NCBI GenBank assembly: GCA_004321885.1
Contig: SCQK01000013.1
Span: forward strand, 96,001 to 160,000
Reading direction: 5' to 3'
Origin: Patescibacteria group bacterium
Lineage (GTDB): Bacteria; Patescibacteriota; Patescibacteriia; Magasanikbacterales; GWA2-37-8
DNA length: 64,000 bases
Shown here: piece by piece, positions 1 to 64,000 of the stretch
How positions within the stretch are numbered: position 1 is the first letter of the stretch
How the letters are laid out: every line of letters begins with the position of its first letter
Notes under the pieces: model-generated
What the model was told of the DNA's origin: nothing
Database searches by the model: none
The model's input: only the letters and a program-made list of their open reading frames with translations
Translations under genes and position numbers: made by a program

Positions 1-2
1 TT

Positions 3-197
3 GTGTCCGCTAAAACCGTAAAGAATCATTGGTATTATGGCTGGGGAATCAAGGTGTGGTTTTGGCCCAAGATGTGGATTTACAATGTTTCCGGTTTTGA
101 CGCGATTGAAATAAAACTGAAAAATGGTAAAACGTACAGAATAGGCACGGATGAACCTGAAAAATTGGAGCAGACAATTTTTAATTCGATTAAATAA
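3..197 (+). CDS. C-terminal fragment of a small PH-domain-like protein (partial at window edge)
   Basis: ORF runs in from the window edge; GWGIKVWFWPKMW...YRIGT resembles bacterial PH-like membrane-associated domains; weak. Confidence 0.25.
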   Translation: MSAKTVKNHWYYGWGIKVWFWPKMWIYNVSGFDAIEIKLKNGKTYRIGTDEPEKLEQTIFNSIK

Positions 198-287
198 CGA
201 GGAACGGCAAAATTCTGAACTCAAGCGCCGCCACGCTCTCACTCCACAATACTTAGTTTCTATCTCTTGACAACATATAAACTAGAA

Positions 288-681
288 TGGGGGATAGTTT
301 ACATCTTCTTATCAACAATAACTCTATGGACGACATCGCCTTCTCTGCAATGACGGAAGAAAATGAGATTGACTTTTTGCGCGATAAATCATCTCACAAA
401 TACGTATACGACAAAACTACGATTGATTCGCTTAAAAAACGTTTCGCGTTAGAGGATAGTTAGAGAAATTCTTGTTGATCTGAATTTCCAAAAACAAGGT
501 TTCGGAAAGCAACTGATGAGTATGTGCGTAGAACACGCGAGGGATAAAGGGGCCGTGGGCGTGGTGACTGAAACGGCTTTTGACAATATTCCCATGCAAA
601 AACTGTGTGAAAAACTGGGTTTTAAAAAATGGGAAAATCCGCAATGGAAAAAAGGCATAACTTACAAATTAGTATTCAATT
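288..681 (+). pseudogene. GNAT-family N-acetyltransferase disrupted by a 1-nt frameshift (N-part 288-464, C-part 467-681)
   Basis: C-part VDLNFQKQGFGKQLM...CEKLGFKK is a GNAT motif A/B region; N-part MGDSLHLL... ends at TAG 462-464, and the frame resumes at +1. Confidence 0.4.
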
Positions 682-987
682 AGATATGCGTGAGTATGTT
701 TTCAGAAAATACATCCCTGAATATCGGGCTTTTTACGCTTCAGAAAAGAAAAAAATAATAAAAGCTCTTGGCCCAACAACAAAAATTGAACACGTAGGTT
801 CAACGGCTGTTCCCGATCTTGGGGGTAAAGGTATTCTTGATATTGTCGTGGGTATCCCAAAATCAAAAAAGAGGCGGTAAAAAAAGCCCTTGGCGATGGT
901 GAAAAATACAGAAAATATAAAGAGGAATTTATTCAAAATATTTTGAGGATGAAGCCAATCAACATATTCAACGGGAGTTCGAAATAA
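629..987 (+). pseudogene. GrpB/UPF0157-like nucleotidyltransferase remnant, frameshifted at an A-run near 860-880
   Basis: IEHVGSTAVPDLGGKGILDIVVGIP matches the GrpB core; the reading frame continues in +1 after aaaaaaga (KKEAVKKALGDGEKYRKYKEEF); too short for an intact GrpB. Confidence 0.4.
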
Positions 988-990
988 ATT

Positions 991-1683
991 ATGCCCGACC
1001 CATCCCAATTCACCGGCGACAAAAAAGTGGGGCAAAACTCACTGTTTAGCGCTCCGGAAAAAAAGTTCATAAACTGGGCCGCGCCAAAAGTGCCGGCTCG
1101 GATCAAAAGCCATCACCTCACCTACTCCACCATTGTTTGGAGTTTGGGTATAATTTTATTCGGCTATTTGGCGCAAGACGACCTCAACTGGCTGTGGGGA
1201 GCAAGCGCCATGATTTTATTGCAATGGCTCACGGATGTGCTGGACGGGGCGGTTGGCAGACGCAGAAACAAGGGGTTGGTCAAGTGGGGCTATTACATGG
1301 ACCATTTTCTGGACTATATTTTTCTCTGCTCGGTGCTTATCGGCTATTCGTTTTTCCTAAACGACTACTTGGACAATTCGCTGTTCTTTATTTTGGCGGT
1401 TTTCGGCGGCTTCATGGTCAATTCCTACTTGTCGTTCGCGGCCACAGGCGAATTCCGCATTACCTACCTCAAAATCGGCCCCACCGAGATGCGACTGGTG
1501 TTTATTATCGTCAACACCCTGCTTGTGATTTTCGGAAAAACTTACATGGCGCGCGCTCTTCCCTACGTGCTCGCTTTTTCCGCGGCCGGATTGTGGCTGG
1601 TGGTGTACAGAACCCAGAAAATGATTTGGAAAAAGGACATGGAAGCCAAAAATCCTAACGCAATTGAATCGTCTGGGCGGTGA
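991..1683 (+). CDS. CDP-alcohol phosphatidyltransferase family protein
   Basis: D(x)2DG(x)2AR(x)8G(x)3G(x)3D signature in DVLDGAVGRRRNKGLVKWGYYMDHFLDYI; multiple TM segments. Confidence 0.65.
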   Translation: MPDPSQFTGDKKVGQNSLFSAPEKKFINWAAPKVPARIKSHHLTYSTIVWSLGIILFGYLAQDDLNWLWGASAMILLQWLTDVLDGAVGRRRNKGLVKWGYYMDHFLDYIFLCSVLIGYSFFLNDYLDNSLFFILAVFGGFMVNSYLSFAATGEFRITYLKIGPTEMRLVFIIVNTLLVIFGKTYMARALPYVLAFSAAGLWLVVYRTQKMIWKKDMEAKNPNAIESSGR

Positions 1684-2071
1684 TACTGCCGTCCGAATTA
1701 GCCGCGCCGCCGGCCACGACATTCTCCCCCACCTTCAAATCATCAGCCGATCCGTCGGCTGATTTTGTTATTTGCGTGGAAGTGGAAAAAAATACTATTT
1801 TTGAACCGCCGTCGCGTAATTTAAGAGTAAGACTTTTGTCGTCTTTGGAGATAACTTCACCGGTCACGAAACCGGCGCCGCCGTCAAAACCCTGCCCTTG
1901 TCCGTTTCTTCTTGCCGCGCCTCCCTGGCCTTGCCCGCCTTGGACAAATCTCTGAAAATTATTTTGCCTGTTGGCGGCGACTTGGCTTTGGTTGAATTTC
2001 ATTCCGCCATAAAACGAACCGCCTCCGACCGCTATTAAAACGATGATAAATACCGGCAACATTTTTTTCAT
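1655..2071 (-). CDS. secreted/membrane-anchored hypothetical protein (DUF5666-like beta-rich domain), last gene of the efflux cluster
   Basis: N-terminal TM or signal peptide MKKMLPVFIIVLIAVGGG, G/Q-rich linker, C-terminal beta-strand-like repeats. Confidence 0.5.
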   Translation of the reverse strand: MKKMLPVFIIVLIAVGGGSFYGGMKFNQSQVAANRQNNFQRFVQGGQGQGGAARRNGQGQGFDGGAGFVTGEVISKDDKSLTLKLRDGGSKIVFFSTSTQITKSADGSADDLKVGENVVAGGAANSDGSITAQTIQLR

Positions 2072-2123
2072 ATAAATTAATTACCCCTCCTTAATCCTCC
2101 CCTTAATAAGGGGGGGGAAATTG

Positions 2124-3347
2124 TTATTCGTAACGCAAAGCGTCTATCGGGTTAAGGGCCGCCGCACGCCTGGCCGGATAATAGCCAAAGATTATGCCGA
2201 TGGCGGCGGAAACGCCGAAAGCCAACAAGATCGAAAACAGCGAAACTTTAGTCTGCAAAATACCCAGCCGGGTGACGCCGAATGAGATCAGCCAACCCAA
2301 AATTACGCCGATCAGACCGCCCAAAAAAGTAAGCGCCACGGCCTCGGTTAAAAACTGAAAATTTATCTCATTGCGCTTGGCGCCGATGGCTTTGCGCAAA
2401 CCGATTTCCCTGGTTCTTTCCGTTACCGTGGTTAACATCATATTCATAATGCCGATGCCTCCCACCACCAGCGAGATGCCGGCCACGGCGGCCAAAAGGA
2501 TCGTAAACGTCTGGGTAACGCTGGAAGCGGCGGCTACGATGTCGGCCTGGTTTAGGGTGTTGAAATCTGCCAATTGCGGATCGGAAATATTATGTCTGTT
2601 CAGCAACAAGCCGGTAATCTCTTGCTGTATTTCGGCCATTGATTGTGAATCTTTGGCTTGCACGCTGATGGTGGTAACGTAAGAATCACCGGCCAAAAAT
2701 TTTTGCGCCGTGCTGATGGGAATAAAAATCATGTCATCCTGACTGCCAAAACCGCCTCCGCCTTTTGTCCTGGTGATGCCGATAATCTTAAACTCTATGC
2801 CCCTGACGCGTATTACCTGTCCCACGGCCTGCACGCCCTCGCCAAACAAGTCATCGCGCGCCGTGGGCCCGAGCACCGCCACTTTGGACAGCCCGCGCAA
2901 GTGCTGTTCGGATATAAAATCTCCCTGGTCTATCTGTATATTTCGCACAGCCGGATAAGCGGGCACGGTGCCAACTACCGAGGTGTTGGTGTTCTTGCCT
3001 TTGGCCGTTACCTGATAACGGCCGGATATCTCGGGAGCGACCGCCTGGGCCAGGGTGATTTCTTTGATGATGGCGTCGGCATCGGCCTGGGTGAGAGTGC
3101 GGGCCGAGCCGCGCCCGGCGCTAACCTGAAAACCCGGCCCTCTCTGCGCCCCGGGCATTACCAAAATCAAATTGGAGCCGATTGATTGAATACTGTTTTG
3201 AATAGTGCCTTTGGCTCCTTCACCGATGGCGATCATGGCTATCACCGAGCTGATACCGATGACAATGCCCAGAATGGTCAAAAACGACCGCGCTTTGTTG
3301 GCGGAAAGGGCCATATATGTTTCCTGCATCATGTCGCTTGTTTTCAT
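2124..3347 (-). CDS. ABC transporter permease, MacB/FtsX family
   Basis: N-terminal TM, large periplasmic domain, C-terminal FtsX 3-TM domain; 4-nt overlap with the upstream ATPase gene. Confidence 0.85.
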   Translation of the reverse strand: MKTSDMMQETYMALSANKARSFLTILGIVIGISSVIAMIAIGEGAKGTIQNSIQSIGSNLILVMPGAQRGPGFQVSAGRGSARTLTQADADAIIKEITLAQAVAPEISGRYQVTAKGKNTNTSVVGTVPAYPAVRNIQIDQGDFISEQHLRGLSKVAVLGPTARDDLFGEGVQAVGQVIRVRGIEFKIIGITRTKGGGGFGSQDDMIFIPISTAQKFLAGDSYVTTISVQAKDSQSMAEIQQEITGLLLNRHNISDPQLADFNTLNQADIVAAASSVTQTFTILLAAVAGISLVVGGIGIMNMMLTTVTERTREIGLRKAIGAKRNEINFQFLTEAVALTFLGGLIGVILGWLISFGVTRLGILQTKVSLFSILLAFGVSAAIGIIFGYYPARRAAALNPIDALRYE

Positions 3348-4039
3348 ACTCGTGTTTTAGCGTCGTTCACCAATTCGCCGTCTCTGATGGAAATAACCCT
3401 GCCGGCGTGCTGCGCCACTTCTCGTTCATGGGTGATCAAAACGATAGTCCGACCCTGTTCTTGATTCAATTTTTGAAATGTTTCCAGAACGATTTTTCCG
3501 GTTTTGGTATCCAAATTGCCGGTGGGCTCATCGGCTAAAATCAAAACCGGATTGTTGACCAGGGCCCGGGCAATGGCCACGCGCTGTACCTGCCCGCCCG
3601 ACAATTGATTGGGGCGGTGTTCAAAACGGCTTTCTTCCAAACCGGCCGCTTTCAGAGCCAAAGTGGCGCGCTCCTCCCTTTCCTTCTCTTCCACTTCGGC
3701 GTAGACGAGCGGCAACATTACGTTTCTTATCACCGTGGCCCTGGGCAAAAGATTAAATTGCTGGAAGACAAAACCGATTTTATTTTTGCGCAAATCAGCC
3801 AGTTCATCCTCGGAAAAATCAGCCACGTTTTTGTCGTTAAAAAAATACGCGCCGGAAGTGGGGTTGTCCAAGGCCCCCAAAATATGCATAAGCGTGGACT
3901 TGCCCGAACCGGAAGGGCCCATAATAGCGACAAACTCGCCGTCTTCTATCTTGAAACTAACGCCTTTTAGAGCCTGAAATTGACCGCCATCGCCGCTAAT
4001 GTAGGTTTTTACGACATTCTTAACCTCTAACATAATCAA
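3344..4039 (-). CDS. ABC transporter ATP-binding protein (MacB/LolD-type)
   Basis: Walker [13 protein letters not shown] signature [15 protein letters not shown], Walker [12 protein letters not shown]. Confidence 0.9.
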
Positions 4040-5856
4040 CGGGTTTGCATCCGGAAAGTGCCGCCGCCCGCCCCTCCCGCGCCCCGATTGCCGCCTCCAC
4101 CAAACAAACTGGGGGCCTGCTGGCTTGGCGCGGCGGCCGTCTGGGTGATGGTTCTTGAAACCACCAAATCACCTTCCTTCAGTCCGCTTATAATTTCAAT
4201 GGAAGTATCGTTGGAAATGCCTGTCTCCACGTTTTGCCGGCGCGGCGGCGCAGCCGATATAACGCCCTGATTGCCGCCCGCCTGCGACACGCCGTCTAAA
4301 ATTTCCACGTAACTGGCATCGCCTTGCGTTTTTACGGCGGCCGAGGGAATTAGCAAAACATCTTGTTTCACGTCGGTGATTATGGAAGCCGAAACGCTCA
4401 TGCCCGGCTTGACTTGTTTGTCCTGCGTATCAAAAACGATTTTCACGTTATAGGTGACCACTCCCTGCGTTACCGTTCCAAGCGCATCAATTTCCGCAAC
4501 CTTGCCCGTCATATTCAAACCCTCTATGGCGTCAAACGTCAAAGTGGTTTTTTGACTCGGCTTGACTTTGGCCGCGTCAACCTCGTTTAAAGAAATCTCG
4601 GCCAGCTTCTGTTTGGTAATCAACGTGGCGGCCGCGACTCCGGCTGAAAGAGAATCGCCTTTTTTTACGGTCACCGAAGCCACCACCCCGTCAAACGGGG
4701 CGCGCACCGCGTAATCGGCCAGCTTTTCCCGGGCATCAGTCAAGGCATTCACGCGCTGGGCCACTGCCAGCTCCTGGGATTTTATATCCAACGGATCCGC
4801 CCCCCCCTTTAAGTCGGCCAGCGACAATGTCTTTTCCGTGATGGCGCGGTCGGCGCTGACAATACTATTTTTGGCGCTGTCTATGGCCTGCTTCGCCGAT
4901 AACAAATTCGCCAGCTGGTTGTTGACCTTGGCGGTGAAAGAATCAAGCGATGTCTGGTGGGTGGACACGGCCGCCGGAATCGTGATTCTAATCTGTGATT
5001 GGGCCTGTATCATGGCGTTTTGCGCCGCGTCCACAAAATCATTCATATTTTTCACCGCGTCGGCTATCAGCTTGGCTGTTTCATAAGTTTCAAAAATAAT
5101 ATTTTCCAAAGTGGAAGTGGAAGAGACGCGCGAAGACAATTTGTAGGCGTCAAAGGTAGTATTAAAATCAATGCGCGCCTTGTCATAAGAATTCACCGCG
5201 TCATTTTTATAGCTAACGTATTTGGGATAATTGGCATAATCGTATTGCGCCGACTGCTCCAGATACCAGTTTATGTTTGACTTGGTCGCGTCAAAAGTTT
5301 TGCCGTAAATCATGTCCTCCAATCCCGTCATTGTGGCGGGCAAATCCAAAAAAGCGGCGGCCACGTCATTGTAGCCGTCATCGTAAGACTTGTCTAAATC
5401 GCTTTGGGCCGTGACTTTCGCTTCCCTGGATTGTTCCAAGTCATTTTCCGCCTGCAAAACAGACAGCGGATCAGCCGCCTTTTTCAATTTATTCAAAGAC
5501 AATTTGGCCGAAGTTAGATTTGACTGGGCGTCACGCACGGCTTTCAAGGCGTCCTTGGCGTTAAGCGAAACCAAAATCGCGCCGGCCTTCACTTCTTGCC
5601 CCTGTTTTACCGCCACGTAAAGAACATCGCCCGATGCTTTTGCTTTGGCATCGGCCTGGTTGGACGCCGCTATCTGCCCGCTGCCGGTAATGGAATTTAT
5701 CAACGTTCCTCTTTCCGCGGCCGCCAAAACATATCTAATTTCCGTTTTACCGCCGGCCGCGGCTTTAATGATATAGTAACCTCCGAACGCGAGCGCGATT
5801 ATTATCAGCCCGAAAATTATTTTATGATTTTTCACGAATTGTAAAATTTTTCGCAT
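4036..5856 (-). CDS. HlyD/MacA-like periplasmic adaptor with a very long coiled coil and a Gly-rich C-terminal tail
   Basis: N-terminal TM; lipoyl-like half (LYVAVKQGQEVKAGAIL); roughly 300 aa of predicted coiled coil; beta-barrel half; C-terminal GGGGNRGAGGAGGG tail. Confidence 0.7.
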   Translation of the reverse strand: MRKILQFVKNHKIIFGLIIIALAFGGYYIIKAAAGGKTEIRYVLAAAERGTLINSITGSGQIAASNQADAKAKASGDVLYVAVKQGQEVKAGAILVSLNAKDALKAVRDAQSNLTSAKLSLNKLKKAADPLSVLQAENDLEQSREAKVTAQSDLDKSYDDGYNDVAAAFLDLPATMTGLEDMIYGKTFDATKSNINWYLEQSAQYDYANYPKYVSYKNDAVNSYDKARIDFNTTFDAYKLSSRVSSTSTLENIIFETYETAKLIADAVKNMNDFVDAAQNAMIQAQSQIRITIPAAVSTHQTSLDSFTAKVNNQLANLLSAKQAIDSAKNSIVSADRAITEKTLSLADLKGGADPLDIKSQELAVAQRVNALTDAREKLADYAVRAPFDGVVASVTVKKGDSLSAGVAAATLITKQKLAEISLNEVDAAKVKPSQKTTLTFDAIEGLNMTGKVAEIDALGTVTQGVVTYNVKIVFDTQDKQVKPGMSVSASIITDVKQDVLLIPSAAVKTQGDASYVEILDGVSQAGGNQGVISAAPPRRQNVETGISNDTSIEIISGLKEGDLVVSRTITQTAAAPSQQAPSLFGGGGNRGAGGAGGGTFRMQTR

Positions 5857-5857
5857 A

Positions 5858-6328
5858 CTAAGGCATAACCCTGATAAATTTCGCTTCTATCTGGCCAACG
5901 TCATTGGGCGAGCCGATGACCACGATATAACTGTCAACTTTCAAATCCCCGGGCTTGACCAAATCGCGAAAAAAACGGATGGCGGTGTTGTCTTTAAGCA
6001 AAACTATCTTTTCCATGCCTTCGCGACTTTTAATCACCAACTGCTTATCTTCAATTTTAATGATTTGCCCGAAAACGCCGTTGGCATTCATAAAATCTCG
6101 GCTTCCTATGACGTTCATCATGCCCATAAAGCCCGTTCTCGGACCGCCGAAATTGCGATGGTAATTATCGCTCCAGCGGTAAGAAAAGCCGGCTTTTCTG
6201 GCGCCGACAAACACGCCAGCTTGAAAAACAAAAAGCAGTAAAAGCAGGCAGCCGACGGACAAGACGGCGATGATAAACGATTTTGACGCCAAAAAGCTAC
6301 TTTTGATATTGATATTTTTGTTCTCCAT
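5858..6328 (-). CDS. hypothetical membrane-anchored extracytoplasmic protein
   Basis: single N-terminal TM; overlaps the upstream gene by 32 nt (translational coupling) in the sigma/efflux cluster. Confidence 0.45.
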   Translation of the reverse strand: MENKNINIKSSFLASKSFIIAVLSVGCLLLLLFVFQAGVFVGARKAGFSYRWSDNYHRNFGGPRTGFMGMMNVIGSRDFMNANGVFGQIIKIEDKQLVIKSREGMEKIVLLKDNTAIRFFRDLVKPGDLKVDSYIVVIGSPNDVGQIEAKFIRVMP

Positions 6329-6716
6329 AAATTATGATGCCGCGCACGAACAGCCTTAGCGATATTAAAAGCGCCAAAACCGCGGCGAGCAAAATTATTA
6401 AACCCATCACCGGCAATGATTCAAGCAAAGACCAGGCAAAATCCTGCCAATAGGCGTAGACCGAGCCAAAATCGGAAAATAACAGGGAAAAAAACTTAAA
6501 AAATCCGGATTCGGCAAAACCGCGCCCGGCCAGACGCAGGGCGCCCACCAGCGCGACCGCCGAACACAACGTACTGGCGAAAAAAATTACCAGTTTCCGC
6601 CTTAAAGCCAAAAATACCCGCTCTTTTTGAATGCGGTTCATTACTTTATCCAAAAGTTCCTCAGCCGGCCGGGGCGAACTTATATTGGTAAACAATTTTT
6701 CAAAATCTTGGCGCAT
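6297..6716 (-). CDS. putative anti-sigma factor (short cytoplasmic N-terminus plus TM segments)
   Basis: immediately downstream of an ECF sigma factor; roughly 35-aa cytoplasmic head then hydrophobic helices. Confidence 0.4.
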   Translation of the reverse strand: MRQDFEKLFTNISSPRPAEELLDKVMNRIQKERVFLALRRKLVIFFASTLCSAVALVGALRLAGRGFAESGFFKFFSLLFSDFGSVYAYWQDFAWSLLESLPVMGLIILLAAVLALLISLRLFVRGIIIYGEQKYQYQK

Positions 6717-6778
6717 ATTATTCGCCTTAAAAAAAGACCTCTGCTAACTAATACGCACGGGGTCCTTGTTTTGGTGCG

Positions 6779-7405
6779 CTAATCCGCCCGCAAAAGCTTT
6801 TTTAGGGCTACCAGCGCGCGCAAATGGCGGCTTTTTACGGTGTTAAGCGGTTCGTCCAAAGTTTCGGCGATTTCTTGAAAAGTAAGATGGTCGTTGTAAT
6901 GAAGAAACAGCACATCGCGGTAAGCCGGGGCCAATGAAGCCACGGCCCGGGCCAATTCCTCCGCTAAATTTTTCCGCTCGTACAGCTCCGCGGGCAATGG
7001 CGACGGATCGGCTAATGTCTCTTCAAACCTCTCCGCTTCTTCAGCGCCCGAGTCCAATTGAGAAAAAACCGGCATCTTTTTTTTGCGTAAAAAATCAACG
7101 GCCGTATTATGGGCGATTCTGAAAATCCACGGTTTGAAACTTTTTGTTTGGTCAAATTTCTTCAAATTGCGCCAACATTTGACAAAAGTTTCTTGGGCCG
7201 CGTCTTCGGCATCGGGCGCGTTGCCAAGCCGCCTGTATAAAAAAGCGTAAATCGGCCCCAGCCAGCGGGAAAACAAAAACTCCAGCGCCTTTTGGTCGCC
7301 GCTTAAATATTCGGCCACGAGTTGTGGGTCGGACAATTCTTGCACAAGATAAAGTATATCATTATTTTTGAAAATGTGGTATAATATTGTCGCTATGCCA
7401 GACAT
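6779..7405 (-). CDS. ECF-type RNA polymerase sigma-70 family factor (start moved to the internal Met; the ORF-track start 7588 gives an S/G-rich extension)
   Basis: region 2 (FLFSRWLGPIYAFLYRRLGNAPDAEDAAQETFVKCWRN, FKPWIFRIAHN) and region 4 HTH (LTFQEIAETLDEPLNTVKSRHLRA). Confidence 0.75.
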   Translation of the reverse strand: MSGIATILYHIFKNNDILYLVQELSDPQLVAEYLSGDQKALEFLFSRWLGPIYAFLYRRLGNAPDAEDAAQETFVKCWRNLKKFDQTKSFKPWIFRIAHNTAVDFLRKKKMPVFSQLDSGAEEAERFEETLADPSPLPAELYERKNLAEELARAVASLAPAYRDVLFLHYNDHLTFQEIAETLDEPLNTVKSRHLRALVALKKLLRAD

Positions 7406-7898
7406 AAGCGAGGAGAAACCGTTAGCGGCAGTTGAAGAGAAACCAGCCACTGAAAACGAAACCGAAACGCCCCAGGCGGACCCGGCCGTTGTTGAAGTTG
7501 AGCAAGCGCCGGAAACGGACGAAAAGAAGCCTGAAGCAGAGCCGGCAAGAACCGAGGCTGTCTCCAAGCCGCGTTTTTCGCCTTTCAAAAAACCCGCTCT
7601 GCATTTGCCTCAAAGCCGAGACGAGGTCACGATGAAGATTGAAAAAATTTTAGAGGACGGCTTGAATGAACCATACCAACGCCTGTCGCCCATCGCGCGC
7701 AAGGAATTCAAACTCAAAGGCGAGCAGACCGCGGCCAAAATCCGCGAGCTGATGAGAAGCGCGCGCGTGAAAGCGAAAAAAATCTTGCGCCTGATTTTGG
7801 AGTGGCTAAAAATGCTGCCCGGCATAAACAAATTTTTTCTGGAACAGGAAGCGAAGATAAAAACGGATAAGATAATGGCGCTCAAGAGGGTTTCTTAA
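7395..7898 (+). CDS. hypothetical protein with an acidic E/P/A-rich N-terminus and a conserved basic C-terminal domain; alternative start 7630
   Basis: ORF directly precedes the ATPase gene (3-nt gap); the N-terminal low-complexity part overlaps the divergent sigma gene, so the true start is uncertain. Confidence 0.4.
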   Translation: MPDISEEKPLAAVEEKPATENETETPQADPAVVEVEQAPETDEKKPEAEPARTEAVSKPRFSPFKKPALHLPQSRDEVTMKIEKILEDGLNEPYQRLSPIARKEFKLKGEQTAAKIRELMRSARVKAKKILRLILEWLKMLPGINKFFLEQEAKIKTDKIMALKRVS

Positions 7899-7900
7899 CT

Positions 7901-10447
7901 ATGTTTGAAGAACTCCGCCCCATTCTTGATTTCCTCTCCCAAAATAAAGCATTCATGCTTGTACTCCCCTACCTCGGCGGAGCGTTCGCGCTTTGGATTT
8001 TTTTGAAAATCCTACGTTCGGCATTTCACGCCGGCGGACAAAACAGCCGCGCCTATCACAAAGCCGTCCTTGTCATCAAAGTGCCCAAAGAAAAAAAACA
8101 CGAGGGCCAGCAAAACACCACGGCCGCCGAAGACAACATCACTCAAATCCGCGAGCAAATCGCCATTGCCGAAACACTCTTCTCGGCCATCGCCGGCCTG
8201 CGCCGCGAAAAAAGTTTTTTCCGCTGGCTAATCGGGCGCAACGACCACCTATCGTTTGAAATCGCGGTCATTGACAGCAAAATAAATTTCTACGTGGCCG
8301 TGCCCGAAAAATTAAAAAACTTCGCCGAACAGCAAATCCACGCCCAATACCCACACGCCGAAATATTGGAAGAGCCCGATTACAACATCTTTAAGCCGCA
8401 AAGCCATATTTTGGGCGCCAGCTTGTGGTTCAAATACCGCTCGGCTTTTCCGTTCAAGACCTACAAAAAAATTGACAGCGACCCCCTGCTTGCTTTGCTG
8501 AATCCGCTAAGTAAAATTTTGGACAACGAGGGCGCGCTTATCCAATACATCGTGCGGCCGGCCTCGCCCAAATGGCGACGCCAGGGCGTGCACATGATTC
8601 GCGACATTAAAGAGGGACAGAAATTTGAATACGTGGCCCGGCGCGGAAAAATTTTACGCTCCCTGATGCGTTGGAAAAAAGCGATTTTCCCCAAACGGCC
8701 AGACCCTTCCAAACAAACCAGCGTAGCCGAACCTTATCACTTGACTCAAATGGAAGAAGAGATGGTGAAGTCAATGGAAGAAAAGCTCTCCCACGGCGGG
8801 CTGGAGATTACGATTCGCGTCGTCAGCTCGGCCGACAATAAAGAAAAGGCCCAGCTCAATTTGGAAAATATCTTGAACGCGTACAGCCAATACAATATAT
8901 ATAGGTATGGCAACTCGTTTGGCGCGGCCGTGCCCCGCCGGCCCGGCGCCCTGATACGCGATTCCATTTTCCGCAACTTTGACGACAAGCGCTATATGGT
9001 GGCGGCCACTGATGAAATGGCCAGCTTTTGGCACTTGCCCAACCCGCACACCGAGACCCCGCACATCAACTGGCTGGGGGCGCGCAAGGCTCCGCCGCCG
9101 GTCAACATGCCGAAAGAAGGCGTAATACTGGGCCGGGCTGTTTACCGAACCGAGGAAACCATTGTGCGCAGCCAGCGAACCGACCGCCGCCGTCATCTGT
9201 ACACCATCGGCAAATCCGGCGTAGGCAAATCCAACCTGATACAAAATATGGCCGTTCAAGACGTGCAAAACGGGGAAGGTATCTGCATCATAGACCCGCA
9301 CGGGGATTTCGTGGAATACGTTTTACAACACGTACCCAAAGAACGCGCCGACGACGTGATATATTTTAATCCGGCAGATATTGAGCGTCCGATCGGTTTG
9401 AACATGCTGGAAGTGCGCACCGAAGAGCAAAAGGATTTCGCCACCCAGGAAATGATTTCTATTTTTTACAAATTAGTCACGGACCCGGCCATGATCGGCC
9501 CCATGTTTGAACATAACATGCGCAATGTGATGCTGACCCTGATGTCGGACCTGGAAAACCCGGGCACCATCGCCGAAATTCCGCGCATGTTCACCGACGA
9601 TGAATTCGTGAAGGGCTGGAAGAAAAAATTGACCGACCCCATGGTCTTGGCTTTTTGGGAAAAAGAAATGGCCAAGACCTCGGACTTTCACAAATCCGAA
9701 ATGCTCGGGTATTTAATTTCCAAAGTCGGCCGCTTTGTGGAAAATGCCATGATACGCAATATCATCGGCCAGTCGCATTCGGGTTTTAATTTCCGCGAAG
9801 TGATGGACAGTAAAAAAATTCTGCTGGTGAATTTATCCAAAGGTTTAGTGGGAGAAATAAACTCAAACCTTTTAGGTCTGATTATCGTATCCAAACTGCA
9901 AATGGCCGCTCTGGAGCGCGCCTCCATGCCCGAAGAACAGCGCCATGATTTTTACTTATATATGGACGAGTTTCAAAATTTTATTACCGATTCCATCGCC
10001 ACGATTTTGTCCGAAGCGCGAAAATACCGCCTGTGCCTGGTGATGGCGCACCAATATTTGAAACAGCTGGAAGACAACAAGGGCAAGACCGCGGTGCGCG
10101 ACGCGGTGCTGGGCAACGCCGGCACCATCGCCGCTTTCCGCATGGGCGTGGAAGATGCCGAGGTGCTGGTGAAAGAATTCACGCCGGTCTTTAACGCGTA
10201 CGACTTGGTAAATATAGAACAATACACGGCCTATGTAAAATTGCTTATTGACAACACGGCCGCGAAACCGTTTAATATGATGACCTACCCCCCCACCCCG
10301 GGCAACAAGGAACTGGCCGCGGCCATCAAAGAGCTGTCGCGCCTGAAATACGGCCGGCCGCGCGAAATAGTGGAAGCCGAGATAATTGAACGGGCACAAC
10401 TGTCCGCGATAGGGGGGAAAGCCGAGTTAAGCGAAGCGTCGCTCTAG
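7901..10447 (+). CDS. membrane-anchored TraD/VirD4/HerA-like (FtsK-HerA superfamily) P-loop ATPase with a roughly 415-aa N-terminal module
   Basis: Walker A YTIGKSGVGKSNL; IIDPHGDF box; DEFQNF and EARKYRLCLVMAHQYLKQL motifs typical of coupling-protein/HerA ATPases; N-terminal TM. Confidence 0.7.
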   Translation: MFEELRPILDFLSQNKAFMLVLPYLGGAFALWIFLKILRSAFHAGGQNSRAYHKAVLVIKVPKEKKHEGQQNTTAAEDNITQIREQIAIAETLFSAIAGLRREKSFFRWLIGRNDHLSFEIAVIDSKINFYVAVPEKLKNFAEQQIHAQYPHAEILEEPDYNIFKPQSHILGASLWFKYRSAFPFKTYKKIDSDPLLALLNPLSKILDNEGALIQYIVRPASPKWRRQGVHMIRDIKEGQKFEYVARRGKILRSLMRWKKAIFPKRPDPSKQTSVAEPYHLTQMEEEMVKSMEEKLSHGGLEITIRVVSSADNKEKAQLNLENILNAYSQYNIYRYGNSFGAAVPRRPGALIRDSIFRNFDDKRYMVAATDEMASFWHLPNPHTETPHINWLGARKAPPPVNMPKEGVILGRAVYRTEETIVRSQRTDRRRHLYTIGKSGVGKSNLIQNMAVQDVQNGEGICIIDPHGDFVEYVLQHVPKERADDVIYFNPADIERPIGLNMLEVRTEEQKDFATQEMISIFYKLVTDPAMIGPMFEHNMRNVMLTLMSDLENPGTIAEIPRMFTDDEFVKGWKKKLTDPMVLAFWEKEMAKTSDFHKSEMLGYLISKVGRFVENAMIRNIIGQSHSGFNFREVMDSKKILLVNLSKGLVGEINSNLLGLIIVSKLQMAALERASMPEEQRHDFYLYMDEFQNFITDSIATILSEARKYRLCLVMAHQYLKQLEDNKGKTAVRDAVLGNAGTIAAFRMGVEDAEVLVKEFTPVFNAYDLVNIEQYTAYVKLLIDNTAAKPFNMMTYPPTPGNKELAAAIKELSRLKYGRPREIVEAEIIERAQLSAIGGKAELSEASL

Positions 10448-10477
10448 TGTCATTCCGGCCCCCGAGCCGGAATCCAG
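10448..10477. repeat. family-A hairpin repeat GTCATTCCGG-N7-CCGGAATCCAG
   Basis: other copies 11562-11588 (inside dnaX), 21342-21368, 21505-21530, 50745-50773, 55957-55991, 61391-61419 (inverted), 63974-64000 (partial). Confidence 0.85.
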
Positions 10478-10481
10478 TAAC

Positions 10482-11987
10482 ATGTCCACCCTCTACCGCC
10501 TCTACCGCCCGCAGAAGTTCGCCGACGTGACGGGCCAAGAGCACATCATCCAAACCATAACCAACGAGATATGCGCCGCTAAAACGGCGCATGCTTATCT
10601 ATTCTCGGGCCCGCGCGGCACCGGCAAGACCACCCTGGCCCGTCTGCTGGCTAAGGCCGTGAACTGCCAAAACCGCAAAGATGGGGAATCTGAACCGTGC
10701 AATGAGTGCCCATCTTGCGCGGAAATTTCCGCCAGCCGCAATATAGACGTAATGGAAATAGACGCGGCCTCGCATACGGGCGTGGAAAATGTGCGCGAAA
10801 ATATCATAGACAGCGCGCAATTTCAGCCCACCAAATCCAAATACAAAATTTTCATCATAGACGAGGTGCACATGCTTTCCACTCCGGCTTTCAACGCCCT
10901 GCTCAAAACCCTGGAAGAGCCGCCGGCGCACGTGATTTTCGTGCTGGCCACCACCGAACTGCAAAAACTGCCGGCTACCATTGTATCGCGCTGTCAACGT
11001 TTTACCTTCAAAAAAATCGGCTTTGACCAGATGATGAGCAAACTTTTGAAAATCTGCAAAGACCAGGACGTAAAGGTGGACAAAAAAGTGCTGGAGCGGG
11101 TGATAAACAAAAGCGACGGCTGTATGCGCGACGCTGAATCCCTGCTTGGTCAAATTTTAACGTTGAATCAAAAAAATATCGGGCCCGAAGACGCGGAAAT
11201 GATTTTGCCCACGTCCAATGCGCGACAGATTTTGAATTTCGTGGATGCAATTTTGAACCGCGACGTTAAAAGCGCCGTGGCTCTGATAAACGAACTGGTT
11301 TCCGACGGCGTGAATCTGGAGCAATTCGCCTATGACGCGCTGGAAATTTTGCGCCTGCTGATGATTTTGCAATACGACCCAACCAAGGAAATTTTGGATT
11401 ACAGCGACGAAGACGCCAAACTGATTAAAAAAATGACCAAACAGGCGCCGGCCGAGCAGATTATAAAATTAACGGACGCGCTGATGGCGCGCCGAGCGCA
11501 AATTAAATCCGCGCCTATTCCCCAGCTGCCCCTGGAGCTCTTCGCCGTGGAATTCTCAAACTGTCATTCCGGACTTGATACGGAATCCATCGCCGCCAAC
11601 TGTCATTCTGAGGCCCCGCTTAGCGGGGACGGAGAATCCCTCTCGCCATCTATCACGCAAAAAATCAAAACCACTCTGGACGAAATTAAAAACAAGTGGC
11701 ACGATATAACTGCCGGCCTCACCGAACAAAATCACTCACTCGGCTTTATCCTGAAAATGGGCGAACCGGCCAGAATGGAAGGAAATGAACTGTATTTGCG
11801 CGTGCCATTTTCCCTGCACAAAGAAAAAATTGAAGAGCAAAAAACCAAAAAATTGATAGAGGGCGCGATGACAGACGCCTTTGGGGAAAAAATTTGCCTG
11901 ATTTGCGAGGTGACGCAGGCGCAAAATGATGATGGCGAAATCACCCAGCTCGCGAGTGAATTTGGGGGTGAAGTTGTCTCACTCTAA
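10482..11987 (+). CDS. dnaX: DNA polymerase III subunit gamma/tau
   Basis: YRPQKFADVTGQEHI, AHAYLFSGPRGTGKTT, Zn module CNECPSC, box IFIIDEVHML; carries an in-frame repeat insertion at 11555-11613. Confidence 0.9.
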   Translation: MSTLYRLYRPQKFADVTGQEHIIQTITNEICAAKTAHAYLFSGPRGTGKTTLARLLAKAVNCQNRKDGESEPCNECPSCAEISASRNIDVMEIDAASHTGVENVRENIIDSAQFQPTKSKYKIFIIDEVHMLSTPAFNALLKTLEEPPAHVIFVLATTELQKLPATIVSRCQRFTFKKIGFDQMMSKLLKICKDQDVKVDKKVLERVINKSDGCMRDAESLLGQILTLNQKNIGPEDAEMILPTSNARQILNFVDAILNRDVKSAVALINELVSDGVNLEQFAYDALEILRLLMILQYDPTKEILDYSDEDAKLIKKMTKQAPAEQIIKLTDALMARRAQIKSAPIPQLPLELFAVEFSNCHSGLDTESIAANCHSEAPLSGDGESLSPSITQKIKTTLDEIKNKWHDITAGLTEQNHSLGFILKMGEPARMEGNELYLRVPFSLHKEKIEEQKTKKLIEGAMTDAFGEKICLICEVTQAQNDDGEITQLASEFGGEVVSL

Positions 11988-11997
11988 CCATCCCCAC

Positions 11998-12831
11998 ATG
12001 AAAATAATTATAATATCTTTATTACTAATCCTTGCTCCGGTCGCAGTTTCGTCAAAAACTCTAGTCAACCTTAACGTGCCCTTTACTCCGGAAACACCGG
12101 ACAATGTTTGGACAGCGCCCTGGAAAGACGCCTGCGAAGAGGCCAGTATCGTGATGGTCAGCCAATATTATTTAGGCAAACAAAACGCGCTCATACCAAA
12201 AGCGGCCGCCAAGGCGCTGATGCAAAAATATTTTACGATAGAAAACAAAATTTTTGGCTGGAACGCCAACACCGACGCGGCGCATACGGCTAAACTCATA
12301 AACGAGCACTCAAAAATTTTTGCCGCGGAAATAAAAAACAATCCGACGTTGGCAGAAATTAAAGCCGAGGTACAGGCCGGCCGGCCGGTAATTGCCGCCT
12401 TAAACGCTCTTGCGTTGACAAAAATCAACGACCATTTGCGCTTCCGCCGCAACGGCTCGTATTATCACATGCTGGTCATAGTGGGCTATGACGATGAAAC
12501 GAACGAGTTTATCGTGAACGATAACGGCGATTACAGCGGACTTGACCATCGCTACAGTTATGATATTATAATGGACTCTTTGCGCGATTACAGCTACAAA
12601 ACGCACAAGGCGAACGGCCCGGCGCGGGCGTTATTTACTTATCGCAAAATGCTGGCCAAAACCGCGACCAGCAACCGAATTTATTGGATAGAAAAAAATG
12701 TGAAACAATACGTCACCCACCCGGCCGTATTCAAACAACGCGGTTGGAGATGGGCCAACGTGCAGGTGGTGGAAAAAAGTGTGTTGGATGGGTTGACCAG
12801 CGGCACGCCAATCGCGCCATTGTCATCCTGA
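11998..12831 (+). CDS. secreted papain-like (peptidase C39-like) domain protein
   Basis: signal peptide MKIIIISLLLILAPVAVSS; catalytic-Cys context WKDACEEASIVMVSQYY and His context HMLVIVGYDDETNEF. Confidence 0.55.
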   Translation: MKIIIISLLLILAPVAVSSKTLVNLNVPFTPETPDNVWTAPWKDACEEASIVMVSQYYLGKQNALIPKAAAKALMQKYFTIENKIFGWNANTDAAHTAKLINEHSKIFAAEIKNNPTLAEIKAEVQAGRPVIAALNALALTKINDHLRFRRNGSYYHMLVIVGYDDETNEFIVNDNGDYSGLDHRYSYDIIMDSLRDYSYKTHKANGPARALFTYRKMLAKTATSNRIYWIEKNVKQYVTHPAVFKQRGWRWANVQVVEKSVLDGLTSGTPIAPLSS

Positions 12832-12860
12832 ATTTATTTCAGGATCTCCAACCCGTAACC

Positions 12861-12930
12861 TCCGAGGTCGTCTAATGGCAGGACTCGAGACTCTGAATCT
12901 CGATATCTAGGTTCGAATCCTAGCCTCGGA
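12861..12930 (+). tRNA. tRNA-Gln (anticodon CTG), no encoded CCA
   Basis: acceptor TCCGAGG/CCTCGGA, anticodon stem CGAGA/TCTCG with loop CTCTGAA, T-arm CTAGG-TTCGAAT-CCTAG. Confidence 0.7.
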
Positions 12931-12933
12931 ACA

Positions 12934-13644
12934 ATGAAGATCGTCATTGTAATTCCCACATACAACGAAAGGAAGAACATCTCCAAACTAACCGAGAAAA
13001 TTTTTGCTTTGCGAATTGACGGGCTGGAAATGATCGTAGTGGACGACGGCTCGCCCGACGGAACCGGCGACAAGGTAAAAAAATTGGGCGAACGATTTCC
13101 GGTGACCCTGCTGGCGCGCGAAAAAAAACGCGGACTCGGTTCGGCTTACCTCGCCGGATTCAAGAAAGCCCTGGAAATGGGGGCTGATTTTATTTTTGAA
13201 ATGGACGCGGATTTGTCGCACGACCCCGACGACGTGCCAAGATTACTGGAGCCGTGCCTGGACGGCGCCGATTTGGCCATCGGCTCGCGCCGGGTGGCCG
13301 GCGGAAAGATTATCGGATGGGGCTGGGCGCGCAAATTCATGAGCGCCGGAGCCATGCGGCTGTCGCGCCTGATACTTCAATTAAAAAACAAAGACGTTAC
13401 CTCCGGCTTCAGATGTTGGCGCCGCGAAGCGCTTTTAAGAATTGACTTGGACAAAATCAAAAGCAACGGCTACGCTTTTCAGGAAGAAATACTCTGGCGC
13501 GCCCAGCAGGCGGGCCTGAAAATTGCCGAGGTACCGGTAATTTTTGTTGACCGCGAAGAAGGCAAATCCAAACTGGGCTGGAGAGAGGTATTGGAATTTT
13601 TTAAAGTAATGCTGTCATTGCGAGCGAAGCGAAGCAATCCCTAA
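12934..13644 (+). CDS. GT2 family dolichyl/polyprenyl-phosphate mannose (or glucose) synthase-like glycosyltransferase
   Basis: VVIPTYNE, VVDDGSPDGT, DAD motif, Dpm1-like fold; the C-terminal 11 aa are read from a family-B repeat. Confidence 0.8.
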   Translation: MKIVIVIPTYNERKNISKLTEKIFALRIDGLEMIVVDDGSPDGTGDKVKKLGERFPVTLLAREKKRGLGSAYLAGFKKALEMGADFIFEMDADLSHDPDDVPRLLEPCLDGADLAIGSRRVAGGKIIGWGWARKFMSAGAMRLSRLILQLKNKDVTSGFRCWRREALLRIDLDKIKSNGYAFQEEILWRAQQAGLKIAEVPVIFVDREEGKSKLGWREVLEFFKVMLSLRAKRSNP

Positions 13645-13693
13645 CACAAATGATTGGGATTGCTTCGGCGCTATGCGCCGCCTCGCAATGACA
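13613..13693. repeat. family-B nested palindrome GTCATTGCGAGCG..AAGCAATCCC..GGGATTGCTTCG..CTCGCAATGAC
   Basis: other copies 13859-13940, 19249-19298 (half), 21854-21937, 63753-63846. Confidence 0.85.
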
Positions 13694-14648
13694 ATAACAA
13701 CTCGTCAAAGGTTTTCACCCTCATTAATTTCATTTTTAATTCCTTCACTCCGGGAACGCCTTTGAAATAATAGGCGAGGTGTTTGCGAAAAGTTACCATA
13801 CTTCCTTCGCCGTAGCGCTCTAAATGCAGTTGCGCATGGCGGAGAATGACGTTTAAAATGTCATCGCGAGGAGACTGCAGGCCGACGAAGCAATCCCCTG
13901 CTTTATCAGATGGGGTTGCTTCGCTACGCTCGCAATGACAACGGAAAATCCACGGGTTGCCAAGCGCCCCGCGGCCTATCATCACGCCGTCCGCGCCAGT
14001 AATTTCCAAACACCGGCGGATGTCTTCGGACGAATTTATATCACCATTGGCCAGCGCCGGAATCTTTAACAACTTTTTCACGCGGCCAATCATTTCCCAG
14101 TTCGCTTTGCCGCTGTAGCCCTGCGTCTTGGTGCGGCCGTGAATCGTGAGTAAATCAGCGCCGGCCGCTTCCAATTTAGGCGCGAACTCCAAAATTTCTT
14201 CCTCTCTCCCCCACCCCAGCCGCGTCTTCACGGAAATCGGCGCGCCCAAATCCGCTTTTTTTAATTCTGCCACGATTTTTACCGCTCGCTCGTGGTCTTT
14301 CATCAAAGCCGCGCCCGAATTGACTTTGCCGGTTAATTTCGGCACCGGACAGCCCATATTAATGTCAATCCCGTCGGGTTTAAATTTTTCAACTAAAATC
14401 TCCGCGGCCTGACGCACTTGTTTGGGCTCGGCGCCGAACAATTGCAAAACAATCGGCCTTTCAATCGCGTCAAACTCGCACATTTTCAAGGTCTTGGCGT
14501 TGCCGCGGCAAATCGCCTCGGCGCTCACCATTTCCCGAAAAATCACGAAATCCGGGCCTGAAACCTCGCGGCAAACGCGACAAAACGGCCCGTCGGTCAT
14601 ATCGGCCATGGGCGCGAGCGCGACAATAGATCGTTCATCCATCCACAT
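13671..14648 (-). CDS. dusB: tRNA-dihydrouridine synthase (start moved to the internal Met; ORF-track start 14876)
   Basis: LAPMADMTDGPFCRVCRE, GIDINMGCP, TIHGRT, MIGRGALGNPWIF; contains an in-frame repeat at 13859-13940, and the C-terminus runs into a repeat at 13613-13693. Confidence 0.8.
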   Translation of the reverse strand: MWMDERSIVALAPMADMTDGPFCRVCREVSGPDFVIFREMVSAEAICRGNAKTLKMCEFDAIERPIVLQLFGAEPKQVRQAAEILVEKFKPDGIDINMGCPVPKLTGKVNSGAALMKDHERAVKIVAELKKADLGAPISVKTRLGWGREEEILEFAPKLEAAGADLLTIHGRTKTQGYSGKANWEMIGRVKKLLKIPALANGDINSSEDIRRCLEITGADGVMIGRGALGNPWIFRCHCERSEATPSDKAGDCFVGLQSPRDDILNVILRHAQLHLERYGEGSMVTFRKHLAYYFKGVPGVKELKMKLMRVKTFDELLLSLRGGA

Positions 14649-14709
14649 AGTAAAAATTAAGGGCCTCCGCGAAGACGCGAGGAGGCCCATCTTGCGTCGA
14701 CGCGCCTCC

Positions 14710-15312
14710 TCATCGCGCCGACGAGAACTGATAAACCAAACCCGGATTCTGATACTTCCCCGACGGGTCGCGGTAGCCGAGCTCGCTCCGGCCAGCCTTG
14801 GCGAGCGTCTCGGCAAAGAGATCGACGACAACCTCCTCGCCGCCCTCACCGGCAACCACCACCCAGGTGTAGCCAAATCCGAGGCCCGGCAGCATCTTGC
14901 CGCACGCCCTGGCCTGCAACCCCGCCTCCATCAGCAAGACAAACAGATAGGCGTGATAGTACCGGCAGCACGCTATGGCATGGCTGAGCGCGAATGACAG
15001 TTTGGCCTGCTCCGGCGAGGGCGAGAACACGAATCTGTGATACGTCTGGCGCGCATCCTCGTCCAGCTTCGTGTCGTTAGCCAGAACCACCGCGTTATGC
15101 GGCAACGCGGCGAGCACGAGGGTCTTTACCGCCGCAAGTCGCGCGCCGATGCCCTGCGGAGAGCTGGCTTGTTCCCGCGCCAGCCGCAGATGACATCCTA
15201 TGAAGCGGTACTCGTCATCCATCTGCACGTCGAAGATGTTCTCTCCCACCCACTGTCGCCTCGCCTCAACGACCTGGGGCTTCCCGTTGTCTGCCTGCCC
15301 GTTGTCTGACAT
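14710..15312 (-). CDS. hypothetical protein in a GC-rich (about 60%) island
   Basis: 200-aa ORF with high third-position GC, unlike its neighbours; no recognisable domain. Confidence 0.35.
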   Translation of the reverse strand: MSDNGQADNGKPQVVEARRQWVGENIFDVQMDDEYRFIGCHLRLAREQASSPQGIGARLAAVKTLVLAALPHNAVVLANDTKLDEDARQTYHRFVFSPSPEQAKLSFALSHAIACCRYYHAYLFVLLMEAGLQARACGKMLPGLGFGYTWVVVAGEGGEEVVVDLFAETLAKAGRSELGYRDPSGKYQNPGLVYQFSSAR

Positions 15313-15373
15313 GTTCTCTCTCTCCTGTTTTTGCTAACAAAATAATGCCCAAAAAATCGTTTTCTGTCAACAA

Positions 15374-15402
15374 TTGCGTAATTTCATTTCTCGGGTTATA
15401 AT
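15374..15402 (+). promoter_or_regulatory. sigma70-like promoter (TTGCGT-17-TATAAT) for the downstream gene
   Basis: hexamers with a 17-nt spacer about 50 nt upstream of ATG 15455. Confidence 0.4.
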
Positions 15403-15454
15403 ATCCGAAAGATTTGACATAAGCAAGCTATCCGCCTTGCGCCATTAAACCAAT

Positions 15455-16030
15455 ATGAAAAAAATCATCGCCGTAGCCGCAGTCATCATAGTCGCCGCCG
15501 GCCTCTGGTACGGTTTTACACTTAACAGTAAGAAGCAAACCAACAGTTCCAACGACTATCAAAAATACGAAAACACCGCTTACGGTTTTAGTTTGGAATA
15601 CCCGAAAACCTGGCACGCGACCGGAGCAAGCGCCACTTCCACGGTTATCAGTTTCAACGACACGGCGCCCAGCGAACCTGTGGAGGGCGCAGAGACGACC
15701 TCATCAGCCGTGATAGACATCATGATAATAGAAAACTACGACAACATCAGCTTGGGGGAATGGACTGACTTGTCTTTGGGGCTGGGGCCGGAACTGAACA
15801 TTTTGAGCGAAGAAACAATTGAAGCAAACAATACAAAATTTTTGGTGAAAACTTTTACGCCCCTGAAATTGCCCGAGGCCGCGCCGACCGCGGCGGCTTT
15901 TACCGCCTTGAATGATGAAAAATATTTCGCGCAAATTAACTACATGGGCGAAGAGCCGAATTTTACCGCCGGCATGAAACATTTCAAGCATTTACTGTCC
16001 AGTTTTCAGTTGACTTCGGCCGCGCCGTAG
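15455..16030 (+). CDS. membrane-anchored or secreted hypothetical protein
   Basis: N-terminal signal or TM MKKIIAVAAVIIVAAGLW; no catalytic motifs. Confidence 0.55.
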   Translation: MKKIIAVAAVIIVAAGLWYGFTLNSKKQTNSSNDYQKYENTAYGFSLEYPKTWHATGASATSTVISFNDTAPSEPVEGAETTSSAVIDIMIIENYDNISLGEWTDLSLGLGPELNILSEETIEANNTKFLVKTFTPLKLPEAAPTAAAFTALNDEKYFAQINYMGEEPNFTAGMKHFKHLLSSFQLTSAAP

Positions 16031-16061
16031 GATATAATGCAATAACTAAAAAATTTCAGAT

Positions 16062-16697
16062 ATGCGAACTTCCCTTCCATTTACCCATCGCCAGCTCTCC
16101 CCTTCGCCGCCTTCGCGGCATGAGAAAGGGGAGAGGGGGACGACTGCAATATTGCCAGCTATATTGCTCATCGCGTTTGGCATTGCGGCGAGATTTTTGC
16201 CCCATCCGGCGAACTTTACTCCCATCGGCGCCATTGCTATTTTTGGCGGACTGTATCTGCCCAAAAAACTTTCTGTTTGGCTGCCTCTCTCGGCCATGCT
16301 TATCAGCGATATTTTTATCGGCTTTTATTCATTGCCGATTATGGCCAGCGTGTACGTCGGCTTTATGTTCGCCAATCTGCTATCCTTGACAGCGCGGGGC
16401 AAACTCGCATATACAAAAACCGCCTTTGGGCGGTTTGGGACTATTGCCGGCGCCACGGCGCTAAGTTCAGCCATTTTTTACCTCTTGACAAACGCGGCGG
16501 TTTGGGCATTCGGCTCTATGTATCCGCACAATTTCACCGGCCTTTTGGAATCATACTACCTGGCTCTCCCCTTCTTCCGAAACAGCCTGGCGGGCGACGT
16601 TTTCTTCACTTTCGTTTTAGTAGGCGGGATGGAGTTGCTAAAACATACGTTAAGGGATTCCTCCGCTCTCCGCCGGCTGGCGAATCGATCGGAATGA
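16062..16697 (+). CDS. polytopic membrane protein (ECF-transporter S-component-like); the N-terminal 28 aa are read through a family-D repeat
   Basis: 5-6 predicted TM helices; possible alternative TTG start near 16150. Confidence 0.5.
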   Translation: MRTSLPFTHRQLSPSPPSRHEKGERGTTAILPAILLIAFGIAARFLPHPANFTPIGAIAIFGGLYLPKKLSVWLPLSAMLISDIFIGFYSLPIMASVYVGFMFANLLSLTARGKLAYTKTAFGRFGTIAGATALSSAIFYLLTNAAVWAFGSMYPHNFTGLLESYYLALPFFRNSLAGDVFFTFVLVGGMELLKHTLRDSSALRRLANRSE

Positions 16698-16699
16698 CA

Positions 16700-18118
16700 T
16701 TATCCATACGGTAACTCCTCTGGCTCTGGCGGTTCTTCTTTTCTCTCTTCTTCCACAGCAGGCCCGACAGGCAAATCCAAATCAATGGGCAAGCCAAACG
16801 GCGGCTCCGAGCGCTTGGTGGCGGATTTCTGCAACAACGGGGTCTTCACACTCGGCAACGGGAAGTGCCACAAAGTGGCCAGCTCTTCTATGTTCAAAAT
16901 ATAGGGCGTGCCGTACACTTTAATCTTGCGCTTCTTAAACGCGTTCACGAATTTGCGTTTTTTCCAAACCACTATAAGCTTCTTAAACGCGTAGTAGGCC
17001 TTGGTCACCACGTAGGGCGTGAGCTGGTTGCGGTTGACCATGCTAAATTGCTTTAGCGAGCCGACATAGCCGTCCAAGCACCGCGAGGGATTGAAAACTT
17101 CCTTGCGCGCCACATACAGGGCGCGTATTTTTGTCTTAAAGCCGACCTTGGCGATTTTGTCTTCCACGGCCTGCACCGTATTTTTCAGGCCCGGCGGCAA
17201 TTCGCTCACTTTGCCGGCCACGACCTCTTCCCTTTTGACTTCTTTTTCCTTTGGTTCAAAGTTCCAATTCCACACGTCCATGAGCATCTCAAACAGCTTG
17301 GCCGGCAAACCCAAAATGCCGCCCAGAATGCCGGCCTTGGCCGGGGCTTTTTTTTGCGCGATGATTTCCTTTACCAGACTGATGCCGGCGGCCTGCCAGG
17401 TATCGGCCACTGGCTCAATCACGATTTGCGTGAAAAAATTCTCGCCCGCCCCGAGTCGCGTGAAATTTTCCAGCACCGCGGCCATAGGGTCGTTGAACAT
17501 GGCGTCTTTGGTCACGCTGTGCTCAAACTCGGGATAGGTGCGGATGGGGTAGGCATTGTGGCCGGCTAAAGTGAATTCCACGCCGAAGACGTCTTCCGCG
17601 TCATTGGGAAATTTTGTCGGAATGACGCCGACATAATCCTCTATTTCCGTGATTTCGGCCGTCGGGTATTGGGCGTAAATGGCCGCTTCCACCACGTCGC
17701 GAAATTCTTGCTCGGTATAAATTAAAAATTGAATATAGCCGGCCATGGAAATAATCTCAAAGCTGAACCACTTTTGTTTTTTGCCCAGCCAAAATTTTTC
17801 GCCGACATTGGGCCCGACCAGCGCGCCCGACAGGTGCGAAAAAAGCTGTTCCACGGCCTTGGGGCTTTGAATCACCTCTTGCGGAATCTCAATGGCCAGC
17901 ACGAGCCATTTCCATTTGCTTGTGTAAAGCCCCTGCCGATACCACAGCCACAGCTCCTGCCCCATGTAGAAAAAAATTAAGAGCAAAATAGCCCAGCCGA
18001 TGATGCCAAACAGGGCCAAAATTATTTTTCCGCTGGACCACGTAAGCAATTGGTCCCAAAACGAAAAATTTAGATTGAATGAGACTCCGCCAAAAGGCGA
18101 CTCCATGCCAGTGGGCAT
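16700..18118 (-). CDS. ATPase-less paralogue of the N-terminal module of the 848-aa ATPase (7901-10447)
   Basis: shared blocks: LVLAIEIPQE/VLVIKVPKE, EQLFSHLSGAL/ETLFSAIAGL, FSFEI...AAIYAQYPTAEITE/SFEI...QQIHAQYPHAEILE, ELATLWHFPLP/EMASFWHLPNP; N-terminal TM; no P-loop. Confidence 0.65.
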   Translation of the reverse strand: MPTGMESPFGGVSFNLNFSFWDQLLTWSSGKIILALFGIIGWAILLLIFFYMGQELWLWYRQGLYTSKWKWLVLAIEIPQEVIQSPKAVEQLFSHLSGALVGPNVGEKFWLGKKQKWFSFEIISMAGYIQFLIYTEQEFRDVVEAAIYAQYPTAEITEIEDYVGVIPTKFPNDAEDVFGVEFTLAGHNAYPIRTYPEFEHSVTKDAMFNDPMAAVLENFTRLGAGENFFTQIVIEPVADTWQAAGISLVKEIIAQKKAPAKAGILGGILGLPAKLFEMLMDVWNWNFEPKEKEVKREEVVAGKVSELPPGLKNTVQAVEDKIAKVGFKTKIRALYVARKEVFNPSRCLDGYVGSLKQFSMVNRNQLTPYVVTKAYYAFKKLIVVWKKRKFVNAFKKRKIKVYGTPYILNIEELATLWHFPLPSVKTPLLQKSATKRSEPPFGLPIDLDLPVGPAVEEERKEEPPEPEELPYG

Positions 18119-18119
18119 A

Positions 18120-18281
18120 TCATTTATTTATAAACCGGTACACGCCGCCATAGATAATCAAAACCCCTAACACTGTCCACCACCAGCCAAACAAACCCGA
18201 AACATAGCCGGCGTAATAGGCAATAACGCAAATGATGGTGGCAATAGCCGCCACCATGTGACGCACGAGATTATCGGTCAT
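18120..18281 (-). CDS. 53-aa hydrophobic peptide (MTDNLVRHMVAAIATIICVIAYYAGYVSGLFGWWWTVLGVLIIYGGVYRFINK), absent from the ORF track
   Basis: two predicted TM helices; the stop lies 1 nt before the start of the 472-aa paralogue on the same strand. Confidence 0.4.
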   Translation of the reverse strand: MTDNLVRHMVAAIATIICVIAYYAGYVSGLFGWWWTVLGVLIIYGGVYRFINK

Positions 18282-18306
18282 AGATAATAATTACCACGTT
18301 AGTATA

Positions 18307-19221
18307 TCACACAACCGCCCGCCTTTGCCATTTTTCCGCCAGCACCAGCAGAGGGGCGGCGATAAAAATGGAAGAATACGCCCCGCTGGCAAAACCAATA
18401 AGCAGGGCCAGGGCGAAGTAATGGATAGAAGCGCCGCCAAAGAGATAAAGGGCGATAAGGGCGAACAAAGTGGTAACGGTCGTGTTGATAGAGCGCATTA
18501 AAGTCTGGTTCAGACCGTTGTTAACCACCTCGGCAAAGTCTTCGTTGCGCCGGCGCAATAAATTTTCCCTGATGCGGTCGTAGACCACGATGGTGTCGTG
18601 CACGGAAAAACCCAGCACGGTTAAGAGAGCCACCACGAAAGCAATATCCACCTCCACGCCCCAGCCATGCCCCAAAACCGAAAAAATACCCATCACCAAA
18701 AAGACGTCATGCACCACCGCGATTATGGCCAACAGGCCGTATTTCCAGCTGGCCACGGGCCGCGACACCTTGCGAAAGGCATAGGCGATATACAATATAA
18801 TGCCCAGGTTGACGAAGATAATGGCCCACACCGCCCGCGTGCGCAATTGCTTGCTTACGGCCGAGCCGATTGTTTCAAAACTAATTTCCTTCACCGTGTT
18901 TTCTTTGGTCTGAAAATTTTGCGTCAAGCGCTTTAGCGCCTCCTGATGTTTTTCTTCGCTCAAAAATTCGGTGCGGATAATAATGCTGTCTTCGCCGACG
19001 TTTTGAACTTGAACATTTTTCAAATCCACTTCGGCAAAAACTTTTTGCACATCAGCGGCCGGCGGCCGGTTGCGGCTAAACGATATTTCCAACAGAGAAC
19101 CGCCGGTAAAGTCAATGCCCGGCTTTAGCCCCCACATAAATATCAAAACAAAGGCGGCCACAGTTACCAGTCCGCTGAAACTAAGCAGTACCTTGGAATA
19201 CTTTATGAATGGTATGGTCAT
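18307..19221 (-). CDS. secF: protein translocase subunit SecF
   Basis: SecF signature KPGIDFTGGSLLEI plus a 6-TM core. Confidence 0.85.
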   Translation of the reverse strand: MTIPFIKYSKVLLSFSGLVTVAAFVLIFMWGLKPGIDFTGGSLLEISFSRNRPPAADVQKVFAEVDLKNVQVQNVGEDSIIIRTEFLSEEKHQEALKRLTQNFQTKENTVKEISFETIGSAVSKQLRTRAVWAIIFVNLGIILYIAYAFRKVSRPVASWKYGLLAIIAVVHDVFLVMGIFSVLGHGWGVEVDIAFVVALLTVLGFSVHDTIVVYDRIRENLLRRRNEDFAEVVNNGLNQTLMRSINTTVTTLFALIALYLFGGASIHYFALALLIGFASGAYSSIFIAAPLLVLAEKWQRRAVV

Positions 19222-19230
19222 AGTGAAAAA

Positions 19231-21333
19231 TTATGTATGGGATTGCTTCCCGCCAGAGGCGGGCAGGCGCTCTTCGCTCGCAATGACATTTTTTTTATGC
19301 CCCAAAAACATCCAATTGCCATACTCATTGAACCAGCGGAAAACAATGCGGATATTGATGCGGGTAACGGTAATGGCCGTAAACATGGAGACCAACGTGC
19401 CGATGGCCAACGTGACGGCAAAGCCCTGCACAAACCCGGTGCCAAACCATATAAGGAATCCGCAACTGATAAGGGTGGTGATATTGCTGTCGCGAATGGA
19501 CGGCCAGGCGCGCGCGAACGACTCCTCGGCCGCCGACAGCAAACTGCGGCCATTGCGTAATTCTTCTTTCATGCGCTCAAACACCAGCACATTGGCGTCT
19601 ACGGCCATACCGATAGACAAAATAAAGCCGGCAATGCCCGACAAGGTTAAAGTTACTCCGATAATCTTAAAGATGGCCAAACTTAAAAGGGCGTAGACGA
19701 GCAGAGAAACATTGGCCAACAAGCCGGGAAAGCGATAATAGCCAATCATGAAAAGCAAAACTAAAATCAAACCAACAATGCCGGCGAAAAAACTTTTACG
19801 CAGATACTCGGAACCCAAAGTGGCGTCCACTTTCTGCTGGCTGATGAGGTCTACGGCCACGGGCAAAGCGCCGGCGTTGAGGCGCTGGGACAAAAGCCGC
19901 GCTTCGCCGAGCGTGAAACTGCCCGAGATGACGGCCGAGCCGCTGGTGATGGCTTCGTTCACGCGCGGAATGCTAATGGGCTCACCGTCCAAAAATATGG
20001 CCACGTTCTTGCCCACATTGCGCGTGGTGATATCGCCGAACAATTTTGTGCCTTCTTCGTTGAATTGCAGATTGACCTGCACTTGTCCGGACTGATTATC
20101 CTGGGTTACCTCGGCGCGCTTGAGCTGCTTGCCCGACAAGCCCGAGCTTTTCCATTCCTCGGCCGGCGGCACGACATCGGAAGCCTGTTTAGTCTTCACG
20201 TACACGCGGGCCACCTCATATTCCCTGGACGGCTTTTCATCTTTTTTGTAAATAATGTGAAAACCGAATTTTGTTTCCACCGCATTGGACACAGCGCCCT
20301 TGGGCATCGCGCCCGCCGCCTCTTCAAACTCCGGCACCATTTGGCCCTTCTTAAACCAGCCCAGCTCTTCGCCGCGCACTTCCAATTTTTTATCCGGAGA
20401 ATATTGCTGTACCAACTGGGCAAAATTGGCGGGCGACGCCTGGGCTTTTATTTCACCGGCTCTTTGGCGGGCCTGGTCTTTGTTCAATTTGCTTTCACAC
20501 CCTTCGGCGCCGGCATAACAAACCAACAAGTGCGACGCGTTTATCATTTTTTCGCCGTCGCGGCCGGAGAGCCGTTTTACCACGTTCAAGCCGTCAAAAC
20601 TTTTCACCAGGGTTTTGCCCGCCTGGCCGTCTTTGGCTTTCTCGGCCCAAGCAAAAATTTCCGGATAAATTTCTTTGGTAATAAATCCCAGATTGCCGCC
20701 CTTGTCTTTGCTGGCCTGGTCTTCGGAATATTGGGCCGCGATTTTGCCGAAATCGGCCCCGGGTTTTAGGGCCGCGGTTAGAGCTGTTTTGGCTTTTTTA
20801 TCGGCCGCGCTGTTAAAAACGTCCAGGTCTTTTTTTTCTTGGGGTGTCAAATCGCGGGCCGGGTCGTGATTTTCTTCCTTAAATTCCAGTATCGGAGTTT
20901 CGCCAATCATTTTGATGGCCTGATTGACATCGGTAACGCCGGGCAATTCCACAATCACGCGATAATCGCCGCCGACCTTGGTGGTTTGCACCAATGGCTC
21001 GGCCACGCCCAGGCCCCCGCGCACGCGCCGCTCTATCACGTCGCGCACGCCTTCCACGGCGTCGCCGCGGTCGCCTTCGGGAATGGTTTCTGTTTTGGCC
21101 TGATAAACCAAATGCGCGCCGCCCTGCAAATCCAGGCCCAGATTAAAGCCCTTATCCGGCAAGCGGGGCAAACCGATGTTGGCCGCGTTGTTGAGCCAGT
21201 CTATGCCGCGGTTGGCGAACGCCGGCAAAACAATAAGCAGGGTGGCAATGGCCAAAGCGACCACGCCGGCCGCGTGCCATTTTAATTTTTTCGCCGACGA
21301 AACCTTGTTGGAAATTTTTACTGCCATAAACAC
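19231..21333 (-). CDS. secD: protein translocase subunit SecD with inserted parvulin-type PPIase domain(s)
   Basis: SecD motifs LGLDLQGG and GGLGVAEPLVQ plus the TM core; inserted segment ASHLLV...GEELGWFKKGQMVPEFEEAA...FGFHIIYK matches PpiC/parvulin; a second partial parvulin-like segment GADFGKIAAQYSED...GGNLGF. Confidence 0.85.
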   Translation of the reverse strand: MFMAVKISNKVSSAKKLKWHAAGVVALAIATLLIVLPAFANRGIDWLNNAANIGLPRLPDKGFNLGLDLQGGAHLVYQAKTETIPEGDRGDAVEGVRDVIERRVRGGLGVAEPLVQTTKVGGDYRVIVELPGVTDVNQAIKMIGETPILEFKEENHDPARDLTPQEKKDLDVFNSAADKKAKTALTAALKPGADFGKIAAQYSEDQASKDKGGNLGFITKEIYPEIFAWAEKAKDGQAGKTLVKSFDGLNVVKRLSGRDGEKMINASHLLVCYAGAEGCESKLNKDQARQRAGEIKAQASPANFAQLVQQYSPDKKLEVRGEELGWFKKGQMVPEFEEAAGAMPKGAVSNAVETKFGFHIIYKKDEKPSREYEVARVYVKTKQASDVVPPAEEWKSSGLSGKQLKRAEVTQDNQSGQVQVNLQFNEEGTKLFGDITTRNVGKNVAIFLDGEPISIPRVNEAITSGSAVISGSFTLGEARLLSQRLNAGALPVAVDLISQQKVDATLGSEYLRKSFFAGIVGLILVLLFMIGYYRFPGLLANVSLLVYALLSLAIFKIIGVTLTLSGIAGFILSIGMAVDANVLVFERMKEELRNGRSLLSAAEESFARAWPSIRDSNITTLISCGFLIWFGTGFVQGFAVTLAIGTLVSMFTAITVTRINIRIVFRWFNEYGNWMFLGHKKNVIASEERLPASGGKQSHT

Positions 21334-21377
21334 AATTATTATGTCATTCCGGGCTTGACCCGGAATCTATTTCCGTG

Positions 21378-21450
21378 TGGACGGTGCAGGACTCGGACCT
21401 GCGGCCCTTGCGATGTAAACGCAATGCTCTACCAACTGAGCTAACCGTCC
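21378..21450 (-). tRNA. tRNA-Val (anticodon TAC), no encoded CCA
   Basis: GGACGGTTAGCTCAGTTGGTAGAGC..TTGCG-TTTACAT-CGCAA..GCAGG-TCCGAGT-CCTGC-ACCGTCC-A. Confidence 0.8.
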
Positions 21451-21537
21451 GTCCGCATCTCGGCTATGATTTTACCCCTTTTTGCCTTTTTTGGCAAGAA
21501 CCATTGTCATTCCTGCGCAAGTAGGAATCCACAATCA

Positions 21538-21840
21538 TTACGATTCGTCCAAAATTATCTTTTCTTTGAATCCTCCCCTGTCTTCGGCCTTGGTGGCGCG
21601 TATTTTTTCCAGCTCAACGGCGTCATAACCCTTGAAATCGCGCATGGAATTGAGAACTTCGTAAAGGTCGCCCAAATCATGTGGCGATTCCGAGGAAAAA
21701 AACTCTCCCAGCTCCTCCAGCAGTTTTTCCTTCAACTTTTTCCAGTATTCCTCACTGCCGGCGATATGGTACACCGCCTGTCCGCCTTTGGCTTTGATGA
21801 TTTCGGGAATCTTGTCCCGCACGAGTTTATTGTATTTCAT
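21538..21840 (-). CDS. all-alpha NTP pyrophosphohydrolase (MazG/HisE-like) family protein
   Basis: MKYNKLVRDKIPEII N-terminus and E-rich helices typical of small MazG-like NTP-PPases. Confidence 0.5.
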   Translation of the reverse strand: MKYNKLVRDKIPEIIKAKGGQAVYHIAGSEEYWKKLKEKLLEELGEFFSSESPHDLGDLYEVLNSMRDFKGYDAVELEKIRATKAEDRGGFKEKIILDES

Positions 21841-21967
21841 ATAATCTAATCGCTGTCATTGCGAGCGAGCCACAAGCGAGCGCGGCAATCCCTTCCGTGT
21901 TTGGGATTGCTTCGCCCCTTCGGGGCTCGCAATGACATTTAAGTTTCAAAATAATTTTTACCTGTTT

Positions 21968-22195
21968 TTATCGCTTCCAACATGAAACGAACTTCAAATT
22001 TCCTATTTCAACGCCCAGTTCCTCCGTCGCTTCTCGTTTCACCGTTTCCATGGGGCTTTCTCCAAACTCCACGTGTCCGCCGATGGAACCATAACAACCG
22101 TCCGCGTGCGCGCCCTTGCGTTTGGCGAGCAAGGTCTTGCCATCTTTTATTATCACCGCCCCGGCGCCCACTTTGATTATTTTATCTTCCGACAT
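21968..22195 (-). CDS. NUDIX hydrolase, apparently truncated after the Nudix box by a family-B repeat
   Basis: Nudix box GGHVEFGESPMETVKREATEELG; the ORF stops about 25 aa after the box, directly abutting repeat 21854-21937. Confidence 0.5.
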   Translation of the reverse strand: MSEDKIIKVGAGAVIIKDGKTLLAKRKGAHADGCYGSIGGHVEFGESPMETVKREATEELGVEIGNLKFVSCWKR

Positions 22196-22257
22196 AATTG
22201 AAACTTCGAACTTCTGATTATTTGACTTAAAAATATGATTATGGTAGGGTGTTTTTG

Positions 22258-22505
22258 CCGTCAGAGAGTGCTCGAAGGCCCTACTCCGGAAGACGTCCCG
22301 GAGCCAGGAGGAGAAGCCGTCCCACCATTCCATGCCGCCGGCCACAGTCCGGCCGCGAGGTGCGCGCGCTCCGCTTCCAAAGGGGCATCTCGAAAACTGT
22401 GCCGGGGTGGTTTGGCGTCTTTGCGCCAGATTGCACCCCACATGGACAGCGTCCTCCTACGGGGAGGACTATGGTTGCTTAGCGCCATCAACCCTCTCTG
22501 ACGGC
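22258..22505 (+). other. GC-rich roughly 250-nt element closed by a perfect 12-bp inverted repeat (GCCGTCAGAGAG ... CTCTCTGACGGC) followed by a T-run; candidate structured ncRNA or MITE
   Basis: about 65% GC against an AT-richer background; terminal stem plus T9; internal hairpin CTCCGG-AAGACGTC-CCGGAG. Confidence 0.3.
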
Positions 22506-22514
22506 GCTTTTTTT

Positions 22515-22733
22515 TTATTTGTATTTCTTCAACAACTCATCTAATTTTTTCATGATTGGCGCGCGCCAGTCGTCAATCATTTGCGTCCTGATAAATTTTA
22601 CCATTTTTTTGTCTTCCGCCGTCATCTTTTTACTCTCAAGTTCGTAAATTTTTCCCAAAATAAAATAATCTCTATCTTCCTTCAAAACATAACGTTTTTT
22701 GTCAATCGGACGAATTTTTGGTAATTTGTTCAT
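22515..22733 (-). CDS. hypothetical small basic protein (start moved to the internal Met; upstream ORF-track residues derive from a family-C repeat)
   Basis: MNKLPKIRPIDKKRYVLKEDRDYF...; no known domain. Confidence 0.4.
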   Translation of the reverse strand: MNKLPKIRPIDKKRYVLKEDRDYFILGKIYELESKKMTAEDKKMVKFIRTQMIDDWRAPIMKKLDELLKKYK

Positions 22734-22760
22734 ACTACACAATTCGTTGTGGCAACAATC

Positions 22761-22846
22761 GTCATCCTGAACTTGTTTCAGGATCCCCACTGTCCAATTC
22801 GCCGACTCGCTCGATCGGAGATGCCGAAACAAGTTCGGCATGACAG
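22761..22846. repeat. family-C composite hairpins GTCATCCTGAACTTGTTTCAGGAT ... ATGCCGAAACAAGTTCGGCATGAC
   Basis: related copies 23161-23203 (ATGCTGAAATAAATTCAGCAT) and 46141-46157 (CCTGAAACAAGTTCAGG). Confidence 0.7.
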
Positions 22847-22865
22847 TGACGCGGCTGGAAACTTA

Positions 22866-23159
22866 TCACTCCCATTCGTCGCTCAAGTCTTTCAAAGTGG
22901 GATTAAGTCCTTTTACTAAATTTATTTTCCACTGACGATGCCAATTTTTGATTTGTTTCTCTCTGTTAATTGCGTCACGTGGATCCAAAAAAACTTCGTA
23001 ATAAACTAACTTTTTCAGATTATACTGTTTTGTAAATCCCTCATTGATTCCATTTTTATGTTCTTCAAGCCGACGTTCTAGATTGTTCGTTATACCTACA
23101 TATAAAACCGTGTTGATGATGTTTGTTAAAATATACACATAAAATGTTTTCCCCTCCAT
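22866..23159 (-). CDS. GIY-YIG nuclease superfamily protein (UPF0213-like)
   Basis: YVYIL...LYVGITNNLERRLEEH matches the GIY-YIG motif. Confidence 0.85.
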   Translation of the reverse strand: MEGKTFYVYILTNIINTVLYVGITNNLERRLEEHKNGINEGFTKQYNLKKLVYYEVFLDPRDAINREKQIKNWHRQWKINLVKGLNPTLKDLSDEWE

Positions 23160-23201
23160 ACGATTTGCGATTGGAGATGCTGAAATAAATTCAGCATGAC
23201 A

Positions 23202-26156
23202 TTACTGGCCGTGACAGCGCTTGTATTTCTTCCCGCTGCCGCAAGGGCAAGGGTCGTTGCGGCCCACCACTTTGCCGGCCTCGTCGCGCACTTTTTTCCC
23301 GGCCGGCGCGGCGCCGTTGTCGCTGGTCTTGCTGGCCCCGCTAAACATCAGATTCCCCGCCTGCATCACCGACGGCGCTATCTGTATTCCCAAATTTACT
23401 TTATAAACCAAATACACCACTTCTTTTTGAATGTAATTAAGCAGTTCGTTGAACATCCGGTAGGTTTCTTTTTTGTATTCCACCAGCGGGTCGTGCTGGG
23501 CATAGCCGCGCAGGCCAATGCCGGTGCGCAAATAATCCACGGCCACCAAATGTTCCACCCACAGATTGTCTATGGCGCGCAGCAATACTTGTTTTTCTAT
23601 CTCGGCCATCATCTCGGGCGGGGCTTGTTTGACCAGCAGTTCCTCGTATTTATACTTGGCCGTTTCTATCAAAAATTCTATGAGTTGCGTCCTAATCGTA
23701 ACATCATCAACCCGCCCGCCCACCGGCGGGGCGCCAAATTCTCCGATTTTTTTCTTTTCATCGTCAGACAGCGGGAAAATGGTCGTCATTGTTTCGGCAA
23801 TTTCTTTCACATTCCAGTCACTGCGGTCTTCGGCGTTGGTATGGAACGAAACCACCTCTTCAATTTCCTGTTCTATCATTTCCAAAATCATGACGCGCAA
23901 ATTTTTTACCCCCTCTTTCGTCTCCCCCTTATCAAGGGGGAGAGAAGCGGTGGACGTCTCCGCCATATCACGAGAGAGAGAAGCGGTTGATTCAAAAGCG
24001 CGCAATACCTCGCGCCGTTTGCCGTAAATCACCTCGCGGTGCTTGTTGAGCACGTCATCGTACTCCAGCAAATGTTTGCGCGTGTCAAAATGCAAACCCT
24101 CCACTTTGCGCTGGGCGCTTTCTATAATGCGCGTAATCATCCCCTGCTCTATGGGCATGTCATCTGGCACTTTAAGGGCGTTCATTACCCCGCGTATTCT
24201 GTCGCCGGCAAAAATACGCATCAGGTCGTCTTCGGTGGAAAGGAAAAATTGCGACTGCCCCGGGTCGCCCTGGCGCCCGCTGCGGCCGCGCAACTGGTTG
24301 TCTATACGCCGGCTCTCGTGGCGCTCGGTGCCCAGCACAAACAAACCGCCGGCCGCGCGCACGCGCCCGGCTTCTTCGGGTACAGGCGGATTACCGCCCA
24401 AAATTATATCCACTCCCCTGCCGGCCATGTTGGTGGCCAGGGTCACGCGCCCGGGCTGGCCGGCCTGCGCGATTATCTCGCCCTCGCGCTCATGATTCTT
24501 GGCGTTTAGAATTTCATGCGCTATTCCCTCTCTTTGCAAATGCAAACTCAAGGCCTCGTTTTTCTCCACTGATACCGTGCCTATCAAAACCGGCTGGCCC
24601 TTGGCCTGTAATTCTTTTACCATCTGGGCGATGGCCTTGTGCTTGGCCTCTTCGGTTTTATAAATCCTGTCCGGAAAATTCGTGCGCTGGCTGGGTTTGT
24701 TCGGCGGAATTACCACCACTTCCAGTTTGTAAATTTTGCCGAACTCTTCGGCCTCGGTGACGGCCGTGCCGGTCATGCCCGACAGCTTTTCGTACAAACG
24801 GAAATAATTTTGAAAAGTAACCGTGGCCATGGTCTGACTTTCATGTTGAATGACCACGTTTTCTTTGGCTTCTATGGCCTGATGCAAGCCCTCGCTATAG
24901 CGGCGGCCCGGCATTTTGCGGCCGGTAAATTCGTCCACTATGAGCACCTCGCTGTTTTCCACGATATAGTCGCGGTCGCGCAAGAAAAGCGTCTGCGCCC
25001 GCAAAGCCTGCTCCACGTGGTGCACGGTACGCACCCCGCCCTCGGCGTAAATATTGTCCACGCCCAGCCATTTTTCCATTTTAGCGATGCCGGCTTCGGA
25101 AAGCGTGGCCGAGCGCATTTTTTCGTCTATGTTAAAGTCCTCGTTTTCTTTCAAGCGGCGCACCAGCTCGGCGAATTTGTAATACATGTCGGCCGCTTTT
25201 TCGGCCGGCGCGGAAATAATCAAGGGGGTGCGGGCTTCGTCTATTAAAATGGAGTCAACCTCGTCCACGATGGCGTAAAAAAACGGCCGCTGTACCATCT
25301 CGCTCAAATTTTGCACCATGTTGTCGCGCAAATAATCAAAGCCATATTCGTTGTTGGTGCCATAAGTGACGTCGCAGCCGTAGGCCTCTTGGCGCGAGCA
25401 GGGTTCCAAAAATTCCGTTTCCACTTTGTACATTCCTTTGGCGTCGCGTTCTTTGTCTGCTTCACTGCCCTCCTGTAACCCCACCCCCTGCCACCACACC
25501 AAAGATTTTGGTGTGGTGGCCTGCCCATCCCCTAATAGGGGAGGGGTTTTTGCGTAGCGAAAAGAAACACCAAGCTGTTGAATCACGCCCACGCTCAATC
25601 CCAAAGCATCATATATCTGCCCCATCCACACAGCGTCGCGTTTGGCCAAATAATCATTCACAGTCACCACGTGCACTCCCCTGCCGGCCAAGCCGTTTAG
25701 ATACACAGGCAAGGTAGCCACCAGGGTTTTGCCCTCGCCAGTGCCCATCTCAGCGATAGCGCCGCTATGCAAAGCCATGCCGCCCTTTAGCTGGACGTCA
25801 AAATGGCGCATACCAGTCAAACGTTTTGATGTTTCGCGCACCACGGCAAACGCCTCGGGCAAAATATCGTCCAGGGTGGCGCCGTCGGCCAAACGCTTTT
25901 TGAACTCATCGGTTTTGCCCCGCAACTGTTCCAAACTCAAAGACGCCATCCCGCTTTCCAGGGCATTGATTCTTTCCACGAGCGGCTTGTATCCGGCAAT
26001 CACTTTCGCATTCGGGTCGCCAAAAATTCTGCTAAAAAAAGACATAGAACCACTAATCTTTTTCGCTAATCTCACTAATCGCGAACGCCGTAATTCTATC
26101 ATATTTACGCGGAAAAGCAAGGGGTCGCGCGGTACACTGGCTCGCGCGATGAACAA
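23202..26156 (-). CDS. secA: preprotein translocase ATPase SecA
   Basis: DEAD motor motifs, TYGTNNEYGFDYLRDNM, C-terminal Zn finger CPCGSGKKYKRCHG; carries two in-frame repeat-derived insertions (23908-23986, 25468-25538). Confidence 0.95.
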   Translation of the reverse strand: MFIARASVPRDPLLFRVNMIELRRSRLVRLAKKISGSMSFFSRIFGDPNAKVIAGYKPLVERINALESGMASLSLEQLRGKTDEFKKRLADGATLDDILPEAFAVVRETSKRLTGMRHFDVQLKGGMALHSGAIAEMGTGEGKTLVATLPVYLNGLAGRGVHVVTVNDYLAKRDAVWMGQIYDALGLSVGVIQQLGVSFRYAKTPPLLGDGQATTPKSLVWWQGVGLQEGSEADKERDAKGMYKVETEFLEPCSRQEAYGCDVTYGTNNEYGFDYLRDNMVQNLSEMVQRPFFYAIVDEVDSILIDEARTPLIISAPAEKAADMYYKFAELVRRLKENEDFNIDEKMRSATLSEAGIAKMEKWLGVDNIYAEGGVRTVHHVEQALRAQTLFLRDRDYIVENSEVLIVDEFTGRKMPGRRYSEGLHQAIEAKENVVIQHESQTMATVTFQNYFRLYEKLSGMTGTAVTEAEEFGKIYKLEVVVIPPNKPSQRTNFPDRIYKTEEAKHKAIAQMVKELQAKGQPVLIGTVSVEKNEALSLHLQREGIAHEILNAKNHEREGEIIAQAGQPGRVTLATNMAGRGVDIILGGNPPVPEEAGRVRAAGGLFVLGTERHESRRIDNQLRGRSGRQGDPGQSQFFLSTEDDLMRIFAGDRIRGVMNALKVPDDMPIEQGMITRIIESAQRKVEGLHFDTRKHLLEYDDVLNKHREVIYGKRREVLRAFESTASLSRDMAETSTASLPLDKGETKEGVKNLRVMILEMIEQEIEEVVSFHTNAEDRSDWNVKEIAETMTTIFPLSDDEKKKIGEFGAPPVGGRVDDVTIRTQLIEFLIETAKYKYEELLVKQAPPEMMAEIEKQVLLRAIDNLWVEHLVAVDYLRTGIGLRGYAQHDPLVEYKKETYRMFNELLNYIQKEVVYLVYKVNLGIQIAPSVMQAGNLMFSGASKTSDNGAAPAGKKVRDEAGKVVGRNDPCPCGSGKKYKRCHGQ
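25468..25538. repeat. family-D CCCCTCCC...GGGAGGGG element with a CCACCACACCAAA-N-TTTGGTGTGGTGG core
   Basis: near-identical copy at 46641-46706; long copy 33832-33952; shorter CCCCTCC..GGAGGGG copies 2084-2120, 16096-16143, 23908-23986, 32401-32436, 39687-39733, 40690-40723, 47323-47364, 51559-51597, 57288-57324, 58103-58140. Confidence 0.85.
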
Positions 26157-26176
26157 ATTTATGCTATAATATCCCC

Positions 26177-27898
26177 ATGGCCGAAAACATCTTTTTGCAA
26201 ATAAGCCTGCTGTTGGCCCTCACGGTGGGCGCGGCTTTCATTCTGCGCCTCCTGCGCCAGCCCCTGATTATCGCTTACCTGGCCGTGGGCGTGCTGGCCG
26301 GCCCCATGTTTTTCAATCTGCTCAAAGGCGGGGCAAATGTTTACGACGCGTTCGCCAAAATCGGCGTGGTGCTTTTGCTGTTTGTCGTGGGCCTCAATCT
26401 CAATCTCGGCTATCTCAAAAAAATCGGCAAAGTGGCCATCATCACCGGCCTGGCCCAGGTTACGCTCACCGCTCTCATCGGCATGGCCATCTTGCAGGCG
26501 CTCAAATTTTCCCTGCTCTCTTCCATCTATCTGGCCGTCGCCATCACCTTTTCTTCCACCATCATCATCACCAAGCTGCTCAATGAAAAAAAACACACTG
26601 AAAGCATGTACGGCCGCTATGTCATCGGCCTGATGCTGATGCAGGATTTTGTCGCCATTATTATAATGATGATTCTGGGCATCACCCGCCAGCAGGCCGA
26701 ATTTTCCGCCGGCGCGCCCCTGGCCCTGAAAATTATTTTTCTGGCTGGCTTTATTCTGGCTCTAACAAAATACATTGCCCCCGCCATCTTAAAACGCGTG
26801 GCCGACTCCGGGGAATTTTTGTTTGTCTTTACCCTGGCCTGGTGCCTGGGCATCGCCAGCATCACCTATTGGCTGGGCTTTCCGGTGGAAGTCGGGGCCA
26901 TCATCGCCGGCCTCACCCTGGGCTCAACGCCCTATCAGCCAGAAATTTCCAGCCGCGTCAAACCATTGCGCGATTTTTTCATTGTTTTGTTTTTCATCAT
27001 TCTGGGCGGCAGTTTGGAGCTAAACAATTTGCGCGCTTCCCTCGCGCCCGGCCTCATTCTTTCGCTTTATATCCTCATTGGCAACCCGCTCATTCTTTAC
27101 ATCCTTTATCGCCTGCACAAATTCAACCGTCGCAACAGCTTTTTATCGGCCCTTACCGCGGCCCAGGTGAGCGAGTTCGGCTTTATATTGCTTTACACCG
27201 GCGCCGGCATCGGCCACCTGGGGAAAAACGAGATTCCTGTTTTTACTCTGGTTGCCTTAATCACAATCTTCATTTCTTCCTACCTTATTACTTACAATGA
27301 AAGAATTTATCATTTTTTGAAGCCGTTTTTTGCCCTGTTCGGCAAAGACAACCGAACGCAAAAAGAAGACGATGCCGCCTCTTATGATGTCTGGGTCTTC
27401 GGCTATCATCGCATCGGCTGGAAGGTTTGCGAAGCATTGATTGAAAAAAAGATTAAATTCGCGGTGGTGGATTACAATCCGGAAATTATTTCCAAATTAA
27501 AAAAACGCGGGGTGCCCAGTTATTTCGGCGATGCCTCGGATATAGAATTTTTAGACGCCTTGCCTCTGGGCGAGGCTAAACTTATTATTTCCACTTTGCC
27601 CACGGTAGAAGACCAGCGCGCCCTGATAGCGCATGTAAAGCACAACGGCAAAATTAGACGCGGGCGGGCGCGCCAGGCCCCGTTTTTCATCGCCAGCTTG
27701 TACGACGACGCCTACCTACAGGAGCTGTATGAAATGGGCGCGGATTATGTGATGATGCCGCATCTGCTGGGCGGCCAGCGCATTTACGATGTTTTGAAAC
27801 GCGGGCATTGGGCCAAAGAAGGCTTGAAAAAATTAAGGCAGTACCAAAAAGACGAGCATAATTCGCGCTTTGAGGCGCTGGGCGCCCGCCATTGTTAA
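26177..27898 (+). CDS. CPA2-family cation:proton antiporter (KefB/KefC-like) with a C-terminal TrkA-N/RCK domain
   Basis: 12-13 TM Na/H-exchanger core followed by a Rossmann-like VWVFGYHRIGWKVCEAL...VVDYNPE segment. Confidence 0.8.
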   Translation: MAENIFLQISLLLALTVGAAFILRLLRQPLIIAYLAVGVLAGPMFFNLLKGGANVYDAFAKIGVVLLLFVVGLNLNLGYLKKIGKVAIITGLAQVTLTALIGMAILQALKFSLLSSIYLAVAITFSSTIIITKLLNEKKHTESMYGRYVIGLMLMQDFVAIIIMMILGITRQQAEFSAGAPLALKIIFLAGFILALTKYIAPAILKRVADSGEFLFVFTLAWCLGIASITYWLGFPVEVGAIIAGLTLGSTPYQPEISSRVKPLRDFFIVLFFIILGGSLELNNLRASLAPGLILSLYILIGNPLILYILYRLHKFNRRNSFLSALTAAQVSEFGFILLYTGAGIGHLGKNEIPVFTLVALITIFISSYLITYNERIYHFLKPFFALFGKDNRTQKEDDAASYDVWVFGYHRIGWKVCEALIEKKIKFAVVDYNPEIISKLKKRGVPSYFGDASDIEFLDALPLGEAKLIISTLPTVEDQRALIAHVKHNGKIRRGRARQAPFFIASLYDDAYLQELYEMGADYVMMPHLLGGQRIYDVLKRGHWAKEGLKKLRQYQKDEHNSRFEALGARHC

Positions 27899-27958
27899 GT
27901 TTTGAATATTAAAAACTCGCACACGAAAACATAGAAAAAGATATCCACAGCCCCGCGC

Positions 27959-27987
27959 TTGACACTAAGCGGGGTGTAAAGTATCAT
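27959..27987 (+). promoter_or_regulatory. consensus sigma70 promoter TTGACA-17-TATCAT
   Basis: near-perfect hexamers with a 17-nt spacer about 110 nt upstream of the 28102 ORF, followed by a structured leader. Confidence 0.5.
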
Positions 27988-28101
27988 ATACCGGCTTCGG
28001 AAAGTGGTAACGGGCCCATCCGTCGGTTGACGGAGAATTAGGGCTACGTGCCAATCCTCTAAAGCCCTCGCATGAGCGAGGCAACGAACAAGGAGAGACG
28101 G

Positions 28102-28485
28102 ATGGAAACCAAGACGCAGAAGGGGAACCTCGCCGTGCCCGTCATCGCCCCCGACACGGACCAGCTCCAAAAGGCAATCTTCACGCACGAGCCCACCCCG
28201 ATCGTCTACAAGAACGAGAAGGGCGAGCTGGTGCGCTGCTGGGCGGCCTTCAACGCCGTCCACGCCGAGACCGCCGACAAGAGCGTGTTCGTGCTGCGGG
28301 GCAAGATCGTGGCCGGCGACGCGAACTTCCTGCGCGCGCACGAGAACGCGGTGCGCCGGAACTACGAGGCGTCCCTCATCTACAAGCTCGGGCAGGACTA
28401 CGCCCAGCTGGAGATGTGGGACAAGTCCGGCAAGGACGAGATCCCGCCGGGCACGTTCTCGAGCGACGACCACCGCGCGCGATAG
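28102..28485 (+). CDS. hypothetical protein in a GC-rich (about 62%) cassette (start chosen at METKT after AAGGAGAGACGG; ORF-track start 28072)
   Basis: strong SD 7 nt upstream; high GC3 codon usage unlike the rest of the window. Confidence 0.45.
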   Translation: METKTQKGNLAVPVIAPDTDQLQKAIFTHEPTPIVYKNEKGELVRCWAAFNAVHAETADKSVFVLRGKIVAGDANFLRAHENAVRRNYEASLIYKLGQDYAQLEMWDKSGKDEIPPGTFSSDDHRAR

Positions 28486-28637
28486 CGCCACCGACAGAAC
28501 CACGGCGCTAACCGCAACCGCACATTCCCACCAGTCGTCCCCTCCCCAATTCGGGACGCATCTCACAGTAGACTGTGAACCCCATCGCGACACGCGTCGC
28601 GGTAGCGCGGTTCCCTCTGCGAGACACAACACAAGAG

Positions 28638-28670
28638 GCCCGACCCAGCAACAGCAGGTCGGTCTTTTTC
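28638..28670 (+). terminator. intrinsic terminator (GCCCGACC-CAGCAACAGCA-GGTCGG-TCTTTTT)
   Basis: GC-rich stem followed by a T-run about 150 nt after the 28485 stop. Confidence 0.6.
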
Positions 28671-28735
28671 GTTTACAAAAAACCCCGCTCATTGCGGGGT
28701 CTATAGCTTTATAACTTGATAACTTTCTACTTCAA

Positions 28736-29377
28736 TCACGGTTCCACCAAAATCTGCGCCGCGCCGCCGCCATCGCACGTGATGAAGAACTTGCCCACAT
28801 ACTTGGCCGTGGCAATGGCGAAACCGTATTTGGGCACATAGTACGACTGCTTGCCGAAAGCAACGGTGTGCGCCTTGGCATCGCGGTTGTCCAGCATAAA
28901 CTGCTTGCCTTTTTTCATGGTCAAAGACCCGGGCGTGCCTTTGCATTTATAAAACTGATAATAATACCCGGATTTGCGATAGATACTTAAAGCCTTAGTG
29001 TAACTTAATGTGGCCGAAGGGCTGACGCCTGTTTTAGCGCCAGTACCCGTAACACCACCTGTGCCTGGCACCGTGGATGCGGCGGTAGTGGCGGTAGTGG
29101 CGGTTTTATCCGTGGACGGCTGTTCCCCTGCCTCGGTAGTGGTCGCGGTCTGCTCTTCGCCCGGCGCCGGACTGACGGCCGGTTTCTTGCCCCATTTATT
29201 CCAGGCCAGCAAAGCCACCACAATCGCCACAATCACGATAATTGTGGGCAGATTGCCTTTTTTGTCCGCCGGCGGCGCTTCGGGCGCCGACTGCCCGCCT
29301 GTTGGCGGGTTTCCCGCTCCGCCAACTGGCGGATTGGTATTTTGGTTGTCCATAAAGTCAAAAATTACATTACTCAC
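28736..29377 (-). CDS. membrane-anchored secreted hypothetical protein with a P/T/G-rich linker
   Basis: N-terminal TM IIVIVAIVVALLAW, low-complexity linker, C-terminal roughly 100-aa globular domain. Confidence 0.5.
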   Translation of the reverse strand: MSNVIFDFMDNQNTNPPVGGAGNPPTGGQSAPEAPPADKKGNLPTIIVIVAIVVALLAWNKWGKKPAVSPAPGEEQTATTTEAGEQPSTDKTATTATTAASTVPGTGGVTGTGAKTGVSPSATLSYTKALSIYRKSGYYYQFYKCKGTPGSLTMKKGKQFMLDNRDAKAHTVAFGKQSYYVPKYGFAIATAKYVGKFFITCDGGGAAQILVEP

Positions 29378-29453
29378 ACTTTCCCTCCGCTATCATCAAT
29401 ATACCCCAACCCGCTCAAAAAGTCAACGATTGCGGGATCCCCGCCGCGTTTAC

Positions 29454-29479
29454 AAAAAATCCCCGACTTAGCCGGGAAT
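29454..29479 (-). terminator. hairpin plus U-run downstream of tRNA-Trp (family-E CCCGACTTAGCCGGG hairpin)
   Basis: minus-strand RNA TCCCG-GCTAAGT-CGGGA-TTTTTT. Confidence 0.45.
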
Positions 29480-29489
29480 TTTTTACTTG

Positions 29490-29560
29490 CAGGGGCTGAG
29501 GGAATCGGACCCCCAACTTCTCTTTTGGAGAGAGGTGTTATACCACTTAACTAAGCCCCC
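29490..29560 (-). tRNA. tRNA-Trp (anticodon CCA)
   Basis: GGGGGCT..GTTA-AGTGGTA-TAAC..CCTCT-CTCCAAA-AGAGA..GGGGG-TCCGATT-CCCTC-AGCCCCT-G; discriminator G73 and a wobble 1:72 pair as in E. coli tRNA-Trp. Confidence 0.8.
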
Positions 29561-29577
29561 GAGAGGGGCGGCTCTTA

Positions 29578-29733
29578 TTATTTCGTCTCTTTGTGCATGG
29601 TATGTTTTTTGCAATGCCGGCAGAATTTTTTCATCTCCAAGCGGTTTTTGAGAGTTTTTTTGTTGCGGGTGCTGAAATAATTCGCGCGCTTGCATTGCGA
29701 GCATTCCAACTTGGCCAAATTATCTTGAGACAT
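29578..29733 (-). CDS. rpmG: 50S ribosomal protein L33 (missed by the ORF track, under 60 aa)
   Basis: [51 protein letters not shown]: Zn-ribbon CxxC...CxxC and the L33 consensus. Confidence 0.85.
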
Positions 29734-29755
29734 AATAAAATATTAGGCTTGGTGG

Positions 29756-29784
29756 AGTGTAGCACACTTCACGCGAATTGTCAA
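29756..29784 (-). promoter_or_regulatory. sigma70-like promoter TTGACA-17-TACACT upstream of rpmG
   Basis: minus-strand hexamers with a 17-nt spacer about 20 nt upstream of the rpmG ATG. Confidence 0.5.
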
Positions 29785-30022
29785 AATTATTTCCCTCTTG
29801 ACAACTCATACACAGGAGGTATGATAAAAGTAGACGAACCTTTTATTTCATACTGTATGGGGACGCGAAAGTGCGGGCGCGCCTAGGCTAACCGAGGCGC
29901 CTCTTTACAAGGAACCGCTGGCTGAAAAACAACCGGTTCGGGGCAAGAGTCCCGAAACAAGCGCTTGGCGCACGGATTGTTTTTCAACCCCAGGTCGGCT
30001 GGGTCTGCCCGCAGTGTAGAGT

Positions 30023-30051
30023 TAAAAACAGTCCCGACTTAGTCGGGACTG
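30023..30051 (-). terminator. intrinsic terminator after tRNA-Thr(GGU) (CAGTCCCGA-CTAAG-TCGGGACTG-TTTTT)
   Basis: perfect 9-bp stem plus a U-run immediately 3' of the tRNA. Confidence 0.5.
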
Positions 30052-30061
30052 TTTTGGCGCG

Positions 30062-30323
30062 AGCCGATGAGCGGATTTGAACCGCTGACCACCTCCTTCG
30101 CTTATACTTTATATTGCTATAAAGACTAGACTGTATCTTTGGCTTATCCTTTACCGGACTTAGCCACCCTTGTCAGTCGTTCGCCCGCGATTAGCGGGAC
30201 GGTCTTGTCCCAATTTATTTAGGGATATTAACCGTTATTCGGGATTCACCACGATGTTTCCATCGTGATGGGCGAGGCTTGCGGCTCACCATGGAGGTGC
30301 TCTACCAACTGAGCTACATCGGC
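30062..30323 (-). tRNA. tRNA-Thr (anticodon GGT) interrupted between nt 36/37 by a 189-nt intron (exons 30288-30323 and 30062-30098)
   Basis: joined exons give GCCGATGTAGCTCAGTTGGTAGAGCACCTCCATGGT|AAGGAGGTGGTCAGCGGTTCAAATCCGCTCATCGGCT, a canonical cloverleaf very close to E. coli tRNA-Thr(GGU). Confidence 0.75.
30099..30287 (-). ncRNA. group I-like self-splicing intron in the tRNA-Thr(GGU) anticodon loop
   Basis: 5' exon ends in U, intron ends in G; P1 can form with a U-G wobble (AUGGU|GAG with CUCGCC(C)AU); P2 hairpin CACGAUG-GAAA-CAUCGUG; internal ACAAGACCGUC resembles the Tetrahymena P3/P4 segment GCAAGACCGUC; ACAGUCUAGUC is a P7-like element. Confidence 0.6.
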
Positions 30324-30328
30324 ATTTT

Positions 30329-30988
30329 CTAATTTTTTTTATTTTCCAAAATCCTCATTAATTCATCTCTCATTTTTTTATTATGGTAATAAACTGTTAA
30401 AACTCCATGTCTACTTTTTTCGCGATAAGTACCTTTTCTAACAGACATTGTTATCGTGCTTTTGTAAAATTGATTTTTATTTACCTTTATTTGCCCCTTC
30501 CAAAACCTTAGCGCTTCAGTCACTGAAATGTCATTGAATAACTGAAGGCTAAACTTAAGGTCTTTTCTTCTAATGGAAAAAAATTTAACTAAAAAGTCAA
30601 TAAATTTCTTGACCAATCTTGGGTCAGTATTTCCCAACCTAACTGTGCATTTATCCGCTTTTGTTCCCTCCCCCCAGTATAACCCAAGTCCAAAACCATA
30701 TAAAATTCCCTCTTTTAATGTATGTGGATACTTTATGACAAATGGATCACCGTTTGGGTTATTTTTTTTGTAAATAGCTTCACTGATAGATCTACACGTA
30801 ATCGAATATTTTTCCATCCAATAACGTATTTTATTTACTGAACATTCGAAAATATTGGCAATTTCTTGTGCCGACTTTCCCTGATTTTGATATAATTTTT
30901 GCAAAACACCTTTGCTTATCATATCACAAATTATATCATAGCCGACTGAATAGTACAAGTAACCCCAAGTAGATAATATGGTTGTCAA
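30329..30988 (-). CDS. HTH-containing protein with a degenerate LAGLIDADG-like motif; putative free-standing homing endonuclease between two intron-containing tRNA genes (TTG start)
   Basis: N-terminal HTH (SAQEIANIFECSVNKIRYWMEKY); ILYGFGLGLYWGEGTKADKCTVRLGNTD resembles the single-motif LAGLIDADG core; the ORF opens inside the tRNA-Tyr 3' exon and ends 6 nt before tRNA-Thr. Confidence 0.4.
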   Translation of the reverse strand: MTTILSTWGYLYYSVGYDIICDMISKGVLQKLYQNQGKSAQEIANIFECSVNKIRYWMEKYSITCRSISEAIYKKNNPNGDPFVIKYPHTLKEGILYGFGLGLYWGEGTKADKCTVRLGNTDPRLVKKFIDFLVKFFSIRRKDLKFSLQLFNDISVTEALRFWKGQIKVNKNQFYKSTITMSVRKGTYREKSRHGVLTVYYHNKKMRDELMRILENKKN

Positions 30989-30997
30989 TGAACCTTG

Positions 30998-31291
30998 TGG
31001 GTGGAGTAGGATTCGAACCTACGAAGGCAGAGCCAGCAGATTTCATTTATCCAAAAGTTTCCTTCTAGCATGGACTATATCTTTATCCTATCCGCCAATC
31101 TGGCCGATAGGATACTCTGGTATCTAGTCTCTACGGCGCCCCCGACTTTGCCGGGGTTCCCACGGTATTAGCATGCCCGCCAGTTGGCGGATTTAGCTTT
31201 CACCGTTATCCCAGAGAGTTCATCCTAAAGTTACCTTTAGGAGCTGCGTTTCAACACAGTCTGCTCCAGTTGACCACTTTGGTATCCACCC
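30998..31291 (-). tRNA. tRNA-Tyr (anticodon GTA) interrupted between nt 35/36 by a 212-nt group I intron (exons 31256-31291 and 30998-31043)
   Basis: joined exons GGGTGGATACCAAAGTGGTCAACTGGAGCAGACTGT|AAATCTGCTGGCTCTGCCTTCGTAGGTTCGAATCCTACTCCACCCA: type-II tRNA with a long variable arm and an anticodon loop CUGUAAA identical to E. coli tRNA-Tyr. Confidence 0.8.
31044..31255 (-). ncRNA. group I intron (IC3-like, Azoarcus/cyanobacterial tRNA-intron type) in the tRNA-Tyr anticodon loop
   Basis: contains GUAGAGACUAGA, identical to the P7/P3 core of the Azoarcus tRNA-Ile intron; P3-like GCUAAAUCCGCC; 5' exon ends in U and the intron ends in G. Confidence 0.7.
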
Positions 31292-31310
31292 ATCTTCTTA
31301 AATTTTCTTG

Positions 31311-31382
31311 AGCCGCCTCAGGGATTCGGACCCTGGACCTACGGTTTACAAAACCGTTGCTCTACCGCTGAGCTAAGGCGGC
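31311..31382 (-). tRNA. tRNA-Thr (anticodon TGT)
   Basis: GCCGCCT-TA-GCTC-AGCGGTA-GAGC-A-ACGGT-TTTGTAA-ACCGT-AGGTC-CAGGG-TCCGAAT-CCCTG-AGGCGGC-T. Confidence 0.85.
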
Positions 31383-31443
31383 AATTATACCGCTGCCTGC
31401 CCGCCTTTGGCGGGAGCTAAGGCGGTGTCTGCGCGCGTTTGAC

Positions 31444-32382
31444 TCAAGCGGCTACTGCCCTAGTCACCTCTGGCGACCGCACTTCCATTTTTTTTATTCT
31501 TTCCCTAAAACCATCCAATTTGTTGTTGTCGGGATTGACCATCCGCAAACCATTCATTCCCTTCTCAGCCAGCTCTTTGTCGCCGCATATTATAGCAATT
31601 TCCGTCATTAAGTCAAGGTACTTGGGGTTTTGCGGTTCCAATTCCGCGGCCGCCACTATGGCCTCGCGCGCGGTTTTGGGCTGATTCACTCGCAAGAGCA
31701 GTTCGGCGATGTGGTAATAGCGCGGGGAAAAAGAATCATTAAGCAAAACCGCCTGCTGATAATACCCAATCGCTTCTTCCAAATCACCCTGGCTCTCGGC
31801 GATTTCGGCCAGCTTCACCAAAACGCTGTCATCATCAGGCTCCAGTTGAAGCAAAAAGCGATATGTCTGCCGCGCCTCCTCCAAAGAATTCTTAGCCGCG
31901 TAAGTGTCGCCCAATCCTCGGTAAGCGGAGGCGGCTTTGGGGTCAACTTTAACCGCGGAAATAAACAAATTTTCCGCTTTTTCAAAATCTCCTAATTTTA
32001 AGTACTGCTCAGCCTCCTGCACCAGATGGCTCAATTTGATTTCGCGCTCCTGCGGGTCTTGGTCTGCGCGCTGTTCTCTCGCCTTTACGCTTTGCTCGTG
32101 CCGCAACAGTGTTTCCACCTTGGCGAAATACGAACGAAAGCGCGTCTGCGCGTCGCCCCAGACGCGCCCCAGGGGCCGCAGGGTCTTTTTTACGTTCTCG
32201 CGCAAACGATTGCCGCGCTCTTCCACTCGCTTTATAATTATTTCTTTTTTCTTTTGCAAAATTTTTTCTTCTGATAAATTATTCACGTCCAAATTGGCCA
32301 CTCGCGGAAATTTACGCCCCAAAATTACCGCTATAACGGCCGCGCAAACTACAATAATGACAAGCGGTATTATATAGAGCAT
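31444..32382 (-). CDS. TPR-repeat membrane protein (start moved to the internal Met at the TM segment)
   Basis: N-terminal TM MLYIIPLVIIVVCAAV; several TPR-like helices (AYRGLGDTYAAKNSLEEA...). Confidence 0.7.
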   Translation of the reverse strand: MLYIIPLVIIVVCAAVIAVILGRKFPRVANLDVNNLSEEKILQKKKEIIIKRVEERGNRLRENVKKTLRPLGRVWGDAQTRFRSYFAKVETLLRHEQSVKAREQRADQDPQEREIKLSHLVQEAEQYLKLGDFEKAENLFISAVKVDPKAASAYRGLGDTYAAKNSLEEARQTYRFLLQLEPDDDSVLVKLAEIAESQGDLEEAIGYYQQAVLLNDSFSPRYYHIAELLLRVNQPKTAREAIVAAAELEPQNPKYLDLMTEIAIICGDKELAEKGMNGLRMVNPDNNKLDGFRERIKKMEVRSPEVTRAVAA

Positions 32383-32393
32383 AACAAAGTACT

Positions 32394-33194
32394 TTACTTT
32401 TCCCTCCCTTTTATAAGGGGAGGGGCAGGGAGGGGTAGAACAGCATTCTTCGCGATGTCCAGCCATGTTTCCAGCTTGGCCGAAGCGCCCCCCACCAGCA
32501 CGCCGGAAACGTTCTCGCATTTCAGGTAGCCGGCGATGTTTTCCGGCCGCACGCTGCCGCCGTACAAAATTATTACAGCAGCCGCAGGCAAAAGTTCAAC
32601 GGCCAATTTATCTATAAAATTGTGCGCCACGGCGCAGGCCTCCGTATCATCGCAAGCGTTGCCGGTGCCAATGGCCCATACCGGTTCGTAGGCGATAAAA
32701 AGCGGCCTTTCGTCTTCTTTCGGCCAGGCCAAATTTTGCAAAGCGGCCCGAAGTTGGATTTCCAAAACTTCCTCTGTCTTACCCTCTTCTCTTTCCTTGG
32801 CTGTCTCGCCCACACACAGCACGGGCGTGAGTCCGGCTGCCAAAATCGCTTCCAATTTTTGCCTCACTTCATGATTGCTTTCGCCAAATTGATGCCGGCG
32901 CTCGGAGTGGCCGACCAGCGCGTATTCGCAACCGGCCGCCTGAAACATCTGGGCCGAAACTTCGCCGGTGTAGCCGCCCTTGTCCACCCAATAAACGTTT
33001 TGCGCGCCCACGCCGATGCCGGCGTCGCGCAGTACCTGGCCAGCGCTGTATAAAGAAAGCGCGCTTGGAAAAACAGTCATTTTCACGTTCGTCGGAAATT
33101 TTTCCGCCTCGCCGGCCAAAGCGTTGGCCAAAATATTGCTCTCGTCAAAATCCAAATACATTTTCCAGTTGGCGAAAAGATAAATTTGTTTCAT
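32394..33194 (-). CDS. tpiA: triosephosphate isomerase
   Basis: FANWKMY, VGHSERR, AYEPVWAIGTG, GGS...N; the C-terminal tail PLPAPPLIKGREK is encoded by a family-D repeat. Confidence 0.9.
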   Translation of the reverse strand: MKQIYLFANWKMYLDFDESNILANALAGEAEKFPTNVKMTVFPSALSLYSAGQVLRDAGIGVGAQNVYWVDKGGYTGEVSAQMFQAAGCEYALVGHSERRHQFGESNHEVRQKLEAILAAGLTPVLCVGETAKEREEGKTEEVLEIQLRAALQNLAWPKEDERPLFIAYEPVWAIGTGNACDDTEACAVAHNFIDKLAVELLPAAAVIILYGGSVRPENIAGYLKCENVSGVLVGGASAKLETWLDIAKNAVLPLPAPPLIKGREK

Positions 33195-34579
33195 ACGAGT
33201 AATTTCAAAATTTCTTCTTTTGATTTCGGCCCGATTACCGCCAACCGCATTCGCTTCCAATCAAAAAATCTTCGTGCCGCGCCACGCACCTGCCCGGCCG
33301 TAACGCGCTCTATTTTTTCCAACTGCTGTTCCGGCGTCTCTATTTTATCAGCGAACCAGTGCTGGCGCGCGAACCACTCGGCCACGGCGCTGGAATTTTC
33401 CATGGATAGCGCCATGCGGCCCGAAATGTTTGTTTTGGCGTCGTCTAATTCTTTTTTGCTGATGCCTTTATCCGCAATTTTTTTCAGTTCGCTTTTAATT
33501 ACCGAAAGCGCTTCGCCCAGCCGGTTGGAATCCAAACCAGCGTTAATGGTGATAACGCCGGTTTCGTTGTGGCTGACCCCGCCGGCGTGAATCATATAGG
33601 CCAATCCCCTTTTCTCGCGCACCTCCACGAACAAACGTGAACTCATGCCGGAGCCGAGCACGGTAAGCAATACCGCGTTCGCGTACCTGATAGGATCGTT
33701 GTAGGCGAAACCCGCGAACCCCATCACAACGTGCGACTGATCTATTTTTCTCTGTTCAACGCTAACCCGTTTTTCCAACGGCAATTCGCCCGCCGGCCAG
33801 CTGAATTTTATAAAATTTTCTTTGTTGAAATACCCCTCCTTCCCGCTCCCCTTTATAAGGGGAGGGAAACTATCGGCAGTTCCTCCCCCTTGATAAGGGG
33901 GAGGCTCGCCACCACACCAAATGCTTTGGTGTGGTGGCGAGGAGGGGGTATTCGCGAAATACTTCGCGGCCAACTTTTTTATTTTTTCCCGCGGCGCGTT
34001 GCCCGACACCGCCAGCGCCATATTCGCGGGCGTGTAAGCATTTTTGTAATACGCGAACAGCTCGTCCCGCGTAATATTTTTTACTGTCTCGGCCGTGCCG
34101 GCCACATCCCGCCCCAGTGGATTGCCGCCAAACACCGTGCGGTCAAAAACCAGCTCCACGGCCATGCTCGGATTATCTTCATACATCTTTATTTCTTCGG
34201 CAATCACTCCCCGCTCTTTGGTGATTTCTTTTTCGTCAAAAGTGGAATCAAAGAGCATGTCCGCCAAAATATCAAAAGCCAATTCCACCCGCCGGCCGTC
34301 TATTTTAATATAATAGCCGGTATAATCCTTGTAGGTAAAGGCGTTATAATCCGCGCCCACCGCGTCCAACTCGCGCGAAATATGCTGGGCCGTGGGACGT
34401 TTTTTTGTTCCTTTGAACATCAGATGCTCCACAAAGTGCGAAGCCCCGGAAATTTTCGCTGTCTCATAGCGCGAACCCACCGGCAATAAAACCATCACCG
34501 TGACGGCTTTGGTGCCGCCCGTCGGCGCCGTGATTAGCGACAAGCCATTTTTTAATTTTGATAGCCGATGCATAATCAC
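33191..34579 (-). CDS. M16 family zinc metallopeptidase (insulinase-like)
   Basis: HxxEH inverzincin motif HFVEHLMFKGT; two-domain M16 fold; carries a roughly 35-aa in-frame repeat insertion (33832-33952). Confidence 0.8.
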   Translation of the reverse strand: MIMHRLSKLKNGLSLITAPTGGTKAVTVMVLLPVGSRYETAKISGASHFVEHLMFKGTKKRPTAQHISRELDAVGADYNAFTYKDYTGYYIKIDGRRVELAFDILADMLFDSTFDEKEITKERGVIAEEIKMYEDNPSMAVELVFDRTVFGGNPLGRDVAGTAETVKNITRDELFAYYKNAYTPANMALAVSGNAPREKIKKLAAKYFANTPSSPPHQSIWCGGEPPPYQGGGTADSFPPLIKGSGKEGYFNKENFIKFSWPAGELPLEKRVSVEQRKIDQSHVVMGFAGFAYNDPIRYANAVLLTVLGSGMSSRLFVEVREKRGLAYMIHAGGVSHNETGVITINAGLDSNRLGEALSVIKSELKKIADKGISKKELDDAKTNISGRMALSMENSSAVAEWFARQHWFADKIETPEQQLEKIERVTAGQVRGAARRFFDWKRMRLAVIGPKSKEEILKLLV

Positions 34580-34809
34580 TCAACACCCAACAGCTTGCGT
34601 AAATTTTTATTGGCAAACTCAAGTTTTCTGATTTGCCAATCTTCCAGATTGTTTCCGCCGGCAACTTCAATTGACTTAGTTTCGGCGTTCCAGTCAGCGT
34701 CTATGCCGTCATCCTTCAAGCTCCTTAAAACCACCGCTATATTGCCTTTATATACGGTTTCTTCTTTCTCTAACATCCCAAACCTCTGCCTTGGCACGTC
34801 GTTGGTCAT
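34576..34809 (-). CDS. hypothetical 77-aa protein
   Basis: 4-nt overlaps with both neighbours (proS and the M16 gene), suggesting co-translation; no known domain. Confidence 0.4.
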   Translation of the reverse strand: MTNDVPRQRFGMLEKEETVYKGNIAVVLRSLKDDGIDADWNAETKSIEVAGGNNLEDWQIRKLEFANKNLRKLLGVE

Positions 34810-36131
34810 ACAAATTTTTCTTTTAAGTAATTACTTAAATCTTTTATTGCCACCCTGTTTTGCTTCATGGTATCACGGTCGCGCACGGTGATTTTTTTGT
34901 CTTCCAGCGAATCAAAGTCCACTGTCACGCAATACGGGGTGCCGATTTCATCCTGCCGGCGATAGCGCTTGCCGATGCTTTGGGTGTCGTCGTAATCTAC
35001 CGCGAAATCAGCGCGCAAAGCCGCGGCCACCTCTTTAGCTACCTTAGCCAGATTTTCTTTTTTAGACAAGGGCAAAACAGCGACCTGTACCGGCGCCAAA
35101 TGTTTGGGAAATTTCATCACCACGCGCGTTTCGGTTTCGCCTTTTTCCGCCGTGGGGGCCTGTTCTTCGTGATACGCTTCCAACAAACACACCAGCAACG
35201 TGCGGTCTATGCCAAAGGTTGGCTCTATCACGTGCGGCAAAAACTTTTCGCCGGTTTCCGGGTCAGTATAATGCAAATCCTGCCCGCTCACAGCCTCGTG
35301 GCGCGACAAATCAAAATCCGTGCGATAGGCAATGCCGTGCAACTCTTGCGTTCCAAACGGGTATTTGTATTCAATATCCACCGTGCGCTTGCTGTAGTGG
35401 GCGCGCTCGTTGTCCGGTATTTCGCGCCAGACCAGATTATCCGTGTTTACTTGCATGGCATCTTTCCACCAGCGCTTGATTTCACTAAGCCACATTTCAA
35501 AAACTTTTTCCCATTCATCGGGCTTGATAAAATATTCCAGCTCGCCGATTTCAAATTCGCGCGTGCGGAAAATAAAATTGCCGGGCGTAATTTCATTGCG
35601 GAAACATTTGCCGATTTGGGCGATACCGAAAGGCAAACGGCGGCGAGTAGTGTTGACGATGTTTTTGAAATTGACGAACATGCCGCCGGCGGTCTCCGGG
35701 CGCAAATAAGCCGTGGTGGCGGTGTCTTCGGTGGTGCCCAAAAACGTCTTGAACATCAAATTAAAACTTTTTGGCGCGGTCAGCGCGCCGCCGCAGTCCG
35801 AACATTTTTTCCTTTTGGGGAGCTGGTCGCTGCGAAAACGATGATGGCACTTTTTACACTCCACCAGCTCATCGGAAAAATTTTGCAAATGCCCCGAGGC
35901 CTCCCAGGCCTTGGGGTTCATGATGATGGCGCTATCCAGCGGCACCATATCCTCGCGCTCTTGCACGAAAAATTTCCACCACAGTGATTTGATATTTTGT
36001 TTTAGCAAATGCCCGAGCGGGCCATAATCCCAGCTGTTAGCCAGTCCGCCGTAAATCTCACTGCCCGGGAACACAAACCCGCGCCGTTTGCACAGCGACA
36101 CGATTTTATCCATCAGGTCATTTTCTGGCAT
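34806..36131 (-). CDS. proS: proline--tRNA ligase (archaeal/eukaryote-type class II)
   Basis: class II motifs 2 and 3 (FRNEITPGNFIFRTREFEIGELEYF, GIAYRT...), C-terminal Zn-binding/anticodon-binding domain of the archaeal type. Confidence 0.9.
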   Translation of the reverse strand: MPENDLMDKIVSLCKRRGFVFPGSEIYGGLANSWDYGPLGHLLKQNIKSLWWKFFVQEREDMVPLDSAIIMNPKAWEASGHLQNFSDELVECKKCHHRFRSDQLPKRKKCSDCGGALTAPKSFNLMFKTFLGTTEDTATTAYLRPETAGGMFVNFKNIVNTTRRRLPFGIAQIGKCFRNEITPGNFIFRTREFEIGELEYFIKPDEWEKVFEMWLSEIKRWWKDAMQVNTDNLVWREIPDNERAHYSKRTVDIEYKYPFGTQELHGIAYRTDFDLSRHEAVSGQDLHYTDPETGEKFLPHVIEPTFGIDRTLLVCLLEAYHEEQAPTAEKGETETRVVMKFPKHLAPVQVAVLPLSKKENLAKVAKEVAAALRADFAVDYDDTQSIGKRYRRQDEIGTPYCVTVDFDSLEDKKITVRDRDTMKQNRVAIKDLSNYLKEKFV

Positions 36132-36310
36132 AAAATTTCAAATATTAATTCCATCAAACCCTTGACAAATGACGATTATGTGTTACACTATAATCAAATG
36201 TTAGCTGAACACTGACCGTATGGCAGGTGTCCCGGGGCGACTTGGGAATAGGCTATTCCCCCTTAAATGGGGGTTTTATTTTTTTATAATTCTAACACAA
36301 AAATCATTTT

Positions 36311-37234
36311 TTATAATACAATCTTATCTATTTGCTTGCTTAAATTTTTTCCACTAGACATAAACTTTAACGTTGCGAGCAAATCTGTTTGTGTTTGTGA
36401 CAACTTTTCACCTAAAATTTTATCTTGTTTGAATTTACCCGTATTTTCGCCATTTTTTTTCCGTTCTTTAAATGTTTTTGAGACGAAATGTTTGCCTAAT
36501 TCCTCCAATAACGTCGCTCTTTCATTCTCACAATTTTTTATCCTTTCTTCGGCCATTGAATTATAATCCTCCGAAATTTCTATTCCTAAATAATCGCAAC
36601 CCAATAATTTAGCCGCAACTAAAGTTGAACCGCTTCCCGAATATGGATCCAAGACAACCCCTCTTTTTCCGTCTAAAACCGAAAAAATTGCTCTTGCCGG
36701 CAGAATCATCGGAAATGGCGCGGGATGATTCACACATCGTTCCGGTGGAAATCGCCAAATAGACGTTAGTAAAGCATGTCTTGAGGCCAACTCCTCACCA
36801 ATTTTATTACCTGCGGGCTTATGCAACCAGTAAATACGTTCATCTACCTGCCAGAATCGCCATCCTCTGATATTGGCTGCTATCATTCTATCCCAAATTA
36901 TTTCCTGGCGCATGGTCCAATCCGATTTAGATAGCCAACTAATTGGATGTATCATCTCACCTTTTTCCCATCTCACTTTATGATTATAAAAAAAAGATCC
37001 GCCCGGTTTCGTTATACGAAAAATTTCGTTTAAAATTTCAACCTGTTCGTTTTGATACTCTTCTTCATTCTTGGCGTCACTAATCGCATTATACAAAACA
37101 TTTTTTACAAGCCAACCCTTATTTTTTTCCTTTTTATTATAAGGGGGTGAAGTAACGCAAACATCTATGATATTTGAATCAATCGTCTTTAAAATATCTA
37201 ATGTATTACCTTGTAAAATCTGATTGACTCTCAT
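36311..37234 (-). CDS. beta-class N4-cytosine/N6-adenine DNA methyltransferase
   Basis: motif IV SPPY near the N-terminus and motif I VVLDPYSGSGST near the C-terminus (circularly permuted beta class); AT-rich gene. Confidence 0.85.
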   Translation of the reverse strand: MRVNQILQGNTLDILKTIDSNIIDVCVTSPPYNKKEKNKGWLVKNVLYNAISDAKNEEEYQNEQVEILNEIFRITKPGGSFFYNHKVRWEKGEMIHPISWLSKSDWTMRQEIIWDRMIAANIRGWRFWQVDERIYWLHKPAGNKIGEELASRHALLTSIWRFPPERCVNHPAPFPMILPARAIFSVLDGKRGVVLDPYSGSGSTLVAAKLLGCDYLGIEISEDYNSMAEERIKNCENERATLLEELGKHFVSKTFKERKKNGENTGKFKQDKILGEKLSQTQTDLLATLKFMSSGKNLSKQIDKIVL

Positions 37235-37908
37235 TTTGCCTTTTCGGTTAAAAAATTATAAAATTTTCCGTTAAAATTGGAACGATTATCTTTTAGAGCC
37301 TTTACGTTAATATAAACGATTTTTAATTTTTTGCAATTTTGATAATCCCGAAAACCAAAGGAAGCACTTCGTAAAAAAGTCCCCTTCTCTCGACTCTTAT
37401 TTTTGAATCTTTTCTTTAATTTAAGCTTCAAACAGCTTGTAAATCCCTCGTTACAAAAAGGAAATTCCAAAATATAAATTAATTGCCCGTCAATAAAACC
37501 GCTAACCAAAATGTTTAGATTTGCCGCTAAATCTTTTTTAAGCCGCTCCGGTGTATAATCAGTGAAATTGCCACCTCCGTCAAGTTTTCTCGGCGTCTTA
37601 CGATTATTATTATCGCCGGTACAAATATTTCTCGGTTTTGCTTCACAAGCAATAAATTCACCGCCGATACTCACACTTTGTTTAAAACCATTGTAACCTA
37701 TTTTTTTGTTGCTGTGCGTATAGCCAGCCAAAGTTATCGTAATGAATTCTCTAATAGTAGAAGAATTTTTATCATTTATATAAATGGTAAGCAAATCATT
37801 AAATAACGATATTAAATCATCTTTAGATTTATCCAACAAAAGAGCATTCAACTCCTTATGCGGTTTGGTGGCGTATGTAATTAAAATATCAGATAACGCG
37901 TTATTCAT
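37231..37908 (-). CDS. putative type II restriction endonuclease (PD-(D/E)xK-like) cognate to the adjacent methyltransferase
   Basis: 4-nt overlap with the MTase gene; very AT-rich; candidate E-x-K in GGEFIACEAKP; no similarity to housekeeping proteins. Confidence 0.5.
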   Translation of the reverse strand: MNNALSDILITYATKPHKELNALLLDKSKDDLISLFNDLLTIYINDKNSSTIREFITITLAGYTHSNKKIGYNGFKQSVSIGGEFIACEAKPRNICTGDNNNRKTPRKLDGGGNFTDYTPERLKKDLAANLNILVSGFIDGQLIYILEFPFCNEGFTSCLKLKLKKRFKNKSREKGTFLRSASFGFRDYQNCKKLKIVYINVKALKDNRSNFNGKFYNFLTEKAK

Positions 37909-37919
37909 AAGCAGAAAAT

Positions 37920-38468
37920 TTACACCGTATTTATCTCCCCCTCTTTTTTCTCCCCCACTTCCTCAATTTTCTCGTTAAATTCTTTCACCATCTTGTCCAG
38001 CTCCTCCTGCAAGCGAAATTTTTCGTCTTCGCCGATTTCCTTGTCCGCCTCGGCCTGTTTCACCATCTCTTTGATTTCCTCGCGTGTCTTGCGCACGGAA
38101 ATGCGCGCCTGCTCTAATTTTTGGTGTAAAACTTTTATCAACTCGGCGCGGCGCTCGGTGGTGAGCTCGGGTAAAAATATGCGCACCGAATTGCCGTTGT
38201 TGACCGGATTTAACCCCAGCCCGCTGTCGCGCACCGCTTTTTCAATCGCGGCCAGCACGCTCTTATCCCACGGTTCTATGTTCACCGTCTTCTGGTCGGG
38301 CACAGTAATGGACGCCATTGCTTTTACCGGCTGTTTCACGCCATAAGCCTCTACCTGAATATCTTCCACGATAGCCGTGGAGGCGCGGCCCGTGCGCAAG
38401 CCAGACACGTCTTTTTTCAGGAACTCCACTATCTGGTCAAAGTCCGATTTGAAGTCATTGATGTTCAT
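37920..38468 (-). CDS. frr: ribosome recycling factor
   Basis: full-length RRF consensus (VSGLRTGRAS, VEAYG, ITVPDQ). Confidence 0.9.
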   Translation of the reverse strand: MNINDFKSDFDQIVEFLKKDVSGLRTGRASTAIVEDIQVEAYGVKQPVKAMASITVPDQKTVNIEPWDKSVLAAIEKAVRDSGLGLNPVNNGNSVRIFLPELTTERRAELIKVLHQKLEQARISVRKTREEIKEMVKQAEADKEIGEDEKFRLQEELDKMVKEFNEKIEEVGEKKEGEINTV

Positions 38469-38596
38469 AAATGAAATGTAACATTAATTTTACGAATGCG
38501 GCCGAATATGTTCGTAGCGCCTTGTGCTGTCAAAGCGGCACGGCCGAGGCCTCGCGGCCGAGGAAAGCGAGAACATATCCGGCCGCATGAGTTATA

Positions 38597-39679
38597 TTAT
38601 TTGTCAGCGGTGGTAAACCCTAAAAACAACGTATTGCCGGATTTCTTGTGCGCCAGCATATCCACCGGAATGGTATTGGTCGGCAACTTGCGCGTCACCC
38701 AATTCTTGCCCCCGTCCACGGACTTGTAAAACGTGGAACGCGCGTTCGCTCCACCCTCGCCCAATATCGTGCCGGTGTAATAGAGCTCGGACTGATTCTG
38801 CGGATTGACGGCGAACGCGTAAATGTTCACGCTTCCCGGCGGGGTAAGCAGTTTCAAATCAACCCATGTTTCGCCCGAGTCGTCGGAGCGCAAAATGCCG
38901 TATTTGGAAATCCAAAACAAGCTGTTGGCCTGGGCCGGATTCAAAATCAGTTTATAAAAATCCTTGCTGCCGCTGAAATTTTCCAGCGGCTTGCTCATGT
39001 CCTGCCAGCTGTTGCCATTGTCATCGGACCGAAACAGCCCGCTCCCCAGCGTGGCCGCGTACAAACGCCCGGGTTTGGCCGGGTCGGCCAAAAGATACCG
39101 CGTGTCAACTCCAAACCGGTGCACGATTCTCCAGCTCGCCCCGCTGTCGCGGCTGCGCAAGACGTCCCCGCCCAATTCCGCGCCGTAAATCGTTTTTGAA
39201 TCCCCGGCGTCCACGGCCACCGCGGCCAAGCGCTGGTCCGGCCTTTCTTCGGTAAACACCATTTTCCAGGTGCGCGCGCAGTCGTCTGTTTTATAAATAT
39301 GCCCTCCGTCGCTGGCGTAGATATTGCACTTGTCTCTCGGGTCCACGGCCAGCGCGTAAATAAATTTGCCCTGCATGTCCTTGGCCAGTTGCCAGGTCTG
39401 CCCGTTGTTGTAGGAATAAAAAAGCCCCTGCCCGCGCGAGCCCAAGTACAAAGCGTTTGGGTCGCTCGGGTCTGTAAAAAATTTGTACGCCTTCACCAGG
39501 CCGATGCTTTTTATCCCCTGGTCCGTAAGCAGGGTAAAAGCCGGCTGCCACGACTCGCCCTTATCGCCCGAACGAAATACGCCCATGGCCCCGCTGCCCT
39601 TTTTGCTAAAACTCACGCACCCCTGGCCGGCGAGCAATAAAAAAGCCGCCAGGCCGATTAAAATTTTCTTTTTTAACAT
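38597..39679 (-). CDS. BNR/Asp-box repeat beta-propeller lipoprotein (Ycf48/sialidase-like)
   Basis: lipobox LLAGQGC; at least 7 Asp-box repeats SxDxGxxW (SGDKGESW, SYNNGQTW, SRDSGASW, SDDNGNSW, SDDSGETW, SVDGGKNW). Confidence 0.75.
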   Translation of the reverse strand: MLKKKILIGLAAFLLLAGQGCVSFSKKGSGAMGVFRSGDKGESWQPAFTLLTDQGIKSIGLVKAYKFFTDPSDPNALYLGSRGQGLFYSYNNGQTWQLAKDMQGKFIYALAVDPRDKCNIYASDGGHIYKTDDCARTWKMVFTEERPDQRLAAVAVDAGDSKTIYGAELGGDVLRSRDSGASWRIVHRFGVDTRYLLADPAKPGRLYAATLGSGLFRSDDNGNSWQDMSKPLENFSGSKDFYKLILNPAQANSLFWISKYGILRSDDSGETWVDLKLLTPPGSVNIYAFAVNPQNQSELYYTGTILGEGGANARSTFYKSVDGGKNWVTRKLPTNTIPVDMLAHKKSGNTLFLGFTTADK

Positions 39680-39740
39680 ACTATTTACCCTTACCTCCCT
39701 CCCCCTTAAAAAAGGAGAGGACAGGAGGGGGTATTCAATT

Positions 39741-40637
39741 TTACCAATTTAACAAAAGTTGCTCCACGGCCAAGCGCTGATTTACGTTTTGCCGCAAGAG
39801 CGCTCTGGTCTGGCCGATGCTGTCTATAATTGCGGCCGCCTGACAAGCCGCCGGGCCCGGTCTTTTCCCCAACATCACCTCGCGCCACAATGTCTGCCAT
39901 ATTTCCAAAACCTCATTCATCCGGTCTTTGTTAAGTCCCTTCTCGTCTTTCTCCAATAAATTTTCCATTTTTTTCATGCGCTCGTAAACCGGCCGGCCGA
40001 TGATTTCCTCCCAGCGCTTTACCTCGCCGAGCCATCCATTCAGGCGCTCTTCGTTCTCGGCCAAGTCAATCGCCAGCCCTGGTTTGCCCAACGCCAGCTT
40101 GGCCGCCATGGCCGCGCGCTCGCCATAGCCCGCTTCCGCCAAACCAGCGCGTATTTCTTCTGCGGGCGCTGGCGCGAAGTAAAAAACCTGACAGCGCGAG
40201 CGGATGGTCGGCAACAAGCCCGTGTCATCCGCGGTCAAAAGAAAAAAAACGCTTCTTCCGGCCGATTCTTCCAAAACTCTAAGCAGGGCATTGCCCGATT
40301 CTTTGTTTAGCTTCTCGGCTTCGTCTATGATGCCTACTTTGTACCCACCCATCCAGGCACGCCGGTTGGCAAACTCTTTGAACTGCCGCGCCTGGGCCAC
40401 GGAAATATCCTGATTTAGTTTGCCGGTTTTTTCGTTTACCTGCCGCTCTACATAATAATAATCCGTGTGCGAAGATAGTTTTGCCGCCTCCACCGCCAGC
40501 AATTTAGCCGCGACATAATTCGCCATTGTCCTCTTGCCCGTCTGGTCGCGCCCCACAAAGCAATACGCGTGCGCCAAATTGCCGTTTTTTATACAGTTTT
40601 CAAAAAAAGACAACGCTTTTTGGTGGCCGATTAACAT
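39741..40637 (-). CDS. holB: DNA polymerase III subunit delta-prime
   Basis: AHAYCFVGRDQTGKRT P-loop-like motif, SRC motif TIRSRCQ, clamp-loader fold. Confidence 0.8.
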   Translation of the reverse strand: MLIGHQKALSFFENCIKNGNLAHAYCFVGRDQTGKRTMANYVAAKLLAVEAAKLSSHTDYYYVERQVNEKTGKLNQDISVAQARQFKEFANRRAWMGGYKVGIIDEAEKLNKESGNALLRVLEESAGRSVFFLLTADDTGLLPTIRSRCQVFYFAPAPAEEIRAGLAEAGYGERAAMAAKLALGKPGLAIDLAENEERLNGWLGEVKRWEEIIGRPVYERMKKMENLLEKDEKGLNKDRMNEVLEIWQTLWREVMLGKRPGPAACQAAAIIDSIGQTRALLRQNVNQRLAVEQLLLNW

Positions 40638-40732
40638 ATAAACATTTTACCAAAAAAACACAGAACTGGCAATGACAGCGACATTGCTACCCCTCCCAAC
40701 CCTCCCCTTATCAAAGGGAGGGATTATAGGGA

Positions 40733-41770
40733 TTATTTGGTTGCCAAAATACTGCGCTTATAATTATCCAAATTGTCCAGCGCGATGCCCGTACCTTTTG
40801 ATACGCACAAAAGCGGCTCTTCGGCCACATAGGTGGACACGCCAGTGGCCTGGGCAATCAGCTCGTCCAGATTGCGCAACATGGCCGAGCCGCCGGATAA
40901 AATAATGCCCTTGTCTATCACATCAGCCGCCAGCTCGGGCGGAGTCTTGTGCAAAACCTCTTTCACGGCTTCTATTAAGTGCTCTAAATCCGTGCGCAGG
41001 GCCTCGGTGGTGTCGTCCGAGGTTGCAGTCAGGGTGCGCGGCAAGCCGCTAATCATATCCAACCCTTTTATCTCCATGGAAATTGGCTTGTCCATAAACA
41101 TGGCCGAACCCACTTTTATTTTCATTTCTTCGGCCATGCGTTCGCCAATAGCCAGATTGTATTTGTGGCGCACGTAATCCACGATGGCTTTGTCAAATTT
41201 ATTGCCGCCAATGCGCGCCGAGCCCCACGATACAATGCCGCCCAAGGAAATGACCGCGATTTCGGCGGTGCCGCCGCCAATGTCTATAATCATGTGCCCC
41301 GAAGCCGCGCCAATGGGAATGTCGGCGCCGATGGCCGCCACTATCGGTTCCTTTATTATATATGCGGCGCGCGCTCCGGCCGCGATGGTGGCGTCTATCA
41401 CCGCGCGCCTCTCGGTGGAAGTGATGCCGGCCGGCACCGACACCATCACCTCGGGCCGAAACAAATGCACCCCGCCCAGCGCCTTGTTGATAAAGTATCT
41501 TAACATCGCCTCGGTGGTGTGGTAGTTGGCGATTACGCCGTCTTTGAGCGGACGCTCGGCGATAATACTGTCCGGCGCGCGGCCAATCATGTCTTTGGCT
41601 TCCAGCCCGACAGCCAAAACTTTGCCATCGGCTTTGGAAATGGCCACCACGCTGGGCTCGTTCACCACAATGCCTTTTTTGGGAACATAAACAAGCACGT
41701 TGGTGGTGCCGAGGTCAATGCCGATTTTTTTGATGAACATATTTTGAAAATTCCAATTACCAATATCCAA
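40733..41770 (-). CDS. mreB: rod shape-determining protein MreB
   Basis: actin-fold motifs IGIDLGTTN, DIGGGTAE, full-length MreB consensus. Confidence 0.95.
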   Translation of the reverse strand: MDIGNWNFQNMFIKKIGIDLGTTNVLVYVPKKGIVVNEPSVVAISKADGKVLAVGLEAKDMIGRAPDSIIAERPLKDGVIANYHTTEAMLRYFINKALGGVHLFRPEVMVSVPAGITSTERRAVIDATIAAGARAAYIIKEPIVAAIGADIPIGAASGHMIIDIGGGTAEIAVISLGGIVSWGSARIGGNKFDKAIVDYVRHKYNLAIGERMAEEMKIKVGSAMFMDKPISMEIKGLDMISGLPRTLTATSDDTTEALRTDLEHLIEAVKEVLHKTPPELAADVIDKGIILSGGSAMLRNLDELIAQATGVSTYVAEEPLLCVSKGTGIALDNLDNYKRSILATK

Positions 41771-41856
41771 TGACCAATTATTTCGCTTCGCTCAATGAAT
41801 ACAAATGTCAAATTTTGACATTTGGATTTTGAAATTGATTTGACATTGGAAATTTG
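41771..41856. promoter_or_regulatory. array of CCAATGTC/CAAATGTCAAA direct repeats upstream of mreB; a similar array at 43315-43410 upstream of the DUF4012 gene
   Basis: shared 14-mer TCCCAATTACCAAT/TTCCAATTACCAAT and CCAATGACCAATT in both intergenic regions; at least 3 iteron-like copies each. Confidence 0.35.
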
Positions 41857-43314
41857 TCATTTGAACTTTACAACTATCTCCCTGTCCTCTCGCAGATCAG
41901 TGACTAAATCATAACGCGTGTCTCCGTGCTTGGCGCTCGGTTCTCCGGGCGCCGCGAATACCACACTTTTACCAAAATCCAGGCCCAGAGTCAATCCAGG
42001 CGCCACGGTGCCAATTTGTTTTTGTACCAGCAAATCATAAGCGCCGGTTTTAATCTGGCCGGCTATTTCCGGTGCGACCGCGTACCTAAATTCCAATCCG
42101 CCGGTCCCACCCGGCTCCACGGAAATAAACGCGCCAAACCACTGACGCCCGTTTTCCAGGCCCTGGTCCGCGGACGCGGTTTTCTTTTTACCCTCGGGCA
42201 TGGCGCCGGAAACCGCGATAATTTTACTGCCCGCCGGCACATATATACGCGCGTAATCGCGATAGCGCGTGGTGCGCCAGTCAAATTTGCCGTTGTGCTT
42301 GAATTTCATTTTGGCCGTGGCGATAAAACTGCCTTTGCCGTCGGGCGCCAGGGAATACGACAGCTCACGCGTGATGCTGGCGTCGGTTTTCAGCGCGGCT
42401 AAATTGGCGTCGGCCCACAGCAAATAATCGCCGCTGGTCTGGCGCATCTGGCCGGAAATTTTTTTCAGCGCCAAAACCGGCTGGACCGCGGGCGACGGCG
42501 AAAAAACAACGATTTGCTTTTCACGCAACAATTTTTCCACCAAAGTTAGATACTTGGGCCAACGCAAGAGCACGCGCGTTTTCAAATCGTCTATGAACGC
42601 GCGCGTCAATTCGCCGAGCAGGCGCTTGCGCTCGTCAAAACTGATTCCCTTTTTGGCATAGCCATACTCCACTTCATATTCCAGCTTTTCGGTAAAATTT
42701 TCCGCGGTAAATTCCAGGCCGCCGGCTTTCACCGGCCCGCTTAAGCGCAAAATTTCTTCAATCACGGTGGGTGTAATTCCGATGACCGCGTCTATGACAT
42801 CGGCCGCTTCTCCCCTTTCCAATTTATACAATTCCAGGGCCTTGGCCGAAGACAAGGCGAAATCCGGCGACCAATTGCTGTCGCGAAACTCCCAGCGCTT
42901 GATGCCCAAATATTTTGAGAGGGGCTCGGGCGGCTCGGCCGCGAAATCATTGGGCGAAGAGTTATCCAAAATCTCGGTGCCTTCCACTTTCAAAACCTGG
43001 GGCACGGCTTTATCCATCCGCACCACCGCGTAAGTGCCGATAAAACCCCCGCCCGGACGCAATTCCGTGTTGTTCAAAAACAACAGCAGATAAGTGCGCG
43101 GCCCGGTGTAGCCCAAAATTTCCTGCATCGGATTGCCCGCAGGCAAATTGAGTTTCTGGCTGATTTTTTCTCCGGCCTTTTCCACCAGCGCGTCTTTCAG
43201 GCCGAAATACTTAAACCAAACCCATAAGGCGAGCACACTTGAAGCCAATAACACAAAAAAGATAACAATCACTAATTTAAATTTTGACATAATAGCGATA
43301 GCCTTAAATCCCAA
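41857..43314 (-). CDS. membrane-anchored DUF4012-like extracytoplasmic protein
   Basis: N-terminal TM; LLLFLNNTELRPGGGFIGTYAVV motif characteristic of DUF4012. Confidence 0.55.
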   Translation of the reverse strand: MGFKAIAIMSKFKLVIVIFFVLLASSVLALWVWFKYFGLKDALVEKAGEKISQKLNLPAGNPMQEILGYTGPRTYLLLFLNNTELRPGGGFIGTYAVVRMDKAVPQVLKVEGTEILDNSSPNDFAAEPPEPLSKYLGIKRWEFRDSNWSPDFALSSAKALELYKLERGEAADVIDAVIGITPTVIEEILRLSGPVKAGGLEFTAENFTEKLEYEVEYGYAKKGISFDERKRLLGELTRAFIDDLKTRVLLRWPKYLTLVEKLLREKQIVVFSPSPAVQPVLALKKISGQMRQTSGDYLLWADANLAALKTDASITRELSYSLAPDGKGSFIATAKMKFKHNGKFDWRTTRYRDYARIYVPAGSKIIAVSGAMPEGKKKTASADQGLENGRQWFGAFISVEPGGTGGLEFRYAVAPEIAGQIKTGAYDLLVQKQIGTVAPGLTLGLDFGKSVVFAAPGEPSAKHGDTRYDLVTDLREDREIVVKFK

Positions 43315-43417
43315 TTACCAATTAATGACCAAACCCCCCAATGACCAATTCGCGAATTGGACATTTGAACATTGGAACTTGATTGGGCATTGGACATTGG
43401 GATTTGAAATTTTTTAT

Positions 43418-44902
43418 TCACGTCCTCTGTTTGGCCGACACATTAAACCCCAAATACTTTCCAAACATCAGATGCGTGACCGCGTCTATACATGGAAAAG
43501 CCGAGAAAAAAATGAGCGACACGGGCAGCAGCAGCCATTGCAAAATCATGTACAGGTATTTGTGCGGCGAGTGCGCCTGGGGACGGCGCGGCAAAATCAG
43601 CAGGCTCATCAGCATAGAAACCAACAGCCCCAGCATGGCAATGCTCATCAGAATTTCCAAAATGTTCGGGGTATTGAAAAACAGCGCGCTTTGACGGACA
43701 TCGTTTCCGGCCACCCACAGCGGCAGGCGCCCGACCACAGTGATTAAAATCGCCACCACGGCCCAGCTCCATTTGCCTTCCCACTCGTGGAAAAGCGCCA
43801 CGAATTTTTTTGTCCAGGGCACCATTTTGTTTTTGCGCAAATTCCACAGCAAATACGGAATATGCTCGGCGCCCCAGGCCCAGCGCCTCTGCTGAAAATA
43901 CAAATTTTTCAAACTCTGCCACCAATTTTCCGCGCGCGCCGTATCCATGGATACCGGAATATACAACGGGGTCACTTCGTAATCGCCGTTGTATTTCAGC
44001 CAGCATTGAAAAAATATGCGCGAATCCTCGCTGACAATGTCTTTGGCGTGGCCCCCGCAGTCCATCACCGCCTTAAAACTCATGCTGTGGGAAGAAAAAG
44101 TAACCAGGTTGTCCAAACGCGCCAGGGAAAACAGCATCCAAAAACTGGTGCCAAAGGCCATGATGCGCAAGACCGAGGGCGACTCCCACAAATTGTTATT
44201 GTACAAAGTGATGGGTTGGAAAGAACTGCGCTCGGGACGCGGATGCAACGAGTACATATAAGTAAGATGGCTGAAAAACTGCGGGTGCACCACTGTGTCC
44301 ACGTCCAACACTGAAATAATTATGTCTTCATAACGCCAGCCTTTGGCATCGGCGTATTTTTTGAACTGCCATTCGGCGTAGTTGACATTGGAACCCTTGC
44401 CCGGAATTTCATCGGGCAAATCCTGGGGGTGCGTGTAGAGCAAAATGTCGGCAAACTTGCCGGCGTAATTTTTTTTGATTTCATTTTGAATTTCCTGCCA
44501 GTGCGTTAGCTGGCGCGCCTCGCCCGAGACCACCAGATAAAGTTTTTCCGGCGGATAGGTGGACTCAGCAATGCCTTTGAGGGTGCAATTCACGACACCC
44601 CAACTTTCATTATACAATGGCAAAAAAATTACATTCTTCTTTTCTTCCCAATTTGGGAATTCCTTTTTGAGTCGTGCCAGCCAGTCCACTTTGATGGCGC
44701 GGCGAAACCGGCGCCAGGAAAGAAACAGATAAAAAGAAAAATACGCCACCCGAATCACCCAATAGATGTCAAAGATTATTATAAAGTATATCATCCAAAG
44801 CGGTTTTACGAAAGAGACGACAATGCCGGCGATAAGCGTCGCCCAAATACTGGCCCCGGGCAAAATTTCGTAGATGCGATAGCGAGTAAAATCCGAGAGC
44901 AT
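43418..44902 (-). CDS. processive GT2 glycosyltransferase (cellulose/chitin/hyaluronan-synthase-like) with multiple TM helices
   Basis: D, DxD, and QxxRW motif (QQRRWAWG) plus flanking TM bundles. Confidence 0.8.
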   Translation of the reverse strand: MLSDFTRYRIYEILPGASIWATLIAGIVVSFVKPLWMIYFIIIFDIYWVIRVAYFSFYLFLSWRRFRRAIKVDWLARLKKEFPNWEEKKNVIFLPLYNESWGVVNCTLKGIAESTYPPEKLYLVVSGEARQLTHWQEIQNEIKKNYAGKFADILLYTHPQDLPDEIPGKGSNVNYAEWQFKKYADAKGWRYEDIIISVLDVDTVVHPQFFSHLTYMYSLHPRPERSSFQPITLYNNNLWESPSVLRIMAFGTSFWMLFSLARLDNLVTFSSHSMSFKAVMDCGGHAKDIVSEDSRIFFQCWLKYNGDYEVTPLYIPVSMDTARAENWWQSLKNLYFQQRRWAWGAEHIPYLLWNLRKNKMVPWTKKFVALFHEWEGKWSWAVVAILITVVGRLPLWVAGNDVRQSALFFNTPNILEILMSIAMLGLLVSMLMSLLILPRRPQAHSPHKYLYMILQWLLLPVSLIFFSAFPCIDAVTHLMFGKYLGFNVSAKQRT

Positions 44903-45055
44903 ACTACTTGTTTAATTTCCTCACAACCCCTCTTTCCGCCCCGTCATTCGACGGGGCTTCGCGCGGTCAATGTATTTTCCTTACTATTCCGCGCTCCGCG
45001 TCCACCCCGCACCAAAACTCTCTTCGCTCATTTGGTGCGGGGCATGCTTCCACCA

Positions 45056-46114
45056 TTACTGTTCTATTCTCTTCACTATACCCTTGTTCGCATCAACTTC
45101 AACGAGGTCGCCGTCTTTAAAAACTTTGGTGGCTATTTCGGTTCCAATGATGCATGGCTTTTTCAGTTCACGCGCCACAATGGCGGCATGTGAAAGCAGA
45201 CCACCCGCGTCGGTTACAAACGCCGCCGACATCTTCATTAAAGATAAATACTCTGGCCGCGTCATCCCCGCCACCAAAACATCACCCGGCTTAAAATCAG
45301 TATCCGCTTTAGGATCAAAAACCACGCGTACGCGGCCGCGCGCCATCCCTTTGTATGCGACCATACCTTTTATTTCAGAACCTGGCAGTCCAGCCACTAT
45401 CCCCTCCATTATTTTCTTAAATTCCTCACCTTTATACAGATTAAATTTACCGTCGGCATCGTATAAAATCGCGCAACCACGATACCTCTCGGTCAACTCT
45501 TCCGCATCCGGTAAATTACCATTCAAAAAATATTCACGGATTTCTTCTTTAAGAAGCACAGAAATTTCTTGAGTGGAAAATCTTTTCCCGATTAAAAAAT
45601 CCAAAATTTTCTGGAATATCCGCTCTGTTTCATTATAAATTGGTTCGCAATGAAGCCGCGCGCGTCTGAACGTATCTAAATATTTTTCCATTAATTCTTG
45701 CGGCAAAAAATTAATTACTTGTTTTATAGAAAAATTCGCGCTCGTCATTGCCAATAGTAAATCCTGAAATTTAAAAAAATCCGCCGGCGAAAAAGTATTT
45801 CTTGAGTCTAATTCTCGGATAAACTCATAAATTTTATCCGCGCCCATTGTCAGCTGGCTGGCCCATTGACCAGGCTTTACGGAATCCTTTATTATTATTG
45901 AAACCAAAAGCTGGCAGTAAGCGCTCAATTCACTACGAACCAGATAATTTGAACTGGTTCCAGATTCAAAAACGATCAGATTGTGCGCCAAGCCTTGGCC
46001 AGCCAATTCTTTGATACTTCTCGCATAAAAATCGCCGTACAGACTGACAAAAGGCAGGCCCCACTGACCCGACCAATTTTTTGTCCAAATTTCATTGGTA
46101 AAAATTTTATTCAT
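45056..46114 (-). CDS. PEP-utilising-enzyme mobile-domain protein (PEP synthase/rifampin-phosphotransferase-like C-terminus)
   Basis: C-terminal GDVLVAGMTRPEYLSLMKMSAAFVTDAGGLLSHAAIVARELKKPCIIG; start moved past a repeat-derived N-terminal extension (ORF-track start 46150). Confidence 0.6.
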   Translation of the reverse strand: MNKIFTNEIWTKNWSGQWGLPFVSLYGDFYARSIKELAGQGLAHNLIVFESGTSSNYLVRSELSAYCQLLVSIIIKDSVKPGQWASQLTMGADKIYEFIRELDSRNTFSPADFFKFQDLLLAMTSANFSIKQVINFLPQELMEKYLDTFRRARLHCEPIYNETERIFQKILDFLIGKRFSTQEISVLLKEEIREYFLNGNLPDAEELTERYRGCAILYDADGKFNLYKGEEFKKIMEGIVAGLPGSEIKGMVAYKGMARGRVRVVFDPKADTDFKPGDVLVAGMTRPEYLSLMKMSAAFVTDAGGLLSHAAIVARELKKPCIIGTEIATKVFKDGDLVEVDANKGIVKRIEQ

Positions 46115-46152
46115 AATAATTACCCCTCCCTCACCCTCCTCCTGAAACAAGT

Positions 46153-46632
46153 TCAGGACAGGCTCTTAAAAAGGGGCGGGCTGGATGGGGTCACCCGCGC
46201 TTCGCCGCTGTATTGGGGGGCGATGTAGCGGCCGGGTTTAGCTCTTTTGAAACGCGCCAGCGCCTGGGCCGGAGTCCAGCCGGGTTCCAGAGAGATTACC
46301 GGGATTTTCAGGGCGTAGGCCATGGTGTTGCCGAACGTAGCGGCCAGACGACTGGCGGTAAAACTCTCGGCGCCGCTCACCACCCCGATGCCTTTAATTT
46401 TTTTCAGCGGCAATTTTTGTTTTTTCAGGAATTTGTCAAATGCTTCCACGATGGATGTCCTATTACCACTAGATTCCCCCGTACTTAGTCGGGGGAATGA
46501 CAATCGGGCTCCACAGGCCTTCGGCACTATGGAGCCAGCGATAATTCCACAGGCCTTCGGCACTATGGAGCCAGCGATAATTCCGGAAACGCAAATAGCC
46601 CCTTCTTGGTTATTATCTACAATAAGAAACAT
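46153..46632 (-). CDS. TsaB/YeaZ-like (Kae1-associated) N-terminal domain protein, short, with a tandem-repeat-encoded duplication
   Basis: KKIKGIGVVSGAESFTASRLAATFGNTMAYALKIPVI resembles TsaB; GIIAGSIVPKAC x2 is encoded by a 39-bp tandem repeat. Confidence 0.45.
   Translation of the reverse strand: MFLIVDNNQEGAICVSGIIAGSIVPKACGIIAGSIVPKACGARLSFPRLSTGESSGNRTSIVEAFDKFLKKQKLPLKKIKGIGVVSGAESFTASRLAATFGNTMAYALKIPVISLEPGWTPAQALARFKRAKPGRYIAPQYSGEARVTPSSPPLFKSLS
46505..46582. repeat. 39-bp tandem direct repeat x2 (GGCTCCACAGGCCTTCGGCACTATGGAGCCAGCGATAATTCC), family F, preceded by a family-E hairpin at 46475-46500
   Basis: related single copy 61421-61463 (GGGCTCCACAG-CCCCGACTGAGTCGGGG-ACTATGGAGCC) and a partial copy at the window end 63983-64000. 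Confidence 0.75.
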
Positions 46633-46713
46633 AAAAAAAACCCACCCCCTGCCACCACACCAAAATCTTTGGTGTGGTGGCCTGCCCCTCCCCTAATAGG
46701 GGAGGGTAGCTCG

Positions 46714-47322
46714 CTATGTTAGCTCATCAATCACTGTCGTATGCTTGCCCTCAAACACGCTATACAAAAACTTATCACCTATTTCTCGCCTTTCACTAAA
46801 CTCTTTCTCGCTTAACGTAGTGTACCTAATAGGCTTTCCCAGATATTTTTCATATGCCGCGATGGTCTTGGCCACCACCAGCGGCTTCAAATTGCCCACT
46901 AAAAGCACATCAGTCACATTTTCCGAACCGGTAAAAAGTCCGGTCAGCATAAAAAGCTTCAAACGGCCGGCTTTTGTTTTTAAGTCCTCAATCAATTTTT
47001 GCTCTTTAATCAGATTCTCTTTGGCCAAAAGCGACTTTAATTCAAAAAACAGGGTGCAGTCGGTTTGCAGACGGTAGTATTTGGAGCGCGTGGTGCCGGC
47101 GTTGTCCGGGTCCTTGGCTATTTTTTCCAAGGATGAAACCGGCGCGAGCAAACCGATGTCTTCCAAATTGGCCAGCTCGCGGCGCACCGCGTTCATCTGC
47201 CCCTCTATTTCGCGCACTATTTCGCGCACGTAAAACGACCTCTGCGGGTGCTTAAAAAGCAGGCTCAAAATCTTGATTCTGGTCTTTGAACCAAAAAGTT
47301 GTTCAAGCATATAATGTACCAA
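46714..47322 (-). CDS. winged-HTH transcriptional regulator-like protein
   Basis: N-terminal GSKTRIKILSLLFKHPQRSFYVREIVREI wHTH; C-terminal domain unknown. Confidence 0.5.
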   Translation of the reverse strand: MVHYMLEQLFGSKTRIKILSLLFKHPQRSFYVREIVREIEGQMNAVRRELANLEDIGLLAPVSSLEKIAKDPDNAGTTRSKYYRLQTDCTLFFELKSLLAKENLIKEQKLIEDLKTKAGRLKLFMLTGLFTGSENVTDVLLVGNLKPLVVAKTIAAYEKYLGKPIRYTTLSEKEFSERREIGDKFLYSVFEGKHTTVIDELT

Positions 47323-47434
47323 TCTCCCCCTCTCCTTTTAGAAGGGGAGGGACAGGGAGGGGTAAATTATCAATTGCGCTATTCTTTAATACATAGTATA
47401 ATAATTACACTTCAAAAAGTAAAGATGCGCCAAT

Positions 47435-49666
47435 ATGCGGCCGGTTTTGCAATTACACGAATTTTTTGTGGAAGGCAACGACCCTTTCGCCTCGCACGTC
47501 CTGCTAAACATCACCGAACCATCCACTCCCGAAGAAATGGACAAGGGGTATTTTTTCGCGGTCTGCGAGATTAGCGGCGGAGACAACAAATACATCAGCC
47601 GTGCCCAGGAAATGGTGGATGAAATTGAAAACAGCTATTACGAAACCGGAGACGAAGCCGACAGAAACTCGCTGGAAATAATCCTGGACAAAATCAACCA
47701 GCAGTTCATGGCTATCGCCAAAAAGGATTCTCCGCTCAACTGCGCGCTGGGAGCCATCCGGCAGGGCGATGTTATCTTCAGCTTTTGCGGCCAGCCGCAA
47801 ATGCTTTTGTTTTACAAGCACCGCGACCAGTACGACAAAATGGACCTTATCGCCGAAAATACCGGCGATGAAAACCCGGAAGACAGGCAACTGTTTTCGC
47901 AAATCGTGCAGGGCAAAATCAGCGCCAATGATTTTTTCTATGTCAGCACCTCGCGCGTGGCCGATTACTTCAGCCACGACCGCCTGCAAAAAATTATTTC
48001 CTCGCGTCCACCGCGCCAAAGCGCCGAACATCTGCAGAAAGTGCTATCTGAACTGAAAAATAATTTGTCTTTCGGCGGCATTATCATTCATCGCGAGTCC
48101 GAGGGCGACGAGGGCGTAATGCCGAAAATCAGCCTGCCCAAAAAAGGCTCGGTAAAATCTTTGGCCAACTTGTTTCATACCGAGCAAAACACGGCGCGCA
48201 TTTTGTCCCCGTCCATATTCCCGCGCCTGCCGGATAAAGCGCCGCCCGGCGAAGAGCGGGCCTTGCCCGCGCGCCCGGCCCCTGCCCGCCTGGCCCATTT
48301 GCGCCAGCACGCGTCCAGAACCGCGCCAGCCAAACGAATTGATTACAGCGCCGCCTTGCGCGCGCTTGCCCGCGGAGCCGCGGCCTTTCTCCGGTTTCTC
48401 ACAAACGCTCTAATCTGGCTGGCCAAGTTTTTCATCGCTGTTTTTGCCGGCATCGGCAAGGGTCTTGGCTTAATATTCATCGTCGCGATAAATTATCAGA
48501 ACAGGCGCGGACTGGTGCTAGGGCACTACGGCCGCCAGTGGCGGGCGTACAAAGATTTCATCAAGCGCATGCCGCTTCTCACTAAAATTTTAATCGCAAC
48601 CGGATTTTTGGCGGCCATTGGACTGGTCGCCGGGGTCAGTTATTTAAAAATGAAACAAAAACAAGATAACGAGGAACGCGCCGCCAAAAGCGCGATAGAA
48701 ACAATCAGGGGCCAGCTCACTTCGGCCGAAAGCGCGCTCATTTACAACAACTCGGCCGCCGCGCTCGGGCAATTAACCGAAGCCGAAGCGCTTTTGCAAA
48801 AATTAAACTGCGAGAAAAAACCCGGCGAATGCGGCGAATTAAAATCCCAGTTGGACGCCCTTTTTGCCAAAACCAGAAAAGAAACCCGCGCCCGGGCCGA
48901 GATGCTGGCTGATTGGAGCGCGCTGTCCCCGGGCCTGGCATTAAAGCTCGTGGCGATGAATAAAGAAATTTTCGGCTACGGCCCCACTACCAGTCTTTTG
49001 TATTACAACTTCGTCAGCAAAGAAAGCGCGCTTGTCCCCGGTTCGCTGGCCGTGAACGGATTCGCGCGAGCCGCGGCGCCAAAAGAAAACGATTTTATCG
49101 CGCTGTTAAATGATGACTTAAAAAACTTGTCCGTATTCAAACCCAAAGACCGCGCCTGGCAAAGCATTGACATAGAGCATCCTTCCGCCGGAGCGGCTAC
49201 TCTCGCCATTTCCGTGTATAACCGCCGGATGTACACGGTTTCGGACAAACAAATTTACCGCCACGACGGTATCCGCGCCGGCTATGGCCGGGGCAAAGAG
49301 TGGCTAAGCGAGCCGGCGGAACTATCTGATACCATAGACCTGGTCATAGACGGAGATTTGTGGACTCTTTCCAAAACCGGCCGCTTGCAAAAATTTACCG
49401 GCGGCAAAAAGCAGGCCTTTGAAATTACCGGGCTTAATCCGGCGCTTGATTCGGCCGATGATATTTGGACCTACACGGACCTGAACTACTTGTATATTTT
49501 AGACGGCGCGCGCGAGCGCATTGTGCTCCTAGGCAAAGACGGCCAACTGCAAAGGCAAATCACGGCGCTCGAGCTGAAAGGCGCCACGGGCATGGCGGTG
49601 GATGAAACAAATATGAGCGCGATTTTTGTCAGCCAAGGGAAGTTGTACCAAATTTCACTAAAATAA
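47435..49666 (+). CDS. PP2C/SpoIIE-like phosphatase-domain membrane protein with a Pro/Ala-rich linker and a C-terminal extracytoplasmic domain
   Basis: PPM-like motifs YFFAVCEISGGDNKYISRAQEMV and GDVIFSFCGQPQMLLF; 2-3 central TM helices. Confidence 0.5.
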   Translation: MRPVLQLHEFFVEGNDPFASHVLLNITEPSTPEEMDKGYFFAVCEISGGDNKYISRAQEMVDEIENSYYETGDEADRNSLEIILDKINQQFMAIAKKDSPLNCALGAIRQGDVIFSFCGQPQMLLFYKHRDQYDKMDLIAENTGDENPEDRQLFSQIVQGKISANDFFYVSTSRVADYFSHDRLQKIISSRPPRQSAEHLQKVLSELKNNLSFGGIIIHRESEGDEGVMPKISLPKKGSVKSLANLFHTEQNTARILSPSIFPRLPDKAPPGEERALPARPAPARLAHLRQHASRTAPAKRIDYSAALRALARGAAAFLRFLTNALIWLAKFFIAVFAGIGKGLGLIFIVAINYQNRRGLVLGHYGRQWRAYKDFIKRMPLLTKILIATGFLAAIGLVAGVSYLKMKQKQDNEERAAKSAIETIRGQLTSAESALIYNNSAAALGQLTEAEALLQKLNCEKKPGECGELKSQLDALFAKTRKETRARAEMLADWSALSPGLALKLVAMNKEIFGYGPTTSLLYYNFVSKESALVPGSLAVNGFARAAAPKENDFIALLNDDLKNLSVFKPKDRAWQSIDIEHPSAGAATLAISVYNRRMYTVSDKQIYRHDGIRAGYGRGKEWLSEPAELSDTIDLVIDGDLWTLSKTGRLQKFTGGKKQAFEITGLNPALDSADDIWTYTDLNYLYILDGARERIVLLGKDGQLQRQITALELKGATGMAVDETNMSAIFVSQGKLYQISLK

Positions 49667-49671
49667 CTTCG

Positions 49672-50076
49672 TTATTTTAACGCCGCCTTCCCACCCGCTT
49701 CTTCTATTTTTTTCTTCATGGCTTCGGCTTCTTCTTTTTTCACGCCTTCTTTTATCACCTTGGGCGCGCCATCCACCAGCGCTTTGGCGTCGGCCAAACC
49801 CAGACCGGTGATTTCTTTTATCACCTTGATAACATTGATTTTGCTCGCGCCGGCTTCGGTGAGTTCAACGTTGAACTCAGTTTTTTCCTCCGCGGCCGGG
49901 GCCGCGCCGGCAGCTGGAGCAGCCATCATCATAGCCGGAGCCGCGGCGGATACGCCGAATTTGTCTTCCAGAATTTTGACCAGCTCGGCCAAATCCAGCA
50001 CGGACATTTTTTCTACTTGTTCCACGAGGTCTTTGAATTTGGCCGGGACCTCTACGGCCTTTTTTTCTTCGGACAT
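49672..50076 (-). CDS. rplL: 50S ribosomal protein L7/L12
   Basis: full-length consensus with an Ala/Pro hinge and C-terminal [22 protein letters not shown]. Confidence 0.9.
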
Positions 50077-50080
50077 ATGT

Positions 50081-50602
50081 TTAGGCTTGCGCCTTTGATA
50101 TATTACTTAACACTGAAACGAAATTGCGCAACGTTCCGGCCAGCACATTGACGAAACCGGAAATCGGGGCCTGCAAAGAACCAACCATCTGACCGAGCAA
50201 TTCAGTCTTGCCGGGCAAAAGAGCCAAGCTCTTTACCGTCGCCTCGTCTATAAACTTGCCTTCCAGCACGCCGCCGAAAAGTTTCACCACTTCGTGGGTC
50301 TTGGCAAAGTTGAAAACCAGCTTGGCCGGAGCCACTTCATCGGCGCCGAAAAAGCTGGCCACGCCGCCCGCGAAAACTTCCGGATTGATATTGTCAAGAG
50401 CCGCCTCTTGACAGGCGCGCTTGAGCAATGTTTTCTTGGCGGCCAAAACTTTAATGCCTTCCTTGCGGCAGGTCTTGCGCAATTCCTCGGCTTCAGAAAC
50501 CTTCAGCCCCTGGAAATTGGCAAAAACAGCCGACTTGGACTGTTTCAGCCCTTCGGTCAGCGAGCTAATCGTTGCTTGCTTTTGCTGTTTTGTCTTTGGC
50601 AT
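50081..50602 (-). CDS. rplJ: 50S ribosomal protein L10
   Basis: L10 consensus ([24 protein letters not shown]...); 4-nt gap to rplL. Confidence 0.9.
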
Positions 50603-50679
50603 ACTATGAATATAATCTCATTCGCTCAGAACTGAATTAATAAATTAATTCAGTTCGCTCGCTCATTTCGATTATAAAC

Positions 50680-50704
50680 AAAAAATCTGTGTTTCCACAG
50701 ACTA
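50680..50704 (-). promoter_or_regulatory. candidate attenuator hairpin plus U-run inside the long rplJ leader
   Basis: minus-strand TCTGTGG-AAAC-ACAGA-TTTTTT about 80 nt upstream of the rplJ ATG; the leader is about 235 nt. Confidence 0.35.
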
Positions 50705-50837
50705 ATCCCGCCAAAGGCGGGCAAGAGCGCAAATCGACCTATACTGTCATTCCGGCTTCCGAGCCGGAATCCAGTTCTTTTTTGCACCTCGGCAGGTAAT
50801 TAAGCCCTTTCGGACACCTGCTGTCTATGGTGACAAT

Positions 50838-50866
50838 AATATACAGGAAGCATAAAAAAATGTCAA
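50838..50866 (-). promoter_or_regulatory. sigma70-like promoter TTGACA-17-TATATT for the rplJL operon
   Basis: consensus -35, 17-nt spacer, near-consensus -10. Confidence 0.4.
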
Positions 50867-50870
50867 GAAT

Positions 50871-51554
50871 CTAATAGATTATTGTGCCTCTAATTTGTTC
50901 TTGACCGATGGCCCTCCCCAATTCCTCCAAATCAGTGCCTTTGACAAATAATACTTTCAATTTTAATTTCTGCGCTTCTTGGGCGGCCAGCGGGTCAAAA
51001 GGCAGATTAGCTCCGGGCGACCACTTGCTCCCCACTATTTTTCGCAGTTCAGCCCAGGTCATTTTTTCTATTGGCTTGGCCTGCTTGTCAATTTTCGGGT
51101 CGGCCGTATAAACATAGTCAACATTGGAAGCGTTGAGCACTTCTTTGGCGCCGTAGGTTTTGGCCAGCCAGACCGCGTCTCTGTCCGTGGAACACCCGGG
51201 CTTCCAGCCGCCGGCGACAATAATCGGCTTATTAGTTTTTATTTTCTTGGTCGGGTCAACGACAATTTCCGCGTGCGCAAATTTGCCAAAAAGCAAACGG
51301 ATAAAATGCGCGTTCAGATGCGTGGCGTGAATGCCCAGCCAATCCAAATCCGCTTTGCTGGCGCCGTGTGCCTGGCCCAAAGCGCGCTGATACTGGCGGC
51401 ATGTCGCCCCGCCGCCGATAACCAAAATGAACCTCTCCCCTTTTTTGACGCGCTCAATAATTAAATTTTTGAAACGTTTCAAAAATTGTATGTCAAAACC
51501 CTCTTTGGGAATCACGATGGAACCGCCCAGAGAAATTATTTTAAGCAAGCTCAT
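50871..51554 (-). CDS. amino-acid-kinase-family UMP kinase (archaeal-type PyrH-like)
   Basis: KIISLGGS, VIGGGATCRQY, AGG glycine-rich loops of the carbamate/UMP kinase fold. Confidence 0.6.
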   Translation of the reverse strand: MSLLKIISLGGSIVIPKEGFDIQFLKRFKNLIIERVKKGERFILVIGGGATCRQYQRALGQAHGASKADLDWLGIHATHLNAHFIRLLFGKFAHAEIVVDPTKKIKTNKPIIVAGGWKPGCSTDRDAVWLAKTYGAKEVLNASNVDYVYTADPKIDKQAKPIEKMTWAELRKIVGSKWSPGANLPFDPLAAQEAQKLKLKVLFVKGTDLEELGRAIGQEQIRGTIIY

Positions 51555-51732
51555 AATACCCCCCTCCTCGCCTCCCCCCTAAGAGGGTGGAGAGAGTTAG
51601 ATGGACCATTATGAGGAAGATTTTGACGGGAATGCTTTATTTGTTCCGGCCTGTTCGCTTTCCAGCGGCTCGGCGTGCGATAGGCTGTCTTGCCTTTTTG
51701 CGCCCGGTTGGATGAATAATTTTTCACACCTA

Positions 51733-51954
51733 TTACAATTTATTTTTTAATTCTTTAATTTTATTTTCCATCGCGCCCAGATATTCTTTCATCCCCTTCA
51801 CCAACTTTATCCCCTCTTCAAACTTTTTTATCCCCTCCTCTAAATCAATATCTTCTTTCTCAAACCAGCCAACTATTCCTTGCAGCTCCTGATACGATTT
51901 AGCGAAATTAAATTTTTTCTCTGGCATATCATTAATTAGCGAAAAATACATCAA
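51733..51954 (-). CDS. xseB: exodeoxyribonuclease VII small subunit
   Basis: 73-aa helical protein FNFAKSYQELQGIVGWFEKEDIDLEEGIKKFEEGIKL, directly downstream of xseA. Confidence 0.65.
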   Translation of the reverse strand: MMYFSLINDMPEKKFNFAKSYQELQGIVGWFEKEDIDLEEGIKKFEEGIKLVKGMKEYLGAMENKIKELKNKL

Positions 51955-51960
51955 AAATCC

Positions 51961-53169
51961 TTAAACAAACAGCGCGGCCTGACCGGCTTTTTTAGCGCCC
52001 GTCCTTACTACCCTGCTCTCTATACTCCCCTTGCTTAATTCTATCATAATCTCGTCGCCCGCGTCCACCGTTGCCGCGTCGCGTAAAATTCGTCCGCTTT
52101 TGTCGCGCGCTATGCCATAGCCGCGACGCAGAACCCTTTTTGGGTCAACATTTTTAAACAGTCGCTCGGACGACAAAACAAATTCGTTTTTGCGCTGCCG
52201 GCTGTTTTCCAGCGCGGAAAATAAACCAAAAAATTTATCGGCCAGCGCCCGGCCGCGGGCCAGCGGAGCCTCAAAATCAGCGGTCAAAGCGGAAAACGCC
52301 GAATCGGTTTGCCAGCGCAGTTTAAGCGCCCGATGGGACAACGACTCGCTGAAATTATTCAGTTCAAAATCCAGCCGCGACCCGAACTCCCGCTTGTCCG
52401 GCACCAGTATTTCCACGGCGTTGGACGGCGTGGAGGCGCGGACATCGGCCGCGAAATCAGATAAAGACTCGTCGCGCTCATGTCCCACGCCGCAGATGAC
52501 CGGAATTTTACTGCCATACACGGCGCGCGCCACTGCTTCGCTGTTGAAAGCGGCCAAGTCCTCCAGTGAGCCGCCGCCGCGAATCAGCGCCAGCGCTTCC
52601 GGCCTGTCGTCGTCGGCCAGCGCGTTAAACTCCGCGAAAGCCGAAACAATATCTTCCACCGCCCCTTCGCCCTGCACCAAGGCATGTCGCAAAATTAACT
52701 CCGTTCCGCCCCAGCGGTTGTTCAAAATCCGTTTGAAATCGCCGAAAGCGGCGCTGTCGCGCGAAGCAATCACGCCGATTTTTTGCGGCAAATACGGCAG
52801 GGGTCTCTTGCGGCTTTGAGCAAACAGCCCCTCGGCTTCTAATTTTTGTTTCAATAACAAATACGCGCGTTTAAGAGAACCCTCGCCCACCAGTTCCACG
52901 GCCTGCGCCACCAGGCTGAACTTGCCGGTCTTTTCATAAATATTCGGGTAGCCGGTAACGCGAATTTTCATGCCGTCTGTTAGCTGGACGCGCAATCGCC
53001 CCAGGGCCGCGAAACAATTTAACGTCGCCTTTTCGTCTTTCAAACTAAAAAAAACCCAGCGGCCCTGTGAAACCTGATATTGCGACACCTCGCCCTCCAC
53101 GATGAACTCGCCGGCGACAAGGCCGTTGATTTGCGCGATAAATTCGGAAACAGTGAGGGTTTTTATCAC
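51961..53169 (-). CDS. xseA: exodeoxyribonuclease VII large subunit
   Basis: N-terminal OB fold (VSGEVSQYQVSQGRWVFFSLKDE), catalytic core GRGGGS, C-terminal helical region. Confidence 0.85.
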   Translation of the reverse strand: MIKTLTVSEFIAQINGLVAGEFIVEGEVSQYQVSQGRWVFFSLKDEKATLNCFAALGRLRVQLTDGMKIRVTGYPNIYEKTGKFSLVAQAVELVGEGSLKRAYLLLKQKLEAEGLFAQSRKRPLPYLPQKIGVIASRDSAAFGDFKRILNNRWGGTELILRHALVQGEGAVEDIVSAFAEFNALADDDRPEALALIRGGGSLEDLAAFNSEAVARAVYGSKIPVICGVGHERDESLSDFAADVRASTPSNAVEILVPDKREFGSRLDFELNNFSESLSHRALKLRWQTDSAFSALTADFEAPLARGRALADKFFGLFSALENSRQRKNEFVLSSERLFKNVDPKRVLRRGYGIARDKSGRILRDAATVDAGDEIMIELSKGSIESRVVRTGAKKAGQAALFV

Positions 53170-53777
53170 AAAATTATACTGCCGCCGACCAGCCAGCTGA
53201 AAATCGCGCCAATGATGGGCGAAATCAATTCAAACAGAAAAAAAATAAAAATCAGCAGGATAAAAAATCCGTAGCGCTCCAAAAATATTTTTATACTTGA
53301 AGCCGAGTCCGGCAAAATAGCGTACAAAATCTTGGAGCCGTCCAAGGGCGGAATGGGCACCAGATTAAACACCAAAAGCATGACATTGGCGTAAACAATG
53401 ATGGCCAAAAAACCGACCAGCTCGCGGCCAACGGGAGCGAAGCGGATGACGGCCGCAAAAGCCGCGGCCAGCAAAAAATTGGCCATTGGCCCGGCCAAGG
53501 CCACCAGGGCCGGCCCCCATTTTTGGTTGCGCAAATTGTACGGATTATAGGGCACGGGCTTGGCATAGGCGAACAAAAATTGGCCCCGCGTCATTACGAA
53601 AAGCATTAAAGGTAAAAGAATGGTGCCCCACAGGTCAATGTGGGCCTTGGGGTTTAGGGTAAGCCGGCCGGCGTAGCGCGCCGTGGGATCGCCCATGGCA
53701 TCGGCGGCCCAGCCATGCGCGTATTCGTGGATAATGGCCGAGGGAATAATGATGAGGAAATAAAAAATGAAATTCAT
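53166..53777 (-). CDS. site-2-protease-family (M50) zinc metalloprotease
   Basis: HExxH in a TM helix (IIHEYAHGWAA), LDGS motif (PPLDGSKIL), polytopic. Confidence 0.8.
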   Translation of the reverse strand: MNFIFYFLIIIPSAIIHEYAHGWAADAMGDPTARYAGRLTLNPKAHIDLWGTILLPLMLFVMTRGQFLFAYAKPVPYNPYNLRNQKWGPALVALAGPMANFLLAAAFAAVIRFAPVGRELVGFLAIIVYANVMLLVFNLVPIPPLDGSKILYAILPDSASSIKIFLERYGFFILLIFIFFLFELISPIIGAIFSWLVGGSIIL

Positions 53778-53781
53778 AGGG

Positions 53782-55008
53782 CTACGACGCGGGCGCGGGT
53801 TTGGGATTTTTGGTGGATGTTTCCGGTTTTATATTCTCGTTCACTTTTTTTATCAACGAGCGATAAAACGGTTCCCCAAGCACGTTTTCGTTTTCGCCGA
53901 GCATTTTCTTGAAAACAGCGGCCAAGGCCGGATTGTTTTGCACGCGCAACACCGAATTATGCGCCGGGTCGTCATCATTTTCCCATGATTCATTCCACCA
54001 GGCAAAACCGATAACCCGAGGCCACCGGCCGAAAAACAGTTCCGTGAGAGCGTCTTTGGCCCAATCTTCCTGCTTGACTGCCGGATGCCCGTTTGTAAAT
54101 CCCAATTCCAAAATCACTACCGGTTTTGTCTTGCTTAATTTGGCCAAGCGCGGATAAACCGCGTCCATCATTTCACGCATGGTCTCGGCCTCGGCCATTG
54201 GCGTGCCTGCTCCGTAGATGCTCACTCCCAGCCAATCTATCCACTTGTCGCCGGGGTAATAATTTTCAAATTTATTCCAGGCTGTATTTGGAACATCGTC
54301 GCTGTTGATATGAAACGCCCATAAAATATTGCTGGCGCCCTCCTCGCGCGACAAACGGATAATTCTTCGGTACGCGTCCTTAAATCTTTCCGGGCCGTCA
54401 AATTGTTTTTTATCGCCATAACCAAGCTTGGCCCCGCCGCCGTTCCATTTCCCGTTCCAGGCAAACCATTCGCCGTTTACTTCGGTGCCGAATTCCGCCA
54501 GCAGGGGTGTGCCGAATGTTTTGGCGCCGCGCGCCCAGGCGCGCAGGTCTTTGTCAAAATCTCCCCTGATGATTCGCGCCAAAGTATATTTCGGCTCTTT
54601 CACGTTTTGTTCTTCGCTGGAGCGCAACATCAGGCGAATAAACGGAACACTGCCATTGTCGCGAATCCAGCTCGCGGTTTTGACCGGAAACGGCTTGCCC
54701 TTAAACCAGTTGTGCGTGAAATAAACCCAGACTGCTTTTTTGCCCACCGCCTCCTGATAACTCGCCAACTCTTCTTTTTTTATCTGGTCTTCTTCGGCAA
54801 ATTCTCCGCCCGGAAAAACCCCGTGATAATATTTGCCGGCCCCGGGCGTCGCCACCACCTGCCCTTTGGCCGTGATTCCGTTTAGGGTGGAATTTTGCTG
54901 TGAAACGGCTTTGGAGCCGAAATAAAACCTAAACAAAGCCAAACCGCCTAAAAAAAGAACAACTAAACCCGCCACCGCGAAGGCCAAATATTTTTGCGCT
55001 TTGGGCAT
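53782..55008 (-). CDS. membrane-anchored GH26-like glycoside hydrolase (beta-mannanase/endoglucanase-H family)
   Basis: N-terminal TM; WAFHINSDD, WLGVSIYG, VVILELG blocks of the GH26 (beta/alpha)8 fold. Confidence 0.6.
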   Translation of the reverse strand: MPKAQKYLAFAVAGLVVLFLGGLALFRFYFGSKAVSQQNSTLNGITAKGQVVATPGAGKYYHGVFPGGEFAEEDQIKKEELASYQEAVGKKAVWVYFTHNWFKGKPFPVKTASWIRDNGSVPFIRLMLRSSEEQNVKEPKYTLARIIRGDFDKDLRAWARGAKTFGTPLLAEFGTEVNGEWFAWNGKWNGGGAKLGYGDKKQFDGPERFKDAYRRIIRLSREEGASNILWAFHINSDDVPNTAWNKFENYYPGDKWIDWLGVSIYGAGTPMAEAETMREMMDAVYPRLAKLSKTKPVVILELGFTNGHPAVKQEDWAKDALTELFFGRWPRVIGFAWWNESWENDDDPAHNSVLRVQNNPALAAVFKKMLGENENVLGEPFYRSLIKKVNENIKPETSTKNPKPAPAS

Positions 55009-55134
55009 ATATTATGTTATAAAAATATATCGGTATTTTACACCAAAACGCGCAAATATGCCAGTCCGCAATCCAGTTGTTGACAATGCGCGGCGCGGTG
55101 TTATATGATAAAAACATACCATATAAGTATAAAT

Positions 55135-55533
55135 ATGAGCAAGGCAACCCTAACGACAATCATCGCGATTTTGGCCGCCGCGCTCGCCGGCTATATTATC
55201 TGGGCCGCCACCCGGCCCCAGCTTCTGCCAGCCGGCGGACCGGAACAACCGTCGCCAACCGGCACGGCGACTGCCGCCAAGCCGCAGACATACGGGGTGG
55301 AAATAAAAAATTTCACTTTCGCGCCGGCGAATCTGCGGATAAAAAGCGGCGACACGGTAAAGTGGGAAAATTTTGATTCAGTGCGCCACTCGGTATCTTC
55401 CACTTTCTCGGACCTTAATTCCGAGCTTCTGTCCGTAGGCGAAACGTTTAAATACACCTTCAAAAACGCCGGCGCCTACGACTATGATTGCGGCCCGCAC
55501 CCGAACATGAAGGGAAAAATCATCGTGGAATAG
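55135..55533 (+). CDS. cupredoxin (plastocyanin/amicyanin-like blue copper protein), secreted
   Basis: signal peptide; Cu ligands H (VRHSV), C-x2-H-x4-M (YDCGPHPNMKG). Confidence 0.8.
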   Translation: MSKATLTTIIAILAAALAGYIIWAATRPQLLPAGGPEQPSPTGTATAAKPQTYGVEIKNFTFAPANLRIKSGDTVKWENFDSVRHSVSSTFSDLNSELLSVGETFKYTFKNAGAYDYDCGPHPNMKGKIIVE

Positions 55534-55547
55534 CGCGGCGAAAACAG

Positions 55548-55946
55548 CTACTCCGTGGTCTGGCCGTCAAATTCGGCCTCGTTGGCCGTGGCCTCTTCTT
55601 TTGTTTGCCGCACTATGCCGTCTTTGTGGTGGGCCGGGGAATAAATCGTATATAGTTTGAGGTCTTCTGTTTCGGAAGTGTTAATGACATTGTGCTGGGC
55701 GCCGGCCGGCACCACAATCACCGCGCCGTCGCCGATTTCATACTCGTTGCCGTCAATTATACATTTGCCTTGCCCTTGTTCAAAGCGAAAAAACTGGTCG
55801 TTGCCCGGGTGCACTTCCATGCCGATTTCTTCCTTTGGTTTTAAGCTCATCAGCACCAGCTGGCTGTGTTTGCCCGTATAAAGCACCTTGCGAAAATTGT
55901 TGTTTTCCAAGGCGTCTTTTTCCATATTGGTAAAAAATCCTCGCAT
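55548..55946 (-). CDS. cupin-domain protein
   Basis: HxH...E...H-like cupin motifs (MEVHPGNDQFFRFEQGQGKCII...GAQHNVIN). Confidence 0.7.
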   Translation of the reverse strand: MRGFFTNMEKDALENNNFRKVLYTGKHSQLVLMSLKPKEEIGMEVHPGNDQFFRFEQGQGKCIIDGNEYEIGDGAVIVVPAGAQHNVINTSETEDLKLYTIYSPAHHKDGIVRQTKEEATANEAEFDGQTTE

Positions 55947-56009
55947 ATTTTTTAACTGTCATCCCGGTCGCCGCAGACAACCGGAATCCAGTGTTAAGAA
56001 TAATTTTTT

Positions 56010-57014
56010 TTATAAACCGGCCGGGGCGTTTTCTTTTCTGCTTTTCCACGCCAAGACAAATAATACAAGAGCCGCGATGAACAAAACAACACTGGCATTT
56101 TTTACGCCCCGGAATAATTCGTCCAGTCCGGTTTGCAGAAGGTTCATGATAAACGCGCGCGCCGCCTCGGGCGTGGGCGACAGATGAACCGCGTCGAGCA
56201 GGCGCGTTTTGATCTGGGCGGCATTGGCGAAAAACCATAACGAGCTCGCGGCCAAAGGCGCGGCCAGCCAGGCCAGGAGCGCCTTTTTGTTTTTCTTGTG
56301 GATGAGGGCGATGACGGCTAAAAGCGCGAGTGCGACAACCGCCGCAACGCCCGCGCCCTGTTTGGCGCGAGCCGCGTAAGCCCGCGCCAGGGCGAGCTCG
56401 GATTGTTTTGGCGCCAGCGCCTCTCCCACATCCACTGTATCGGGAATCTGTTTCAAAAAAATCTTCAATTCAGCGTCAAAATCCCGCATGGCCTTTTCCT
56501 CGCTCATCGCGGGGTTCCGGCAGGTTACCGCCGGGTTCTCTCCCCTCTGCGCCCGCAGTTGGAAATCTATAATTTCCATGGGCGAACAAACAGGTAAGGC
56601 ATTGTAATTTTTTCTGACCAGAGCGGATAAATTTTTCGCCGCGGCCGCTTTTTGGTCTTTGACGCTGACTGTGAAATCAATGGACGGCTCGGTACCGTTC
56701 AAGTAACCCACTACCTGGTCTATGGCTTTGTCTGAATTGGTCTCCAGCCACTGGGCTGAAAAAATATCCGCCAAAGCGCCGGCAATGTCTGCTTCGGACA
56801 AAGACACCGCCGCTTTATTTTCTTTAATCAGCTGACTGTAAATAATCCCGGGCGCGAGGCGAAGCGCCTGATTGTAGGCGTCCGCTTTTTTGAGCGTTGT
56901 TTTGTAAAACTGCGGCGCCAGCAAATTTTTGGAAAGCGTGAGCGCTCCCACCGTCGCGATGATGAGCGGCGCCAGGAACAAAACGATGACGAACGAAACG
57001 ATGTGTCTGGGCAT
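56010..57014 (-). CDS. hypothetical membrane protein (N-terminal TM plus a C-terminal TM pair)
   Basis: hydrophobic termini, Ala-rich helical middle; no known domain. Confidence 0.45.
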   Translation of the reverse strand: MPRHIVSFVIVLFLAPLIIATVGALTLSKNLLAPQFYKTTLKKADAYNQALRLAPGIIYSQLIKENKAAVSLSEADIAGALADIFSAQWLETNSDKAIDQVVGYLNGTEPSIDFTVSVKDQKAAAAKNLSALVRKNYNALPVCSPMEIIDFQLRAQRGENPAVTCRNPAMSEEKAMRDFDAELKIFLKQIPDTVDVGEALAPKQSELALARAYAARAKQGAGVAAVVALALLAVIALIHKKNKKALLAWLAAPLAASSLWFFANAAQIKTRLLDAVHLSPTPEAARAFIMNLLQTGLDELFRGVKNASVVLFIAALVLFVLAWKSRKENAPAGL

Positions 57015-57185
57015 ATAATTATAAACTATCTAAATTAGTCCCATTTTTTCAAACCAATATCTCCACAGACCGGCTCCAAATTCAAATTTTTAGAAAAAAA
57101 ATTACAAATCATATTTCAAAAACAGCATTAACTGTACCAATCAAAAGTGTTCATGAGGTGCGTTAGATATTACACACACAGACTC

Positions 57186-57274
57186 TGGCGGAAGGAGAGG
57201 GATTCGAACCCTCGATGGCTTACGCCAAACCGCCTTTCCAGAGCGGCGCCATAGACCAACTAGGCGATCCTTCC
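57186..57274 (-). tRNA. tRNA-Ser (anticodon GGA) with an encoded CCA
   Basis: GGAAGGA...CCGCT-CTGGAAA-GGCGG, long variable arm, GAGGG-TTCGAAT-CCCTC, TCCTTCC-G-CCA. Confidence 0.85.
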
Positions 57275-57283
57275 AACTCTTTT

Positions 57284-58099
57284 CTAAACCCCACCCTTTG
57301 TCTCCCCCCTTACAGAGGAGGGATGTGATGTTTGCCCCAATTTACCCCAAAACAGCGCGAAAGTCAATCCGGCGATGAGCGCCAGCATGCCCCACTGGGC
57401 CGGGGTAAAATAAAAATAGCGCGCGTCGCTGACCGGCAAATCAGTGGCGCGTAAAAAATCAAAAAAGAACCGGACCGCCGCGTAAGACAAAACCGAATAA
57501 AGCGCGACCAATCCCCAGCGCTTTTTTATGAGGCGAGTAAATAATAGATAAAAAACAGCAAATAACGTAAATCCTAAAATAGATTCCAGCAAGCCCAAAT
57601 CAAAACGCGCGCCGTCTGGTAAATTCACGGCCAGAAAAAAATTTGACAGCCTCCCGGGATGCAAATGCGTGAAAAAACAACCCAAACGCCCAACCCCCCA
57701 CCCCAACCATAAACTTAAAGCGCCGATGTCCAAATACGGCTTGATTTCCCGACAAGTAAATTTTTTTATTTTTACAAACAAATACAGGGCAACGCCGGCG
57801 CCGAAAAATCCGCCCAGCGAAGACGCCCCGCCCTGCCAAAATTTCAAAATATCGCCCGGGTTCTGCGCGTAATACGCGCTGTCGTAAAAAATCACGTGAA
57901 AAACACGCGCCATAATCAACGCGCCAATGAGCATCCAGACCCCCATATCCAAAATCACTTCGCCGGACAAAAAATATTTCTTCGCCAGCTTGTAGCCGAA
58001 TAAAACCGCGGCCAAAATTCCCAGCGAGACGAAAAGACCCCAAACATGAATAGTGAGAGGGCCTAAGGAAAAAGATTCAAAGTGAAAGTATGGAAGCAT
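57284..58099 (-). CDS. lgt: prolipoprotein diacylglyceryl transferase
   Basis: Lgt signature region GRLGCFFTHLHPGRLS and a polytopic topology; the C-terminal tail is read from a family-D repeat. Confidence 0.7.
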   Translation of the reverse strand: MLPYFHFESFSLGPLTIHVWGLFVSLGILAAVLFGYKLAKKYFLSGEVILDMGVWMLIGALIMARVFHVIFYDSAYYAQNPGDILKFWQGGASSLGGFFGAGVALYLFVKIKKFTCREIKPYLDIGALSLWLGWGVGRLGCFFTHLHPGRLSNFFLAVNLPDGARFDLGLLESILGFTLFAVFYLLFTRLIKKRWGLVALYSVLSYAAVRFFFDFLRATDLPVSDARYFYFTPAQWGMLALIAGLTFALFWGKLGQTSHPSSVRGETKGGV

Positions 58100-58171
58100 A
58101 ATACCCCCTCCTCTATCCTCCCCCTAAAAGGGGGAGGAAGTGTTAAAGCCCACCCCCCTTAGATGGAAATT

Positions 58172-59512
58172 TTACAGATATTTCAGCGCTTCGCCGGGTT
58201 TGTTTATCACGCGCACGTAATTCTCGTCCAAATGGCCGATGGTTTTGTGCTTGTCCGCCAACTGATGAATGAAGTCCAAAAGCGGCTGCCAAAAGTCCTG
58301 GTCGTAAAGCAAAGTCGGGAGCGGCGTGATTTTTTTCGTCTCTTGCAAAGTAAGCAGTTCAAACAACTGATGCATGGTGCCGAGCCCGCCCGGGAAAAAT
58401 ACAAACGCCTTTGACGGCGAAGTGATTATCAGCTTGCGCACGAAAGGAAAAAAGAATCCGAGCGATTTAGTGACGTAACTGTTTACCCGTTCGCCGCCCT
58501 CAAACCGCATATTCAGACCGATACTGGCGCCACGCGCTTCAAACGCCCCTTTGTTGGCCGCTTCCATGATGCCAGGGCCGCCGCCGGTGATAGTGGTGAA
58601 CTTGTTCTTGGCCAAAATTTTGCCGAGCTCATAAGCCGCTTTGTAATACGGACTGTCGGCGGCGATGCTTTTGGTGCCAAGCACCGTCACATCATCTTTG
58701 ATGCTGGTCAAAAATTCAAAACCGTCCACCAGTTCGGCCATGATTCTGAACACGCTCCAGTCCAAGCCGCCCTGGCAATGAGGATTTGAAGAACCAACTT
58801 CGCAAACATTCGGCCTGTCCACGGCGCCGACTTTGATGCGCGCCAGCGCCTCTTCGGCCGTCTCAACCACATGCCACTTGTCAACGTATGACTCCGGAAT
58901 GCAACCGGTTTCGCGCGCCGACTTCTGACGCAAAAAATTTATCACCGGCTGCCAAAAATCCTTGCCCACCAGAATTATCGGAACGTTGACCATCTGCCCC
59001 AGCTCAATATTGTCCACCACTTCAAAAAATTCGTCCAAGGTGCCAAAACCGCCCGGGAAAAATACGAAAGCGTTGGCCGGCGAAGTAAGCATCACCTTAC
59101 GCGTGAAGAAGTAGTAAAAACCGATGGCCTTGTTGACGTAAGGATTGATGCGCTGTTCGGTCGGGAGCTGGATGTTCAAACCCACCGACTCGCCGCCGGC
59201 TTCGTGGGCGCCCTTGTTGGCCGCTTCCATAATACCCGGCCCGCCGCCGGTAAGAGTGGTAAAACCGTTTTTCGCCAACAATCGTCCGAGCTCTAACGCG
59301 ATTTTGTAATATTTATTGTTGGCCGGCAAACGCGCCGAACCCAAAATAGTAACCTCATTTTTGAGGGTGGATAAAAACTGATACCCTTCCACGAACTCGG
59401 TGATGATGCGAAAAATTCTCCAGCTGTCGCGGTAGTTGACCACTTCACCGGCGGTGACGAGCGGCCTGTCTTTCATGAGTGATTTTAAGGCAAGCGTAGC
59501 GTTTTTAGGCAT
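58172..59512 (-). CDS. tandem-duplicated LOG-family (TIGR00730, cytokinin riboside 5'-monophosphate phosphoribohydrolase-like) protein
   Basis: two copies of GGGxGxMEA ... PGGxGTxxE (PGGFGTLDEFFE and PGGLGTMHQLFE). Confidence 0.8.
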   Translation of the reverse strand: MPKNATLALKSLMKDRPLVTAGEVVNYRDSWRIFRIITEFVEGYQFLSTLKNEVTILGSARLPANNKYYKIALELGRLLAKNGFTTLTGGGPGIMEAANKGAHEAGGESVGLNIQLPTEQRINPYVNKAIGFYYFFTRKVMLTSPANAFVFFPGGFGTLDEFFEVVDNIELGQMVNVPIILVGKDFWQPVINFLRQKSARETGCIPESYVDKWHVVETAEEALARIKVGAVDRPNVCEVGSSNPHCQGGLDWSVFRIMAELVDGFEFLTSIKDDVTVLGTKSIAADSPYYKAAYELGKILAKNKFTTITGGGPGIMEAANKGAFEARGASIGLNMRFEGGERVNSYVTKSLGFFFPFVRKLIITSPSKAFVFFPGGLGTMHQLFELLTLQETKKITPLPTLLYDQDFWQPLLDFIHQLADKHKTIGHLDENYVRVINKPGEALKYL

Positions 59513-59569
59513 ATATTCTGGATTCCCGCTCCCCGCCTTCGCGGGGACAAGCTTCGTGGGAATGATAAT

Positions 59570-61006
59570 TTAGGTTAATTTGTTTCCTACTTGTAAAACA
59601 GCTTCTTCGCCCAGGCGCGGGCCGATAATCTGCGCGCCGATGGGCAGGCCTTTTTTATTGTTCCCTACCGGCACCGACAGCGCGGGCATGCCAGCCACAG
59701 CCGCCGGGGCAACCATCACGTCGGCCATGTACATGGCCAGCGGGTCATCGGCCTTTTCGCCGAGGCCGAAGGCCGGAAACGGCGAGGTGGGCGTGAGCAG
59801 GACGTCAACATCTTTGAAAACATTTTCAAAATCATTTTTTATCAGCGTGCGCACTTTTTGCGCTTTCTTGTAATAGGCGTCATAGTAGCCGGCCGACAGG
59901 GCGTAGGTGCCGATGAGTATGCGGCGCTTCACTTCTTCGGGAAAGCCCTGCGCGCGCGATTTGGCGTAAAGGTCATATAAATTTTTCGCGTCGGCGCGTA
60001 CGCCATAACGCACGCCGTCCAGCCGCCCCAGATTGGAGCTATCCTCACTGGGCACGATAATATAGTAGACGGCGATGGCATACTTGGTAAAAGGCAAACT
60101 GACTTTTTTTATCTCGCACCCGGCCTCTTTTAATTTTTCCGCTTGCGCCAAAATAATTTCCCGCGTTTCTTTGTCCATTCCCTCCACATCCAAATATTCT
60201 TTAGGCAAACCCACTGTCAGGCCTTTGACGCTTTTGCTTATCGCCTTCGTGTATTTGGGAACTTTGTCGGCCACGGTCGTGGCGTCCAGCTTATCTTGTC
60301 CGGCCATTATTTCCATCAGCAGAGCGACGTCTTCTGCGGTCTTGGCCAGGGGGCCGACGGTATCAAGCGAGGAGGCCATTGGCATGATGCCAAAGCGTGA
60401 ATTACGGCCATAACTGGGGCGCAGACCAACGATACCGCAGAAAGCGGCTGGCTGGCGGATAGAGCCGCCTGTGTCTTCGGCAATGGCGTAAATACACATG
60501 TTATCGGCCACCGCCGCGGCCGAGCCCCCCGATGAACCGCCCGCCACTTTGCCGGTGTCGCGCGGATTGCGCACCGGGCCGTACATGCTATTTTCATTAC
60601 TGGCGCCGTGGCCGAAAGTGTCGCAATTATTTTTTCCCACAAGCACTCCGCCTTGCTGACGGATTTTTCTAATTACCGTGGCGTCAAACGGCGGAGTGTA
60701 GTTGTCCAAAATTTTTGCCGCGCCGGTGGAACGGATGCCGGCCGTGCAAATGGCGTCTTTGACCGCGAAAGGAACCCCCGTGAGGACATCACCTTTACCG
60801 GACGCCAGTATTTTATCCGCCGCCTTGGCCTCGGCCAAAGCCGAATCTTCGCAGACAGTAATAAAAGCGTTTATTTCTTTGTTGCGTTTTTTTATTCTAT
60901 CCAAACAAACCCTGGTAATTTCCACGGAGGTAAATTCTTTTTTCTTCAGTCCCTCGGCCGCTTGTTTAATTGTCAGTTCGTTTAATTCCATACTACTCTT
61001 CGCCAT
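59570..61006 (-). CDS. gatA: Asp-tRNA(Asn)/Glu-tRNA(Gln) amidotransferase subunit A
   Basis: amidase signature GGSSGGSAAAVA, Ser-cisSer-Lys triad context. Confidence 0.9.
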   Translation of the reverse strand: MAKSSMELNELTIKQAAEGLKKKEFTSVEITRVCLDRIKKRNKEINAFITVCEDSALAEAKAADKILASGKGDVLTGVPFAVKDAICTAGIRSTGAAKILDNYTPPFDATVIRKIRQQGGVLVGKNNCDTFGHGASNENSMYGPVRNPRDTGKVAGGSSGGSAAAVADNMCIYAIAEDTGGSIRQPAAFCGIVGLRPSYGRNSRFGIMPMASSLDTVGPLAKTAEDVALLMEIMAGQDKLDATTVADKVPKYTKAISKSVKGLTVGLPKEYLDVEGMDKETREIILAQAEKLKEAGCEIKKVSLPFTKYAIAVYYIIVPSEDSSNLGRLDGVRYGVRADAKNLYDLYAKSRAQGFPEEVKRRILIGTYALSAGYYDAYYKKAQKVRTLIKNDFENVFKDVDVLLTPTSPFPAFGLGEKADDPLAMYMADVMVAPAAVAGMPALSVPVGNNKKGLPIGAQIIGPRLGEEAVLQVGNKLT

Positions 61007-61286
61007 TAAAAACTCCGGGGACGACCAGCTCGTTGTCTGATACTTTCGGCATCTGGGTCAGTAATTCTTTTTTCGTGGCGCAATCACGCGGCGCGTCTTC
61101 GCGAGTCACGTCGGACAAACCGGTAACCTGTGAGGTCGGCTCAATATTTTCCGTATCCACTTCGTTCAAAATCTTCATGTAATCCAAAACCGCCGAAATC
61201 GTTTCGGCGTGGCGTTTTTCTTCCGCCGGAGTGAGTTCTATCCGCGCCAGTTTAGCGATATTTTTTACTTCTTCAATGGTGAGCAT
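60993..61286 (-). CDS. gatC: Asp-tRNA(Asn)/Glu-tRNA(Gln) amidotransferase subunit C
   Basis: MLTIEEVKNIAKLARIELT...; overlaps gatA by 14 nt. Confidence 0.8.
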   Translation of the reverse strand: MLTIEEVKNIAKLARIELTPAEEKRHAETISAVLDYMKILNEVDTENIEPTSQVTGLSDVTREDAPRDCATKKELLTQMPKVSDNELVVPGVFNGEE

Positions 61287-61472
61287 AGTGTTTTTTTGCA
61301 ACAGTAATATTTCTACAATTTTTCAAACATTGTGGAAAATATTAAGCCGGACAGAGATTCCTCGGCTTCGCCTCGGAATAACAATCTACTGGATTCCGGC
61401 TCGTGGGCCGGAATGACAGCTGGGCTCCACAGCCCCGACTGAGTCGGGGACTATGGAGCCAGCAATTGACAA

Positions 61473-62846
61473 TTACCAGCCAAACGTTTTTGCCACATCA
61501 TCAAGCGTTTCTCGCCGGCGGATAATTTTTATTTCCCCGTTCTGCGCCAAAAGTTTGACCGGCGAAGAAAGCAGGCAATGGTGCGAAGCCAAGGCGTCTT
61601 GATACGCGCCGGTGTCAAAAATCGCCAGATACAAGCTGTCGTCTTTTTCCAAATCATCCAAACGCGGCAAAGAAATGTAGCTCCCCTGCCCAGTGTATTT
61701 ATCGTCGGCGTCGCAAGTCATGCCGGCCAGCCAGCTCTGGGTTTTATTTTTGCTGTTCAGATAATTCACCGGCACCACATGCCACTTTTGGTGCAAGGCC
61801 CAGGTGTCAAGCAAATCGTTCATGAAACTGCCATCCACCACGTACCACTTGCGATTCTTGCCCTGCTGGATGTCTTTTTCGCACAATACTTTGTAAATCG
61901 TCACCTGGGCCGGCGACACCACATAGCGCCCCCACTCGCAAACGATATTGGGCGGCGCGATTTGATTTTTCTCACAAAACTCCTTCAAAAATTTTATCAG
62001 GTTTTCTATCAAGCTGTCTATACTGTAGCGGAATTTGCGGTCGTAGGGAATGGGCATGCCGCCGCCGATGTCAAGCGTGTCCAGCGAGGGATTTATCTGC
62101 TTTAATTTCAAATACACTTCCATGGCTTTGCGCACGGGCCGCAAAATATCCTTAAGCAATTCTATCTGCGAGCCGATATGGTAATGCAAGATTTTTAGGT
62201 TCTTAATTTTCCCCAAACGGCTGATTTCTTTTTCCGTCAATCCATACCTGTCCACCTTGTGATTCCAGTGCGAACTCACCTTCACGTCCACGGACAAGCG
62301 GATGCCCACATTGCCGCGATACGATTTCAGATACGCCAGCTCGTTCAAATCCTCTATTATCGGAATGATGTCCAAATTTTTCGTTTTCAGCTCGCCGATG
62401 AGGTCTAAATATTCTTTGGTCTTTGGCCCGTTGCAAATCACTTTAATTTTATTGTTCAAACTGCCGGTGCTCCACATTTTTTTCACCAGCTTCAGCTCGT
62501 TGGCCGAGCCGGTCTCCAGATTGGCGCCTTCGGTTACCAGTGGCAAAATAAATTCTTTGTTCTGGTTCACCTTCATCGGGTAGTGATAAAAAAACTTGGC
62601 CGGATAGCGGTAAATCTTGACGTAGGAATTAAACAAATCAATCAGCTCATCCACGCGCTCTTCCAAAATGAACGGAAAAACTATCTCCAGAGGCGTGCCA
62701 TATTTTTTCACGATGTTCATCAGGTCATACTGGTAATTGCCTTCTTTGGCCACCAGATGATTAGCGCTGTTAATATCAAAATACTGGGTGTTGAAATTCT
62801 TCACTCCCAGCTTCCAATATTTGCGCAGGTTTTGCAGTTTTGGCAT
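61473..62846 (-). CDS. fold-type III PLP decarboxylase, biosynthetic arginine decarboxylase (SpeA)-like (start moved to the internal Met; ORF-track start 62999)
   Basis: YPMKVNQN, EAGSANELKLV, GGGMPIPYD, CEWGRYVVSPA blocks. Confidence 0.65.
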   Translation of the reverse strand: MPKLQNLRKYWKLGVKNFNTQYFDINSANHLVAKEGNYQYDLMNIVKKYGTPLEIVFPFILEERVDELIDLFNSYVKIYRYPAKFFYHYPMKVNQNKEFILPLVTEGANLETGSANELKLVKKMWSTGSLNNKIKVICNGPKTKEYLDLIGELKTKNLDIIPIIEDLNELAYLKSYRGNVGIRLSVDVKVSSHWNHKVDRYGLTEKEISRLGKIKNLKILHYHIGSQIELLKDILRPVRKAMEVYLKLKQINPSLDTLDIGGGMPIPYDRKFRYSIDSLIENLIKFLKEFCEKNQIAPPNIVCEWGRYVVSPAQVTIYKVLCEKDIQQGKNRKWYVVDGSFMNDLLDTWALHQKWHVVPVNYLNSKNKTQSWLAGMTCDADDKYTGQGSYISLPRLDDLEKDDSLYLAIFDTGAYQDALASHHCLLSSPVKLLAQNGEIKIIRRRETLDDVAKTFGW

Positions 62847-63008
62847 ATTGGTAGCCCGTACGGGAATCGCACCCGTCTTTTCGCCGTGAGAGGGCGATGT
62901 CCTAGCTGATAGACGAACGGGCCATCGTTCGCGCCCGTTCCGAAACGAACGCGCCATTTTTAGCGAAAATATTGTACCAACAAAAAACGTAAAAGTCAAT
63001 TTGAATGG

Positions 63009-63758
63009 CTATTTTTTCATCAATTTCTCAATCACCTCCACGTCATTATTTTTCGCGAACGCTCCGTAAATCGCTTTCAATTCCTTTTGATTAAACCCGT
63101 AACCCAATTCAAGCGCTTGCTTGGCCGAGCCGTACGCTTTATCCAAATCATTCTTGTTTAGATAAATCAACGCCAGCATCCAGTGCGATTCGGCAATGCC
63201 CGGCGCCAAGTCAATGGCTTCCTGCGCCAGCTTGATCGCCTCGTCATTCTTGCCTTGCAACATCTTGGCGCGCGCCAAACCCCAGATAATTGTTTGCCGG
63301 CGCGGACTGTAGGGCAGAATTTTTTTATACTGCTCCACGGCCGCTTCCAAGTAACCGGGGTTTAGCCAAAAATCATAACCGTCTTGATAGGCCCTGGCCA
63401 AAATCGCGCCGGCGCGCGCGTCGGCCGGATATTTTTCCAAATAAAATTTCATGGCGCCCTCTCCCACCGAATACATATCCGCGGCCAATTTTCGGTAATC
63501 GGAAAAAGCAAAATCCGGGTGCTGGGCCAGCCATACCAAGAAAAATTGTCCGAATTCAAAAGAGATGTCGTAGGCGTACGGATTTGGTTTTATTTTTATC
63601 GCCTCTTTGTGCAGTTTGATGGCCGAGCCGAAGTCGGTCATCGCTTTTCTGATGGCCAGGGCCGAAATATGGTCGGCCTTGGCCGGAATAATGGAAAAGC
63701 GGTTGATGAGAATGAAGGCGGCGAAAAAAATAAGCAAGATGGCGAGGAGGCGTGTCAT
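63009..63758 (-). CDS. TPR-repeat membrane protein (start moved past a repeat-derived N-terminal extension)
   Basis: N-terminal TM LLAILLIFFAAFILI; TPR-like helices. Confidence 0.6.
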   Translation of the reverse strand: MTRLLAILLIFFAAFILINRFSIIPAKADHISALAIRKAMTDFGSAIKLHKEAIKIKPNPYAYDISFEFGQFFLVWLAQHPDFAFSDYRKLAADMYSVGEGAMKFYLEKYPADARAGAILARAYQDGYDFWLNPGYLEAAVEQYKKILPYSPRRQTIIWGLARAKMLQGKNDEAIKLAQEAIDLAPGIAESHWMLALIYLNKNDLDKAYGSAKQALELGYGFNQKELKAIYGAFAKNNDVEVIEKLMKK

Positions 63759-64000
63759 TGCGAGAAGCCCCGACGTAACGTCGGGGCGACGCGGCAATCT
63801 CTCATTTGCCTGGGATTGCTTCGGCCTTTCACGCCTCGCAATGACATCCACCCCGGCCAAAAGATAGAAAAAAAATAAATACGATGACTCGTTTTCAAAA
63901 ACAAACAAATTTTGAACCAGGTGCGCGGTAAAAAAAGCGCCCAGGCCAATGGCTAAAATCCAATCACGATTATCTGGATTCCGAGCCCGAAGGGCTCCAT

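Follow-up and report, generated by a model that had tools for sequence, protein, structure and literature searches.

The secA gene of this Patescibacteria genome carries, within one open frame, two segments that belong to a single family of short palindromic repeats scattered over the 64-kb stretch of DNA analyzed here (the window). We give a probability of roughly 0.8 to the reading that both segments are copies of selfish repeats, of the kind of Rickettsia palindromic elements (RPEs) or MITEs, which persist only where a loop of the protein is permissive. A preliminary description of the window had proposed that SecA contains two in-frame repeat copies which leave its 984-aa frame intact. This is confirmed by the reading frame, which has no stop across 984 codons, and by a whole-gene blastn of secA against the remaining window DNA, which gave matches at exactly two places. 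The coordinates then given (25468–25538 and 23908–23986) lie about 10 nt or less from the boundaries that we obtain (25477–25546, and 23916–23990 or 23904–23990), and the peptides quoted for both copies agree with the ORF translation. The view of a dispersed, in-frame and stop-free repeat residing in loops stands; two of its details, the attribution of about 45 aa to the first copy and the 3′ end of the second, are revised below.

Five Pfam families (SecA_DEAD, SecA_PP_bind, P-loop_SecA, SecA_SW, and SEC-C) were detected in the translated gene with E-values from 6e-123 to 3e-10, and the full SecA domain set is present: the DEAD-like motor (NBD1 and NBD2), the preprotein cross-linking domain, the wing/scaffold and the SEC-C zinc tail. 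Solved SecA structures match the translation at E-values of about 1e-240, and comparison of an AlphaFold2 model with SecA structures (TM-score normalized to target length, 0.68–0.83) indicates a SecA fold. The motifs GEGKT, DEVD, TNMAGRGVDI, RHESRRIDNQLRGRSGRQGDPG, and CPCGSGKKYKRCHG are all found. Walker A, the arginine-finger region and the zinc-binding tail are kept, as are all residues that are invariant across 62 orthologues. Judged by sequence and model, secA looks intact and functional with both inserts in place. As orthologues begin MSF..KIFGDPN, the true start of the gene is probably the ATG at 26045, giving a protein of 947 aa; the NCBI annotation of the same protein (TAN33098.1) has 966 aa. 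The coordinates of the gene, of its inserts and of the other family copies are listed in Table 1.

Table 1. Position of secA, its two inserts and the copies of the palindromic family in the window.
Feature	Position	Strand	Details or evidence
secA ORF	23202..26156	minus	open for 984 aa from TTG
Insert 1, ~69–70-nt composite repeat	25477..25546	minus	repeat search, blastn, orthologue absence
Hairpin B in insert 1	25490..25520		GCCACCACACCAAA / TTTGGTGTGGTGGC, 3-nt loop
Hairpin A in insert 1	25524..25546		CCCATCCCCTA / TAGGGGAGGGG, one mismatch
Insert 2, tandem 2 × 36 nt plus one further codon (K710)	23916..23990	minus	repeat search, blastn, orthologue absence
Hairpin of the intact insert-2 unit	23921..23943		TCTCCCCCTT / AAGGGGGAGA, 10-bp stem
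GAGGGGGTAAAA, codons E711–K714 (EGVK)	23904..23915	minus	codon alignment with orthologues
Intergenic reference copy of the insert-1 composite	46638..46708		repeat search, blastn
121-nt composite copy, in-frame in M16 peptidase ORF 33191..34579	33830..33950	minus	TA-CCCCTCC ... three hairpins ... GGAGGGGG-TA
Copy giving the last ~13 codons and stop of tpiA (32394..33260, minus)	32395..32437
Copy overlapping ORF 46153..46632 at its 3′ end and, in the PEP-utilising-domain gene, the ribosome-binding region	46120..46192
Intergenic copy	2081..2118
Intergenic copy, TA at both ends	39691..39733
Intergenic copy	40686..40725
Intergenic copy, 94% identical to 32407–32437	47325..47364
Copy directly upstream of the gene starting at 51554	51562..51600		G-rich end at Shine-Dalgarno distance
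Copy directly upstream of lgt (start 58099)	58101..58140		G-rich end at Shine-Dalgarno distance

Insert 1 codes for residues T167–G189 (TPPLLGDGQATTPKSLVWWQGVG; 947-aa numbering) in a clade-specific NBD1 loop before TYGTNNEYGFDYLRDNM. Over 66 nt, positions 25480–25545 are 93.9% identical to the intergenic positions 46641–46706 (blastn, E 6.5e-24); leaving aside the flipped 3-nt loop, there is one substitution in this alignment and there are two in the 69-nt repeat pair. Near-identity of insert 1 to the intergenic copy contrasts with a protein identity of only about 76% to the nearest SecA orthologue, and the insertion is therefore recent. The mismatch of hairpin A is absent from the intergenic copy, where this hairpin is perfect. 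Hairpin B is the exact reverse complement of 46651–46681 (31 of 31 nt, on the opposite strand) and also matches 33908–33938 within the M16 peptidase copy; between insert 1 and the intergenic copy it appears flipped relative to its own flanks. The NBD1 loop had been reported to exceed that of Escherichia coli SecA by about 45 aa on account of the repeat. It is indeed longer, but the repeat provides only 23 aa, with a net gain of 14 aa over the closest orthologues. The loop segment measures 70 aa in the SecA under study against a median of 55–56 aa in the clade, and Thermotoga maritima SecA has a counterpart of the long loop that aligns through site 1, the position of insert 1. The long loop as such is ancestral to the clade. 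In the codon alignment with orthologues, about 9 ancestral codons also seem to be missing at site 1 alongside the gain, so that either the event was no clean cut-and-paste or a deletion came afterwards.

Insert 2 is located at site 2, where the long scaffold helix meets the helical wing domain, and codes for S686–K710 (STASLSRDMAET STASLPLDKGET K), with a net gain of 17 aa. Its two units, one decayed (23955–23990) and one intact (23919–23954), are 83% identical to each other, and the 21-nt hairpin core of the latter (23922–23942) is found again at 33883–33903 (21 of 21 nt; blastn, E 8e-5). The last 12 nt previously assigned to this copy (GAGGGGGTAAAA) align with ancestral codons. This short stretch looks like the repeat terminus GGAGGGGTA, yet its counterparts in orthologues are EGAK/EGVK codons, and the orthologue P0012 reads EGVKTMR; it is probably host sequence directly 3′ of insert 2 and not inserted DNA.

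Structure-based alignment maps both inserts to loops. In the AlphaFold2 model they are coil with a pLDDT of about 40–59 between confident helices or strands (pLDDT below 50 at residues 170–189 for insert 1; coil at residues 697–715 in the region of insert 2), and the alignment with Bacillus subtilis SecA has gaps at residues 157/166 (site 1) and 621/624 (site 2). The model thus places them in predicted surface loops compatible with the SecA fold. Predicted junction peptides include TPPLLGDGQATTPK, SLVWWQGVGLQEGSEADK, and DMAETSTASLPLDK. An intein was rejected, the inserts being too short and devoid of splicing motifs. Segments of the byp type interrupt the frame or contain stop codons, and the ribosome has to bypass them; translational bypass was rejected, as both secA inserts are in-frame and stop-free.

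Both inserts are members of one modular family composed of C-rich/G-rich hairpins, the GCCACCACACCAAA hairpin and NTAC-CCCCTCC / GGAGGGG-TA ends. The insert-1 and insert-2 types were assigned to the same family because the copy at 33830–33950 holds both hairpin types. Twelve copies of 38–121 nt, without coding capacity of their own, were located in the 64 kb. The sequence GGAGGGGTA occurs six times in the window (0.24 expected) and the pattern CTCCCCYT-N5-RGGGGAG gives 20 strand matches, corresponding to 10 distinct hairpins (0.29 expected); no shuffle reached either count. Family copies fold far better than shuffled sequence, with z values from -2.9 to -9.4. The predicted RNA fold of the intergenic reference copy, which fills an 81-nt spacer between ORFs 46714..47322 and 46153..46632, has -46 kcal/mol (z -5.9), and that of the M16 peptidase copy -83.5 kcal/mol (z -9.4). 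Terminal inverted repeats (TA-CCCCTCC ... GGAGGGG(G)-TA) are present in copies 33830–33950 and 39691–39733; most of the others bear one TA-CCCCTCC/GGAGGGG-type end, and the termini pair in the predicted fold. As a possible target-site duplication, TA is found at both ends in only three copies, and it could equally be part of the repeat; divergence of the orthologues is too great for the empty site to be rebuilt at base level.

Of the six frames of the M16 peptidase copy, two alone are fully open, and the copy is read in one of these; the orthologues of this peptidase in two relatives (L008 and L017) are without it. Hairpin B is translated as ATTPKSLVWW in SecA and as PPHQSIWCGG in the M16 peptidase, a difference of reading frame which argues against selection on the encoded peptide. 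A known RNA family was rejected, as no copy has an Rfam match, and a terminator role of the intergenic copies is unsupported, a consensus terminator scan having flagged none of them. The DnaX linker encoded in the window carries another, second hairpin family.

These data also bear on an explanation in which the hairpins were never transposed, but arose by local template switching, slippage or ectopic gene conversion via GGAGGG-like microhomology. The family would then consist in part of palindromes formed repeatedly de novo around Shine-Dalgarno-like GGAGGGG seeds. Template switching is known to make hairpins de novo (PMC10710096). Immediately 3′ of each secA insert come ancestral Glu-Gly codons (GAG GGN) similar to the repeat terminus, intergenic copies adjoin ribosome-binding sites, A-type hairpins vary between copies in loop sequence and stem details, insert 2 shows slippage in its tandem duplication, and two copies that are otherwise collinear carry hairpin B in opposite orientations. 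However, the 66-nt composite, in which two distinct hairpins keep their order and spacing, is shared at 94% identity by secA and the intergenic copy, from which it follows that a pre-formed unit was copied rather than invented locally. Hairpin B, moreover, is without similarity to host sequence, and several copies have defined inverted termini. We consider a local origin improbable.

Comparison with orthologues revealed empty sites for both inserts: the closest SecA proteins lack the two segments and read YNAEKRIKPEEDVSEGSE and FENEKNNTLPEGAKTMR at these positions. Among 81 Magasanikbacteria-type SecAs, insertions of at least 8 aa cluster at site 1 (16 sequences) and at site 2 (27 sequences), which, on this alignment, are the main insertion hot spots. 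The sequences inserted there are unrelated between lineages. When eight inserts from six other lineages were folded whole, all proved to be whole-insert palindromes, and five of the eight have copies elsewhere in the locus. A single 75-nt element (97% identical) occupies both SecA sites in one genome (L018), another genome (L002) has one repeat family at both sites and upstream of the secA gene, and the insert of a third (L001) has a 38-nt copy outside secA. For many long inserts of other lineages, no repeat copy was detected within 10-kb flanks. The longest perfect stem in the inserts of other lineages averages 5.5 bp against 4.3 bp in controls, with stems of at least 8 bp in 6 of 40; the measure is weak because the alignment fragments inserts and older copies are imperfect.

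Repeated use of the same two sites in the clade would also be accounted for if the inserts were positively selected additions, acting either as novel loop modules of SecA or, in the mRNA, as hairpins with a role in ribosome pausing or secA regulation. The recurrent gains at both sites in many lineages, the very stable mRNA structures predicted at the insert positions and the fact that, in SecA, the M16 peptidase and DnaX alike, inserts lie at domain boundaries or close to them would fit this explanation. Nevertheless, we regard it as very unlikely: each lineage has inserts of unrelated sequence, and hairpin B changes frame even within one genome, most close orthologues do well insert-free, the secA hairpins are decaying (the hairpin A mismatch and the eroded insert-2 unit), and the predicted structure is low-confidence coil. 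An artefact, be it a repeat-driven mis-assembly or an inactivated secA with a second functional copy elsewhere, is hardly credible: the host data come from a single assembly of a metagenome-assembled genome with one database member, and repeats are a classic source of assembly errors, but secA continues collinearly on either side of each insert in a single uninterrupted frame, the invariant residues are all kept, and many genomes assembled independently, in different studies, have analogous in-frame palindromic inserts at these sites.

A Pfam scan covering 60 of the 66 ORFs of the window (the other six are 70–143 aa long) found no transposase, RAYT or other obvious mobilizing gene among them. 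The exact pattern of hairpin B gave no matches in the GTDB representative genomes, so that the source genome and its near relatives must be absent from that collection, and none in viral contigs. In JGI metagenomes, the identical 13-bp stem of hairpin B was found on nine contigs (38–57% GC), each time singly and outside obvious genes, and none of these contigs provided a closer secA. These matches show the hairpin B module to be widespread. Searching a protein database with the peptides encoded by the repeats returned no matches, not even the source SecA, as queries so short and biased in composition escape this kind of search.

Taking these data together, we favor the reading in which a short, modular, non-coding palindromic family is scattered through the genome, mostly in short intergenic spacers, presumably spread by a trans-acting transposase or nuclease encoded outside the window. 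Copies would have entered secA after the lineage split from its sequenced relatives. As secA is essential, only in-frame, stop-free insertions in permissive surface loops would persist, and because of this filter both copies would be found in the two most length-variable SecA loops. They would be transcribed and translated as flexible loop extensions of 23–25 aa, rich in Pro, Gly, Ser and Thr, with SecA remaining functional and the additions being presumably neutral. The inserted DNA would then decay and slip, as the mismatch in the insert-1 hairpin and the tandem duplication of insert 2, with the hairpin of one unit eroded, suggest.

Rickettsia provides the best-known cases of palindromic elements lying in-frame in essential genes. 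The matches listed by full-text literature searches include no report of such elements in the Candidate Phyla Radiation (CPR). Here, one 64-kb window has them twice in SecA and once in the M16 peptidase, together with the second hairpin family in DnaX, and across many relatives different repeat families return to these two positions in SecA. For protein evolution, this represents a natural experiment on which loops of a thoroughly studied motor protein accept 15–60 extra residues, and shows how selfish DNA turns into protein sequence; for annotation, it accounts for CPR proteins of outlying length and for the odd low-complexity peptides found in them. It is conceivable, albeit on the whole unlikely, that the CPR hosts an RPE-like process at large scale, in which unrelated hairpin families recolonize the same permissive loops of essential proteins, possibly with a site preference at the DNA level. 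The loops concerned may be SecA sites 1 and 2, the M16 peptidase linker and the DnaX linker, and a preference for positions such as those directly 5′ of a GAGGG/Shine-Dalgarno-like sequence may operate in addition to selection. In that case, selfish hairpin DNA would be a main source of protein length variation in the radiation.

With respect to other SecA proteins, extra segments in surface loops are tolerated, the T. maritima NBD1 insert being at the same position as site 1. The VAR subdomain of E. coli SecA is an insertion in NBD2. Both of these are stable, lineage-wide protein segments and do not derive from the recent copying of a dispersed repeat.

The family shares with REP/REPIN sequences short GC-rich imperfect palindromes, many copies, a conserved short tag by the stem (here NTAC-CCCCTCC) and a presumed trans-acting enzyme. 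It differs from them in that three copies are inside coding sequence, in its ends, which are (A/T/C)TAC-CCCCTCC and not GTAG/CGTC, and in that no RAYT (Y1 transposase) is found among the scanned ORFs of the window. By definition, REPs lie outside genes and bear a GTAG or CGTC tag (PMC3733652).

Small size, lack of coding capacity, multiple copies, terminal inverted repeats and strong hairpin potential are also features of MITEs such as Coxiella QMITE1/QMITE2 and the Neisseria Correia elements. Correia elements are associated with a TA duplication; the TA flanks of the family copies are, in this comparison, only suggestive. No cognate insertion sequence or transposase was seen in the scanned window ORFs, and their size puts the copies at the extreme low end for MITEs. 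In Coxiella burnetii, QMITE1/QMITE2 are mostly intergenic, and sometimes lie in-frame in ORFs or provide C-terminal residues and a stop (PMC5896051); tpiA and ORF 46153..46632 show this C-terminal pattern.

In-frame fusions are common to QMITEs and RPEs (PMC10969869, PMC5896051). RPEs are dispersed palindromic repeats, a large proportion of them lying in-frame in unrelated housekeeping genes, which they leave unbroken, translated as additional peptide, and at positions compatible with the fold (PMC10969869). Likewise, the family described here is a dispersed multicopy palindromic repeat with copies in ORFs that keep the frame, are stop-free and are absent from orthologues; within 64 kb there are three internal in-frame copies (in secA and the M16 peptidase) and two C-terminal tails. 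It differs in its host phylum, Patescibacteria/CPR and not Rickettsiales, in its modular copies of about 40–121 nt against about 100–150 bp for RPEs, and in having no single conserved peptide, hairpin B being read in different frames. The recurrence of unrelated families at the same SecA loops across the clade is a further difference, unmentioned in those parts of the RPE account (PMC10969869) used for this comparison. By analogy of behavior, the family may be said to work like an RPE; because its host is a Patescibacteria genome, we do not file it as a member.

When secA was compared by blastn with the remainder of the window, similarity was found at exactly two places: nucleotides 25480-25545 match intergenic nucleotides 46641-46706 (93.9% over 66 nt, E 6.5e-24), and nucleotides 23922-23942 match 33883-33903 (21/21 nt, E 8e-5). 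These are the same two repeat segments that the preliminary description had reported in the gene, with coordinates agreeing within about 10 nt. Their assignment to one family was also borne out, since a 121-nt copy located in an M16 peptidase ORF includes the hairpin types of both insert 1 and insert 2 between inverted termini. The central 31-nt hairpin of insert 1 (hairpin B) is the exact reverse complement of that in the intergenic copy, being flipped inside otherwise collinear flanks; the flipped 3-nt loop aside, the 66-nt alignment contains one substitution. Insert 2 is a 36-nt unit in tandem duplicate (83% identity between units), one unit with an intact 10-bp hairpin and the other eroded. 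That the secA copy is nearly identical to the intergenic one, when protein identity with the nearest orthologue is 76%, points to a recent event.

Twelve copies of this modular palindromic family were located in the window, most of them in short spacers. Its building blocks are of three kinds: C-rich/G-rich hairpins following the pattern CTCCCC(C)-loop-(G)GGGGAG; a second hairpin, GCCACCACACCAAA-NNN-TTTGGTGTGGTGGC, present in three copies; and termini, with NTAC-CCCCTCC at one end and GGAGGGG(G)-TA at the opposite end. The family motifs greatly exceed chance expectation: there are 6 occurrences of GGAGGGGTA (0.24 expected), and the hairpin pattern gives 20 strand matches, corresponding to 10 distinct hairpins (0.29 expected). 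The 121-nt copy is predicted to fold (-83.5 kcal/mol, z -9.4) into three hairpins, with the termini closing the structure. At least three copies (46120-46192, 51562-51600 and 58101-58140) have their G-rich end at Shine-Dalgarno spacing relative to a start codon. None of the copies is covered by an Rfam family, nor did a simple terminator scan flag them. The 13-bp stem of hairpin B (CCACCACACCAAA…TTTGGTGTGGTGG) is present, exact and once each, in nine JGI metagenome contigs (L081-L089, 38-57% GC), in most cases with TTAC/ATAC-like bases before it; L086 is similar to the window composite 46638-46708. The module is common to apparently different organisms.

Coordinates of secA, its inserts and other features (window positions unless an accession is given)
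Feature	Position	Strand	Remarks
secA ORF	23202..26156	minus	open for 984 codons
Insert 1 (site 1)	25477-25546		NBD1 loop of SecA
Insert 2 (site 2)	23916-23990
121-nt three-hairpin composite	33830-33950, in M16 (insulinase-type) peptidase ORF 33191..34579	minus	in-frame, inter-domain linker
Different hairpin family (TGTCATTCCGG…CCGGAATCC), two adjacent copies	11562-11640, in dnaX ORF 10482..11987	plus	in-frame
Further copies of the dnaX-type family	10442-10478, 21342-21375, 50739-50775, 61393-61414		intergenic
Perfect 36-nt tandem duplication (GIIAGSIVPKAC twice)	46510-46581, inside ORF 46153..46632
Third small repeat family (CGCGGCAATCCC…GGGATTGCTTCG…CTCGCAATGACAT)	21881-21938, 63790-63847		79% identical
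GIY-YIG nuclease-domain ORF	22866..23159	minus	97 aa, stand-alone, immediately downstream of secA
Rfam group I intron match	31051-31263	minus	61.7 bits
Protein with TrwB/VirD4-type coupling-protein ATPase domains	7901..10447	plus	848 aa, adjoins dnaX
Element copies in L018, a related locus	CAZXIF010000054.1 (Patescibacteria), 3399-3488 and 4971-5072

The secA product matches 5/5 SecA Pfam families and the solved SecA structures (E ~1e-240). Because orthologous SecAs start with MSF..KIFGDPN, translation probably begins at the ATG at 26045, giving 947 aa, the form to which residue numbers refer; NCBI record TAN33098.1, from a Patescibacteria metagenome-assembled genome, annotates 966 aa. As had been claimed, both inserts keep the frame: the ORF is open throughout, every catalytic motif is intact, and so is every column that does not vary among orthologues. 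In the alignment with B. subtilis SecA, insert 1 falls between residues 157 and 166, in NBD1, and insert 2 between residues 621 and 624, where the long scaffold helix ends and the helical wing domain begins (domain names as for structures 1M6N/1TF5). An AlphaFold2 model (62-sequence alignment, mean pLDDT 73.7) has the SecA fold, with a TM-score of up to 0.83 when normalised to target length. In it, residues 170-189 form coil and have pLDDT values below 50, and the scaffold helix (635-696) is followed by coil at 697-715 (block means 52-59) and the next helix at 716-735. Alignment and model both place the inserts in loops or coil rather than in core secondary structure, the location that the preliminary description had named as one that would refute it. 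The flanks of the GIY-YIG ORF (22758-23197) include three hairpins of another family (ATCCTGAA/TTCAGGAT, ATGCCGAA/TTCGGCAT and ATGCTGAA/TTCAGCAT); ORF and hairpins may form a small selfish cassette.

The sites were compared with those in the 120 best database homologues and in 80 loci from GTDB representative genomes, both sets being Magasanikbacteria-type Patescibacteria at 56-76% identity. The closest orthologues lack the insert at either site. At site 1 they read ...SFKYNAEKRIKPEEDVSEGSEIDKERD, against ...SFRYAK[TPPLLGDGQATTPKSLVWWQGVG]LQEGSEADKERD (insert in brackets) in the window SecA. The segment aligned to residues 153-222 measures 70 aa where relatives have a median of 55-56 aa, a net gain of +14 aa, about 9 ancestral codons having apparently been lost. 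The preliminary description had the repeat lengthening this loop by about 45 aa relative to E. coli, which has to be corrected: those residues are mostly ancestral, because a long NBD1 loop relative to E. coli and B. subtilis is a feature of the clade, and a comparable insert in T. maritima SecA aligns through this loop. At site 2 the closest orthologues read AFENEKNNTLPEGAKTMREMIL and the window SecA AFE[STASLSRDMAET STASLPLDKGET K]EGVKNLRVMIL; the stretch corresponding to residues 676-722 runs to 47 aa, compared with 30 aa in those orthologues, a net gain of +17. The terminus-like codons GAG GGG GTA (EGV) are probably host sequence, since they align with ancestral EGA/EGV codons of orthologues; insert 1 also lies directly 5′ of ancestral Glu-Gly codons.

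Other genes of the window carry such repeats as well. The 121-nt composite adds about 35 aa (…TPSSPPHQSIWCGGEPPPYQGGGTADSFPPLIKGSGKEGY…) to the M16 peptidase, and is missing from the orthologues in related loci L008 and L017. Hairpin B is read in different frames in SecA and in this peptidase; therefore, the peptide itself is not what is conserved. TpiA (…LPLPAPPLIKGREK*) owes its last ~13 residues and its stop codon to copy 32395-32437, and its orthologues stop ~13 residues earlier; copy 46162-46192 provides the tail and stop codon of ORF 46153..46632 (…TPSSPPLFKSLS*). The tandem duplication inside the latter ORF has the unit length of insert 2. The dnaX repeats are translated as CHSGLDTESIAANCHSEAPLSGDGESL, in a variable linker after DnaX domain III. 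In the third small family, copy 63790-63847 falls within the 5′ portion of TPR-protein ORF 63009..63908, whose true start may lie downstream of the repeat. The group I intron match has tRNA halves on both sides (~30990-31300); upon its removal, ARAGORN calls include tRNA-Tyr(GUA). The ends of the exons are consistent with an anticodon loop of CU-GUA-AA. This region would be a tRNA gene split by the intron.

Insertions of at least 8 aa in low-occupancy columns were surveyed in 81 aligned SecAs. They occur at site 1 in 16 sequences, at site 2 in 27, near residue 806 in 13 (short insertions) and in the C-terminal linker in 9, with single cases elsewhere; 15-26 sequences per data set are at least 10 aa above the median length at each main site. 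The inserted peptides are unlike between lineages (VIPSE(Q/R)SDEES..., SLRG...ASLGMT, SLLEEGREMLVNA.TSPTPPSRG.L, SPLGRGE...). Eight inserts from six lineages (L001, L002, L012, L018, L037 and L039) were folded, and all form long whole-insert palindromes (-27 to -66 kcal/mol); five have copies elsewhere within their own locus. In L018, both sites contain one 75-nt palindromic element (97% identity between copies), read in the same frame; in L002 a single repeat family occupies both sites and also lies immediately upstream of secA, and the site-1 insert of L001 has a 38-nt copy (95% identical) outside secA. For many of the other long inserts the 10-kb flanks contain no copy, and some consist of simple low-complexity sequence. 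Not all SecA length changes are assignable to repeats.

The best-supported account of the secA inserts is that a non-autonomous palindromic repeat would be copied around the genome and that, in essential genes, only in-frame, stop-free copies in permissive loops would survive. TA flanks seen at copies of the family are at most suggestive of a TA-duplicating transposase; neither a transposase nor a RAYT (the Y1 transposase of REP extragenic palindromes) was found among the 60 of 66 called window ORFs scanned against Pfam. Local template switching or microhomology-seeded conversion would fit the GAGGG sequence flanking the inserts, the flipped hairpin and the duplication in tandem, but is disfavored by a 66-nt two-hairpin composite common to secA and an intergenic site. 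An adaptive role, through the loop or mRNA structure, is disfavored by unrelated insert sequences, varying frames, decaying hairpins and the many orthologues without insert. An assembly artefact or a secA pseudogene is disfavored, as the frame is intact and independent assemblies show parallel cases.

The window repeats behave like Rickettsia palindromic elements (PMC10969869) and like gene-overlapping MITEs such as the QMITEs of Coxiella (PMC5896051). Identity with REP was rejected: the copies are not confined to extragenic DNA and lack the GTAG/CGTC tag, two defining REP features. The likeness to the Rickettsia elements is one of behavior, and membership in those families is unlikely because the phylum differs. 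A full-text literature search of limited depth found no report of such elements in CPR/Patescibacteria. Of added interest is that, in an entire CPR class, different repeat families have repeatedly made use of the same two SecA loops.

Follow-up and report, generated by a model that had tools for sequence, protein, structure and literature searches.

A self-contained GC-rich gene cassette of probable lateral origin in the core chromosome of a Magasanikbacteria-like bacterium

Between a Kef-type antiporter gene and a convergent gene of a patescibacterial chromosome lies a segment of only ~720 bp that differs in composition from its neighbors and appears to carry one complete gene together with its own expression signals. 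This locus raises two questions: whether the segment is a genuine gene of this organism, and how a gene of such composition came to lie where it does. The window that we analyzed is a stretch of 64,000 nucleotides (assembly GCA_004321885.1, contig SCQK01000013.1, positions 96,001 to 160,000 of the forward strand), and all coordinates below refer to it. The host is Magasanikbacteria-like, with kef homologues that are 56-58% identical and one at 68%, and the surroundings of the cassette (secA, the Kef-type antiporter, a surface-protein-like gene, tRNA-Trp and L33) form a core chromosomal neighborhood. The whole cassette lies in a spacer of 837 nt that runs from the kef stop codon to the terminator of a convergent gene of 213 aa, and it is framed by the following features.

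26177-27898, plus strand: Kef-type cation/proton antiporter gene (kef), with Pfam Na_H_Exchanger and TrkA_N
27951-27974, plus strand: hairpin CCCCGC-12 nt-GCGGGG, 3' of the kef stop codon (dG -14.3 kcal/mol, z -1.9)
28670-28705, minus strand: host terminator module of the convergent gene, consisting of CGTTTACAAAAAA and a CCCCGC/GCGGGG hairpin with a minus-strand U-run (dG -17.1 kcal/mol, z -4.2)
28736-29377, minus strand: convergent 213-aa gene

On its right side, the atypical segment adjoins the host terminator module. We placed this edge at ~28669 because the module starts four bases on and recurs in the window, the 13-mer CGTTTACAAAAAA and a hairpin being found again at 29447-29476, downstream of tRNA-Trp. 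The module lies outside the cassette and marks its boundary. On the kef side, the loop of the hairpin at 27951-27974 contains the -35 hexamer of the promoter listed below and no T-run follows its stem; this element is possibly the 3' hairpin of kef.

Within these limits, we were able to locate every signal of a one-gene unit from promoter to terminator, as a sequence-only reading of the locus had proposed when it described a self-contained cassette. These signals, and an open reading frame (ORF) on the opposite strand, are listed here.

27959-27987, plus strand: sigma-70-type promoter-like site TTGACA-17-TATCAT, a sequence match at 11 of 12 consensus positions
27990-28101, plus strand: 5' untranslated leader of ~110 nt, with local hairpins and with the Shine-Dalgarno (SD) site unpaired in the predicted fold
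28102-28485, plus strand: ORF encoding an orphan protein of 127 aa, also annotated by NCBI (TAN33049.1 / EPN28_03555)
28486-28633, plus strand: C-rich, G-poor structured 3'UTR (z -4.5; 0/200 dinucleotide shuffles fold as well)
28634-28667, plus strand: intrinsic-terminator-like hairpin (dG -15.9 kcal/mol, z -4.1), with a T-run at 28663-28669; UCUUUUU follows
27895-28692, minus strand: antisense ORF of 265 codons, without a coding signature (GC1 0.74 > GC3 0.57)

The promoter-like site and the strong SD before the ATG at 28102 both lie where the sequence-only reading had put them. The promoter-like site was the top-scoring of six when 27000-29500 was scanned, and transcription would start near 27990-27994. 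The SD sequence AAGGAG occupies 28090-28095, six bases upstream of the ATG, and a crude scan found a 5-mer SD core for 7 of 54 ORFs. If translation began at the in-frame ATG at 28072 instead, the protein would have 137 aa, but no SD precedes that codon. The same reading had set these "E. coli-like" signals apart from those of the surroundings. Given how few ORFs share the SD core, this holds for the strong SD but not for the promoter, as five further 11/12 sigma-70-like sites occur in the 64-kb window, several of them ahead of host genes and including the L10 leader region. As these host sites match sigma-70 equally well, a promoter of this type is not foreign to the host. The description of the leader as structured fared less well: hairpins are present, with predicted helices at 28019-28034 and 28067-28080 (P>0.95), yet the stability of the leader is within chance (z -1.6; 18/200 shuffles fold equally well).

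At the other end of the unit, the coding sequence closes with TAG at 28483-28485, and 185 nt lie between the stop codon and the end of the atypical segment. The intrinsic terminator claimed at 28638-28670 was recovered as the hairpin at 28634-28667 with its T-run, although a simple terminator scanner overlooked the structure at 28634-28669 because its loop is longer than the 8-nt limit of that scanner.

The ORF itself has a GC content of 0.66, with values of 0.62, 0.39 and 0.97 at the first, second and third codon positions (GC1, GC2 and GC3). T is absent from the third position of all 127 codons, and A occupies it in four. The ORF and its very high GC3 had been noted before, whereas the overall GC content, given as about 62%, was too low. 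Host ORFs typically have a GC3 of 0.54-0.70, and those of 200 codons or more reach 0.78 at most; the ORF at 28102-28485 ranks first for GC3 among the window ORFs of at least 60 codons. Third-position GC remains at 0.90-1.00 from 28102 to ~28460 and then falls to 0.50-0.65 past the stop codon. Since this periodicity of three bases does not extend beyond the ORF, we treated the ORF as truly coding. The cassette region is also one of three tetranucleotide outlier islands in the window, at ~4.4 SD above the window mean, and the other two are AT-rich. Together with the GC3 values, this bears out the claim that the unit differs in composition from its neighboring genes. AT-rich sequence in the window includes an island with a DNA methylase and, near the group I intron, a single ORF.

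Other measures of the same gene resemble those of the host. Scored against host usage, the ORF has a codon index of 0.70, compared with 0.69 ± 0.05 for the host; the index is average because the host, too, favors G/C-ending codons. The ORF draws on both C- and G-ending synonyms and does not settle on one optimal codon per amino acid. The encoded protein has FYMINK and GARP fractions of 0.26 and 0.28 (host, 0.29 and 0.26), and it contains 10 Lys and 7 Arg. Genomes of ~70% GC have a FYMINK near 0.15 and a GARP near 0.40. The host-like amino-acid make-up therefore weakens the idea of a high-GC donor, with the proviso that a single small protein can stray from such averages.

The antisense ORF had been dismissed as a GC artefact by the sequence-only reading, and our analysis agrees. 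Besides its lack of a coding signature, it has no SD ahead of its ATG, and a search for homologues of the 265-aa product, made to allow for the annotation of that strand elsewhere, found none. As the first codon position of the antisense frame faces the third position of the sense frame, no antisense stops arise inside the gene, and we judge the ORF to be a by-product of a sense strand that is short of A at third positions and of T overall. Across both UTRs, the antisense frame passes ten possible stop triplets, none of which is in frame; this is mildly unexpected (p ~0.02).

The 127-aa protein has no signal peptide and no membrane or hydrophobic segment, as in a soluble protein. Both structure models had low confidence (pLDDT 46.6 for the full protein and 52.7 for its core); they suggest a small beta-sheet together with two helices, one short and one long. 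A Foldseek search of the PDB with the first model returned nothing at E<=0.001, and Hfq-like and PAS-like Foldseek matches were set aside for their low probability. We likewise discarded a topology resembling leviviral coat proteins (a helix, five strands and a long helix), which comes from an unreliable model and has no sequence support. The protein matches none of the known anti-phage defense proteins in PADLOC. As a guess made with low confidence, by analogy with the free-standing accessory genes that mobile DNA tends to carry, it might act in phage conflict or in interaction with a host.

We searched widely for relatives of this protein. It matched itself alone both in a word-indexed search of 5.8 billion clusters and in a phmmer search of 1.84 billion representatives, and neither ~15 billion proteins nor the six-frame searches yielded a homologue. 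Nothing under E 0.09 came from Pfam, PHROGs, PADLOC, NCBIfam or PDB sequences, and the best profile and sequence scores (IcsA at E 0.09; the ABC-3C CTD8 family, PF20284, at E 0.18 with 12.4 bits, where the cutoff is 27.6) are meaningless. There were no tblastn matches at E<=1 in phage and plasmid records, and no blastn match of the whole cassette to such records. Peptide-pattern scans of species-representative genomes, IMG/VR and JGI metagenome contigs, and exact-pattern scans for one 3'UTR segment and one leader segment, were also empty, and a literature search on run SRR8426592 and the locus tag found nothing relevant.

These results bear on the donors that had been suggested for a recently transferred gene. 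A phage or plasmid donor finds no support, as no plasmid, phage or genome match was obtained even at E<=1, and the proposal of an Actinobacteria-like donor is weakened by the host-like FYMINK, GARP and codon index and by the excess of Lys over Arg. The observation that had been named beforehand as evidence against transfer, a homologous cassette at the same locus in relatives, appeared in none of the searched collections. In the relatives that we examined, kef is followed by different, unrelated genes, and their kef genes are only 56-68% identical, too distant for an empty-site comparison.

Traces of the insertion itself were sought in the flanks. We found no integrase, transposase, mobile-element gene or attC-like site flanking the unit, and a search for a flanking direct repeat, as had been recommended, gave none that was significant by local alignment (p ~0.06-0.18). 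The two CCCCGC/GCGGGG hairpins do have a flank in common, a pattern that we derived after seeing them. Integration at tRNA-Trp was rejected for want of a copy of the tRNA 3' end on the far side. A second GC-rich orphan gene at 14710-15312 has no relatives in genome contigs, and we rejected a link between the two genes, whose proteins show no similarity. With no donor, relative or empty site found, it is the composition of the unit that points to a lateral origin.

The combination of features described above is reminiscent of a phage moron. Such a gene comes with its own promoter and terminator, is flanked by two unrelated genes and differs from them in GC content (PMC3594210). Like a moron, of which gene 15 of HK97 is an example, the cassette has its own predicted promoter (11/12 match) and its own predicted factor-independent terminator (z -4.1), and its composition differs from that of the flanking genes (GC3 0.97 vs 0.54-0.70). 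It differs from a moron in that it does not lie in a prophage: its flanks are core genes, and it has no match in PHROGs or in phage records. Morons are also recognized through related genomes that lack them, whereas the cassette could be compared only with distant kef relatives. Among Patescibacteria, islands and single genes are taken up that are reported to account for as much as 13% of genomes (PMC12455944). The cassette is similar to these in being a single acquired-looking gene, in a window that also has AT-rich islands, but it is unlike the usual Patescibacteria islands in being GC-rich, ~720 bp long and without a detectable donor, and in having a host-like protein composition. In its compact single-ORF form and structured 3' region it also resembles an integron gene cassette. 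However, integron cassettes usually have no promoter and end in an attC with a GTTRRRY core, and we rejected this identity given the promoter-like site, a 3' boundary (GTTTACA) that misfits GTTRRRY and the lack of any attC-like repeat in the window.

Considering this evidence together, we propose that the cassette is a genuine chromosomal single-gene transcription unit with moron-like architecture, and we regard a lateral origin as its most likely history; this is our favored reading, held as probable. The earlier suggestion of a recent transfer is retained insofar as an atypical, autonomous unit lies among core genes, for which lateral acquisition is plausible; the donors that were named for it are not supported.

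The alternative that survives best concerns the RNA. The fold stability of the coding region and the 3'UTR is a new observation, one that the sequence-only reading had missed, and the predicted elements are as follows.

28130-28319, plus strand: RNA domain A, a long irregular hairpin within the coding sequence (predicted helices, P 0.84-1.00)
28341-28461, plus strand: RNA domain B within the coding sequence, with a closing helix at 28341-28348 / 28454-28461 and two inner hairpins (predicted)
28483-28510, plus strand: stop-codon hairpin (predicted fold)
28536-28558, plus strand: 3'UTR hairpin with loop CUCCCCAAUUC (predicted fold)
28563-28578 and 28584-28603, plus strand: 3'UTR hairpins (predicted fold)

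We compared the coding region with three kinds of null sequence. It was more stable than dinucleotide shuffles (z -4.25; 0/100 nulls as stable), than sequences with permuted codon order, in which the periodicity is kept (z -4.26; 0/300), and than synonymous shuffles, in which the protein and the codon usage are kept (z -2.66; 1/300); this last effect is moderate, and it was examined once the strong z-score was already known. For the whole transcript, dinucleotide shuffling gave a z of -5.25 (0/20). As a control, 384-nt coding-sequence pieces from 16 host genes and the other GC-rich gene gave z values of -2.5 to +1.6, and the one exception was a piece that carries a palindromic repeat element. 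Selective pressure for RNA structure appears to act on the coding region, and the simplest interpretation of the modeled compact fold is a stable, long-lived mRNA.

This fold allows a different account of the gene, in which it is native or long resident and encodes a dual-function RNA, its G/C-ending codons having been driven by selection for compact structure and not inherited from a high-GC donor. In one example of how such an RNA could act, C-rich loops such as CUCCCC (28542-28552) would pair with G-rich ribosome-binding regions. This account seems to us unlikely, although several observations are in its favor: the host-like amino acids and average codon index, the synonymous-codon placement that favors the fold (z -2.66, 1/300), the stability of both the coding sequence (z -4.3) and the 3'UTR (z -4.5), and the use by the host of equally good sigma-70-like promoters. 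The base composition of the transcript (A 0.23, C 0.34, G 0.30, T 0.13) also agrees with it, as G is close to C and A is far above U along the whole length, UTRs included. On the other hand, a GC3 of 0.97 without T-ending codons far exceeds what pairing needs, no Rfam family matches, the absence of homologues leaves no covariation test, and the synonymous-shuffle result is moderate and post hoc. Well-known dual-function RNAs, namely RNAIII of Staphylococcus, SgrS and SR1, encode peptides of ~25-45 residues and have demonstrated targets. The cassette transcript is like them in being predicted to be highly structured, in coding for protein and in having C-rich loops in its 3' part; it differs in that its ORF has 127 codons and that the dual role is read here from the predicted fold. 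We give less credence still to the view that the codon bias is a product of selection for compact RNA instead of a donor's fingerprint and that, in this reduced CPR genome, the ~680-nt transcript serves both as the mRNA of a lineage-specific protein and as a structured RNA, which we consider doubtful.

In a second and weaker variant of this doubtful view, the gene would have been captured from the episymbiont's own putative high-GC host organism.

Any reading of the cassette as a gene of this chromosome depends on the integrity of the assembly, and the locus had also been suspected of being a contaminant or a chimeric join. On this account, ~700 bp from a co-occurring high-GC organism would have entered the sequence by mis-assembly or through a chimeric library molecule, which would agree with the sharp compositional break and with the cassette being a singleton in all databases. 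The independent Logan assembly of SRR8426592 has a record of the 137-aa form, read from the ATG at 28072, and contains a 4820-nt contig (L005) that equals window positions 25497-30316 at 100% identity, spans both junctions and has the same order as the window (secA fragment, kef, cassette, convergent gene, L33). An assembler-specific chimera is unlikely because a second pipeline reproduces both junctions, and the suspicion is not upheld by a contig identical across both of them. Because the contig may stem from the read set of the metagenome-assembled genome, it rules out an artefact of the assembler but would also be expected from a chimera formed in the library. Two further points argue against this explanation. 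The insert is exactly one complete unit between convergent genes, neither of which is damaged, which is unexpected from a random join, and all that the junctions have in common is a hairpin stem of 6+6 nt, which is not long enough to mislead a de Bruijn graph. We consider a chimera or contaminant very improbable.

Less probable again is a non-coding RNA gene or element in which the ORF is incidental, such as a tmRNA, a large structured RNA or the template of a diversity-generating retroelement. A GC-rich intergenic island with a very stable predicted fold could be read in this way, and the T-poor sequence makes open frames cheap, the +2 frame being open for 212 codons; but the extreme periodicity is confined to the ORF (GC3 0.97 vs GC2 0.39) and the SD is well spaced. 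Nor did any candidate of this kind emerge. Against Rfam 15, 27850-28760 had no match at gathering thresholds, and at E<=10 there were only terminator look-alikes of 13-22 bits. ARAGORN found no tmRNA, and no part of 27940-28700 has a second copy in the 64-kb window that could serve as a variable repeat.

An engineered or synthetic codon-optimized gene with designed expression signals would combine a promoter close to consensus, a strong SD and a clean terminator with almost only G/C-ending codons and a mid-GC amino-acid make-up, but this origin is scarcely credible for a unit that both assemblies place within an environmental CPR chromosome, has no match in the plasmid collection, mixes C- and G-ending codons and has long structured UTRs that we judge atypical of designed parts.

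For the favored reading of the cassette as a laterally acquired, autonomous unit, the layout of its signals suggests how it would work, and from them we infer that the gene is expressed. The near-consensus sigma-70 promoter would be read by the host RNA polymerase to give a transcript of ~680 nt from near 27990, and the unpaired AAGGAG at optimal spacing would allow translation of the 127-residue protein. The hairpin and U-run would end transcription four bases short of the back-to-back terminator of the convergent gene, and because of this terminator-to-terminator placement the unit would disturb neither neighbor. The structured mRNA body and the 3' hairpins may slow decay of the RNA.

If this reading is correct, the cassette adds one more case in which a streamlined CPR genome has accepted and kept a small, autonomously expressed foreign gene. 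It would be an unusually clean case, as a full promoter-to-terminator unit of ~720 bp lies inside a core chromosomal region, and it would go beyond the routine in that the island is GC-rich, where acquired orphans are usually AT-rich, and yet its protein composition is host-like, and in the apparent pressure on its coding region to fold. In practical terms, the cassette lends itself, as a well-defined candidate, to tests of expression and to tracing of its host or donor. Should the gene have been captured from the host organism of the episymbiont, it could serve as a molecular lead to that host.

Besides the cassette gene, EPN28_03555, the window carries a second GC-rich orphan gene, which we examined for resemblance to the first.

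14710-15312, minus strand: second GC-rich orphan gene, EPN28_03490 (200 aa, GC 0.62, GC3 0.78)

This gene has a promoter-like site, TTGACA-17-CATTAT, at 15370-15342 on the minus strand, and its Shine-Dalgarno (SD) context, ACAGGAGAGAGAGAAC-ATG, is similar to the ACAAGGAGAGACGG-ATG of the cassette. The EPN28_03490 protein forms a singleton cluster, with no Pfam match, no relatives in genome contigs and no similarity to the 127-aa protein of the cassette.

We also observed three kinds of repeat.

2079-2120; 23904-23945; 32386-32437; 33828-33869; 40698-40723; 47334-47364; 58100-58141: scattered intergenic CCCCTCC...GGAGGGG hairpins
25477-25545; 33878-33952; 46637-46711: palindromic repeat of ~70 nt, copies 93% identical
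11600-11640; 10442-10478; 50739-50775; 61387-61418; 13613-13641; 21881-21938; 63790-63847: short palindromic repeats of the TGTCATTCC/TGTCATTGCGAGC type

As several copies of the CCCCTCC...GGAGGGG hairpin place GAGGAGGGGGTATT immediately 5' of an ATG on the opposite strand (for example, at the genes with ends at 58123 and 51578), these hairpins may have a double role, as terminators and as SD-bearing leaders. The ~70-nt repeat has the layout GCCACCACACC...GGTGTGGTGGC followed by CCCCTCCCC...GGGGAGGG. The copy at 25477-25545 lies within the secA ORF and leaves its reading frame uninterrupted (translation ...TPPLLGDGQATTPKSLVWWQGVG...), and the copy at 33878-33952 lies within a different long ORF, for which the z-score of the RNA fold is -6.9. 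This placement inside ORFs is reminiscent of the in-frame palindromic elements of Rickettsia. The TGTCATTCC/TGTCATTGCGAGC-type short palindromes occur repeatedly throughout the 64-kb window.

Three further features, two of them AT-rich, were found on the minus strand.

36314-37962, minus strand: AT-rich island (GC 0.30-0.41) with an N6_N4 DNA methylase and a 243-aa ORF
30329-30988, minus strand: AT-rich ORF (219 aa, GC 0.32), immediately downstream of the group I intron
31051-31263, minus strand: group I intron (Rfam match, 61.7 bits)

The N6_N4 DNA methylase of the island (E 3e-29) and the adjoining 243-aa ORF, which has no Pfam match, are probably an acquired restriction-modification pair. 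The ORF at 30329-30988 is the strongest tetranucleotide outlier of the window; a Pfam search returned nothing for it at E<=0.01. Possibly this ORF is a homing-endonuclease-like gene, either novel or degenerate.

The intron appears to split a tRNA gene, and a tRNA-Thr gene (31310-31382) adjoins the region (31051-31300, minus strand). When 31264-31056 was excised in silico, ARAGORN called a tRNA-Leu(UAA) starting near 31291; alternative splice points yielded different, less plausible tRNAs. The element would be an instance of the classic intron in the anticodon loop of tRNA-Leu(UAA), in a Patescibacteria genome.

Follow-up and report, generated by a model that had tools for sequence, protein, structure and literature searches.

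In the 64,000-nt stretch of DNA analysed here (the window), we identify with high confidence a tRNA-Thr(GGU) gene with a 189-nt group I intron inserted between U36 and A37. The intron has no ORF, belongs to the 'divergent' family, would be removed by splicing and has a putative endonuclease gene as its neighbor. What can be read directly from the window and its homologues are the exons and their boundaries, a core that is conserved and covaries, and the membership in this family. The 5′ exon (30288-30323, minus strand) supplies tRNA positions 1-36 and ends in the anticodon GGU, the 3′ exon (30062-30098, minus strand) supplies positions 37-73 with a discriminator U and no encoded CCA, and the intron (30099-30287, minus strand) closes with its terminal G (omega G) at 30099. 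Joined in minus-strand order (30323-30288 followed by 30098-30062), the exons yield a 73-nt sequence that ARAGORN calls as tRNA-Thr(ggt) with a regular cloverleaf, so that the exon coordinates and tRNA identity proposed in the initial annotation, which was made from the sequence alone, are exact; its description of an exon ending in U and an intron ending in G is also correct, with U36 preceding the splice site and G at 30099. An alternative, intron-free tRNA at this locus was looked for as well, and tRNA calling on the unspliced 30062-30323 region returned none, while the Rfam tRNA model gave only a partial match of 15 bits. The spliced window tRNA is 81% identical to the intronless tRNA-Thr(GGU) of a metagenome contig (L124) that carries a homologue of the neighboring ORF.

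Using a pattern scan (GGTAGAGC-N7-TGGT-N(135-165)-AGATAYAGTC) over one genome per species, we matched at least 119 loci. In at least 113 loci, complete tRNA-Thr(GGU) exons are split at this position by an intron 158-266 nt long, and these homologous introns are 47-71% identical to the window intron. Since TGGT and AGATAYAGTC were preset in the search pattern and are invariant by construction, their columns are uninformative on conservation. In the window and its homologues alike, the insertion falls between positions 36 and 37 of the host gene tRNA-Thr(GGU). The 5′ exon is kept across at least 113 homologous loci, AA opens the 3′ exon in 114 of 114 parsed family members, and the same 114 of 114 have the terminal intron G, a residue that the parse itself required. 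In total, carriers of the family number at least 113 genomes at the species level plus 49 metagenome contigs, and those among the matches listed are nearly all Patescibacteria MAGs from many classes. One pattern match, in Membranihabitans (L104), was rejected as it is not a tRNA and has no match to the family model, and a third AGATACAGTC at window position 16258 was set aside as a chance match inside a coding region.

The family model is a covariance model (R1) built from 56 members from other genomes, with the window left out. R1 matched window positions 30290-30099 end to end (model positions 1-201 of 201) with 167.1 bits and an E-value of 6.5e-50, and because this match runs from the exon GGU to the terminal G it fixes both the membership and the boundaries of the intron. 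The Rfam group I model RF00028 scored the Thr intron at 26.2 bits, below the required 50 (local E-value 1e-4), with a sensible alignment restricted to the 3′ half, namely P8′, J8/7, P7′ and P9 (AAAGAUACAGUC...), and its gathering score was reached by the Thr intron in none of 16 related loci. The initial annotation had allowed for a different insertion type if the insert failed all group I covariance models; a sub-threshold score with RF00028 was indeed what we found, but the failure does not extend to the family-specific R1. Its main proposal, a group I intron at tRNA-Thr(GGU) 36/37, is well supported, with all core helices present, covariation in the variable ones, an invariant U.G at the splice site, and a P7 and J8/7 that fit the consensus.

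The same family was also observed in a cultured member of the Bacteroidota, Niastella populi CCTCC AB 208238 (L045 5234-5417, NZ_LWBP01000002.1; 168.8 bits with R1), where the ORF is absent, suggesting that the intron has spread past Patescibacteria. A Pedobacter MAG (L007) and several MAGs labelled Gammaproteobacteria or Bdellovibrionales are carriers too, with labels that may be unreliable.

A covarying group I core in 189 nucleotides

The complete group I core from P1 to P9, including the P3/P7 pseudoknot, is contained within the 189 nt of the intron (30287-30099; all helices below are on the minus strand). P1 (30271-30290) is formed by the exon GGU and intron GAG (30290-30285) pairing with the guide CUCGCC (30276-30271), which places U36.G at the splice site, and its loop contains a C-GCAA-G mini-hairpin. 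The same P1, with GGU|GAG opposite CUCGCC and the U36.G wobble included, was obtained in the minimum free energy (MFE) fold of the whole precursor; its three exon pairs, one of them the U.G, show no variation in 113 of 113 homologues, and its three intron pairs covary. P2 (30247-30270), found both in the MFE fold and by RNAalifold, has 10 bp capped by a GAAA tetraloop (30260-30257). All 10 of its pairs show changes on both sides, and its loop is of the GNRA type, in which the G and the two final As each reach 90% conservation or more. A P1 with a U-G wobble and a P2 hairpin had already been drawn in the initial annotation, and both appear in the MFE fold, where P2 is longer than first drawn. 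Its assignment of ACAAGACCGUC to a P3/P4 strand was misplaced, as the covariation-supported fold puts this segment in J5/4 and the 3′ strand of P4.

The 5′ strand of P3 (CCC, 30241-30243) pairs with GGG at 30169-30167 to form the pseudoknot with P7, and all three pairs switch from C-G to U-A by double change, in 6-7 sequences each. P4 (ACGGUU/GACCGU) lies around P5 (UCCC/GGGA, 30225-30222 with 30211-30208), the two together occupying 30199-30235; P4 is unvarying in 113 sequences and P5 covaries. The P6 hairpin (CCCGC-UAAUC-GCGGG, 30184-30198) is a whole-helix variant of the GGCGN/NCGCC found in most relatives, and since both strands have changed between the window and its relatives, the helix is preserved. 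The 5′ strand of P7 (GACUG, 30174-30178) pairs with CAGUC at 30133-30129 in what is presumed to be the guanosine-binding helix, which is constant in 113 sequences, its 3′ strand alone being fixed by the search pattern. The P8 hairpin (GGCU..UCC / GGA..AGCC, 30141-30165) is present in the MFE fold and both of its parts covary, while J8/7 together with the 3′ strand of P7 (AAAGAUACAGUC, 30129-30140) fits the RF00028 consensus gAAGAUAUAGUC. The P9 hairpin (CUUUAUA-GCAA-UAUAAAG, 30107-30124) covaries and is followed by UAUAAGCG up to omega G.

The fold was recovered in several ways. The MFE fold of the insert alone contains the P1 extension, P2, P4, P5, P6, P7 (GACUG/CAGUC), P8 and P9, and RNAalifold, run unguided on a plain MAFFT alignment, recovered the anticodon stem, P1, P2 and P4-P9. 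In the alignment with the pseudoknot structure (A1), 91.6% of cells are paired, compared with 35-46% when the partners are slid by 1-3 columns; leaving out the window sequence gave 92.6% compared with 34-47%. Changes on both sides were observed at 44 of 59 pairs in A1, with heavy covariation in P2, P5, P6, P8 and P9, and none of 500 shuffles matched the observed values. P2.1 and P7.1/P7.2 are absent by eye from the Thr intron, an arrangement that, judged in the same way, looks IC3-like.

The tRNA gene cluster and its LAGLIDADG-fold ORF

On the minus strand, the cluster consists of tRNA-Thr(UGU) (31382-31311), a split tRNA-Tyr, an AT-rich ORF, the split tRNA-Thr(GGU), a terminator-like hairpin, rpmG (L33) and tRNA-Trp. 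The split tRNA-Tyr(GUA) gene (30998-31291, minus strand) has a 212-nt group I intron (31044-31255) at 35/36, where the exon ends in GU and the intron in G. This is the only intron found in the window by RF00028 at its gathering threshold, with a passing score of 61.7 bits, and R1, the model of the Thr family, gives it only 22.7 bits. The two introns are alike in lying in the same cluster on the same strand, in being ORF-less group I introns of the anticodon loop, and in having the common core motifs AUAACGGU, ACCGU and AAGAUAYAGUC. Judged from the low R1 score of the Tyr intron, however, they belong to different families and are not copies of each other.

We observed that the two introns and the ORF vary independently among related loci. 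In the closest relative among the matches listed (L088), the ORF and the Thr intron accompany an intact tRNA-Tyr, one locus (L120) has the full window arrangement, Tyr intron included, and two others (L027 and L062) have both introns with no ORF between them. This pattern fits gain and loss and not transfer from tRNA to tRNA. The intron mobility within the cluster suggested in the initial annotation is supported only in part, as far as independent presence and absence go, but not as movement of one intron between the two genes, and mobility of the locus is plausible given that the ORF between the introns is a probable homing endonuclease. In L027 (4084-4638) and L062 (7997-7452), the split tRNA-Tyr gene is immediately preceded by a distant paralogue of this LAGLIDADG-fold ORF (26-28% identity), a hint that each intron-bearing tRNA gene may have a paralogue of its own.

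Additional features were noted around these genes. Seven loci (L019, L028, L033, L037, L058, L091 and L105) have a second, near-identical copy of the 36-nt 5′ exon 130-165 nt upstream of the split tRNA-Thr. The copy is followed by AA and unrelated sequence, then by a spacer with a promoter-like TATAAT-type motif, an exon-2-like fragment and the real split gene; its break point is at 38/39, 2 nt from the intron site, and the ORF is present in none of the seven. These extra exons may be scars of double-strand-break repair. Downstream of tRNA-Thr(GGU), a terminator-like hairpin read from the sequence (ACAGUCCCGAC-UAA-GUCGGGACUGU plus a U run; 30024-30052, minus strand) lies 10 nt past the gene. 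Similar GC-rich hairpins with a CUAAGUCGGG core and U runs follow both tRNA-Thr(GGU), at 30024-30052, and tRNA-Trp, at ~29455-29485 on the minus strand, and both look like intrinsic terminators; a consensus terminator scan listed neither. Elsewhere in the window, the Rfam scan identified a ribosomal protein L10 leader (RF00557, 53.6 bits; 50671-50848, minus strand), an ordinary cis-regulatory element.

The ORF directly upstream of the split tRNA-Thr(GGU) gene (30329-30922, minus strand) encodes 197 aa, with an HTH at the N-terminus and one LAGLIDADG-fold domain, and terminates in a stop codon 5 nt ahead of the tRNA 5′ end. The encoded protein is annotated as coming from a Patescibacteria group bacterium, which identifies the host of the window as a member of this phylum. 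It has a GC content of 31%, compared with 50% for the window, and the GC of the ORF is below that of its flanks in 95 of 97 loci. Pfam gave only weak HTH matches and no match to a LAGLIDADG model for this ORF, and a sequence-profile search of the PDB found the HTH only. Its AlphaFold model is confident (pLDDT 89.6), and it is assigned to the LAGLIDADG fold, with comparison values of 9.1 for the TliVMA intein endonuclease, 7.3 for WhiA, 7.1 for I-DmoI and 5.2-6.7 for E-DreI, I-Tsp061I, I-CeuI, I-Vdi141I and I-CreI; the N-terminus resembles HTH domains. At least 1105 homologous protein clusters exist, all annotated as hypothetical, and the homologues have an invariant G-x-G-x-GLYWGEG-x-K motif, whose helix closes with a conserved acidic residue (E85, invariant in 38 of 38 sequences). 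The ORF is probably a free-standing homing endonuclease linked to tRNA-Thr(GGU). Truncated or frameshifted remnants of 22-129 aa were observed beside the tRNA in L005, L035, L039 (in two frames), L083, L089 and L118, a pattern expected from the decay of a selfish endonuclease gene. Together with the sporadic presence of the ORF and its low GC, these decayed copies are indirect evidence for homing.

We then counted the association from both sides. Among the intron-centred loci (at least 113), a full-length ORF homologue lies immediately upstream on the same strand in 38, a partial or decayed remnant in 9 and a distant ORF paralogue nearby in 13; 46 have no ORF, and in 7 the upstream sequence is too short for judgement. 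Among 80 ORF-centred metagenome loci, tRNA-Thr(GGU) is directly downstream in all 78 that could be judged, carrying an intron by R1 in 49 and being intronless in 29, with neither state assignable in 2. The intron is thus enriched near the ORF when compared with the complete genomes in the literature (49/78 vs 3/95, Fisher p = 5e-19, for samples that are non-independent and uncorrected for phylogeny), and the counts are best read as an ORF that is enriched beside the intron yet not dependent on it. Mean identity to the window ORF is alike for ORFs beside intron-bearing and intronless genes. Two further patterns were considered and rejected. Most ORF-linked intronless genes have changed anticodon stems that could confer immunity, but the stems of L186, L140, L181, L141 and L193 are like those of intron-bearing genes, and a division of the ORFs into two deep clades, one beside intron-bearing and one beside intronless genes, was dropped at a nearest-neighbor concordance of 0.82 compared with 0.65 for shuffled data.

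Because 29 of the 78 ORF-linked genes are intronless, the intron is not required for protection of the host gene, and such cases speak against immunity being conferred simply by the intron. The states seen side by side among the loci are intron only, endonuclease gene only, both, and a decayed endonuclease gene. The probable endonuclease gene has most likely colonized the DNA just 5′ of tRNA-Thr(GGU) genes, and the tightly linked intron may spread with it through co-conversion. We tentatively suggest, as a possibility that falls somewhat short of the likelier course, that the HTH-LAGLIDADG family is a free-standing homing endonuclease lineage specialized on the tRNA-Thr(GGU) of Patescibacteria and forms, with the ORF-less Thr intron, a natural collaborative-homing system of cellular genomes, for which these four states would be expected. 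In the literature searched, no paper was found that connects an ORF of this type with the tRNA genes of Patescibacteria.

Predicted splicing and alternative readings of the locus

The Thr intron is probably self-splicing. A precursor of ~262 nt would be transcribed from the split gene and the intron would fold into P1-P9, with the GGU at the end of the exon pairing with the guide GCC to set U36.G at the 5′ splice site. Exogenous guanosine held in P7 (GACUG/CAGUC) would then attack after U36, the terminal G of the intron (30099) would next occupy the guanosine site in P7, and the freed 3′-OH of U36 would attack there. Ligation of the exons would yield the 73-nt tRNA-Thr(GGU), to which CCA would still have to be added. 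We infer these steps, and with them catalysis by the Thr intron, from the well-known reactions of group I introns (see the summary in PMC3984707).

The reading that retains some weight against this route is that the RNA is group I-like and not autonomous, and that it folds and splices only with the help of a protein, for which the product of the adjacent LAGLIDADG-fold gene would be a candidate maturase. Maturases of the LAGLIDADG type are known in the mitochondria of fungi. Also in favor of this reading, the Thr intron is small and lacks peripheral domains, its core has been termed 'divergent' and is missed by RF00028 (PMC13011429), the ORF is directly upstream in 38 of ~106 informative intron-bearing loci, and 49 of the 78 ORF-linked tRNA-Thr genes have the intron. 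However, 46 intron-bearing loci have no ORF in the sequence examined and another 9 keep it only in incomplete or decayed form, while 29 ORFs adjoin intronless genes. In addition, the conserved L2 is of the GNRA type and the L9 of the window intron is GCAA, and loops of this kind usually give self-stabilizing RNA-RNA contacts. We consider protein dependence unlikely and retain the self-splicing intron as the preferred reading.

The identity of the host gene can also be read differently. In its intron mode (-i), ARAGORN moves the boundaries by two bases and reports tRNA-Arg(gcg) i(35,189), which would make the gene a tRNA-Arg(GCG) with an intron at 34/35, and two published cases are tabulated with the same miscall (PMC13011429). 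With this parse, though, G instead of U precedes the 5′ splice site and the invariant U.G wobble is lost. Extended to the whole family, the Arg-type parse would leave one conserved tRNA body with three different anticodons (69 genes with GCG, 43 with GUG and 2 with GAG), and ARAGORN itself labels the relatives variously as Thr, His or Arg, whereas the Thr(GGU) parse is constant across the family. The tRNA body is moreover Thr-like, its acceptor start GCCG and U73 being those of the window tRNA-Thr(UGU). On the G before the splice site, the mixed anticodons and the constant Thr(GGU) parse, we reject the Arg(GCG) parse, which has a negligible chance of being correct.

That the locus is a dead tRNA gene broken by a decaying insertion is just as improbable, for although the window covers only 64 kb of the genome and a second, intact tRNA-Thr(GGU) copy could lie elsewhere, both exons are intact and the intron core is strongly constrained, as compensatory changes in over 110 genomes at the species level show. 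The published complete genomes with a Thr intron also speak against it, as tRNAscan-SE calls only two tRNA-Thr genes in them (PMC13011429 supplementary table), which implies that the split GGU gene was missed in the count. The gene hidden in this way, a functional split tRNA-Thr(GGU) by our reading, is probably essential.

Comparison with known systems

An intron of this kind has already been described in Patescibacteria. Nakagawa et al. (2026, mSystems; PMC13011429) reported 'divergent group I introns' at 36/37 of tRNA-Thr(GGU) in three complete Patescibacteria genomes, using a term that follows Castelle et al. (2018, Nat Rev Microbiol; via PMC13011429). These published introns are undetected by RF00028, two are called by ARAGORN as Arg(GCG) 34/35, and they form a long branch within the IA clade; the splicing assays in that study covered the Asn and Asp introns only (PMC13011429). 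The window intron agrees with them in host gene, anticodon, site, phylum, the failure of RF00028 and the Arg(GCG) miscall by ARAGORN, and with no essential difference between them it is another member of the group. A Wolfebacteria locus in our set (L043, CP011209), which scores 160 bits with R1, appears to come from one of the published genomes, if CP011209 is taken to correspond to GCA_001029635.1.

What is added here is a family far wider than the three published cases, a covariation-backed P1-P9 structure, carriers outside Patescibacteria, most prominently Niastella populi, and the link between the Thr intron and the upstream LAGLIDADG-fold ORF, which Nakagawa et al. (PMC13011429) do not mention. 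Because ARAGORN and Rfam both miss the split gene, standard annotation is distorted, both in tRNA counts and in completeness estimates of Patescibacteria, and the family-specific covariance model together with the structure provides a means of annotating Thr introns. As a cultured carrier, Niastella populi makes splicing testable in vivo and is a possible laboratory system. The intron itself is of modest interest; the part most worth pursuing is the linked LAGLIDADG-fold family, which is large and unannotated and offers a testable natural system for the spread of ORF-less group I introns and the origin of mobile introns. The tRNA introns of Patescibacteria have been argued to be rarely mobile on the grounds that they are without endonuclease genes (PMC13011429), and the collaborative-homing reading, if true, contradicts this inference of immobility.

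Two other systems offer comparisons. Reinhold-Hurek and Shub reportedly described in 1992 ORF-less group I introns after the third anticodon base in the tRNA-Ile of Azoarcus and the tRNA-Arg of Agrobacterium. Introns at 36/37 of tRNA-Arg are present in Pseudomonadota and Cyanobacteriota (PMC13011429). The Thr intron is like these tRNA-Arg/Ile anticodon-loop introns in its position after U36, its size of ~200 nt, the lack of an ORF, the minimal P1-P9 core and the GNRA-type L2, and the window intron also resembles them in its GNRA L9. They differ from it in the host tRNA, in being classed as IC3 and in being detected by RF00028.

The second comparison is with collaborative homing in phage genes, where a free-standing endonuclease and an ORF-less intron have the same target site (Hausner, Hafez and Edgell 2014, PMC3984707). 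The locus described here is similar in that an endonuclease-fold gene lies outside the intron, ~50-150 bp from the insertion site, at the same gene. Unlike the phage systems, it is found in a cellular genome and a tRNA gene, its protein combines a LAGLIDADG fold with an HTH, and 29 of the 78 ORF-linked genes are intronless.
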